From contig JADGCM010000002.1 in assembly GCA_015228995.1 (NCBI GenBank), positions 1 to 39,222 on the forward strand: a stretch of 39,222 bases of DNA. The letters are read 5' to 3'. The first letter of the stretch is position 1, and each line of letters begins with the position of its first letter. Position numbers and translations under genes: made by a program. The notes beneath the pieces were generated by a model that saw nothing but the letters and a program-made list of their open reading frames with translations, was not told where the DNA came from and made no database searches. Of this stretch, positions 1 to 39,222 are shown piece after piece. The DNA is from Magnetococcales bacterium (GTDB lineage Bacteria; Pseudomonadota; Magnetococcia; Magnetococcales; JADGCH01).

Positions 1-677
1 TGTTATTAGGGAGTGGTTTTGCCGCCTCATTTCGCGCCCCTGGTTTGGAACAAATCTCCTACCTGGAGTATTTTTATCCTGGTATTTTGCTGATGCTGAC
101 CCTATTTGCCAGCATCTTCTCCACCATCACTATTATAGAGGATCGGCAGCAGGGGTTGTTGCAGGAGATATTGGTTGCCCCAGTACCGCGCCTCTGTATC
201 GTTGTCGGCAAAGTGCTCGGGGCCATGTCCGTTGCTCTGGTACAAACCCTGTTGTTGCTGTTGGTGGCGCCATTGCTGGGACTATCGCCCCCGGTCTTCC
301 AGCTGCTGCTTATTATCGCTGGTTTGGTTGTAACCGCGCTCGGATTTACCGCCCTGGGCTTCCTCATCGCTTGGAATATGGAAAGCAGTGCTGGTTACCA
401 CGCCATCATGTCGGTGTTTTTGATGCCGCTATGGATGTTATCCGGTGCCCTATTCCCGGTCGATCAAGCACCGGCATGGCTGTGGTGGCTGATGATACTC
501 AACCCGGTTACTCATGCGTTGATGTTGATCCGGATGCCTTTTTATCACACGGACTCGTTGTGGTTGCTTTTTCAGGATTGGCACTATTTGCTTGCCGTAG
601 GGATCACCCTAATATGGGCCGTCGGTTGCTTGGTACTGGCTCTGTGGCGTATTAGTCGTGTTGAGCAGGGCGTTTAG
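1..677 (+). CDS. ABC-2 type transporter permease, 5'-truncated by the window edge (candidate Wzm-like polysaccharide exporter component)
   Basis: Frame 3 is open from the window edge, so the listed ORF 45..677 only begins at an internal TTG. The translation is multi-span hydrophobic and has the ABC-2-style loop TIIEDRQQGLLQEILVAPVPR. It lies upstream of a gmd/rmd glycan cluster. Confidence 0.7.
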   Translation, partial: LLGSGFAASFRAPGLEQISYLEYFYPGILLMLTLFASIFSTITIIEDRQQGLLQEILVAPVPRLCIVVGKVLGAMSVALVQTLLLLLVAPLLGLSPPVFQLLLIIAGLVVTALGFTALGFLIAWNMESSAGYHAIMSVFLMPLWMLSGALFPVDQAPAWLWWLMILNPVTHALMLIRMPFYHTDSLWLLFQDWHYLLAVGITLIWAVGCLVLALWRISRVEQGV

Positions 678-709
678 TGAAAAAATGATGATTGTTGCAT
701 CAGCTATGA

Positions 710-919
710 AATTGTAGTATCCATAAGCGCGCGTGGTATTTTTCCGGCGTGGTAGCTCGTGGTGGATATGGTGCACACTATTCCCCCAGGAAGTGGGTGA
801 AACGAACCTCAGCGATGGCGGCCGGGCTGACGGACCACCAATGGGCCCTATCAGGGTTGTTGCATTACCGGGTCCCCCACCACCATAGGGACAATTTGAG
901 CTTCCGTGGAGGCCGATAA
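710..919 (+). pseudogene. Transposase C-terminal remnant (IS family not resolved)
   Basis: Start-less open frame between TGA 707-709 and TAA 917-919. It translates to ...SPRKWVKRTSAMAAGLTDHQWALSGLLHYRVPHH... The (T/S)xAMAAGLTDHxW..LL tail is a recurrent C-terminal motif of IS transposases. No catalytic region and no terminal inverted repeats were seen. Confidence 0.35.
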
Positions 920-1018
920 AGACATAACAAACTATGCTAATCGACCACGGTTGAGTGGGGTGCTGCTGGTTGCTAAGAAAATGGTATTTTTAACTATAAT
1001 TCAAAGGTTTATGTTTAT

Positions 1019-1897
1019 ATGTATATGAAATTTTATGATCGCGCCGGGACAGAGCGGCGTTTTCAGTTGATTTTAGATAGCTCAGAAGGTGCCGTTGTTG
1101 ACAGAGCAATAGCTAGGTGTTTTGAGAGAGGCGAATGGTATGAGCCGGATGGTGCGGCGCTGGTGAGAAGGGTTGTCTCTCCCGGCGATGTTTTTATTGA
1201 TGTCGGTGCGAATGTTGGTTACTACACTGTCCTTTCTAGTGTAATGATGTCCGGTGTCGGTGTGGTAATATCTTGTGAACCGGATAGCGAAAATTTAATT
1301 CGCTTGAGAAAAAACATAGCCGTTAATAAACTTAGCAACTGCGTTGTTGTCGATAAGGTGGTCTGTAATCATACGGGAACTTCTGATTTTTATATTAACA
1401 GTGGTTCAAATGGTTCTCATTCAATTTGGGATCCTTGGTTGCTTCCTCTGCTCACTGGATCGCATTCTCCAGGGCGTAAGTTGACTGTGCCATCAATCAC
1501 GCTGGATGATATAGCTAGTCAGTTTTTGCAGAGTCGTAGTGGTGGTGGTAAGACAATCATCAAAATTGATACGGACGGAGCAGAGCAAATGGTTTTGGAA
1601 GGGGGAGTCTCGTTTCTGTCACCAGAAAAAGTACCTTTCATCATTTGTGAGTTGTATCCTCCGGGCCTAGAGCGGTGCGGATACTCTCAAAGCAGTCTTA
1701 GGAATTTTATGAAATCTATTGGGTACGATACGTTTTTGCTTGATGGTTTGGATAATGGGAGGAATGCCGACAGAATACCAAAATTCATACCGGAAAGGAC
1801 GCAAATTAAAGGAAATTTCTTTCCAAATATACTTTTTAGTACCGTTGAGCACATTCAGTTATTTTGGCCTGAAGAGGAATTTTTGAATTACTCATAG
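1019..1897 (+). CDS. FkbM-family SAM-dependent methyltransferase
   Basis: 292 aa. Carries the FkbM-type motif block VFIDVGANVGYYTV...VISCEPDSENL...IIKIDTDGAE. An alternative ATG at 1025 is possible. Confidence 0.75.
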   Translation: MYMKFYDRAGTERRFQLILDSSEGAVVDRAIARCFERGEWYEPDGAALVRRVVSPGDVFIDVGANVGYYTVLSSVMMSGVGVVISCEPDSENLIRLRKNIAVNKLSNCVVVDKVVCNHTGTSDFYINSGSNGSHSIWDPWLLPLLTGSHSPGRKLTVPSITLDDIASQFLQSRSGGGKTIIKIDTDGAEQMVLEGGVSFLSPEKVPFIICELYPPGLERCGYSQSSLRNFMKSIGYDTFLLDGLDNGRNADRIPKFIPERTQIKGNFFPNILFSTVEHIQLFWPEEEFLNYS

Positions 1898-1968
1898 TGG
1901 CGTGCTAGTTGTTGCTTATTTGTGTGATGTATATATGGATATTTTATGTATTATGGTAATAGATACAA

Positions 1969-2952
1969 ATGAATAACGATATATTGCTTATTTCTGCCCT
2001 TGATAGTTATAATTCTGGTCAATATAAGGATACGATCAGCAAGTGCCGGTTAGCGATCCAAAATCAAGAGAGGGCTGATGCTTGGTGCTTGACTGGCATG
2101 GCGCTGCGTAAATTGGGGCGTTCACACGATGCCGTTAACGCTTATCGCCTAGCATTGTTGATCGATCCCGATTATACAAGCGCATCCAGTAATTTGATAA
2201 ATTTACAAAATGATCTGTTAAATGGTATCCGTGCTGACGCTTATTCGATCCATGTGGCTATGTTGGCCCTCTACGAGAAAGAATCGGGCCTTGTCGTGCA
2301 AACGGGTGTTTTTAAGGGACTGAAATTCCATAAAGGCTTTTTCCATGGAAAATTGCAGATGCTGTTTGGGACGTACGAATCACAGCTAACGCAATGGATG
2401 CACGATGTCGTCAAGAGGGCTTATTCAACCATCATCAACGTTGGTTGTGGTGAAGGACTTTATGCCGTTGGCTTGGCCAAGACGATTCCTAACAGTCGGG
2501 TTTTTGCCTTTGATACCCATGAGGGTGCTAGGGCAAATTGCCAGTGGTTGTCGGATACCAATGGCACCACTGATCGTGTAACGGTGCTGGGGGAGTGTTC
2601 TCCGCAGCAACTGGAGGAGTTGCTCAGTAAACAGGATGCGGATGCGTTGGTGCTGATCGATTGTGAGGGGTGTGAATACGAATTACTCGATCCGGCACTT
2701 GTGCCATCCCTTGCCAATTGTGATATTTTGGTGGAATGCCACGATAGCTCTTTTCAGCCACCGAAACCAATTGCAAAGACTCTTGAAGAGCGGTTTTTCA
2801 GCACACATAGTGTTATTCGCACTGATTCTGGCCCTCGGGATCCTTGTATGGTACCCTTTTTGGATAATTTTCCTGAATTGGCTTGGTGGTTGTCCATTAA
2901 CGAGAGTCGTGATCATTTTCAGACTTGGTTTTATTTTACTAAACGACAATAA
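1969..2952 (+). CDS. TPR-containing class I SAM-dependent methyltransferase
   Basis: 327 aa. The N-terminus has TPR-like helices (CLTGMALRKLGRSHDAVNAYRLALLIDPDY). The C-terminus has the SAM-binding motif I INVGCGEGLYAVGLA, then VFAFDTHE and an acidic LIDCEG block. Confidence 0.6.
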   Translation: MNNDILLISALDSYNSGQYKDTISKCRLAIQNQERADAWCLTGMALRKLGRSHDAVNAYRLALLIDPDYTSASSNLINLQNDLLNGIRADAYSIHVAMLALYEKESGLVVQTGVFKGLKFHKGFFHGKLQMLFGTYESQLTQWMHDVVKRAYSTIINVGCGEGLYAVGLAKTIPNSRVFAFDTHEGARANCQWLSDTNGTTDRVTVLGECSPQQLEELLSKQDADALVLIDCEGCEYELLDPALVPSLANCDILVECHDSSFQPPKPIAKTLEERFFSTHSVIRTDSGPRDPCMVPFLDNFPELAWWLSINESRDHFQTWFYFTKRQ

Positions 2953-2977
2953 TAATTATACTGGGATCAAGATAATC

Positions 2978-4888
2978 ATGAATATTGTTGGGTTGCATTT
3001 TGGTCATGATGGTGCTGTCTGTGTCCTTAAGAATGGGCAAATGAGTGCCTATATTTCGAGGGAAAGGGAGGGACGAGAGAAGCACGCCTGGGCGTTTACA
3101 ACTAACGAGCTCAATCTGGCCTTGTCTCGTTCTGATCTAACGGTTCGTGATATAGATTTTTTTGCTATCACTTCCACTCAGGGCATGGCGCTCTCTTTGG
3201 GGTTGATTGAGAATTTCGATATCAAACTTAAAAGTCACGCACGCCATTCCATGTTTAAAAATCCTCTTTATGACCTGGACATGAACGTCGAGTCGCTATT
3301 GTCTAAGGACGATTGGACCAAGGGGAAGGTTAAGACTATGGGTTGGCTGGACCGGTATGGTATTGCCAGTTGCTGGTCCCCTCGCGGTGCCACGATAAAA
3401 GAAATAGCTGCGGTGAATTGTTCCTCCTTATTAAAAACAGAATCGATTCGTTATGGGTTTCATTATCCCGTTACAGTGGAGATCTCTGGACGGGAAATTC
3501 CGGGCTGCTTTATTGATCACCATGTGGCGCATGCCGCCTCTAGTTTTTTTCTTTCTGGTTTCGAGCAAGCGGCGATTGTTACCCACGATGGGATTGGATC
3601 GGAGGATGTGTCAAAGCTGCACGAGCTGCCGTATAACAGTGGCATGATCTACTACGGATACAAAAATTATATTATCCCATTACAGCCTCATTATCTATTC
3701 TTAGGTAGTTTATATACTTTGATTAGTCTTGGTGTTGGATTGGCAACCCAGAGAGATCTAATCAGTGGTTCCGGTAAATTAATGGGGCTGGCGCCGTATG
3801 GCCGACCGGTGTTCTTCAGAAATGAGTTTGTCGGCAATGCCTACGATTATGAGAGAAAGTTCGGTAACCGTGATATGACCCATGTTTGGCGGAGTCATAT
3901 GGAGGGGATGTTGTCCGCGCTTAAATATCCGATGAATATGTTGGCCAAACCAGAGCACATGACTGAGTCCACTAATGCCGATGTGGCGGCCAGTACCCAA
4001 AAACTGTTTGAAGAGTGTCTGTTGGAAGTTGTTAAGGCTACTCATTCGATGTTGTTGAACAGTGGTATTCTCGAAGGTTCTCTTTGCTTGAGCGGTGGGA
4101 CGGCCCTTAATTGTCCGGCCAATACTCGGATCCATAAAGAGACGCCTTTTTCGTCGATTTTTATTACTCCCGCCTGCAGCGATGATGGCCTCGCTATTGG
4201 AGCAGCAGCCTATTTGTGTCATCAGTTGCTTGGGTATCCTCGGCAGTTGCAGCCAGAGTCATTTTCCCCGTATACGGGGAAAACGTATTCTGATAAAGAA
4301 ATTTTTTTGGCGATTCAAGAATTCGGCTCCTCTATCGTTGCAAAAAATGTTGGTTATAATGCTGCTGAGGAGGCTGCGAATGACTTGGCCTGCAATCGGG
4401 TGATTGCTTGGTTCGAGGGAGGGAGTGAGATTGGTCCCAGAGCGCTGGGTCATCGGTCCATTCTGGCCAATCCAACCTATTCGGAAAATTGGAAAAGGGT
4501 GAATTTAATCAAAAGTAGAGAGTGGTGGCGACCCTTTGCCCCATCTGTGTTGGAAGAAGACATGGCTGATTGGTTTGATGGCATCCCCAACCACTCTCCT
4601 TATATGCTCTATACCGCCCGGGTGAAGTCGCGTCGGTTGCCAGCTATTACCCACGTTGATGGTACGGCGCGGGTGCAGACTGTGACGCCATCGTCTGGAA
4701 GATTTTATGATTTGATTTGCGAGTTTAAGAAGCGTACTGGTGTCCCGGTGATACTGAATACGTCGTTCAATGGACCAGGGGAACCGATCGTTGAGACACC
4801 GCAACAAGCCATTGCCTTTTTGGTGAAATCGACGCTGCTTGATGCGTTGTACGTGGGGGAATATCGCCTGACCCGCTGTTCAGATTGA
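2978..4888 (+). CDS. Carbamoyltransferase, NodU/CmcH family
   Basis: The ATG at 2978 gives MNIVGLHFGHDGAVCVL..., FIDHHVAHAASSF and the C-terminal blocks ALGHRSILANP...WRPFAPSV...THVDGTARVQTV...ILNTSFNGPGEPIV. The listed ORF start at 2663 overlaps the previous gene in another frame and was discarded. Confidence 0.85.
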   Translation: MNIVGLHFGHDGAVCVLKNGQMSAYISREREGREKHAWAFTTNELNLALSRSDLTVRDIDFFAITSTQGMALSLGLIENFDIKLKSHARHSMFKNPLYDLDMNVESLLSKDDWTKGKVKTMGWLDRYGIASCWSPRGATIKEIAAVNCSSLLKTESIRYGFHYPVTVEISGREIPGCFIDHHVAHAASSFFLSGFEQAAIVTHDGIGSEDVSKLHELPYNSGMIYYGYKNYIIPLQPHYLFLGSLYTLISLGVGLATQRDLISGSGKLMGLAPYGRPVFFRNEFVGNAYDYERKFGNRDMTHVWRSHMEGMLSALKYPMNMLAKPEHMTESTNADVAASTQKLFEECLLEVVKATHSMLLNSGILEGSLCLSGGTALNCPANTRIHKETPFSSIFITPACSDDGLAIGAAAYLCHQLLGYPRQLQPESFSPYTGKTYSDKEIFLAIQEFGSSIVAKNVGYNAAEEAANDLACNRVIAWFEGGSEIGPRALGHRSILANPTYSENWKRVNLIKSREWWRPFAPSVLEEDMADWFDGIPNHSPYMLYTARVKSRRLPAITHVDGTARVQTVTPSSGRFYDLICEFKKRTGVPVILNTSFNGPGEPIVETPQQAIAFLVKSTLLDALYVGEYRLTRCSD

Positions 4889-4923
4889 ATGTGGCTATCT
4901 TTTAAGAATGATCATGGTGCATC

Positions 4924-5640
4924 ATGCAAAACGCTAATGTCGTAAAACTATCGAATGGTAGCAGGGACTTTGAGTTTTTCTACAAGCAGCTCGGCTCGCG
5001 TGCCGTGTTGGAGCACATCTTTAGCGGCGAGCCTTATCCCATTTTACCGTTTGTTAAAGGTGAGCATATTAAAACTATAGTTGACATCGGTGCTCATATT
5101 GGTGAGGCGGCTTTTTTCTTTCATTTTCTGTACCCAGATGCGGATATTTTCTCATTTGAACCGGACCCAGAATCTTTCGGCCTGCTTGAGCGCAATGTTG
5201 GGCAGATCAGTAAAATTCGTCCGTTCCATGTAGGTTGCTTCGATTGCGATAAAGAGGTGGAGTTTTTCAAAAGCCTGGAGTTTGGTTCGGTAGGTAACTC
5301 AATCTATGCCAAATCGAACATGGTGCATTCGTGCCGGGTGCAGTTGAAGGACACCGCGACCATCCTAAATAGTCTGGCCATTCCGCAGCAGATCGACATC
5401 CTAAAAATTGACACCGAGGGGTGTGAGATAGCGGTGTTGCGTTCTTTGTTTGGGGGGCGTTTTCGGTCCAAACTGGCTTATATTGAGCACCACTCAGAGC
5501 AAGATTGCCATGAGATCCATAACCTATTGTTCCCGACCCACGTTTTATGGAATTCCTCAGCTATGGGTTGCGGTCATGGCGTCCCTGGTGAGCTGTTGTA
5601 TGTGGATCGCCAGTACGTTTCGGGACTCGCTAGTCGTTAG
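4924..5640 (+). CDS. FkbM-family SAM-dependent methyltransferase
   Basis: 238 aa. Motifs IVDIGAHIGEAAFFF...IFSFEPDPESF...ILKIDTEGCE. Confidence 0.75.
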   Translation: MQNANVVKLSNGSRDFEFFYKQLGSRAVLEHIFSGEPYPILPFVKGEHIKTIVDIGAHIGEAAFFFHFLYPDADIFSFEPDPESFGLLERNVGQISKIRPFHVGCFDCDKEVEFFKSLEFGSVGNSIYAKSNMVHSCRVQLKDTATILNSLAIPQQIDILKIDTEGCEIAVLRSLFGGRFRSKLAYIEHHSEQDCHEIHNLLFPTHVLWNSSAMGCGHGVPGELLYVDRQYVSGLASR

Positions 5641-5642
5641 TT

Positions 5643-9966
<4,324 letters not shown>

Positions 9967-9968
9967 AA

Positions 9969-10841
9969 GTGGCGACGGCATTCATTACCGGTATTCAAGG
10001 CTTCACCGGCCTTTACCTAGTCGATGAGTTGCGCGCCGCTGGTTATGCTGTGGCGGGGTTGGCCTGCGATTTGTTGGATCGCAGCGGCATTGTGAATGAG
10101 GTGGCGCAGATTCAACCAGAGCTGGTGATCCACTTGGCCGGTGTTGCCCATGTTGTCCAGGGCGATGTGGAGGCGATGTACCGCACCCACGTGATCGGTA
10201 CCCGTAACCTGCTGGAAGCATTGGTTAGCAGCGGTTGTCAACCCAAGTCGGTGTTGTTGGTCAGTAGTGGCCATATCTACGGCAATGCGACCGCCGATCC
10301 AATTGTGGAGGAGACCCCAGCGGCGCCCACCAGCGACTACGCGGTAAGTAAATTGGCGATGGAATATATGGCGCGGTTGTGGTTGGATCGGTTGCCGATT
10401 ACGCTGGTGCGTCCGTTTAACTACACCGGAGTAGGGCAGTCGGTTCATTTCCTGCTACCCAAGATGGTCCACTGCTTCAAGAATCGTCTGCCGGTGTTAG
10501 AGCTGGGCAACCTGGATGTGGTACGGGATTTTTCCGACGTGCGTTCGGTGGTCCGCAGCTATCGGTTGTTATTGGAGAGTGAGCGGGCCATCGGCGAGGA
10601 TTTTATCGTTTGTTCGGGGCAGGGGTACTCTTTAACGGCTGTGATCCAGATGCTGCGCGACCTGTCCGGGCATGATCCGGAAATACGGGTCAACCCCGCT
10701 TACGTTCGCAGCAACGACATGCGCCGACTGGTAGGTTGTCGCGCTAAATTGGACCGGGCCATTGGGTCGATGGCAGCCATGCCGCTGATCGATACACTTA
10801 GATGGATGTTAGAAGATTCGCAAGGGACACAAGCAATATGA
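9969..10841 (+). CDS. rmd: SDR-family GDP-4-keto-6-deoxy-D-mannose reductase (Rmd-like)
   Basis: 290 aa, GTG start 2 nt after the gmd stop. Has FITGIQGFTG (Rossmann), VIHLAG, SDYAVSKLAMEY (YxxxK), RPFNYTGVGQ and LGNLDVVRDFSDV. The block order matches my recollection of Pseudomonas Rmd. Fcl or another 4-reductase cannot be excluded by eye. Confidence 0.6.
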   Translation: MATAFITGIQGFTGLYLVDELRAAGYAVAGLACDLLDRSGIVNEVAQIQPELVIHLAGVAHVVQGDVEAMYRTHVIGTRNLLEALVSSGCQPKSVLLVSSGHIYGNATADPIVEETPAAPTSDYAVSKLAMEYMARLWLDRLPITLVRPFNYTGVGQSVHFLLPKMVHCFKNRLPVLELGNLDVVRDFSDVRSVVRSYRLLLESERAIGEDFIVCSGQGYSLTAVIQMLRDLSGHDPEIRVNPAYVRSNDMRRLVGCRAKLDRAIGSMAAMPLIDTLRWMLEDSQGTQAI

Positions 10842-11449
10842 CCGAATCATCGTTTCAGGAAATAGACGGACGTAAGCTGCGGGATTTTTTCCACGGCTGT
10901 TTGCAACAAACCGGCTGGCCGGAACGGGCAGAAGTGCGTTTCGACCAAGGAATATGGAAATTTATCGAACAAAATCATACTTTTAATACTATTTTGTGGC
11001 GTCAGGAAGATCTAGCGCGTCGGCTACAAGCACCGGCCGAAGAGATTGTTGCTAACAAGCGTGCTATTGATCGTCACAACCAGTTGCGCAACGACAGCAT
11101 CGAACAAATGGATCGGTTGATATTGGCGCAGCTGGCCGATATTAAGCCGGTGCCCCAGGCTTGGCACAACAGCGAGACCGCTGGGGCGATCATTGATCGA
11201 CTCTCCATCCTCAGCTTGAAAGTGCACCACATGGGGTTGCAAATCGAGCGCGGCGATGTGACCGATGAACACCGGCTTCAATCTCGGGAGAAGCACACCC
11301 AATTACTGTACCAGCAGGAGGATTTAGAGCGTTGTCTGGACCGTTTATTATCGGCCTGCGCCGCCGGGCAAGCCTTTTTCAAAATTTATCGCCAACATAA
11401 AATGTACAATGACCCACGCTTTAATCCCTTAATCCATGCCTCCTGTTGA
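10838..11449 (+). CDS. Hypothetical protein, DUF4254-like
   Basis: The ATG at 10838 overlaps the rmd stop (ATGA). The motifs FNTILWRQEDLARR, KRAIDRHNQLRNDSIEQMD and ETAGAIIDRLSILSLKVHHM resemble my memory of the DUF4254 family. That family is often found next to GT9 genes. Family assignment is unverified. Confidence 0.45.
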   Translation: MTESSFQEIDGRKLRDFFHGCLQQTGWPERAEVRFDQGIWKFIEQNHTFNTILWRQEDLARRLQAPAEEIVANKRAIDRHNQLRNDSIEQMDRLILAQLADIKPVPQAWHNSETAGAIIDRLSILSLKVHHMGLQIERGDVTDEHRLQSREKHTQLLYQQEDLERCLDRLLSACAAGQAFFKIYRQHKMYNDPRFNPLIHASC

Positions 11450-13528
11450 TTGGGCCACCCTTACCTCGACGCAATTATCGTGAAAAGCGGCGCCGCCAGC
11501 CGGAGCTACCGGGCTGGCGTGGGTCAGGGCGTTGATCGGTAGTCCCTCTGGGAAGTCTTCAGCGAGGTAACCGGCCTCGCACAAGCACAGCCCAACCGTA
11601 ACATCGGTGGTGATGCGTACCGCCATGGTCAACGACGCTTGATCGTTATAGACCGTTACTTGGCTTTCTGCGCCGATGCCGCGTGCAGTGGCATCTTCTG
11701 GGTGTAACCACAGGGTCGGGGGTCCATGGCGTTGACGGGGCGCGGCAGCGGCGGCGAAGGTGGTATTAAGCAGGTCGTGGGCCGGGGGCAGCAGCAACCG
11801 GAGCGGATAACGTCGCCGTTGCTCGGGTTGGTCGTAGCGATTGACCGGCCAATGGTCTGGGAGGCGTGGCATGTTCGCATCGGACCAGTGGGGGTAAAAA
11901 TGAAAACGGCCATCGGCGTGGCCAAAACGATGGCGAAAATGGGCCTCGTCCTCGCTGGGAGTGAAATCAAGCCACGGAGCCGACCAAGTTTCGGGGGGCG
12001 GTAGTTGAGAGGCTTGCAGCACCTGCCGCACCATGGTGGCCACGTCCCACTGAAAGGGCTCTTCCTGGTAGCCCAGTCGCCGGGCTAGCTCATTGACGAC
12101 ATCGTGGTTGCAACGTGCCTGTTGCCATGGGGGTAGCAGTGGTTGAGCGTGTTGCAGCGTATATTGCCCGTAAGATTTGTATAGGTCTTCGTGCTCCAGG
12201 AAGGTTGTGGCTGGTAGAACCAGATCGGCTTGTCGGGCGGTATCACTCATCACCTGTTCGTGCACCACGGTGAACAGATCGGGGCGTTGCAGGCCGCGTA
12301 TCACTCGGCTAGCATCGGGACAGGAGGCCGCTGGGTTGGCATTAAAAATCAGTAGCATGGCAATGGGTGGGGCCAGGGTGGTGTCGGTCAACCAGTCACC
12401 GAGGCGGCTCATGTCCAACAGGCGGCGCTGCGGTTGCAGCCATCCTGGCTGGCGTACCGGGGCATCGGTTGTTGGGAAAGCGTCTCCAGTGGCCAATAAC
12501 GCCCCCCCGCCGCGCCGTTGCCAAGCCCCGGTCAGGGTGACGAGACAGGTAATAGCATGGACGTTGACGGCGCCATTGGCATGGCGACTCATCCCCATAC
12601 CGATGCGGATAAAGGGCGCTTGCGCCGTACCGTACCAGCGGGCCAGTTGGCGAATAACTTCGCTCTCCAGTCCAGTGATGTTTGCTGCCCACTCCGGCGT
12701 GCAGCGTAAAATATGCTGTTCCAGCGCATGATCGTAATCGCTGCGTTGTTGCAAATAAGCGCGGTCGACCATTCCTTCGGTTACGATTACGTTCATCATT
12801 GCTAAGGCCAAAGCGGCGTCGCAGCCAGGTTGGATAGCCAGATGAACATCAGCGAGGCGAGCGGTGCGGTTGCGATAGGGATCGATGACGACGAGTCGTG
12901 CCCCCCGTTGCCGCGCCTCCTTAATAAAAGGCATGAGATTGATATGGGTCGAAACAGCGTTGATGCCCCACAGCACGATCAGGTCACTGTCTTGTAATTC
13001 AATGGGGTTGGGTCCCATGACGCGACCGACGCCAGCCAGCCAGCCGGTTTCGCTGATCGGATAACAGATGGTTTTATTCAAGCGCGAAAAGCCAGCCCGA
13101 TGGGTCAGGCGGTCGCAGGCCGCCCGCTGCACCATCCCCATGGTACCGCCATAATAATAGGGAAAAATAGCCTCTGGTCCCAGACTGGCGATAATTTCCT
13201 GCATCCGAGCAACGATGTGGTCGAATGCTTCGTCCCAGGAGATCGGTTGGAATGAGCCACTCCCTTTGGGGCCATGGCGCAGCAAAGGGGATGCGATGCG
13301 GGGGCCATGCTGAATATCCCCGTAGCGGGCGACCTTACCGCAAATGACGCCGCGTGTGAACGGATGGGCCGGGTTGCCAACAATACGACTGATCCGATTG
13401 CCGTCGTGGGTGACGATCAGGGCACAGCTACCCGGGCAGTCGAGAGGACAGGTGGTGGGGTGTTCGTGAGCCCTCACCCCCGGCCCCTCTCCCGCTGGGA
13501 GAGGGGAGGGAAACATGTCCTTTATCAT
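11429..13528 (-). CDS. Molybdopterin-dependent oxidoreductase (MopB superfamily), cytoplasmic type
   Basis: N-terminal 4Fe-4S motif TTCPLDCPGSC, then MopB-type blocks throughout (GINAVSTH, VVIDPYRN, ANPAAS...). The ATG at 13528 has GGAGG 7 nt upstream. An alternative GTG at 13477 sits just before HEHPTTC. The listed start at 13666 overlaps erpA and runs through repeat elements. Confidence 0.8.
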   Translation of the reverse strand: MIKDMFPSPLPAGEGPGVRAHEHPTTCPLDCPGSCALIVTHDGNRISRIVGNPAHPFTRGVICGKVARYGDIQHGPRIASPLLRHGPKGSGSFQPISWDEAFDHIVARMQEIIASLGPEAIFPYYYGGTMGMVQRAACDRLTHRAGFSRLNKTICYPISETGWLAGVGRVMGPNPIELQDSDLIVLWGINAVSTHINLMPFIKEARQRGARLVVIDPYRNRTARLADVHLAIQPGCDAALALAMMNVIVTEGMVDRAYLQQRSDYDHALEQHILRCTPEWAANITGLESEVIRQLARWYGTAQAPFIRIGMGMSRHANGAVNVHAITCLVTLTGAWQRRGGGALLATGDAFPTTDAPVRQPGWLQPQRRLLDMSRLGDWLTDTTLAPPIAMLLIFNANPAASCPDASRVIRGLQRPDLFTVVHEQVMSDTARQADLVLPATTFLEHEDLYKSYGQYTLQHAQPLLPPWQQARCNHDVVNELARRLGYQEEPFQWDVATMVRQVLQASQLPPPETWSAPWLDFTPSEDEAHFRHRFGHADGRFHFYPHWSDANMPRLPDHWPVNRYDQPEQRRRYPLRLLLPPAHDLLNTTFAAAAAPRQRHGPPTLWLHPEDATARGIGAESQVTVYNDQASLTMAVRITTDVTVGLCLCEAGYLAEDFPEGLPINALTHASPVAPAGGAAFHDNCVEVRVAQSTGGMD
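13468..13510. repeat. GC-rich REP/MITE-like palindromic element, copy E1
   Basis: GCCCTCACCCCC-GG-CCCCTCTCCC-GCTGG-GAGAGGGGAGGG. The hairpin core is shared with four other copies. Confidence 0.8.
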
Positions 13529-13550
13529 GCTGTTGCCTCCAATTACCAAA

Positions 13551-13591
13551 GTCCCCTCGCCCAGAGGGAGAGGGGATTTAGGGGTGAGGGC
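13551..13591. repeat. GC-rich REP/MITE-like palindromic element, copy E2 (inverted relative to E1)
   Basis: CCCCTCGCCCAGAGGGAGAGGGG-ATTTA-GGGGTGAGGGC. It begins 5 nt downstream of the erpA stop codon. Confidence 0.8.
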
Positions 13592-13595
13592 TGGC

Positions 13596-13949
13596 TTATG
13601 AATAGCTACACCCTCCACCTGTTTTAGGCGAGAATGAATTGCCGCAGCCGCAGCTGCTGGCGGCATTGGGGTTGTTGATGACGAATTGCGAACCGTTCAA
13701 ACTCTCAACAAAATCAATTTCAACCCCATTCAGGTATTTGATGGAGACCGGGTCAACCAGCACCTGAACGGTCTCAGCATTGATGATCATATCTCCTTCT
13801 TCTTGGTTTTCATCGAAGGTAAAACCATATTGAAACCCGGAACAGCCCCCACCGGAGACAAAAATCCTGAATTTCAGGTTGGGATTGTTCTCTTCCTTGA
13901 TGAGGCTGTCCAGCTTTTGGACCGCACTGTTGGTCAATGTCAGCGACAT
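13596..13949 (-). CDS. erpA: Iron-sulfur cluster insertion protein (A-type carrier, ErpA/IscA family)
   Basis: ATG at 13949 preceded by GAGGAG. Has [22 protein letters not shown] and the C-terminal SCGCGNSFS cysteine motif. Confidence 0.85.
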
Positions 13950-14053
13950 GAAACAAACTCCTCTTATTAGCAATGCAGAATGGCCAGAAAAATAGTCGTT
14001 ATTGGCTTAATAACTGCATCAACCGATGACGACCCAGAAAGACAACAACAAGA

Positions 14054-14728
14054 TTGAGAGGATCCTATTGCGTGGAACAACAGACGGTTGTATTGATCCA
14101 TGGCCTCTGGATGCCTGGATGGGAGATGCTGTTGCTGCGCCACCGACTGCGACGTATGGGGTACCGCACACTCCTGTTCAATTATGCCACAATCCGTAAG
14201 AGCGTAACAGAGCACGCGGACGATCTGTTTATTTTTTTGCAGCAGCAGACGACAGCGCCGGTTTATCTGATTGGCCATAGCCTGGGTGGGGTGGTGGCTA
14301 TTGCGCTGTTGCAACGCTATCCACAGGCATTGATTGATCGCGTCGTGGTCCTGGGACCGCCGTTGCGGGGCAGCCGCATGGCTCGTACCGTTGCTGCCTG
14401 GGGCAGGGGCTTTCGTCAACTATTTGGCCGCAGCTTTGAGGGTGCCTTAAATGGGGAGGCTGTGGGTTCCGTGCCAACCGGACGATGTGTGGGGGTGATT
14501 GCCGGGACGTTGTCTTGGGGCATTAGTTGGCTTATTCGTGCCTTGCCACGACCTAACGATGGCTTGGTCGCTGCCGATGAGACCCATATTATTGGGACCT
14601 GTGATCACATTTTATATAACGTTAGCCATTTAGGCCTGTTGTTGTCGTCGCATGTGGCGCGGCAAATTCACTATTTTTTTGCTAGCGGTCGTTTTGGGGC
14701 GCGGGAGCGGCGTTGCTATGAGCAATAA
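14054..14728 (+). CDS. Alpha/beta-fold hydrolase (esterase/lipase-like)
   Basis: VVLIHGLWMPGW plus the nucleophile elbow LIGHSLGG. The start is uncertain (TTG 14054 or GTG ~14072). Confidence 0.6.
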   Translation: MRGSYCVEQQTVVLIHGLWMPGWEMLLLRHRLRRMGYRTLLFNYATIRKSVTEHADDLFIFLQQQTTAPVYLIGHSLGGVVAIALLQRYPQALIDRVVVLGPPLRGSRMARTVAAWGRGFRQLFGRSFEGALNGEAVGSVPTGRCVGVIAGTLSWGISWLIRALPRPNDGLVAADETHIIGTCDHILYNVSHLGLLLSSHVARQIHYFFASGRFGARERRCYEQ

Positions 14729-15248
14729 TCACGGCCGTATCTTGGTGTTGACGGGCAACGGCAAAGGTAAATCATCCAGTGCTTTTGGTATGGTGATGCG
14801 GGCGGCTGGTTGGGGGATGCGCGTTGTTGTGGTCCAGTTTCTCAAGGGATCAACTTGGCAAACTGGTGAACAGCGAACGGCGCGCCGCCTAGAAGAAGTA
14901 GAGTGGCATGTGATGGGCAATGGCTTTACTTGGCAGCATGGTGACCAAACCCAAGATAAGCTATGTGCGGAACAGGCGTGGTTATTGGCCCGTGACAAAT
15001 TACGTGACGATGCCTACCATTTGTGTGTGTTGGATGAAATCCATACTGCTATCGAACTGGGTTGGGTCGATGTGACGGCGGTGTTGCAATGCATTACGCA
15101 GGAGAGGGTACCGAATCAGCATCTGGTATTGACCGGGCGCAATGCCCCGGCGGAGTTGCTGGCATTGGCCGACACCGTCACCGAAATGCGTGAGGTGAAA
15201 CACGGCTTTCAACATGGGTTGCGTGCCGTCAGAGGAATCGAATTTTAG
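14718..15248 (+). CDS. cobO: Cob(I)yrinic acid a,c-diamide adenosyltransferase
   Basis: The ATG at 14718 gives MSNNHGRILVLTGNGKGKSSSAFG...VVVVQFLKG...GFTW...CVLDEI...LVLTGRNAP...VTEMREVKH...GIEF, the CobO/BtuR pattern. Confidence 0.85.
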   Translation: MSNNHGRILVLTGNGKGKSSSAFGMVMRAAGWGMRVVVVQFLKGSTWQTGEQRTARRLEEVEWHVMGNGFTWQHGDQTQDKLCAEQAWLLARDKLRDDAYHLCVLDEIHTAIELGWVDVTAVLQCITQERVPNQHLVLTGRNAPAELLALADTVTEMREVKHGFQHGLRAVRGIEF

Positions 15249-16204
15249 TGCTGGGGCGCTGGATTTTACTGGTTGGGCTATTGTTGTTGTCGTTGTTTCT
15301 GGCGCTGAGTTATGGCTCGGTCCCGGTGCTGCCGTTGTTACAACACCCCGATCCGTCACAGCAACAACTGGGCTGGACGATTCTGTGGCAGTTGCGACTG
15401 CCACGGCTGGTCCATGTGGCGGTCGTTGGTGCTTCACTGGCTTTGTCCGGTGGCCTGTTGCAGGTGTTGTTGCGTAACCCGCTGGCGGATCCTTACATTC
15501 TCGGTGTTTCGGGTGGGGCCTCCTGTGCCGCCTTGCTGGCCTTGTCTCTGGGTTGGCAATGGTCTAGTGGCCATGTCGAACTGGCCGCCATGACCGGGGC
15601 TCTGGTGGCTATGGCGGCTGTGCTGCTGTTGTGCCGGGGCGCCAGCGGTTGGCAGCCGGCACGGCTATTGTTGACCGGTGCGGCGCTGTCATCGGTCTGG
15701 AGTGCCCTGATCACTCTGTTGTTGACCCTATCTGCTGATGGTCAGACAAGGGGATTGTTGTTCTGGTTGATGGGCGATTTTGACGAGCCAGGCTACCCGG
15801 TGCTGCTGCCGATCGTATTGGTCATCAGCTTGTTGTTGCTGTGGCCGCAGCGGCAAGCGCTCAACTTACTAGCGCAGGGGGAGTTGTTGGCGACGACGCT
15901 GGGCGTGGCGGTCAAACAGCTCAGTTGGCTGCTTTATCTAACAGCTTCGCTGTTGGTGGCAGCGGCGGTTACCAGTGCCGGTGGCATCGGCTTCATCGGC
16001 TTGATCACGCCGCACCTGATGCGACTATTGGGCTGGCGGGATCATCGTATCTTGTTGCCAGCTTTGCTGCCGGCCGGAGCCATCCTGTTGTTGTGGGCCG
16101 ATACCATTGCCCGCACCGCCTGGGCGCCACAGCAGCTACCGATCGGGGCGATTACCGCCTTACTGGGCGCCCCATTTTTTTTGCTGCTGCTGCGCCGCTC
16201 ATGA
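15248..16204 (+). CDS. FecCD/BtuC-family ABC transporter permease (cobalamin or iron-chelate uptake)
   Basis: 318 aa, polytopic. Has LRLPRL near the N-terminus, ILGVSGGAS, and the C-terminal LPIGAITALLGAPFFLLLL. The GTG start overlaps the cobO stop. Confidence 0.75.
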   Translation: MLGRWILLVGLLLLSLFLALSYGSVPVLPLLQHPDPSQQQLGWTILWQLRLPRLVHVAVVGASLALSGGLLQVLLRNPLADPYILGVSGGASCAALLALSLGWQWSSGHVELAAMTGALVAMAAVLLLCRGASGWQPARLLLTGAALSSVWSALITLLLTLSADGQTRGLLFWLMGDFDEPGYPVLLPIVLVISLLLLWPQRQALNLLAQGELLATTLGVAVKQLSWLLYLTASLLVAAAVTSAGGIGFIGLITPHLMRLLGWRDHRILLPALLPAGAILLLWADTIARTAWAPQQLPIGAITALLGAPFFLLLLRRS

Positions 16205-17164
16205 TTCCTGTTCGAGCAATTGCCGAACATAATCTCGCAGTCCCTCTTCGAGCGAGGTAAACGGTTGATCGTAGCCGGTCTGCTGCCGTAGCTGGCTCAT
16301 ATCGGCTTCGGTAAAACTTTGGTATTTGTCGCGCAACGATTCAGGCATGGGCAGATATTCAACCTTTCCTTGACCGAGAATGGTGATCAGGGTGGAGGCA
16401 ATATCATTAAAGGAGCGGCTTTGACCGGTGCCAGCGTTAAAGACGCCATAGAGCGGTTGGGCGCGGGGCTCTGCCAAAAACAAATTGAGTTGCACCAAAT
16501 CACGCACATAAATAAAATCGCGCCGTTGCTCGCCATCACCATAGCCGCCCGAACCGCCGAATAGCTTGGCAACACCGGTGTCGCGCAGCTGCCGGTATAG
16601 CTGGTAACACATGGAAGCCATCCGCCCTTTGTGATAACGCTCTCGCGGACCATAGACGTTGAAGTAACGCAGCCCCACCACCGTGCTTTCCAGTTGTTGG
16701 TAATGACGTTGCACGTAACGGTCAAACAGCAATTTGGAATAGCCATAAACATTAAGCGGACGCTCATTAGCAGGGGCCTCAGTGAAGCAAAGGCTATCTC
16801 CGTAAGTGGCGGCGCTGGAGGCGTAGATAAGCGGAATCCGGCGGGCGATGGCAAATTGGAATAAGTCACGCGACCAAGCGAAATTATTGTCCATCATGTA
16901 ACGGCCGTCATATTCCATGGTGTCCGAACAAGCGCCTTGGTGAAAGATGGCGGTGATCGGCTGACGCTCGAATTTGCCTTGCAGCAACTGCTCACGAAAA
17001 ACACTCTTATCGAGATAATCGGCGAAAAAAAGGTCCCGTAAATTGATAAATTTTGAGCTGTTTTTTAGGTTATCCACCACCAACACATCACGTTCGCCAC
17101 GCTGATTGAGTCCGGCGACGATGTTGGCACCAATGAATCCAGCTCCTCCAGTTACAATGTACAT
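16199..17164 (-). CDS. hldD: ADP-L-glycero-D-manno-heptose 6-epimerase
   Basis: ATG at 17164 with AAGGA upstream. Has MYIVTGGAGFIGANIV, DNLKNSSKF, FHQGACSDT and YGYSKLLFD. The listed start at 17236 runs through a repeat element. Confidence 0.85.
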   Translation of the reverse strand: MYIVTGGAGFIGANIVAGLNQRGERDVLVVDNLKNSSKFINLRDLFFADYLDKSVFREQLLQGKFERQPITAIFHQGACSDTMEYDGRYMMDNNFAWSRDLFQFAIARRIPLIYASSAATYGDSLCFTEAPANERPLNVYGYSKLLFDRYVQRHYQQLESTVVGLRYFNVYGPRERYHKGRMASMCYQLYRQLRDTGVAKLFGGSGGYGDGEQRRDFIYVRDLVQLNLFLAEPRAQPLYGVFNAGTGQSRSFNDIASTLITILGQGKVEYLPMPESLRDKYQSFTEADMSQLRQQTGYDQPFTSLEEGLRDYVRQLLEQES

Positions 17165-17186
17165 TTGCAGTCCTTCGTCTTCCGGT

Positions 17187-17280
17187 AGGGTAAGGGGTGT
17201 GAACTTTCCCTCACCCCCCAACCCCCTCTCCCACAAGGGGAGAGGGGGAGTATGATGGCAGGGTAGGGGTGTTAAAATTT
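17187..17280. repeat. GC-rich REP/MITE-like element, copy E3, with flanking GGGTRAGGGGTGTKAA modules
   Basis: Core 17208-17248: CCCTCACCCCCC-AA-CCCCCTCTCCC-ACAA-GGGGAGAGGGGG. It is flanked by GGGTAAGGGGTGTGAACTTT (17187-17206) and GGGTAGGGGTGTTAAAATTT (17261-17280). Confidence 0.8.
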
Positions 17281-18208
17281 ATAAAGCGTATTGCGGTCCG
17301 CCATCGTCGATCGAGGAGATCTGAATACGCATATAATTAAATAGGTAGCCCAGAGCGGCAAAATGGAGGAAATAGCTGTTATGGAACTCGTTTTCGACCA
17401 ATTCCATGAACAGTGACCAGGGAAAATTATCCGGAATGGTGTCCTCTTTGGTTTTGGCTAATAATTTGGGGCAATGGACTGCGAAGTACTCAAATAAGTG
17501 CCAATTGAACCGAGGGTTGAGTTCATACAACAACCCCCGCTGCATCAGCAGCAGTGATAAAGGGTGCTGTTCGTAACATTTGGTCCGTTGTGGAAAGTGG
17601 TAGGTATCTTCCAACAGCTCACGGTGGCGTTGAAGCTGTGGCGATAATACCAGCACTCCGGTGCTGATGGTACGGCTTTCATCCGTGTCCATATTCTCAA
17701 GATGACGATAGAGAAAATTATTAAAACGCTTAAAATTGTGGGCTACCTCTTCCAGGGTCTGCATCGGGGCGAGGTCGTCTGGTTTGGTGCTGGCAGTGGT
17801 ACGGTCCAGGCGAATATGCTTTTCAGCCAGTGACATCTGATCATAATTGATCACCGCGCCGACCTGTTGCTGGGGTACCCCATAACATATATGGGGGGAA
17901 TGGGGGTTGATGATGATGTCGGCGTCGACCCAGATAATGCGTTGGTAGAGCTGGGACCAAGGCAGGCTGAGGATAAGACACTTCTGCCAAGCCGGGGAGC
18001 GACTCTGAGCCATGAGCGATCCGTCCAGCGGCTGTTGGATAAGGACTATATCCAGATCGTGCTTCTCGGCATAGCGGACCCAACTGGCTTTGGCCGCTCC
18101 TTCCCAGCTGTAACGGAAGGAATCGCCGATAACCAGGGTGACGATCGCCTCCTTGGCTTGAGGCAATAGCGTGTCATGAGGAGAAGAAATCAGGTGCAGT
18201 GTACTCAT
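17279..18208 (-). CDS. Putative GT-A fold glycosyltransferase (DxD motif), family unresolved
   Basis: ATG at 18208 (the listed TTG at 18217 is less likely). The block AWQKCLILSLPW..YQRIIWVDADIIINPH resembles nucleotide-diphospho-sugar transferases of the GT8/GT34 type. Its first 14 nt form the left repeat of the inserted element. Confidence 0.45.
   Translation of the reverse strand: MSTLHLISSPHDTLLPQAKEAIVTLVIGDSFRYSWEGAAKASWVRYAEKHDLDIVLIQQPLDGSLMAQSRSPAWQKCLILSLPWSQLYQRIIWVDADIIINPHSPHICYGVPQQQVGAVINYDQMSLAEKHIRLDRTTASTKPDDLAPMQTLEEVAHNFKRFNNFLYRHLENMDTDESRTISTGVLVLSPQLQRHRELLEDTYHFPQRTKCYEQHPLSLLLMQRGLLYELNPRFNWHLFEYFAVHCPKLLAKTKEDTIPDNFPWSLFMELVENEFHNSYFLHFAALGYLFNYMRIQISSIDDGGPQYAL
18195..18208. 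repeat. attL core (direct repeat)
   Basis: TGCAGTGTACTCAT. Its reverse complement ATGAGTACACTGCA is the first 14 nt of CDS 17279..18208. Confidence 0.7.
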
Positions 18209-18395
18209 AAGAAACAACCCTTATTATTTATTTATATCATCATAAAACCATGTTTTAACAAAAAAACATGTTAAAAACGAAAGTAACGACATGCAGCGTA
18301 TTGACAGTCTTAGAAGCAAGAAGCATTCCAAAACTTGAACAATACCGCGAACAATAAAAAAGATTCTTTAGGCTACTTTTTTACTATAAAAATTG

Positions 18396-18424
18396 TTGAC
18401 AAATAACTGGTATAATGCTATGAT
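18396..18424 (+). promoter_or_regulatory. Candidate sigma70 promoter of the integrase gene
   Basis: TTGACA (18396-18401), 17 nt, TATGAT (18419-18424). An extended -10, TGGTATAAT (18408-18416), is nested inside. It lies ~40 nt upstream of the int ATG. Confidence 0.5.
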
Positions 18425-18463
18425 TCGCCATCGTTTAATCAGTAATAGCACAAGGGTTACAGC

Positions 18464-19690
18464 ATGACTATAAACATCTTGACAGTGGCTAAAATCAACC
18501 ATACCAAACCTATCGACAAAATACAACATCTGTTAGATGGGGAAGGGCTGTTGTTAGAAATAAGAACAACGGGCGGGAAATACTGGCGATTTAGGTATAC
18601 CTATAATGGCAAGGCCAATTGGCTATCATTGGGGAAATATCCTTATATCACCCTAGCCGAAGCAAGACAGAAACGAATTGAGTATAAAACCATGCTCGCT
18701 CATGGGATCAACCCAAGCGATGAACGCAAAAAAGCGAAGGCAATTCAACAAAAAGCCATTAAAGCCACTACATTTGAGGATGTTGCAACAGAATGGTACA
18801 AAAAGAAAAGCACAACATGGTCAGTATCACACAGAAACGGAGTAAGCTTAAAACTAAAAAACCACATCTTGCCAATGATCGGAACAATCCCAATCGATCA
18901 AATAACCAAACAACAGATGATCGAATGCTTACGTAAGATTGAAGAAAAGGGAGTAGTTGAAACCGCTAAAAGGTCAAATGTTATTTGTAATCAAGTGTTT
19001 GAATACGCAATTATAACCAACAGAGCGACGATCAACCCAACAATCAACCTTGCACAGATTTTAACAGCCACAGAAGTTAAACACCATGCAGCCATTACAG
19101 AGCCCGACAAACTAGGGAAGCTGTTGGCTGATATTGAGGCAATGGAAGGAACAAGGGAGGTTGTCAAAGTCGCTACCCAGTTGCTACCTATGCTGTTATG
19201 CCGACCAGGGGAGTTATGCAGGGCGGAATGGTCCGAAATTGACTTTAACAAGGCAACCTGGACAATATCCGGCCATAAGATGAAAACAAAACAAGATCAT
19301 TGCGTGCCATTATCGAACCAAGCCTTGCGGCTATTCCGTAAGGCGTACGCTATCACCGGACAAGGTCAATGGGTTTTCCCAATGAAGCAAAAAACAACAG
19401 CTTGTATATGGGCAAATGAAATCAACGCCGCCCTTCGTTCGATAGGCTACGAATCAGACACCATCACCGGCCATGGGTTCCGAGCAACCGCCCGCACAAT
19501 GCTTGAGGAACAATTACACTATCCGTATGACCTGATTGAGCATCAATTAGCCCATAAGGTCAATGATCCACTAGGTAGGGCTTATAACCGCACAACCAAG
19601 CTACCAGAAAGAAAGGAAATGATACAAAAATGGGCTGATTACCTGGACCAGCTTACGATTGATGCGCAAAATCGAATCAACAAGCAATAG
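18464..19690 (+). CDS. int: Tyrosine recombinase, P4-type integrase with N-terminal arm-binding (DUF4102-like) domain
   Basis: 408 aa. LLLEIRTTGGKYWRFRYTYNGKANWLSLGKYPYITLAEARQKR, C-terminal HGFRATARTML...HQLAH...AYNRT. Confidence 0.9.
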   Translation: MTINILTVAKINHTKPIDKIQHLLDGEGLLLEIRTTGGKYWRFRYTYNGKANWLSLGKYPYITLAEARQKRIEYKTMLAHGINPSDERKKAKAIQQKAIKATTFEDVATEWYKKKSTTWSVSHRNGVSLKLKNHILPMIGTIPIDQITKQQMIECLRKIEEKGVVETAKRSNVICNQVFEYAIITNRATINPTINLAQILTATEVKHHAAITEPDKLGKLLADIEAMEGTREVVKVATQLLPMLLCRPGELCRAEWSEIDFNKATWTISGHKMKTKQDHCVPLSNQALRLFRKAYAITGQGQWVFPMKQKTTACIWANEINAALRSIGYESDTITGHGFRATARTMLEEQLHYPYDLIEHQLAHKVNDPLGRAYNRTTKLPERKEMIQKWADYLDQLTIDAQNRINKQ

Positions 19691-19703
19691 CTTATTGACA
19701 ACA

Positions 19704-19828
19704 GGCGATTGCTCACCGCTTGCGCGTCGCAATCAATCTTAAATCAGCCACACATCACGGGCGGGCTTTTGGCTACACTGCCAGCCGCCCTTATAAGGCG
19801 GGGGCGAAGTATTCCCCCGCCCCACCAT
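19704..19828 (+). repeat. Modular repeat, copy A (module 1 + two hairpins)
   Basis: GGCGATTGCTCACCGCTTGCGCGTCGCAATC (19704-19734), hairpin 19759-19790, hairpin GGCGGGGG-9nt-CCCCCGCC (19797-19821), then CCCACCAT. Homologous to 21768-21891. Confidence 0.8.
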
Positions 19829-19865
19829 AAAAACGGCAATTGAAAAGACAAGGGGTAAAAAACAA

Positions 19866-21212
19866 ATGACAGAACCAAACAATACCAACAATATCCTACC
19901 AATTGACAAAAACAAAAGAAACACAAAGACAACAACGCCAGGATTATCCTTATCATCTAAGGCGTCAATATCAAATCTTTTCAATTATTTAAGAGACAAT
20001 GAATATAAAAACAAATACAATATAAGATTCAATCTATTTATTGATCAAGCAACCATTACAACAGATGATAAACCAATGGATGATTACGACCTAAAAGTTA
20101 TAATGAAGGACATCCACGAAAAATGGACATATAGAGCAACCTTGCCAAGTATAGGAATTGCAGTGGAATTATACGCACATGAGAAAGAATATCATCCAGT
20201 AAAAACCTACTTGGAAAGTCTCCAATGGGATGGAAAAGAACGACTTAAAAGCCTGTTTATAGACTATTGCGGATCGAATTTAGCATGGCCATACGAACCA
20301 TCAAAAGAAGATGAAGAATTAGACAAAATAATTGCAACAAGATGGTTTATATCAGCAGTTGCTAGAATATATCAGCCAGGTTGCAAGGCTGATTATATGC
20401 TGATATTAGAAGGAAAACAACGAACAGGCAAAACTAGTTTCTTTGAGACTATCGGCAAACAATGGTACACAACCACCCAAACTGAAAAGATAAATGATGT
20501 TGATTTTATAAGGTCACTACATACCGGCTGGATCATCGAAATGCCAGAATTAAGCGGCTTTTCTAAGGTTGACATCAGAACACTTAAAAGCGTTATAACA
20601 ACAAATAAAGACAATGTCAGGCCATTATACGACAAATTCTATAGAAACATGAAAAGACAATGTGTATTAGCCGGAACAACAAACGAAGCACAATACCTTA
20701 AAGATGCAACAGGGGGAACAAGGTTCTGGCCAGTAAAAATATGGAAAGTAAATATAGATAAATTGAAACAAGACATTGACCAAATATGGGCAGAAGCAAC
20801 AGCAAGATACAAAAACAACGAGCAATGGTGGCCTACCGATAAGGAAATGGAATTACTACAAAAAAGACAAGAAACAAGATATGAAATAGACGTATGGGAA
20901 GACTTTATATTAAGATATATCACACAATACCCAACTTTAGAAAAAATCGATGATAAGCCTTTTGCACCTGCTAAAGTATTCTGGCATAATAGAGGCGTGC
21001 CATTACATTTTATCGCAACAACAGAACTCCTTAAAACTGCTTTTGATATTGGCATCGGGCAACAGGGAGGAGTAGAGCAAAAAAGGGTTGCTGCCATTAT
21101 GTCAAAAATCGGATGGATTCCTGGTAGAGGCAAAACACCTGAAAGCGGAAGAAGAGTTAGGGGGTACGAGCCAGAAGGAAGGATTCGCGACAAGAGAGAA
21201 GACAACGACTAA
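19866..21212 (+). CDS. VapE-family (virulence-associated protein E / D5-like P-loop NTPase) replication-type protein
   Basis: 448 aa. HPVKTYLESLQWDGKERL, Walker A LILEGKQRTGKTSFFETIG, WIIEMPEL, CVLAGTTNEAQYLKDATGGTRFWPV. AAGGGG lies upstream of the ATG. Confidence 0.85.
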   Translation: MTEPNNTNNILPIDKNKRNTKTTTPGLSLSSKASISNLFNYLRDNEYKNKYNIRFNLFIDQATITTDDKPMDDYDLKVIMKDIHEKWTYRATLPSIGIAVELYAHEKEYHPVKTYLESLQWDGKERLKSLFIDYCGSNLAWPYEPSKEDEELDKIIATRWFISAVARIYQPGCKADYMLILEGKQRTGKTSFFETIGKQWYTTTQTEKINDVDFIRSLHTGWIIEMPELSGFSKVDIRTLKSVITTNKDNVRPLYDKFYRNMKRQCVLAGTTNEAQYLKDATGGTRFWPVKIWKVNIDKLKQDIDQIWAEATARYKNNEQWWPTDKEMELLQKRQETRYEIDVWEDFILRYITQYPTLEKIDDKPFAPAKVFWHNRGVPLHFIATTELLKTAFDIGIGQQGGVEQKRVAAIMSKIGWIPGRGKTPESGRRVRGYEPEGRIRDKREDND

Positions 21213-21213
21213 A

Positions 21214-21239
21214 AAACCACGTTAAGCCATACGTGGTTT
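21214..21239 (+). terminator. Stem-loop directly after the vapE stop
   Basis: AAACCACGT-TAAGCCAT-ACGTGGTTT: 9-bp stem with A and T tracts on the two sides. It starts 2 nt after the TAA. Confidence 0.55.
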
Positions 21240-21387
21240 CTAAATTACTACGTAATTTAGAACACTACATCTTCTTATATTCTATAAGAAAGATGTAGTG
21301 GGTACGTGTCCAAAGTAAAAATGGTGCCCAGATGGCCTGATTAAAAAAAAACATCAATAAAAACAGCAATATAATAACAACAAACGG

Positions 21388-21505
21388 GGACATCAAGTGG
21401 ACACTACTGCAAATAAAACATAAAAGATGATTACAAAAAAATAATTACAAAACAACATATTACAAATAACATTCAGATAACATTTGGTGGACATCAAGTG
21501 GACAC
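21388..21505 (+). repeat. Pair of perfect 17-bp direct repeats flanking an A-rich spacer (candidate iterons)
   Basis: GGACATCAAGTGGACAC at 21388-21404 and 21489-21505. The 84 nt between them are almost pure A/T. Confidence 0.7.
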
Positions 21506-21511
21506 CAACTG

Positions 21512-21593
21512 GGCGATTGTTCACCGCTTGCGCGTCACAACTGCCCCACCATGAGCCAACAAGGGAAGAAAGCTCGCCATTGTTTCGGTATCA
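21512..21593 (+). repeat. Modular repeat, copy B (module 1 fused directly to module 3)
   Basis: GGCGATTGTTCACCGCTTGCGCGTCACAAC, then GCCCCACCATGAGCCAACAAGGGAAGAAAGCTCGCCATTGT. It lacks the hairpin modules present in copies A and C. Confidence 0.8.
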
Positions 21594-21767
21594 AGCCAAG
21601 CAGGCAACCAACCTACACACATTCCAATAAAAAGCAATATCGCATACAACCGCATAAAAAGCAGTTTTAAGCGCGACTAGATCAAGTGGCTAGGTTGCTA
21701 TTGACAACAAAGCTATCGTCGTTAATAGTGGCGTTATAGGAGGTTGTAGGCGGTATTGTGGACTATG

Positions 21768-21925
21768 GGCGATTGCTCACCGCTTGCGCGTCACAATCTT
21801 CCTACACCATAAATCAGCAACAAAGCATCGGTGGCTTGCAGTTGGCTAGCCACCCATCAGGCGGGGGTAGAGAATTCCCCCGCCCCACCATGAGCCAACA
21901 AGGGAAGAAATCTCGCAATTGTCGG
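21768..21925 (+). repeat. Modular repeat, copy C (module 1 + hairpins + module 3)
   Basis: GGCGATTGCTCACCGCTTGCGCGTCACAATC (21768-21798), hairpin 21830-21854, hairpin 21860-21884, then CCCACCATGAGCCAACAAGGGAAGAAATCTCGCAATTGT. Confidence 0.8.
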
Positions 21926-22227
21926 CATCATAAAAGATCGAATCTTGACCTTATTGTTGAATTGGCTACCACATAACATGTTGAAAGTATTACGTAATAT
22001 CTGTGGAAATAGTTATTGATTTTTAATCTGATTGCTGCGTTTTTATCTGTTTTGTGTGTCGATACACTACTAACCGCAAAACAACCAACAAAAGGAACGG
22101 GGGAAGATTACTTCAGGTTGTCGTATCAAGAGGCTAGCCAACTGTACGAAATTCGTACAGTTAAAAACAAACCATCAAACAACGGTTTAACCGTTCTTAC
22201 CCAATCCGGCTATCAAGTGACCATCAA

Positions 22228-22256
22228 CAATTGCTCACCGCTTGCGCGTCACAATC
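22228..22256 (+). repeat. Modular repeat, copy D (module 1 only)
   Basis: CAATTGCTCACCGCTTGCGCGTCACAATC. It is followed at 22305-22332 by ACAACCGC...GTTTTAAGCGCG, a module also present at 21647-21674. Confidence 0.75.
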
Positions 22257-22445
22257 ACCCTGGTTTGTAAGGAACAACCAAAACAACGAAATCGTTGTTT
22301 TAACCACAACCGCTTGTAACACGTTTTAAGCGCGTTTTGACGCTATCAATACCCAACTAGCAGCCAACAGCCTACAATCGATTTTAGAGGCCTTATAGAA
22401 GGCTACAAATCATTTCCCTGTAACTATCAACCAAAGGAAGCCATA

Positions 22446-22609
22446 ATGAAAGTCACAATCTCAAATAGCCTACAAGGAAGATCATCGAATTGGTCGAGGA
22501 TATAACCAACGAACGCTTGCCAATCGAGGAAGCCATTGCAGAAGTCTACAACCTAGCAGCAACAAGCAACAACCTGGACGACAACGACGATATGGATTTT
22601 GACCTGTAG
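22446..22609 (+). pseudogene. Small ORF apparently split by a frameshift (acidic ~54-aa product if repaired)
   Basis: AAGGAAG lies 6 nt upstream of ATG 22446, but this frame stops after 19 codons (TAA 22503-22505). The overlapping frame, open 22469-22609, reads ...KIIELVEDITNERLPIEEAIAEVYNLAATSNNLDDNDDMDFDL* and has no start codon of its own apart from a TTG. Confidence 0.3.
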
Positions 22610-22627
22610 CACAACCGACAATCAGGG

Positions 22628-22643
22628 GGGCGGGCAACCGCCC
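22628..22643 (+). terminator. GC stem with GCAA tetraloop after the split small ORF
   Basis: GGGCGG-GCAA-CCGCCC followed by TTCCTTATC. It lies 19 nt after the TAG at 22607-22609. The U tract is weak. Confidence 0.35.
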
Positions 22644-22978
22644 TTCCTTATCAATCCCGCCCGACAACAAGCCACAACAAACCATGCCCATGGCTCAACA
22701 GCAGAAAAGACAAATAAACGATAAAAAGCAGCATCTTATCAAAACAAGGGCAAAAGGTGTGTACATTTGGTGGATGTATCATCCACCATAAATAAGAAAT
22801 TATCTATTTATAAACAACGACTTTTAGCTGTTATGCTGCTTTCGATGTACGTTTTGCTGTACAGTATCCGATAAATCTACCCTTACCGATAAGGTAAGAA
22901 TTGAGGACAAAGCAAAGATGGTCAGCAATTGTAACAAGACACAAGAGAAACCAGCAACAAAAAAACAACAAAAAGGTA

Positions 22979-23007
22979 TTGACAACAAGCACAGTATTCT
23001 GTACAAT
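22979..23007 (+). promoter_or_regulatory. Near-consensus sigma70 promoter pointing out of the right end of the element
   Basis: TTGACA (22979-22984), exactly 17 nt, TACAAT (23002-23007). The -35 lies within ATTGACAACA, a 10-mer also present at 19694-19703 and 21700-21709. Confidence 0.5.
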
Positions 23008-23121
23008 TCAGACAAGGAAGAAATCAATGGATATAATAACGACGAACAAGAAACAGACTAACACTTTATAACTTGCCAATAATTTACAAATAAAAACAAT
23101 TACTTATAACGCTACACTAGA

Positions 23122-23135
23122 TGCAGTGTACTCAT
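23122..23135. repeat. attR core (direct repeat)
   Basis: TGCAGTGTACTCAT, identical to 18195-18208. On the minus strand ATGAGTACACTGCA continues only TCTAGTGTAG (stop). Confidence 0.7.
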
Positions 23136-23171
23136 GGATCAATCCCGTGACCAAAAGAAGCGGCCTCTTTA

Positions 23172-23217
23172 CCCTCTCCCCTTGTGGGAGAGGGCAGGGT
23201 GAGGGGTGTTAAAGTTT
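23172..23217. repeat. GC-rich REP/MITE-like element, copy E4
   Basis: CCCTCTCCCC-TTGT-GGGAGAGGG-CA-GGGTGAGGGGTGTTAAAGTTT. It ends 2 nt from the stop codon of CDS 23220..24233, so it is a likely terminator for that operon. Confidence 0.8.
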
Positions 23218-23219
23218 CA

Positions 23220-24233
23220 TTATACACGGATACGCCGGTTTATCCAACGGTGGATGCGGTTGATGATCCGTTTCTGTTGTTGTTCCGCCAAACTAGCAAA
23301 CAAGGGGAGGGCCAATGCCCGTTGCAAGAACTGCTGCATACCAGGCAAATGGCTATGTTGGGGAACGCGGTACCAGAGAGGCAGATCGGTGCTAATACCA
23401 GCCCGAGACAAAAATTGTTGCAACGCCAGCCGGTCCGCAGCATCGTGCCAGGACAACACAAACCGCAACCAGACGCGTGGCTGCTCGGTTGTCGGTAACG
23501 GCAGTTCAAACAATCCGTATGGGCGTAAACTCTCCAGATAACGCTGGGCCAGTTCAGCACGGCGCCGGGCCAGTAAAGGCCATTGTCGCAGACGGGAGAG
23601 GCCCATGGCACAGGAAAGGGTATTGGCAATGGCGGGCCGCAGGCAACGAATCTGCTGCATAAGGGCGTCGTCGTGGCCCAACAACACACAAGCCGCCCCA
23701 GCGGTGATAGCTTGGTTGCCATCGCAGCCAATGATTTGGAAGTCAGCTTGGCCACAACCATCAATCGGTGTCGGTATCGCCGAGCATATCTCAATGGTGG
23801 CATGGCAGAGCGAAGGGGGAGGGAGGGGCGCGATCTGGCCAAAGCTATGGCAACGCAGCCAAGCGCGTGGCTTGCGGTCGTAAACCTCCGGCAAAACCAC
23901 CGGGCTGATGCCAGTAGTTGGGTCAATATCAAGCCAACCCAGCCGCAACCAGAGGGCCTCGCAGGCTTGACGCCAGGGTGGTTCCAACAGGCCATCTGCC
24001 GCTAGCCAGTCACCCGCTTGCCAGCCCAGTGCTGTGGCCAAAGCCGCCATCAGCTGGTCAGCACTGGCAAAAACCACTGCCGGGCGTTGCCAGCAGTGCT
24101 GCCACATCTCTTCCCAACGTTGCAACAGCGACTCATCTTGCCACGCAGAGGTAGCGATGGCAGCCAGGACCGCCGCCTCATCCGCTTGGGTGAGATCGGA
24201 CGCCGTTAGCGGGATGAAATTGACAACAGACAC
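23220..24233 (-). CDS. DegT/DnrJ/EryC1/StrS-fold aminotransferase-like protein that appears to lack the catalytic lysine
   Basis: 337 aa. The GTG start directly abuts the gltX stop. By-eye alignment to ArnB-type enzymes holds along the whole length: FIPLTASDLTQADEAAVLAAIATSAW, AVVFASADQLMAALATALGWQAGDWL, LSRLRQWPLLARRRAELAQRYLESL, ALPLFASL. At the SFHxxK position the sequence is GCDGNQAIT (Gln codon 23712-23714). Confidence 0.6.
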   Translation of the reverse strand: MSVVNFIPLTASDLTQADEAAVLAAIATSAWQDESLLQRWEEMWQHCWQRPAVVFASADQLMAALATALGWQAGDWLAADGLLEPPWRQACEALWLRLGWLDIDPTTGISPVVLPEVYDRKPRAWLRCHSFGQIAPLPPPSLCHATIEICSAIPTPIDGCGQADFQIIGCDGNQAITAGAACVLLGHDDALMQQIRCLRPAIANTLSCAMGLSRLRQWPLLARRRAELAQRYLESLRPYGLFELPLPTTEQPRVWLRFVLSWHDAADRLALQQFLSRAGISTDLPLWYRVPQHSHLPGMQQFLQRALALPLFASLAEQQQKRIINRIHRWINRRIRV

Positions 24234-25664
24234 TTAGCTGATCTGTGTCATCCAGACGAGGCAACTGTGCATCCGCGCCAAGCTGCGCTCGCGTCCCAGT
24301 AGCACCATGATCTCGAAAATGCTGGGGGAGGTATCGCGACCGGTGAGTGCAACGCGCAGCGGTTGTGCCAACTGGCCCATCCCTTTGAGAGCCTGTGCGG
24401 CGACGACCTGACGTACCAGCTGTTCTAAGTCCGCTGCCTGCCAGGCCGATGGCGGCAGTTGGGTCAACTGCTCGACTAGGTCGGTCAACGCCGGCAAAAT
24501 CGCCGCTGTTAGGTGCTTGGCCGCTGCGGCCTCGTGATAAGGCTGTACCGAATCGACGAAGTAAAAACGGCCCACCTCGACCATCTCTACCACCGTTTTG
24601 CAACGCTGCTGCAAGCTAGGAATGACCGCCAGCAACCAGTCTCGTTGTGGCTCAGGGATGCCTGCCCGTTGCAGCTGGTAAAGCATCTCGGGCACCAGCC
24701 GTTGCGGCGTTGCCTGACGCAGGTAATGGCCATTCAGCCATAACAATTTGGAGCCATTGAAGATGGTGGCGGAACGACCCACCTGACGGACATCGAACAG
24801 CTCCACCATCTCCGACAACGAGAAAATCTCCTGGTCCCCATGGGACCAACCGAGACGAACCAGATAATTATTCACCGCTTCTGGTAAGAAACCATCATCA
24901 CGATATTGCAGCACCGACACCGCCCCGTGCCGTTTGGAGAGCTTGGCCCCATCCGGACCATGCAGCAGTGGCATGTGGGCATATTCGGGTACTGGCCATC
25001 CCAAAGCCTGGAACAGATGAATCTGACGTGGGGTGTTGCTGATGTGATCTTCGCCACGAATGATGTGATTGATCTCCATGTCGTGGTCATCGACAACAAC
25101 GGCCAGATTATAGGTTGGGGTCCCATCTGAACGCACCAACACCAAATCATCCAGCTCCTCGTTCTGAATGCGAATCGGCCCTTGAATCCAATCTTGCCAC
25201 ATCACTTCGCCGGTCGTTGGCGTCTTAAAACGAATGACCGACGGCTGATCAGCCGCCAGGGCCGCCGTGTCGCTGGCGGTCAACCGCAGGCAGTGGCCAT
25301 CGTAGCGTGGTTTGATTTGGGCTTGACGTTGTTGCTCACGTAACGCATCCAACCGCTCGCGACTGCAATAACAACGGTAGGCCCGACCCGTCGCCAGCAG
25401 CTGCTCAGCAGCAGCGAGGTGACGCGCTACGTTGGCAGACTGCCACACCGGTGGTTCGTCCGGCGTCAGACCCAACCAATCCAGTCCGGCAAAGATGGCA
25501 TCGACGGCTGCTTGGTTGGAACGTTCGCCATCGGTATCCTCAATGCGCAAGGCCCACACCCCGCCGCTATGGCGTGCGTGTAGGTAGCAAAACAGGGCGG
25601 TGCGAGCACCACCAATGTGCAAAAATCCGGTCGGAGAAGGAGCAAAACGGGTACGCATGGTCAT
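24234..25664 (-). CDS. gltX: Glutamate--tRNA ligase
   Basis: 476 aa. RTRFAPSPTGFLHIGGARTA (HIGH), RIEDTD, AKLSKRHG (KMSKS). The start could be the third codon (ATG). Confidence 0.95.
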   Translation of the reverse strand: MTMRTRFAPSPTGFLHIGGARTALFCYLHARHSGGVWALRIEDTDGERSNQAAVDAIFAGLDWLGLTPDEPPVWQSANVARHLAAAEQLLATGRAYRCYCSRERLDALREQQRQAQIKPRYDGHCLRLTASDTAALAADQPSVIRFKTPTTGEVMWQDWIQGPIRIQNEELDDLVLVRSDGTPTYNLAVVVDDHDMEINHIIRGEDHISNTPRQIHLFQALGWPVPEYAHMPLLHGPDGAKLSKRHGAVSVLQYRDDGFLPEAVNNYLVRLGWSHGDQEIFSLSEMVELFDVRQVGRSATIFNGSKLLWLNGHYLRQATPQRLVPEMLYQLQRAGIPEPQRDWLLAVIPSLQQRCKTVVEMVEVGRFYFVDSVQPYHEAAAAKHLTAAILPALTDLVEQLTQLPPSAWQAADLEQLVRQVVAAQALKGMGQLAQPLRVALTGRDTSPSIFEIMVLLGRERSLARMHSCLVWMTQIS

Positions 25665-25735
25665 AACAGTGGCCTCTAGGGCTGGGTGAAAGATAGAAAG
25701 TGGTGATTGGCACTTAATAGCGGTAGACGCAGCGG

Positions 25736-26377
25736 CTACCAGGTGCGGGCCTTGAAGTCTTTGTCATTGGCGATCTGGACGCTATCCCCAGACTGTACAA
25801 TAACGAATAGCCCCTGATTGATGGCAAACTGATCGGCACCGGCGTCGATAGCAATTCCAGCTACCGCCCCATAGACGGTGCAATCGGCATAACGGTTAAA
25901 AAAGGATTTGAAGCGCTTCAGTCGTTCCAGGTGATTGCGTACATCCTCAACCGTTAAGTTGCTCTTGACCTCGACCAGCACGGCATCAATGGTGTTGGCC
26001 ACCAGAATATCAATCTCCATATTTTGACCGGCGACGGTTTTTTTAGCACGGGTGAAGACCTCATCGACCTGAATGCCGCGCTTTGTAAACATGGCAATAC
26101 AAGCCGGGGCTACCAGCTTCTCGACAAAATCCCCCCAACGACTGCCCAGATTGCCGACCAGTGTCGAGACCTCCTTGAACTTACGGTCGGTCTCCTGCAT
26201 CTGCTGGAAGGTCTCCTGCATCCGCACTCCCAGGCGTTGGTCAGTTTCTCTCATCTGCCGGTCAGTTTCTTTCATCTGCTGGGCAGTTTCCTGTACCAGC
26301 TTCTCGGTTTCTTTCTGTCGCAGAGCCGTTTCTCTCAGCACAGCCCAAATCTCATCCACTGTTGTGGTTCCGTTCAT
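25736..26377 (-). CDS. DUF3782-type protein: coiled-coil ETDR repeats + PD-(D/E)XK nuclease-like C-terminal domain
   Basis: 213 aa with AGGAGGA upstream. The N-terminus has repeated QETxQQMKETDRQMRETDQ units. The C-terminus has EIDILVANTIDAVLVEVKS (D...E-V-K), HLERLKRFK, YGAVAGIAID and GLFVIVQSGDS. This matches my recollection of the DUF3782 family. Confidence 0.65.
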   Translation of the reverse strand: MNGTTTVDEIWAVLRETALRQKETEKLVQETAQQMKETDRQMRETDQRLGVRMQETFQQMQETDRKFKEVSTLVGNLGSRWGDFVEKLVAPACIAMFTKRGIQVDEVFTRAKKTVAGQNMEIDILVANTIDAVLVEVKSNLTVEDVRNHLERLKRFKSFFNRYADCTVYGAVAGIAIDAGADQFAINQGLFVIVQSGDSVQIANDKDFKARTW

Positions 26378-26394
26378 ACTTTCCTCCTATATAA

Positions 26395-26439
26395 CCCCTC
26401 ACCCCCCGGCCTCCTCTCCCACAAGGGGCGAGGAGGAGG
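26395..26439. repeat. GC-rich REP/MITE-like element, copy E5
   Basis: CCCCTCACCCCCC-GG-CCTCCTCTCCC-ACAA-GGGGCGAGGAGGAGG, between the giant-gene stop (26455) and the next start (26377). Confidence 0.8.
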
Positions 26440-26454
26440 TATGGGACTACTTTT

Positions 26455-29400
26455 TTAGCTAAAGGCCAGCCCTGCGGTAAACACACTCTCTACCGGTGTT
26501 ATGCCGCTATAACTCTGCAATGTATACGACAGACGCCCGGCAGCAATGGTAATATCACTCAAAGCGCTAGAGGCTTTGCTGACGTTACCAGCGGCGTCGG
26601 CCTGAATGGCGCGCAGGTTGGTATGTCTGCCGATGGCCAGCGCTGCGACATCGATGCTCCATTTGCCGTTGGTCGCCACTCTATCACTGCCAACGAGCAG
26701 GTCAACACTCTCGGGATCGAATCGGCCATTATTATCGACATCTTTGAACAAGGTGAGCACCGCCGCCGCTTCACCATTGCCACTGATGATATGGGTGCTG
26801 CCGCTGAATTTTAGACCGTTCGGGGCTGCTGGGGCCACACTGTCGATACTGACCCGTAACTGCTCGGCGAGCGGACTGATATTACCCGCCACATCGCTTT
26901 GTTTCGCCGTCAGGGTATGGTTGCCATTGCCGATTTTGGTCAGTGTCAGCCGCCAGTTGCCCTCGCCATCGACGTTGGCCGTGCCCAGGGTGGCTTTGTT
27001 TTCCAGCAAGGTGACACTGGCCCCGGGCTCCCCGCGTCCCAATACTACCAGCCCGGCGGTTTTGTTACTGATGTAACTGTCGGCCACCTCCTGATCGGCA
27101 ATCATCAGGTCGGTGGGGGCGGCGGGGGCCTCGCCATCGATAATCAGGCTGAAGGGGATAGATGGCGAACTCTCGTTACCGCGACTGTCGGTTTGGGAGG
27201 CGGTGATGCTGTAACTGCCGCCCGATAGGCTCAGATCGGTATTCCACAAGCCCCTGCTGACCGCTGCGGTGGCGAAATGATCGCCATCGATAAACAGGGT
27301 CACGAATTTTGCTCCGGCAGCACTACCGGACAGGGTCAGGCCGGAGCTTTTGCTGGTGATATTGTCTATCTTGGAGGGGCCGGTATCGTCGTCATTGGCC
27401 AGATCAAAGCCACCGGGGGTCTGCACCACGATGGCTAACGCCGCCGAAACCTTGCTGGAGCTGCCGGCAACGTTGGTTTGGATCGCCTTGATGGCATGGC
27501 TGCCGCCAAACAGGTTGACACTCGTCGCCCAGGTAGCGCTCTCAATGCTGGTGGTGGCCAACAGCTCACCGCTGTTGATCTTGCTATCTTTGTTGCTGTC
27601 GTCAAACAGCAGCAACGTCATGCCATCCTCACCACTGCCGATAATGGTGATGTCGGCCCCACTGGCCAAAATGGGGGTAGTGGAGAAATTGCCATCCACC
27701 TGCAATCCGGTGGGTGTGGTCGGCACGCTGGTGTCGATAGTAACGGTCAGCGGCTCCGAATCGCCACTGGTACCAGTGTCAGTGGTTTGTTGGGCGTTGA
27801 AAGAATGCGCCCCAGCGGCGAGGCTGGCCAGTTTGACGCTCCACTTGCCGGCAGCGTTAGCGGTAGTGCTGCCGATGGCACTCCCTTCGGTCAACAGCGT
27901 TACTTTAGCACCTGCTACCGAGTCGCCAGTAAAGGTCAAGCCTTTGCTCTTGTTGGTGATGCCATCACCGACCACGCCGCTGTCATCGCCCGCCAGCAGG
28001 GACAAGGCGGTCGGTGGTGGTGGCGGCACCGACTCGATGATCTCCAGTTCCAGCGCCGTCGAGGCCGGGCTGAGATTACCGGCCAAGTCTGACTGCACGG
28101 CCCGGATGGCATGTTTGCCCACTGCCAATTCAGCAATATCAGCCGTCCATTGGCCACTACTGGCCACCGTCGCCGTCGCCAAAGCACCATCGATGCCAGT
28201 CGCTTCACCCTCAAATAGATAAACCCGCAACCCCTTTTCACCACTACCGCTGAAAGTCAAGTCACTGGTGCGGGTGGTGATATTGTCACTTTTGTTGCTA
28301 CCGCTATCATCTTCAGCGGCTAAATCAAGTTTGGTCGGGGTGGCGGGGGCGACGGTGTCAATGGTAATCATCAACGCTGCCGAGGCTTTGCTGACATTAC
28401 CAGCGACGTCGCTTTGGCTGGCAACGACGGTATGGGTACCATCGGCTAGCGTTGCCAGCACGCCGCTCCAATTGCCCTCTTCATCGACCACAATGGCCCC
28501 GCTGGCGCGTATCTCGCCACTATCGAGCTTGCTGTTTTTGTTCTTATCAACAAACAGGATCACCGCGCTACCAGCCTCGCCCCGGCCGCTGATGGCCAGA
28601 TTCTCGGTAACGTTAGTAATATTATCACCATCTGACGGTCCGCCATCGCTGCTGGCAGCCAAGTCCAAACCAGTTGGAGCCGGGGGAGCGCTGCTATCAA
28701 CGTCGATCACCAACACGCTTGAGAGATCGCTATTGACCCCATCAATAACCTGCTGGGCGGTAAACGCGTGGCTGCCCTGGCTAAGCCCTGTGACCGACAC
28801 CCCCCAATTACCCGTCGCACCCACCGTGGCGCTACCCTTAGAGCCATCGCCATCGAACAGCAGCACCTTGGCCCCTCTTTCACCGCTACCGGTGATGGTC
28901 AATTTGCTCTTATTGGTGAGGCCATCGCCAACAACGCCGCTGTCATCGCTGGCCAGCAGGGCCAAGTCGGTGGGGGTGGGCGTTGTCGTTCCGGAGCCAA
29001 TGGTAACCGGCAGCGTTGTGGAGACTTTACTGACATTACCAGCCAAGTCGCTTTGGGTCGCCTTAAAATTATATCTACCGACCTCTAGCGCAACGCTGCT
29101 GCTCCAATTGCCTGTTTCATCAACGATAATACTCTCGCCAAACACTTCGCCATCTTTGAACAGAGTGAGGCTAGCCCCGGCTTCGCCTTTGCCGCTGACC
29201 TCGTTGCTGCTGCTGCTATATCTCAAGCCGCTCGGGGCTGCCGGGGCACTGCTATCGACAATCACGTTCAATTCTGGCGACGCTTCACTCCACTCGCCAT
29301 CGACTAGCTGTTTCGCTGTCAGGGTATGGGCTCCTTGGCTCAAGCCAGAGAGCTTAACGCTCCAATCCCCAGCTGCGGCAACGGTGGCCGTGCCTTTGCT

Positions 29401-32400
29401 GCTGCTGCCGTCAAATAGGGCCACTTTAGCCCCGCTTTCACCGCTACCGGTTACGGTTAGGCTGGTTTTGTTGGTGACGCCATCACCGATAAACCCGCTG
29501 TCATCGCTCGGCAGCAGGGCTAGGTCGGTGGGGCGGGGCGTTATCGTTCCGGAGCCAATGGTGACCGGCAGCGTTACCAAGGATTTACTGACATTACCGG
29601 CTAAGTCGCTTTGGATCGCTTTGAAGCTATATTTGCCGTCAGGGAGATCGATGCCGACGGACCAAATACCCACTTCATTGACGGTAAGTCCCTCTTCTGA
29701 GACCACTTCACCCTCATCGGCCCGGCCGTTAGCATTGCTATCGTTGAACAGGGTCAGGATGGCCCAAGATTCACCTCTACCGCTGACTTCGTTGGTGCTG
29801 CTGCTATATCTTAAGTTGCTCGGGGCTGCCGGAGCGGTGGTGTCGATGCTGACGCTCAGTGCTGGTGATGCTTCGCTCCATTCGCCGTCAATCAGCTGTT
29901 TAGCGGTTAGGGTATGGGCTCCTTGGCTCAAGCCAGAGAGCTTAATGCTCCAATCCCCAGCTGCGGTGATGGTTGCGGTGCCTTTGCTGCTACTGCCGTC
30001 GAATAGGGCCACTTTAGCCCCACTTTCACCACTACCTGTCACGGTTAAACTGCTCTTATTGGTGACGCCATCGCCAACCACACCGCTATCATCGCTCGGC
30101 AGCAAGGCCAAATTAGTGGGAGTTGATAGCGGCGAATAAACAAAGTTCAAGTTGACCGTAGCGGCGTTGCTACTCCACTTGCTACCATCGAAAGCCTGCC
30201 ATTGAAAGCTGGGGCTGCTGTCGGCACTGGCCACCGGCACCAATTTCAAGTTGCCAAGATTGCCGGCCGTAATCTCCTGGTCGAGCTTGACGGCACTGCT
30301 GCTCAGTTGCAATGTCCCACTGTCGGGTAAGCCGGTGATTTTGATTTTAGTCAGGCCACTGCCCTCAATATCGCTATACTGATCGGTAAAGTCGCTGCTG
30401 GTGAAGGCGAGGGCACTGTTGCTGAGGCCGTTTTTGCTGAAGCCAGTGACCGTCGGTGCGTCATTGACCGGATTGACAGCGATGGTCACCGTGGCGGCGC
30501 TATTGGCGTAGACCGTGCCATCATAACCATTCCAGCCGAAGCTATCGCTACCGCTCCAGTTGCTGTTGGGGGCATAACTCAAACTACCAAGGTTGGCAGC
30601 GACGATCTCCTGATTAAGCGTCACCGCTGCACCGCTCAACCGTAAAGTGCCGTTGCTGGGCAAGCTGGTAATTTTAATTTTATTTAGCGTATTGCTGTCC
30701 GGGTCGCTGAATTTATCGCTAAAGTTGGTAGTGGTGAAGGTGATGGTGCTGTCTTCATCGCCATTTTTACTTAAGTTGCTGACGGTCGGGGCTTTGTTGG
30801 TTGATTGCACAACAACGGTCAATGCACTTGATGCCGCGCTCATATTCCCTATCACATCGGTCTGTATAGCCCTGATGGCATGCGTTCCCGCTACCAGGCT
30901 GATATCGGCACTCCACGTTGCTGCTATCAGGCTGGTGGTGGCCAATGCCTCGTCGCTATCGATTGTACTATTGTCGTTGGCATCGTCGAACAGCACCAGC
31001 TTATTGCCAGCCATACCACCACTGCCGCTGATGGTCAGGGCGCTGGTTTGGAAAGTGATGTTGTCGGAATTAGAGATGTCGTTGTCGTCAGCCGCCGCCA
31101 GATCAAGAGCCAACGGAATAGGAATGGTTGTTGTGCTCACAATAAAAATATCCGTTGTACCATTGGTATCGTCGGAGACCAAATTACTAGCACTGCTCGC
31201 AAACGCCACAAAGCGGCCATCACCAGAGATGGAGAGTTCGTGGGAGTGACCATTACTCTGAAAACCATTGCTAGCGGTACTGACACGGCTGATTTTGTAG
31301 AGGCTACGATCATAGACAAAGATATCAGCATAGCCATTACTATCTCCGGATACCAGACCAGGGTCCCATATATAATCCCCACTCGCAAACGCCACGAAGC
31401 GGCCATCGTCAGAAATAGAGGGATTGTAGGAGCCGCCAAAGCTTTGAGCGCCTTTGCTGCTGATGTTGACACGGCTGGTGGTGCTGGTGGCACGATCATA
31501 GACAAATATATCACTGCCGAAATTGGTGTCACCGGGAACCAAATTGCTGGCATGACTACTAAATGCCACGAAGCGACCATCGGCTGAGATAGAAGGGGAG
31601 GATCCATGAGTCCGAGAATCTTCTCCGCTGTAAGTCCCAGAGTGGCCATTACCCTGAGTGCCATCACTGGCAACGCTGACACGGACGGTGATACCGGTGC
31701 TGCGATCGGAGACAAACGCATCTACCGCACCATTGGTATCTCCAGAGACCAGATCGCTGGCATCACTATAAAAAGCCACCAAGCGGCCATCGGCCGACAT
31801 GGAAGGGTCGCGGGGGTAGCCATCGCTGACCAGTCTGGTTTGCTTGAGGGAGAGATCATAAACAAATACATCAGGCGCACCATTGCTGTCCCCATAGACT
31901 AAATTGTTGGCATCACTCGTAAACGCCACAAACAAACCATCTGTCGACAGGATGGGGTTATAAGAACTCCCATTGCTCTGTGTGCCATCACTAGCAACGC
32001 TGACGCGCTGGATAGGAAATTGCGCTGATTGGACACCACCGGTGGCCACCACAATCGTCAACGCCGTTGAGGCAACGCTGCCATTTCCCGCCATATCGGT
32101 CTGCACTGCCTTGATGGCATGGGACCCCGCAGCTAACGCAATATCGGCACTCCACGTTGCACCGGTGATGCTAGTGGTGGCCAGGGCCTCGCCACTATCG
32201 ATGATGCCATCGTTATTCCTATCATCAAACAGCACCAGTGTCGTCCCGACTTCACCGTCGCTGCCGCTGATGGTGAGGGCGCTGGTTTGGGTGGTAACGT
32301 TGTCGGAGTTGGAAGTGCCGCTGTCGTCTGCGGTGGCGAGGTCGAGGCTAGCCGGAGCAACGGGCGCGGTATTATCCAGCGTAAACACCAACGCTGTCGA

Positions 32401-35400
32401 GGAGACGCTGCTGTTGCCAGCCGTGTCAATCTGACGCACGTAGACGGTGTTGCTGCCCGTTGTGGCTGTGAACGAGCCGCTCCAATTGCTACCGTTGGTG
32501 CTGTACTGCACCGTAGCACTGCTTTCGGTACCAGTGACCGTGACGACACCGGTACGGCTAATCTTGTCGTTAGCACTGCTACCGGTATCGTTGGTGAGGG
32601 CCACTGTTGGAGTGGCCGGGGCAGTGGTGTCTACTGTCACCGTCAACGCCGCTGACACCGCGCTCATATTTCCCGCCGCATTGCGCTGAATGGCCCTGAT
32701 GGTATGTGTCCCCGCCGCTAAATTAATATCGGCACTCCAAGCTGCTGCTGTCAGGCTGGTGGTGACCAGGGCTTCGCCGTTGTCAATCACACTATCGTTG
32801 TTTTTGTCGTTGAACAACACCAGCTTGTTGCCAGACACACCACCACTGCCGCTAATAGTCAAAGCATTGCTGTTTTTGGTGATGTTGTCGAAATTGTCAC
32901 CGCCGCTATCATCAACGTCGGCAAGGTCAAGACTGGTGGGAGTTGTTGGTAGAGCGATACCAGCATAGAGCACACTCTCGACATTTAGCGCTGTGATCGG
33001 ACTACTGCCCAGCACAACCACCGTATCGGCACCGTTTGAGCCGATAATATTCTCGACGTTAGTGACGTAAATCACGCCACCGGTCAGCAATGCCACGGTA
33101 TCCGCACCAGTCGACCCGAGTAATGAATCGACTTCAGACATCCGCACAACTCCGGCGGTGAGCAGCGTTACCGTATCAGTGGCACCATTGGCACTGAACA
33201 AGGTATCAATGTTCGAAACCGCTATGACACTGCTAGTCAGCAGTGTCATGGTGTCGGCAGAGTAAGTGGTGCCAATCAATGAATTGATACCAGAAGTCAT
33301 CACTGCACTACTAGTCAGTAAGGTCACCGTGTCAGTGGCGTTGCTGACACTGATGAGTGAGTCAACACCCGATACCACTGTCTTGCTGCTAGTCAGCAGC
33401 GTCACGGTCTCGTTGGCACTGCTGCCGATGATCGAGTCAACTTGGGAGACAGTCAATCTGCCACCGGTCAGCATCACTACGGTATCGGTAGCACCAGCAA
33501 CACTCATCAACGACTCAATATTAGAAATTATTACGTGGTGACCAGTCAGCAGAGCCACCGTATCGGTAACACCAGCATTGCTGATCAGGGTATCGATACT
33601 TGATACCACCGACTTGCCGCTGCTCAGCAGTGTCACCGTCTCGATACCAGAGGCTCCCAGTACTGTTTCAACGCCAGATATATTCATGGCACCGCTGCCA
33701 TTATTCATAACGATCACGGTGTCAGTTCCATCCGTGCCCAGCACCGATTCGCCTGGAGTAAACGCCATGCTGGCGTTGAGGGACACCTGGAAGGCGTCGG
33801 CAACGACTATCTGGAGAGAAGCAGCACTGGCCGCGCTCACATTCCCCGCCGCATCGGTCTGGATGGCCTTGATGGCGTGCGTGCCCGCCGTCAAGCTGAT
33901 ATCAGCACTCCATGCCGCCGCTGTCAGGTTGGTAATAGCCAGGGCCTCGCCACTGTCGATGACGCCGTCGTTGTCTTTATCGTCAAATAGCACCAAGGAA
34001 GCCCCAACTTCACCCGTACCGCTGATGGTCAGGGCGCTGGTTTGGCTGGTGATGTTGTCGGAGTTGGAAGCACCGGTGTCGTCGGTGGCGGCTAAATCTA
34101 GGAAGTTATTTACTGTGGTGATGGTAGCGTTAAAGCCTGTGGCATCGCCATTTCCCCAACCTGCGTCATTTACCCCAAACAAAAGCACATCGCCAACTTG
34201 AAGGTCCAAAGATTGTTCAAATGTGAATGTACCCCTTGGCCCTACGTGTTGTTGTACCAATTGCGTTGAGTTGCTAAATATCAAAGCATCTACGCCGCCA
34301 GTGTAACTACCACCATCCAATGCGAAGATACTAGAGACATTGTAAGTGGCCGTGGCAGGAGCTACCCACTTGATGATGACATCGCTACGAGTACTGTTCC
34401 CGGCTGGATGGACAACAAGAAGACCGCCAGGGGTGTTGTTTGCGACATTAGTTGTCCATTCTGAGAAAAATCCGCCCGATCCAGCTATTATTTTTTTTGC
34501 TACCGCTGGTAACCCAGAATCAACCCATCCCTGACTACTCGACCAGTATATATTGGCTGAGTCGCTGTTGTAATTACCAAGAGGTAAAAAGCTGTTTCCT
34601 GTTTTACCCTCACCATAACGCCATATTCCGGTATTAGAACTGGTAGTTGAAAAATCGGCCAAGGCATTATAGGTGGAGGCTGCCCCTAATTGTGACGGTG
34701 CCGTCGTATCTACCGTCACACTCAACGCCGTCGACGCGGTACTGCTGTTGCCGGCCACGTCGGTCTGGATGGCCTTGATGGCGTGCGTGCCGTTGGCTAG
34801 GCTGATATCGGTACTCCACGCTGCTGCTGTCAGTCTGGTGGTGACCAGGGCCTCGCTACCGTCGATGACGCCGTCGTTGTCTTTGTCGTTGAACAGCACC
34901 AAGGAAGCCCCAACTTCACCCGTACCACTGATGGTCAGGGCGCTGGTTTGGCTGGTGATGTTGTCGGAGTTGGAGGTGCCGGTGTCGTCAGCGGCGGCGA
35001 GGTCGAGGTTGGTCGGTTGAGGAGGTGCAAACCCGCCAGATGTTGTACTCAGCAGCACTGAGACGCTATTAGCGTTAACATTAGCACTGACGATATCCAA
35101 GAGACCATCGCTGTTGAAATCAGCGCTGGTGACGGAGGCAGGGCCACTACCTACGGCATAGTTAACGGCAGTGGCGAAACCGCCGGAGGCTTGACCGAGC
35201 AGCACCGAGACGTCACTACTGCCCCAATTAGCACTAATAATATCCAAGAATCCATCACCGTTGATATCAGCACTGGTAACTCCGCAAGGATTACCACCGA
35301 CGGCATAGTTAACGGCTTGGGCGAAGCCACCGGAAGCTTGACCGAGCAGCACTGAAACGCCACCACCCCAATTGGCACTAACAATATCCAAGTATCCATC

Positions 35401-38400
35401 GCTGTTGATATCAGCGCTGGTGACGGAGATAGGGCTGCTACCGACAGCATAGTTGGCGGCGGCAGCGAAGCCACCGGAGGCTTGACTGAGCAGTACCGAG
35501 ACGTCATTACTGTTAAAATTAGTGCTGGCGATATCGACGCGGCCATCGCCGTTGAAATCAGCGCTTGTGACTCCCCAAGGGTTATTACCGACAGCATAGT
35601 TAGCGGCGGCGGCGAAGCCACCGGCGGCTTGACCGAGCAGTACCGAGACGTTATTGCTGTCAAAATTAGCGCTGACGATATCGACGCGGCCATCACCGTT
35701 GACATCAGCGCTGGCGACAGATTGGGGTTGACTCCCAACGCCATAGTTAACGGCGGCGGCGAAGCCACCGGATGCTTGACCGAGCAACACCGAGATGCTG
35801 GCACTGCCTCTATTAGCACTGACGATATCAATGCGGCCATCGCCGTTGAAATCAGCGCTGGTGACGGAAAGAGAGTAACTATCGACGGCATAATTAACGG
35901 CGGCAGCGAAGCTACCGGAGACTTGACCGAGCAGCACCGAAACGTTATGATCGAACTCCGTAGCGCAAGCGATGTCAATGCGGCCATCGCCGTTGAAGTC
36001 AGCGCTGGTGATTCCACGAGGACCACCACCAACGGCATAGTTAACGGTTGTGGCGAAGGAGAGGGGGGATGACACGGCCGATTGCACCGTGATGGCCAGC
36101 GCACTCGATGCCTCGCTGCTATTGCCTGCCACATCGGTCTGGATGGCTTTGATGCTATGTGTGCCGTTAGCCAAGCTGATATCAGCACTCCAGGCCGCTG
36201 CTGTGATCGTGGTGGTGACTAATACTTCGCCACCATCAACCCAACTGTTGCTGTTTTTGTCGTCAAACAGCACCAACGAGCCCCCCACTTCGCCACCACT
36301 GCCATTGATGGTAAGAGCGTTGGTGTTTTTGGTGATGTTATCGCTATCGGAGGCGCCGCTGTCATCAGCGGCGGCGAGATCAAGGCTGGTGGGGGCAGTG
36401 GGAACGGTATAATCTAGCGTAAAGGTCAACGCCGCCGACACCGTGCTGCTGTTGCCCGCCGCATCGGTCTGCACCGCCTTGATGGCATGCGTGCCGCTGG
36501 CTAGGCTGATATCGGCACTCCAAGTTGCTGCGGTCAGGCTGGTGGTGACCAGGGCTTCGCCGCTGTCGATAACACCGTCGTTGTCTTTGTCGTCAAATAG
36601 CACTAGCTTATTACCAGCCATGCCACCGCCGCCGCTGATGGTCAGGGCGCTGGTGTTTTTGGTGATGTTGTCGCTGTTGGAAGTGCCGGTGTCATCAGCG
36701 GCGGCGAGGTCGAGAGATACGGGGACATACGGAAAAGCAGAACCTATCTCAAGAATGAAATTTTTAACTGAAGAATTATTAGAAACATCATTCCAAAGAT
36801 ACCCGTCACTGTTTTGTCCCCATACACTACTATAAAATCCAATACTTGGACCAACAGCTTGCAAGAAGTGCTCAGTTCCTCCGTCATTATCGGGTTGAGA
36901 ATGCGGGCCTGAATACCAGTTAGTATAGCTCCAGGACTCTCCCGTCACCCATGCCCAACCACCATTAGGTTCTCCAACTCCGGGATTTGGTTGATAACCT
37001 CCTAACCAGTAGTATGAAGAGCTATCATTATATAGTGATGAAATGAACTTATTTTCTTCCGACGATGTAATCGTGGCTAAATAGCCCCCCATGGCTTCTG
37101 CCTGGTTTTTTGCATCAGTCCACGATATATCTTCTGAAGTATGTACCAATTTATAAGTATGCCCATTAAAATTATTAATAGAAATAACGGTATAAATCTG
37201 TCCAATAGTAACGCTCAACGCCGTCGATGCCGTGCTGCTGTTGCCCGCCACATCGGTCTGCACCGCCTTGATGGCATGGCTGCCAGACGCCAAGCTGATA
37301 TCGGCACTCCAGGTTGCTGCTGTCAGGCTGGTGGTGGTCAGGGCTTCGCCGCTGTCGATGACGCCATCGTTATCTTTGTCGTCAAATAGCACCAAGGAAG
37401 CCCCAACTTCACCCGTACCACTAATGGTTAAAGCGCTGGTTTGGCTGGTGATGTTGTCGGAGTTGGATGTGCCGGTGTCGTCTGCAGCGGCTAAATCAAG
37501 GCCGGCCGGGGCCGATGGGGCAGTGGTGTCTGGGGTAAAGGTTACCAGACTTTCGATATCAACCAACGTCGGTACGCCTGCCCCGGGGGTGATGATAACG
37601 GTGTCAACTCCAGAACTGCCGACGACACTCTCGATGTTGGTGACATAGATGATGCCGTTGGTCATCAATGTTAGCGTGTCGGTACCAGCTGAACCAACGA
37701 CCGTGTCAATACTATTTACAACCATAGAGGCACTGGTCAACATCACGACGGTATCTGTGGTAGAGAGCGTTCCAATAATGGAATCGATGCTTGAGACAGT
37801 GATTTTGTTGCTGGTCAGTAATCCAATGGTATCGGTGACACCACTATGGCTCAGGACCGAATCAACCCCTGAGACTATCACAGAACTACTCGTGAGCAGG
37901 TTAATCGTATCGACAATACCGTTGGGACTGATGATGGAGTCTACAGAAAAATAGAACGACGCACGGCTGCTCAATAATGTGACCGTGTCGGTGGCACCAA
38001 AACGGCTAACGATCGTATCTACGGACGCAGCTGATAGAGAGGCACTGGTGAGCAGAACTACCGTATCAGTGGCACCGCCGCCACTGATCAACGAATCGAC
38101 AGAGGATAGCATGACGATGGTACCGGTCAGCAACGTCACGGTGTCGGTGACACCACTGTTGCTGTATATTCTGTCTATATTGGAGGTTGCCAAGAGACTG
38201 CTGGTCAGCAGGTAGACAGTGTCGGTACTGTTGGTACCAGTCAACGTATCGACACCCGACACAGCCAATATCTGGGAAGTCAGCAACGTCACCGTATCGG
38301 TGGCACCCCTGGCACTGATGATCGAGTCAACATCAAAGAAAACCGCTACGCCACTGGTCAACAGCGTTAGCGTGTCGGTGGCCCCACTGGGGCTGATGAC

Positions 38401-39222
38401 CGATTCAACGCCAGAAATGGCCAAGCTGTTACTGTTCAGCAGCGAGAGGGTATCTGTCGCCCCAGGGATGCTGATGAGCGAGTCAATGCCACCGGCCAAC
38501 GTGCTACCGCTGGTCAGCAGTGCCACCGTATCGGTCACCCCAGCAACACTGAGGATGGAGTCAATACTGGAAACAGCCATGGCGTTGCTGCTCAACAGCA
38601 CCATGGTGTCGGTAGCACCGGCAGCGCTGATCAGCGAATCAACGCCGCTCACAACTCTGGTGCCACTGGTACGTAAAGTGACAATATCGATACCAGCACT
38701 ACCCAAAATTGTCGCTGCGGCACTGATGTGAACCGCTGACGCCGAAACCAGCTCGATGGTATCGCCACTGGTGCTATTCGGAAGGTAGTCTCCATAGCTG
38801 AGAGAGATTTGCGTCTGCACACCGTTCAACTTATAGGTGGAGGGGTACTCAACCGACTCAACACCGGCAGTCCAAACTTCACTGCCGTCCAACACATAGA
38901 CCGTGTCAACGCCCGCCGAGCCGATGATGGTTTCTACCGCGTTGGCAACATAGATCGTCCCATCCGTCATCATGAAGAGGGTATCCCAGATAGCCGAACC
39001 GACAACAGATTCAACCTGGGAAACCGAGACCATACCGGTGGGGGCCAATACTAGTGTGTCGCTACCGGTCGTACCGATGACACTCTCAACCAATGATGTT
39101 GTCACCGCACTAGGCATCAGCAATGTCAGCGTGTCAACTCCAGTGGAGCCAATCACGCTCTCAACCAACGACGTCGACACGGCACTGGCTGCTAGTATGG
39201 TCAGGGTGTCAGTACCAGCGGA
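26455..39222 (-). CDS. Giant multi-domain adhesin-like surface protein, 5' end outside the window
   Basis: A single frame is open from the TAA at 26455-26457 to the window edge. Codons upstream of the listed start continue the repeat pattern (SAGTDTLTILAASAV). More than a dozen Ig-like modules carry the DLAAADDTGTSNSDNIT..ALTISG..LVLFDDKDNDGVID signature. Other domains are listed separately. Confidence 0.9.
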   Translation of the reverse strand, partial: SAGTDTLTILAASAVSTSLVESVIGSTGVDTLTLLMPSAVTTSLVESVIGTTGSDTLVLAPTGMVSVSQVESVVGSAIWDTLFMMTDGTIYVANAVETIIGSAGVDTVYVLDGSEVWTAGVESVEYPSTYKLNGVQTQISLSYGDYLPNSTSGDTIELVSASAVHISAAATILGSAGIDIVTLRTSGTRVVSGVDSLISAAGATDTMVLLSSNAMAVSSIDSILSVAGVTDTVALLTSGSTLAGGIDSLISIPGATDTLSLLNSNSLAISGVESVISPSGATDTLTLLTSGVAVFFDVDSIISARGATDTVTLLTSQILAVSGVDTLTGTNSTDTVYLLTSSLLATSNIDRIYSNSGVTDTVTLLTGTIVMLSSVDSLISGGGATDTVVLLTSASLSAASVDTIVSRFGATDTVTLLSSRASFYFSVDSIISPNGIVDTINLLTSSSVIVSGVDSVLSHSGVTDTIGLLTSNKITVSSIDSIIGTLSTTDTVVMLTSASMVVNSIDTVVGSAGTDTLTLMTNGIIYVTNIESVVGSSGVDTVIITPGAGVPTLVDIESLVTFTPDTTAPSAPAGLDLAAADDTGTSNSDNITSQTSALTISGTGEVGASLVLFDDKDNDGVIDSGEALTTTSLTAATWSADISLASGSHAIKAVQTDVAGNSSTASTALSVTIGQIYTVISINNFNGHTYKLVHTSEDISWTDAKNQAEAMGGYLATITSSEENKFISSLYNDSSSYYWLGGYQPNPGVGEPNGGWAWVTGESWSYTNWYSGPHSQPDNDGGTEHFLQAVGPSIGFYSSVWGQNSDGYLWNDVSNNSSVKNFILEIGSAFPYVPVSLDLAAADDTGTSNSDNITKNTSALTISGGGGMAGNKLVLFDDKDNDGVIDSGEALVTTSLTAATWSADISLASGTHAIKAVQTDAAGNSSTVSAALTFTLDYTVPTAPTSLDLAAADDSGASDSDNITKNTNALTINGSGGEVGGSLVLFDDKNSNSWVDGGEVLVTTTITAAAWSADISLANGTHSIKAIQTDVAGNSSEASSALAITVQSAVSSPLSFATTVNYAVGGGPRGITSADFNGDGRIDIACATEFDHNVSVLLGQVSGSFAAAVNYAVDSYSLSVTSADFNGDGRIDIVSANRGSASISVLLGQASGGFAAAVNYGVGSQPQSVASADVNGDGRVDIVSANFDSNNVSVLLGQAAGGFAAAANYAVGNNPWGVTSADFNGDGRVDIASTNFNSNDVSVLLSQASGGFAAAANYAVGSSPISVTSADINSDGYLDIVSANWGGGVSVLLGQASGGFAQAVNYAVGGNPCGVTSADINGDGFLDIISANWGSSDVSVLLGQASGGFATAVNYAVGSGPASVTSADFNSDGLLDIVSANVNANSVSVLLSTTSGGFAPPQPTNLDLAAADDTGTSNSDNITSQTSALTISGTGEVGASLVLFNDKDNDGVIDGSEALVTTRLTAAAWSTDISLANGTHAIKAIQTDVAGNSSTASTALSVTVDTTAPSQLGAASTYNALADFSTTSSNTGIWRYGEGKTGNSFLPLGNYNSDSANIYWSSSQGWVDSGLPAVAKKIIAGSGGFFSEWTTNVANNTPGGLLVVHPAGNSTRSDVIIKWVAPATATYNVSSIFALDGGSYTGGVDALIFSNSTQLVQQHVGPRGTFTFEQSLDLQVGDVLLFGVNDAGWGNGDATGFNATITTVNNFLDLAATDDTGASNSDNITSQTSALTISGTGEVGASLVLFDDKDNDGVIDSGEALAITNLTAAAWSADISLTAGTHAIKAIQTDAAGNVSAASAASLQIVVADAFQVSLNASMAFTPGESVLGTDGTDTVIVMNNGSGAMNISGVETVLGASGIETVTLLSSGKSVVSSIDTLISNAGVTDTVALLTGHHVIISNIESLMSVAGATDTVVMLTGGRLTVSQVDSIIGSSANETVTLLTSSKTVVSGVDSLISVSNATDTVTLLTSSAVMTSGINSLIGTTYSADTMTLLTSSVIAVSNIDTLFSANGATDTVTLLTAGVVRMSEVDSLLGSTGADTVALLTGGVIYVTNVENIIGSNGADTVVVLGSSPITALNVESVLYAGIALPTTPTSLDLADVDDSGGDNFDNITKNSNALTISGSGGVSGNKLVLFNDKNNDSVIDNGEALVTTSLTAAAWSADINLAAGTHTIRAIQRNAAGNMSAVSAALTVTVDTTAPATPTVALTNDTGSSANDKISRTGVVTVTGTESSATVQYSTNGSNWSGSFTATTGSNTVYVRQIDTAGNSSVSSTALVFTLDNTAPVAPASLDLATADDSGTSNSDNVTTQTSALTISGSDGEVGTTLVLFDDRNNDGIIDSGEALATTSITGATWSADIALAAGSHAIKAVQTDMAGNGSVASTALTIVVATGGVQSAQFPIQRVSVASDGTQSNGSSYNPILSTDGLFVAFTSDANNLVYGDSNGAPDVFVYDLSLKQTRLVSDGYPRDPSMSADGRLVAFYSDASDLVSGDTNGAVDAFVSDRSTGITVRVSVASDGTQGNGHSGTYSGEDSRTHGSSPSISADGRFVAFSSHASNLVPGDTNFGSDIFVYDRATSTTSRVNISSKGAQSFGGSYNPSISDDGRFVAFASGDYIWDPGLVSGDSNGYADIFVYDRSLYKISRVSTASNGFQSNGHSHELSISGDGRFVAFASSASNLVSDDTNGTTDIFIVSTTTIPIPLALDLAAADDNDISNSDNITFQTSALTISGSGGMAGNKLVLFDDANDNSTIDSDEALATTSLIAATWSADISLVAGTHAIRAIQTDVIGNMSAASSALTVVVQSTNKAPTVSNLSKNGDEDSTITFTTTNFSDKFSDPDSNTLNKIKITSLPSNGTLRLSGAAVTLNQEIVAANLGSLSYAPNSNWSGSDSFGWNGYDGTVYANSAATVTIAVNPVNDAPTVTGFSKNGLSNSALAFTSSDFTDQYSDIEGSGLTKIKITGLPDSGTLQLSSSAVKLDQEITAGNLGNLKLVPVASADSSPSFQWQAFDGSKWSSNAATVNLNFVYSPLSTPTNLALLPSDDSGVVGDGVTNKSSLTVTGSGESGAKVALFDGSSSKGTATITAAGDWSIKLSGLSQGAHTLTAKQLIDGEWSEASPALSVSIDTTAPAAPSNLRYSSSTNEVSGRGESWAILTLFNDSNANGRADEGEVVSEEGLTVNEVGIWSVGIDLPDGKYSFKAIQSDLAGNVSKSLVTLPVTIGSGTITPRPTDLALLPSDDSGFIGDGVTNKTSLTVTGSGESGAKVALFDGSSSKGTATVAAAGDWSVKLSGLSQGAHTLTAKQLVDGEWSEASPELNVIVDSSAPAAPSGLRYSSSSNEVSGKGEAGASLTLFKDGEVFGESIIVDETGNWSSSVALEVGRYNFKATQSDLAGNVSKVSTTLPVTIGSGTTTPTPTDLALLASDDSGVVGDGLTNKSKLTITGSGERGAKVLLFDGDGSKGSATVGATGNWGVSVTGLSQGSHAFTAQQVIDGVNSDLSSVLVIDVDSSAPPAPTGLDLAASSDGGPSDGDNITNVTENLAISGRGEAGSAVILFVDKNKNSKLDSGEIRASGAIVVDEEGNWSGVLATLADGTHTVVASQSDVAGNVSKASAALMITIDTVAPATPTKLDLAAEDDSGSNKSDNITTRTSDLTFSGSGEKGLRVYLFEGEATGIDGALATATVASSGQWTADIAELAVGKHAIRAVQSDLAGNLSPASTALELEIIESVPPPPPTALSLLAGDDSGVVGDGITNKSKGLTFTGDSVAGAKVTLLTEGSAIGSTTANAAGKWSVKLASLAAGAHSFNAQQTTDTGTSGDSEPLTVTIDTSVPTTPTGLQVDGNFSTTPILASGADITIIGSGEDGMTLLLFDDSNKDSKINSGELLATTSIESATWATSVNLFGGSHAIKAIQTNVAGSSSKVSAALAIVVQTPGGFDLANDDDTGPSKIDNITSKSSGLTLSGSAAGAKFVTLFIDGDHFATAAVSRGLWNTDLSLSGGSYSITASQTDSRGNESSPSIPFSLIIDGEAPAAPTDLMIADQEVADSYISNKTAGLVVLGRGEPGASVTLLENKATLGTANVDGEGNWRLTLTKIGNGNHTLTAKQSDVAGNISPLAEQLRVSIDSVAPAAPNGLKFSGSTHIISGNGEAAAVLTLFKDVDNNGRFDPESVDLLVGSDRVATNGKWSIDVAALAIGRHTNLRAIQADAAGNVSKASSALSDITIAAGRLSYTLQSYSGITPVESVFTAGLAFS
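28680..30125 (-). repeat. About 2.5 tandem copies of a ~570-bp two-Ig-domain unit inside the giant gene
   Basis: Units start at T(D/N)LALLPSDDSG(V/F)(V/I)GDGVTNK, at ~30125, ~29540 and ~28975. There are long near-identical DNA runs, for example 29341-29520 versus 29921-30110. Confidence 0.8.
30140..30805 (-). other. Two cadherin-like units of ~105 aa each in the giant protein
   Basis: NKAPTVSNLSKNGDEDSTITF...IKITSLPSNGTLRLSGAAV...TVTIAVNPVNDAPTVTGFSKNG...IKITGLPDSGTLQLSSSAV. Confidence 0.6.
31140..32030 (-). other. PD40/TolB-like repeat segment of the giant protein
   Basis: Five units of the form SxSxDGRFVAFxSxASNLVxGDTNGxxDIFVYDR. Confidence 0.6.
32960..33790 (-). repeat. Array 2 of 26-residue repeats inside the giant gene
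   Basis: IDTLISNAGVTDTVALLTGHHVIISN, IESLMSVAGATDTVVMLTGGRLTVSQ ... VENIIGSNGADTVVVLGSSPITALN. Confidence 0.8.
34110..34690 (-). other. Unassigned ~190-aa domain segment of the giant protein
   Basis: STYNALADFSTTSSNTGIWRYGEGKTGNSFLPLGNY...LLVVHPAGNSTRSDVIIKWVAPATATYNVSSIFALDGG...LQVGDVLLFGVNDAGWGNGDATGFNATI. Lower GC than the flanks. I recognise no family. Confidence 0.5.
35030..36060 (-). other. Seven-blade FG-GAP/VCBS-type beta-propeller segment of the giant protein
   Basis: Seven consecutive ~49-aa units: GFAAAVNYAVGxxPxxVTSADFNGDGRxDIVSANxxSxxVSVLLGQASG. Confidence 0.75.
36740..37200 (-). other. C-type lectin-like domain segment of the giant protein
   Basis: FNGHTYKLVHTSEDISWTDAKNQAEAMGGYLATITSSEENKFISSL...YWLGGYQ...GGWAWVTGESWSYTNW...WNDVSNNS. 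This DNA is visibly lower in GC than the flanking repeats. Confidence 0.7.
37555..39222 (-). repeat. Array 1 of 26-residue (78-bp) repeats inside the giant gene
   Basis: Units such as VDSLISAAGATDTMVLLSSNAMAVSS, IDSILSVAGVTDTVALLTSGSTLAGG and VDSIISARGATDTVTLLTSQILAVSG. The array continues past the window edge. Confidence 0.8.

Follow-up and report, generated by a model that had tools for sequence, protein, structure and literature searches.

Repeat modules in a small integrative island of a Magnetococcales bacterium look like expression control signals rather than a P4-type replication origin

The gene-poor half of a small integrative island in a Magnetococcales bacterium carries repeated non-coding modules, in which short blocks are conserved between flanks that cannot be aligned. 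We tentatively read these repeats as modular cis-regulatory cassettes, made of a recognition box, leader stem-loops and a start-associated box, and placed before expression units. A DNA-level role as operator or promoter is a close rival of this reading. The window, that is, the whole stretch of DNA analysed, comprises 39,222 nucleotides of contig JADGCM010000002.1; the features discussed are listed in Table 1.

The island spans 4,927 bp (18209-23135) and has a 14-bp direct repeat at both ends. Its GC content is low, falling from 55-60% outside to 34-48% within. The attL core overlaps the initial codons of a minus-strand glycosyltransferase gene. In the related Magnetococcales genome L149 the same site is free of the island, and a single core, ATGCAGTGTGCCCAT, lies at the uninterrupted junction. 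The only recognisable genes, int and vapE, are intact, as are both att cores. No close homologues of the island proteins were found (identity at most 49% for Int, whose top database relative reaches 48-49%, and at most 40% for VapE, the value of its top relative), nor was a homologous element, island DNA or the repeat words found elsewhere. PHROG helicase/primase families align to VapE through their C-terminal parts only. In L154 and L155, two relatives, a primase-type gene stands immediately upstream of vapE, whereas the island has no primase. Pfam, PHROG and the island ORFs yielded no repressor, sigma or polymerase gene, and no regulator able to read module 1 is visible among the island-encoded products by Pfam and PHROG.

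Table 1. Coordinates of island features in the window
Feature	Position	Strand	Basis
attL copy, 14-bp att core TGCAGTGTACTCAT	18195-18208	.	direct reading
Tyrosine integrase (int), arm-type DNA-binding domain	18464-19690	+	Pfam PF13356, PF22022, PF00589
Module 1 copy A	19704-19734	+	core match, register alignment
hp1, unit A	19759-19790	+	direct reading, folding, structural alignment
hp2 (19797-19821) and CCACCAT box, unit A	19797-19828	+	repeat comparison, folding
VapE-type P-loop helicase (vapE), no primase domain	19866-21212	+	PF05272, E=4.5e-72
Candidate origin, two exact 17-mers GGACATCAAGTGGACAC (21388-21404, 21489-21505)	21388-21505	+	repeat count, position
Module 1 copy B (the TGTTCACC copy)	21512-21542	+	core match, register alignment
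Module 3 copy B, GCCCCACCATGAGCCAACAAGGGAAGAAA..., start-associated box	21543-21583	+	repeat comparison
ACAACCGC...GTTTTAAGCGCG module, B copy	21646-21675	+	direct reading
Promoter-like site (TATTGACAAC box; TTGACA-17-AATAGT)	21699-21729	+	consensus match only
Module 1 copy C	21768-21798	+	core match, register alignment
hp1 (21830-21854) and hp2 (21860-21884), unit C	21830-21884	+	direct reading, folding, structural alignment
Module 3 copy C	21882-21922	+	repeat comparison
Module 1 copy D, without GGCG 5' extension	22226-22256	+	identical to copy C from 22230
Unit D tail: hairpin and ACAACCGC...GTTTTAAGCGCG copy (22306-22334)	22280-22334	+	repeat comparison
Degenerate fifth unit E	22610-22700 (about)	+	repeat comparison, direct reading
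attR copy of 14-bp att core	23122-23135	.	direct reading and comparison with L149

The most strongly conserved block is module 1. Its 25-nt core ATTGYTCACCGCTTGCGCGTCRCAA matches without mismatch at 19708, 21516, 21772 and 22230, always on the + strand (4 observed versus 0.00 expected in dinucleotide shuffles), with identity at 24 of its 25 positions in A, C and D and at 23 in B. A scan tolerating up to 14 mismatches revealed no further degenerate copies. The original prediction had described four + strand copies. Three of its starts (19704, 21512 and 21768) are exact; the fourth, given as 22228, lies in register at 22226, and copy D carries AACA where A, B and C carry GGCG, so that identity begins at 22230. 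The GGCG extension is confined to the three copies that are followed by GCCCCACCAT. Pairing is possible between GGGCG and (C/U)GCCC, and for B the folding prediction shows this helix directly. All copies are intergenic and oriented as the genes are, with unit A between int and vapE. Copy A begins 14 nt past the int stop codon, 4 nt past a TATTGACAAC box and 162 nt ahead of the vapE ATG, copy B begins 6 nt past the second 17-mer GGACATCAAGTGGACAC, and copies B and C sit directly ahead of a conserved ATG box. The distance from module 1 to promoter-like sites or start codons is not fixed.

Units A and C additionally share two hairpins, for which the coordinates and counts first reported agree with our re-reading of the sequence. 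In hp2 (GGCGGGGG-N9-CCCCCGCC) the stem is identical at 16 of 16 positions and the loop at 5 of 9, four loop positions differing. In hp1 the compensatory change holds in the register first given (GGCGG(G)CT/AGCCGCC versus GGTGGCT/AGCCACC, one C-G pair becoming T-A), and its loops differ both in sequence and in length (15 nt in A, 11 nt in C). Over a hand-made structural alignment, 28 of the 31 stem positions are identical versus 29 of the 62 non-stem positions (Fisher p=3.5e-5), a post hoc comparison, since the structure itself comes from these two sequences. Kept stems with freely varying loops are what would be expected of a folded single strand and not of a duplex binding site. Both units also fold better than shuffles (z=-2.85 for A and -2.67 for C). 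The structured-RNA family once proposed for these repeats is partly supported by selectively conserved stems, one compensatory pair and folding scores near -2.7; against it, covariation over two to four paralogous copies was not significant compared with shuffle controls, and Rfam gave no match to the island repeats, even at E<=5.

In module 1 the identity takes in the loops and the asymmetric centre, and there is a partial dyad, GATTG-N18-CAATC, in its outer arms. Two of the three variable stem positions are both partners of the sixth base pair, the sole variable pair, which occurs as C-G, U-A and C.A/U.G. On the + strand the hairpin is weak, z being about 0 in copies B, C and D. The - strand allows better pairing, in 97% of cells as against 89%, and there the loop is a GCAA tetraloop. 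The assumption of a + strand RNA may therefore be wrong for module 1.

Further boxes recur between the units. Module 3, noticed earlier as common to B and C, is identical at 39 of 41 positions. The module shared by B and D is real, its earlier coordinates being 1-2 nt off: ACAACCGC lies at 21646-21653 and 22306-22313, GTTTTAAGCGCG at 21664-21675 and 22323-22334. Unit D has a hairpin (AAAACAACGA/TCGTTGTTTT, 22280-22301) with a perfect 10-bp stem. In unit E, AATCAG is followed by a hairpin, CCCGCCCGACAACAAGCCA (22656-22674) and ATG codons at 22684 and 22690; the hairpin, GGGCGG-GCAA-CCGCCC (22628-22643), shares its stem with hp1 of unit A. The -35-type box TATTGACAAC occurs in three exact copies, in the island only and on the + strand only, and the promoter-like site in Table 1 lies about 40 nt upstream of copy C of module 1. 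On the + strand of the gene-poor half we found no canonical intrinsic terminator, and the corresponding RNA is A/C-rich and G-poor.

These modules are non-coding. The micro-ORFs starting MSQQGKK, noted earlier as the translation that B and C would give, do not speak for coding: ORFs in the gene-poor half exceed shuffles neither in number nor in length. Between A and C the indels measure 6, 1, 2, 4, 8 and 2 nt. Within the 13 codons common to B and C both of the two differences are non-synonymous, and the likeness of B and C runs on beyond an apparent 2-nt indel or frameshift, as judged by eye, the automatic alignment not resolving it. In unit A the ATG of the box after hp2 has become ATA. Pfam had no match in the three forward frames, and PHROGs had none for the individual small ORFs.

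In the reading that we favour, this integrative, satellite-like island of 4.9 kb would have a small family of cassettes placed before its expression units. A complete cassette, as in units A and C, would begin with module 1, a box of 25-31 nt that a trans-acting factor recognises by its sequence. The GC-rich hp1 and hp2 would follow and would act in folded, single-stranded form, most probably within the 5' leader of transcripts from the + strand, and the start-associated box GCCCCACCAT(G) would complete it; units B, D and E would be shortened or reshuffled versions. We infer this regulatory, RNA-level action and its strand from the conserved blocks in unalignable flanks, the kept stems with free loops, the folding of A and C, the one variable pair of the module 1 stem, the gene-like orientation, intergenic placement and non-coding nature of the copies, and the co-occurrence of the GGCG and GCCCCACCAT pieces. 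Origin-like arrays of a different form and place in VapE relatives, and precedents among phages for one-orientation motifs with adjacent inverted repeats, point the same way. Against it stand the invariant loops of module 1, which would suit a factor that reads the sequence in DNA no less than one that reads it in RNA, the weak + strand pairing of the module 1 hairpin, the non-significant covariation over two to four copies, the lack of a fixed module 1 geometry and of a visible island regulator, and the missing Rfam match.

RNA-based control is known from the P4 CI RNA with seqA/seqC, from P1/P7 c4 and from the HK022 put RNAs. As in such phage and satellite systems, paired stem-loop units are repeated in leaders before a replication gene and there is no protein repressor. 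The island also has a single 13-nt perfect complementarity, of hp1 in unit C with 22132-22144, which could be due to chance (about 0.03 expected, an estimate, inflated by the GGCTAGCC palindrome). In contrast to these systems, its repeats are direct and not mutually complementary, and no terminator targets were identified; the Rfam models of phage and satellite regulatory RNAs, as far as Rfam holds them, did not match the island even at E<=5.

Comparable in layout are the SAS/ESAS elements of Cluster K mycobacteriophages (PMC3203893), short asymmetric one-orientation boxes immediately before start codons (in the island, GCCCCACCATG), about half of which have an inverted repeat just upstream across a variable spacer, and which are restricted to the non-structural part of the genome and absent from the host. 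However, SAS include the ribosome-binding site and number about 15 per genome, before real genes, whereas in the island the two to three copies precede micro-ORFs that are doubtful, and a Shine-Dalgarno sequence is lacking; and the ESAS arms did not support RNA pairing, while hp1 and hp2 do. PeSL of T4-type phages (PMC2839356, PMC4122927) likewise combine stem-loop and promoter motifs, repeated in variable small-ORF regions, and their modular reshuffling recalls the A-E mosaic and the three TATTGACAAC boxes. But PeSL consist of a terminator and an early sigma-70 promoter, whereas the island hairpins lack U-tracts and module 1 lacks a promoter consensus. The Vibrionaceae phage-inducible chromosomal minimalist islands (PICMI, PMC10803314) are also very small (PICMI115 6.1 kb, the island 4.9 kb), end in short direct repeats, encode an integrase and a DUF5906/VapE-type replication protein, and have large non-coding regions with small doubtful ORFs only. 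Our island differs in that AlpA was not detected, in not lying beside fis and in its host, a Magnetococcales bacterium, and the PICMI passages considered make no mention of conserved repeat cassettes in non-coding regions.

Alternatively, module 1 could be a protein site on duplex DNA: an orientation-dependent operator or 'stoperator' for a helper-prophage or host repressor, or a promoter for a helper RNA polymerase or sigma factor, with the hairpins as accessory leader structures. We consider this rather unlikely, although several observations speak for it. Identity at no fewer than 23 of 25 core positions in every copy suits recognition by a protein or polymerase better than a hairpin alone, and the partial dyad and the orientation of every copy with transcription fit as well. 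The unit A box would fall in the -10 region of a TATTGACAAC promoter, an operator position, and the unit C box at about +32 relative to the start predicted for a similar promoter, a roadblock position. Promoters of T7-type polymerases measure 23 bp, about the size of the module 1 block, and the stoperators of Cluster A mycobacteriophages are 13-bp sites in one orientation (PMC3203893). However, the island encodes no repressor, sigma factor or polymerase, and inspection and a promoter-site scan found no sigma-70, sigma-54 or ECF-like hexamer arrangement within module 1. The 25-nt module is in no viral contig and its 16-nt core never occurs more than once per viral contig, so no candidate helper uses the box as a promoter. 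Nor does the box keep a consistent geometry with promoter-like sites and start codons.

The main idea of the original prediction, that the module 1 copies are dispersed origin- or crr-like iterons for the VapE helicase, appears improbable. Its statement on P4 was accurate: record NC_001609 gives TGTTCACC as the type-1 consensus and crr as two 120-bp direct repeats. Correct, too, was the claim that only copy B holds the exact word (21518-21525), the other three having TGCTCACC, so that a direct TG(T/C)TCACC word is conserved throughout. Like P4, the island is a small integrative element with an arm-binding integrase, one replication helicase gene and direct repeats of about 120 nt (units A and C). 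Copy B abuts an AT-rich candidate origin, copy A lies upstream of vapE, where an autoregulatory site is conceivable, and in P4 a cis-required replication region can sit kilobases from ori. But in P4 the type-1 octamers come in clusters, five to each 120-bp crr repeat and six to ori, with a spacing of about 10 bp and either orientation. Each island module has one octamer-like word, and these words are all direct and 256-1808 bp apart. The conserved unit is 25-31 nt and not 8, and A and C lie 2 kb apart as against 60 bp in P4. The degenerate 8-mer occurs six more times in the window, outside the island. The C-terminal part of P4 alpha binds the iterons; protein comparison detected no VapE match to it, and VapE, which lacks a primase domain, has no significant similarity to alpha, the P-loop region alone aligning (E=0.07).

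Probable origins in the relatives of VapE also look different. In SaPI/PICI, iterons lie just 3' of the VapE/primase-helicase genes. Four VapE relatives (L152, L153, L154 and L155; 34-39% identity) have short repeats of about 6-12 bp at the vapE stop codon, in two inverted sets, and this is probably how origins look in the VapE helicase clade; in three of these relatives the repeats are tandem, with a spacing of 9-12 bp. Module 1, by contrast, is 30 nt long, single, dispersed and direct only. Better placed are the two 17-mers GGACATCAAGTGGACAC (2 found versus 0.13 expected), which enclose 84 bp of AT-rich sequence immediately downstream of vapE, within 300 bp of its stop, and each contain the word G(G/T)GGACA twice at a distance of 11 bp; unlike the relatives' repeats they are direct, not inverted. 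Since they occupy the same place relative to vapE as the relatives' arrays, we infer that the origin lies more probably there than at the cassettes.

Quite improbably, the hairpins and boxes could be single-stranded DNA priming (ssi-type) or packaging signals for helper-driven replication or encapsidation. Kept stems with free loops suit folded single-stranded DNA as well as RNA and so do not distinguish the two, all copies are on one strand, and the island has a helicase but neither terminase nor primase, the latter in contrast to L154 and L155. With three stem-loops in about 125 nt, a unit resembles G4-type complementary-strand origins. Yet no sequence similarity to known ssi, pac or cos sites was found, and the copies are spread over 2.5 kb instead of lying at one entry site. 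Least probable is that the modules are functionless relics of old segmental duplications or decayed genes in a degenerating island, possibly with some short real genes among them (the MSQQGKK micro-ORFs): the mosaic arrangement, in which units B, D and E are truncated, the lost ATG of unit A and the orphan state of an island with no assignable function would fit, but identity is limited to blocks of 25-41 nt (at or below the usual length for homologous gene conversion) in near-random flanks, decay under neutrality would not have left just the stems and the box untouched, the B-C differences and frameshift, the ORF counts and the missing family matches oppose coding, and the island still has int, vapE and the two att cores in intact form.

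The boxes, then, look like expression control signals rather than a P4-type replication origin. If the cassette reading holds, the + strand RNA of the gene-poor half would be largely untranslated. The cassettes would govern the amount of transcript that survives, or that reads through to vapE and the units further downstream, with stability, processing, anti-termination or start-site masking as candidate means, and module 1 may serve as the handle for control by a host, helper-phage or island factor.

The repeats belong to an integrative mobile island: att sites in direct repeat flank it, it encodes an integrase, GC content drops inside it, and a relative has the site empty. They sit in a segment of 34-48% GC that is A-rich on the + strand, within a genome of 55-60% GC. 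In a related Magnetococcales MAG (JADGCH01, locus L149), the DegT-like and glycosyltransferase genes lie 44 bp apart with one att-like copy (6957-7000), and the glycosyltransferase is 85% identical to that of the window in protein and 77% in DNA. Since this uninterrupted junction holds a single att-like copy, the island is a 4,927-bp insertion (18209-23135); it integrated at the 5' end of the glycosyltransferase gene. Its only recognisable genes encode an integrase and a VapE-type helicase (Table). The gene adjoining attR (23220-24233, minus strand) matches a DegT/DnrJ/EryC1 aminotransferase over its C-terminal third only (residues 205-327), and its L149 counterpart is 67% identical in DNA. 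A REP-like hairpin element of the host, CCCTCTCCCCTTGTGGGAGAGGG followed by GGGTGAGGGG, is intergenic at 23169-23210 and 17212-17246; a 42-nt stretch of it is 100% identical in the related MAG (L149, 3211-3252). The right third of the window is filled by a giant ORF of 4,241 codons (26455-39180, minus strand).

Table. Features of the island, and repeat words at loci of VapE relatives (L152-L155, each in its own coordinates).
Feature	Position	Description
att direct repeat, 14 bp	18195-18208 and 23122-23135	TGCAGTGTACTCAT; left copy overlaps start of minus-strand glycosyltransferase gene
Integrase gene	18464-19690	Tyrosine integrase, arm-type; recognisable island gene
vapE	19866-21212	VapE-type helicase without primase domain; recognisable island gene
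Module 1, copies A, B, C, D	Starts 19704, 21512, 21768, 22226	25-nt core ATTGYTCACCGCTTGCGCGTCRCAA exact at 19708, 21516, 21772, 22230
hp1 of units A and C	19759-19790 and 21830-21854	GC-rich hairpin
hp2 of units A and C	19797-19821 and 21860-21884	GGCGGGGG-N9-CCCCCGCC
Unit E	~22610-22700	Degenerate fifth unit; hairpin GGGCGG-GCAA-CCGCCC, stem same as hp1 of A
Candidate origin	21388-21505, 175 bp past vapE stop	Two exact 17-mers GGACATCAAGTGGACAC, each with a pair of G(G/T)GGACA words at 11-bp spacing; an AT-rich stretch of 84 bp lies between the 17-mers
L152	4350-4436	GGTGAC-type words
L153	5779-6023	GGTCCCAGT, 2+3 forward and 3+2 reverse
L154	2436-2609	TGGTTCCAGT, six forward, three reverse
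L155	3469-3589	GACGGATGA-type words

Module 1 is the repeated box of about 30 nt on which the original prediction was built, and its four same-strand copies were confirmed: the 25-nt core occurs four times in the 39-kb window, always on the + strand, versus 0 occurrences in 100 dinucleotide shuffles. In register the box spans 31 nt. Its copies are single, all direct and dispersed 256-1808 bp apart; copy D begins with AACA where GGCG is expected, and the island holds no further degenerate copies. Among 33 alignment columns, 24 are invariant. Because the loops and the asymmetric centre are included, this invariance points to sequence-specific recognition by a factor.

The units named after these copies form a mosaic. 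Units A and C are, as proposed, direct repeats of ~125 nt with two hairpins; they lie 2,064 bp apart and are conserved only in blocks. The third module common to B and C is likewise real, a 41-nt block beginning GCCCCACCATGAGCC with 39/41 positions identical; by eye the B-C similarity runs past an apparent 2-nt indel, which automatic alignment does not resolve. B and D do share ACAACCGC...GTTTTAAGCGCG, at coordinates 1-2 nt off those first assigned. Shorter words recur as well: four of the five occurrences in the window (0.7 expected) of ATCAAGTGR, a word related to the 17-mers of the candidate origin, are on the + strand of the island, and the -35-type box TATTGACAAC has three exact copies, in the island only.

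Both hairpins of units A and C were found as first described, including the double change in hp1 that turns a C-G into a T-A pair. Comparing A with C, 28/31 positions of the hp1 and hp2 stems are identical, the three differences being one compensated pair and one bulge, versus 29/62 of the non-stem positions that lie after module 1 and up to the hp2 end, where indels of 6, 1, 2, 4, 8 and 2 nt occur (Fisher p=3.5e-5, post hoc). Such a pattern speaks against a duplication in neutral decay, as it does against protein coding; for hp1 and hp2 it points to a single strand that folds, either RNA or ssDNA. The earlier suggestion of a structured nucleic acid is partly supported. It is favoured by the selectively kept stems, by a two-sided change in hp1 and another in the module-1 stem, and by the folding of units A and C, better than that of shuffles on both strands (z -2.4 to -2.9). 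On the other side, shuffle controls for the 2-4 sequences are non-significant, and Rfam 15 gave no match at gathering thresholds in the whole window and only a spurious snoRNA in the island at E<=5. Searches for tRNA and tmRNA found none.

Module 1 itself contains a hairpin, GATTGY...RCAATC, with the inner stem CGC-N4-GCG. Of the three positions that vary in it, two face each other in the sixth pair: C-G in A, U-A in B, and C.A in both C and D. Read on the minus strand, the C.A mismatches become U.G and 97% of cells pair; the inner loop is then GCAA, and all four copies have one common minimum-energy fold. For the plus strand the share of paired cells is 89%, and the fold is convincing for copy A only. 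For this choice of strand the G.U pairs offer only two discriminating changes in four sequences, with shuffle controls not significant. Indicators of the plus strand are gene orientation, the A/C-rich skew across the non-coding half, promoter-like sites, a G.U pair within GGGCG/UGCCC, the helix closing module 1 in unit B, and the GCAA loop of hairpin E. The strand indicators for these cassettes of module 1, stem-loops and associated boxes conflict.

Relative to expression signals, unit A starts 14 nt past the int stop codon and ends 38 nt ahead of the vapE ATG, a TTGACA-17-AATAGT site has its predicted start ~30 nt upstream of unit C, and units B and C lead directly into the conserved GCCCCACCATG. 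In unit A, 4 nt separate the TATTGACAAC box from module 1, which occupies the place expected of a -10 hexamer. Promoter-like sites at 18396, 21701 and 22979 are separate from module 1, and a scan for the sigma-70 arrangement (TTGACA-/TATAAT-like hexamers 16-18 bp apart) lists none in it. Only copies A, B and C carry the GGCG extension of module 1, and these are also the ones that have GCCCCACCAT downstream; the two elements can pair, and in A and C such pairing would compete with hp2.

Several conventional assignments were tried and rejected. By eye, module 1 fits none of the sigma-54, ECF, LexA, CtrA, DnaA, parS or integron attC sites. Nor are its copies integrase arm sites: their distance from the att core is 900-1600 bp, and no such word is shared by the attP-proximal arms. 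In the P4 record, arm repeats are mostly within about 170 bp of the core, with one at about 460 bp. Intrinsic terminators were dismissed for hp1 and hp2, which lack a U-tract (the next sequence is CUUAUAA/CAUCA and CCACCAU); a + strand scan for terminator-like sites in the island found none.

Two further arrangements were seen near the promoter-like sites. At 22977-23007, at a distance of 115 bp from attR, a near-consensus promoter with the TATTGACAAC box (TTGACA-17-TACAAT) faces outward and would read over attP towards int once the island is excised and circularised; its 10-mer box recurs at 19693 and 21699. A 28-nt inverted repeat, 79% complementary (21635-21662 / 21731-21758), brackets the site at 21701, and its 3' arm overlaps the predicted transcript start.

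The reading with the best support, still a tentative one, is that the repeats are modular cis-regulatory cassettes, in which leader stem-loops and a start-associated box would accompany the recognition box; most likely they work on + strand transcripts. The cassettes would have been duplicated and reshuffled ahead of the island's expression units, where they may affect transcript stability, processing, read-through or start-site masking, and module 1 would be the handle for a trans-acting factor. Somewhat unlikely, yet to be taken seriously, is a duplex-DNA operator, stoperator or helper-specific promoter: sequence-specific recognition of module 1 is compatible with it.

A more exciting version of the cassette reading, and an unlikely one, is that a satellite of a size below all those characterised would be controlled by RNA only, with repeated three-hairpin leader RNAs (module 1, hp1 and hp2) in place of the protein regulators of other satellites. 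The leaders might act as put-like anti-terminators that need no factor and let RNA polymerase pass along an A/C-rich transcript that is untranslated and Rho-prone, or small RNAs might be processed from them and gate expression of the helicase, much as P4 CI-type immunity works; a helper-phage factor would switch the system on at module 1. Both P4 CI and HK022 put are RNA-based controls. The analogy with them draws only on the absence of a regulator gene and on one complementarity of 13 nt. In unit C, the hp1 loop together with the 3' arm (21839-21851) is perfectly complementary to 22132-22144, 280 nt downstream, a stretch that overlaps a perfect hairpin with an 11-bp stem (22140-22162). The match may reflect an RNA-RNA target, or may be chance favoured by the GGCTAGCC palindrome.

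The original prediction had likened the repeats to the origin and crr of P4, with VapE as the replication protein. What it stated of P4 is correct: the 'ori type 1 repeats' of NC_001609 are TGTTCACC or one-off variants, and crr consists of two 120-bp direct repeats. The record annotates 16 octamers in three clusters, five per crr repeat and six in ori. However, these clusters are dense and contain both orientations (5-6 octamers per about 100-120 bp), whereas module 1 has one octamer-like word per copy, all direct and exact in 1/4 copies, and host DNA of the window has six further occurrences of the degenerate word. In P4 the crr repeats, which replication needs in cis, are 60 bp apart; more than two kilobases separate units A and C. 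P4 alpha comprises a primase, a helicase and a C-terminal iteron-binding domain, whereas the VapE of the island has no primase domain and aligns with alpha by BLASTP in the P-loop region only (E=0.07). With neither octamer clusters nor a P4-alpha-like replication protein, module 1 does not conform to a P4-type origin or crr. P4-type iterons for VapE are therefore improbable, and the analogy, tempting as it is, is unsupported.

Relatives of the helicase offer a different model. At four loci with VapE relatives (34-39% identity), which are prophages and other mobile elements, short repeats of about 6-12 bp form two inverted sets at the vapE 3' end or just past it (Table). The repeats are tandem in 3/4 loci, and the words of L153 and L154 are nearly the same (GGTCCCAGT / GGTTCCAGT). 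Short repeats in two inverted sets are the classical SaPI-type origin arrangement, and those that recur beside vapE in this helicase clade look like its origins. Module 1 is unlike them, being single, 30 nt long, dispersed and direct. The 17-mers downstream of vapE agree with the clade's pattern in part, their sets being direct where those of the relatives are inverted, and we infer that this stretch, rather than module 1, is the more probable origin. As an exact word the 17-mer gave one chance match, within an apparently coding region. Ahead of this stretch are two perfect palindromes with 11-bp arms each (21238-21262 and 21263-21300), bordered on one side by a terminator-like hairpin that follows vapE (21214-21239) and on the other by the AT-rich region.

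Signals for priming or packaging of ssDNA would also be folded single strands, as the conserved stems favour, and are very improbable. Inert remains or micro-genes are the least probable reading, given that the stems were kept while the sequence elsewhere diverged.

As for coding, the remaining 1.9 kb of the island shows no sign of it. Its ORFs are neither more numerous nor longer than in shuffled sequence (4 vs 5.1+/-1.8). Pfam gave no match to the forward frames of the gene-poor half, on which the idea of a pseudogene was rejected, and neither Pfam nor PHROG matched individual small ORFs; AlpA or HTH domains were found neither in small + strand ORFs nor in the forward frames. The micro-ORFs beginning MSQQGKK, noted earlier in B and C, were rejected as genes: ORFs are not in excess, and both differences in the shared codons are non-synonymous. 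Two other ORFs deserve mention. One of 84 codons (22016-22270) has a TTG start and a hydrophobic N-terminus, makes up the sole T-rich patch of the gene-poor half and ends within copy D of module 1; it may encode a small membrane protein or nothing. A search of representative proteins matched it only to repetitive long proteins, with no family match. The other starts with an ATG at 22447 behind a good ribosome-binding site, AAAGGAAG, and stops after 19 codons, and a neighbouring frame continues as an acidic ORF of 39 residues (22490-22609); together (22447-22609) they may be a frameshifted small gene.

Homologous int-vapE elements sharing the modules, which the original prediction proposed to look for, were found by none of our protein, exact-word or BLASTN searches. 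The VapE search yielded no homologous loci. The best protein relatives are 40% (VapE) and 48-49% (integrase) identical, both clusters are singletons, and the exact proteins were found on no other contig. Six relatives whose surroundings were inspected sit in ordinary prophages or other mobile elements, none of which carries these modules. When the island was compared by BLASTN with collections of phages and plasmids, only a piece of an integrase gene matched. Genome, viral and metagenome collections were scanned for exact words, which can miss diverged relatives: the 25-nt module had 0 matches in the genome and viral collections, as had hp2 with its box and module 3 in their scans, and the 16-nt core had only single chance matches in GC-rich genomes and viral contigs, the best on a contig of 69% GC (L137). 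A 20-mer of module 1 matched six times in metagenomes, always reading LLTACAS in one frame; all five matches with visible upstream sequence end a hydrophobic leader typical of lipoproteins. These matches are chance, mostly signal peptides of lipoprotein type, which explains the lipobox-like translation 'RLLTACASQ' of module 1. A lipoprotein reading of that translation was rejected, there being no signal-peptide h-region and the frame differing between copies.

Known elements provide partial parallels. PICMI, described in PMC10803314 as 6.1 kb long with int-alpA-primase and large non-coding regions, is defined there by a SatelliteFinder model of integrase, AlpA and DUF3987/DUF5906 primase next to fis. 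Our island resembles these minimalist satellites in size, in content and in pairing an integrase with a VapE/DUF5906-type protein, yet it is not a PICMI by that definition: the searches found no AlpA in it, and PICMI integrates next to fis, whereas the island is at a glycosyltransferase 5' end. For the cassettes, the closest documented analogues are the SAS/ESAS motifs of Cluster K mycobacteriophages (PMC3203893) and the PeSL promoter/stem-loop cassettes of T4-type phages (PMC2839356; PMC4122927), both repeated in one orientation and of partly known function.

The interest of the finding comes mainly from the small size of the island and its paucity of regulators; were the cassettes inert remains, it would be ordinary. 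The defined 30-nt and 125-nt sequences can be used as probes for binding and transcript work. If the cassettes are regulatory, a mobile element of just two recognisable genes would organise its expression by repeated nucleic-acid signals and not by regulator proteins. We know of no described satellite-helper system in Magnetococcales, and minimalist satellite-like islands would then extend to this group.
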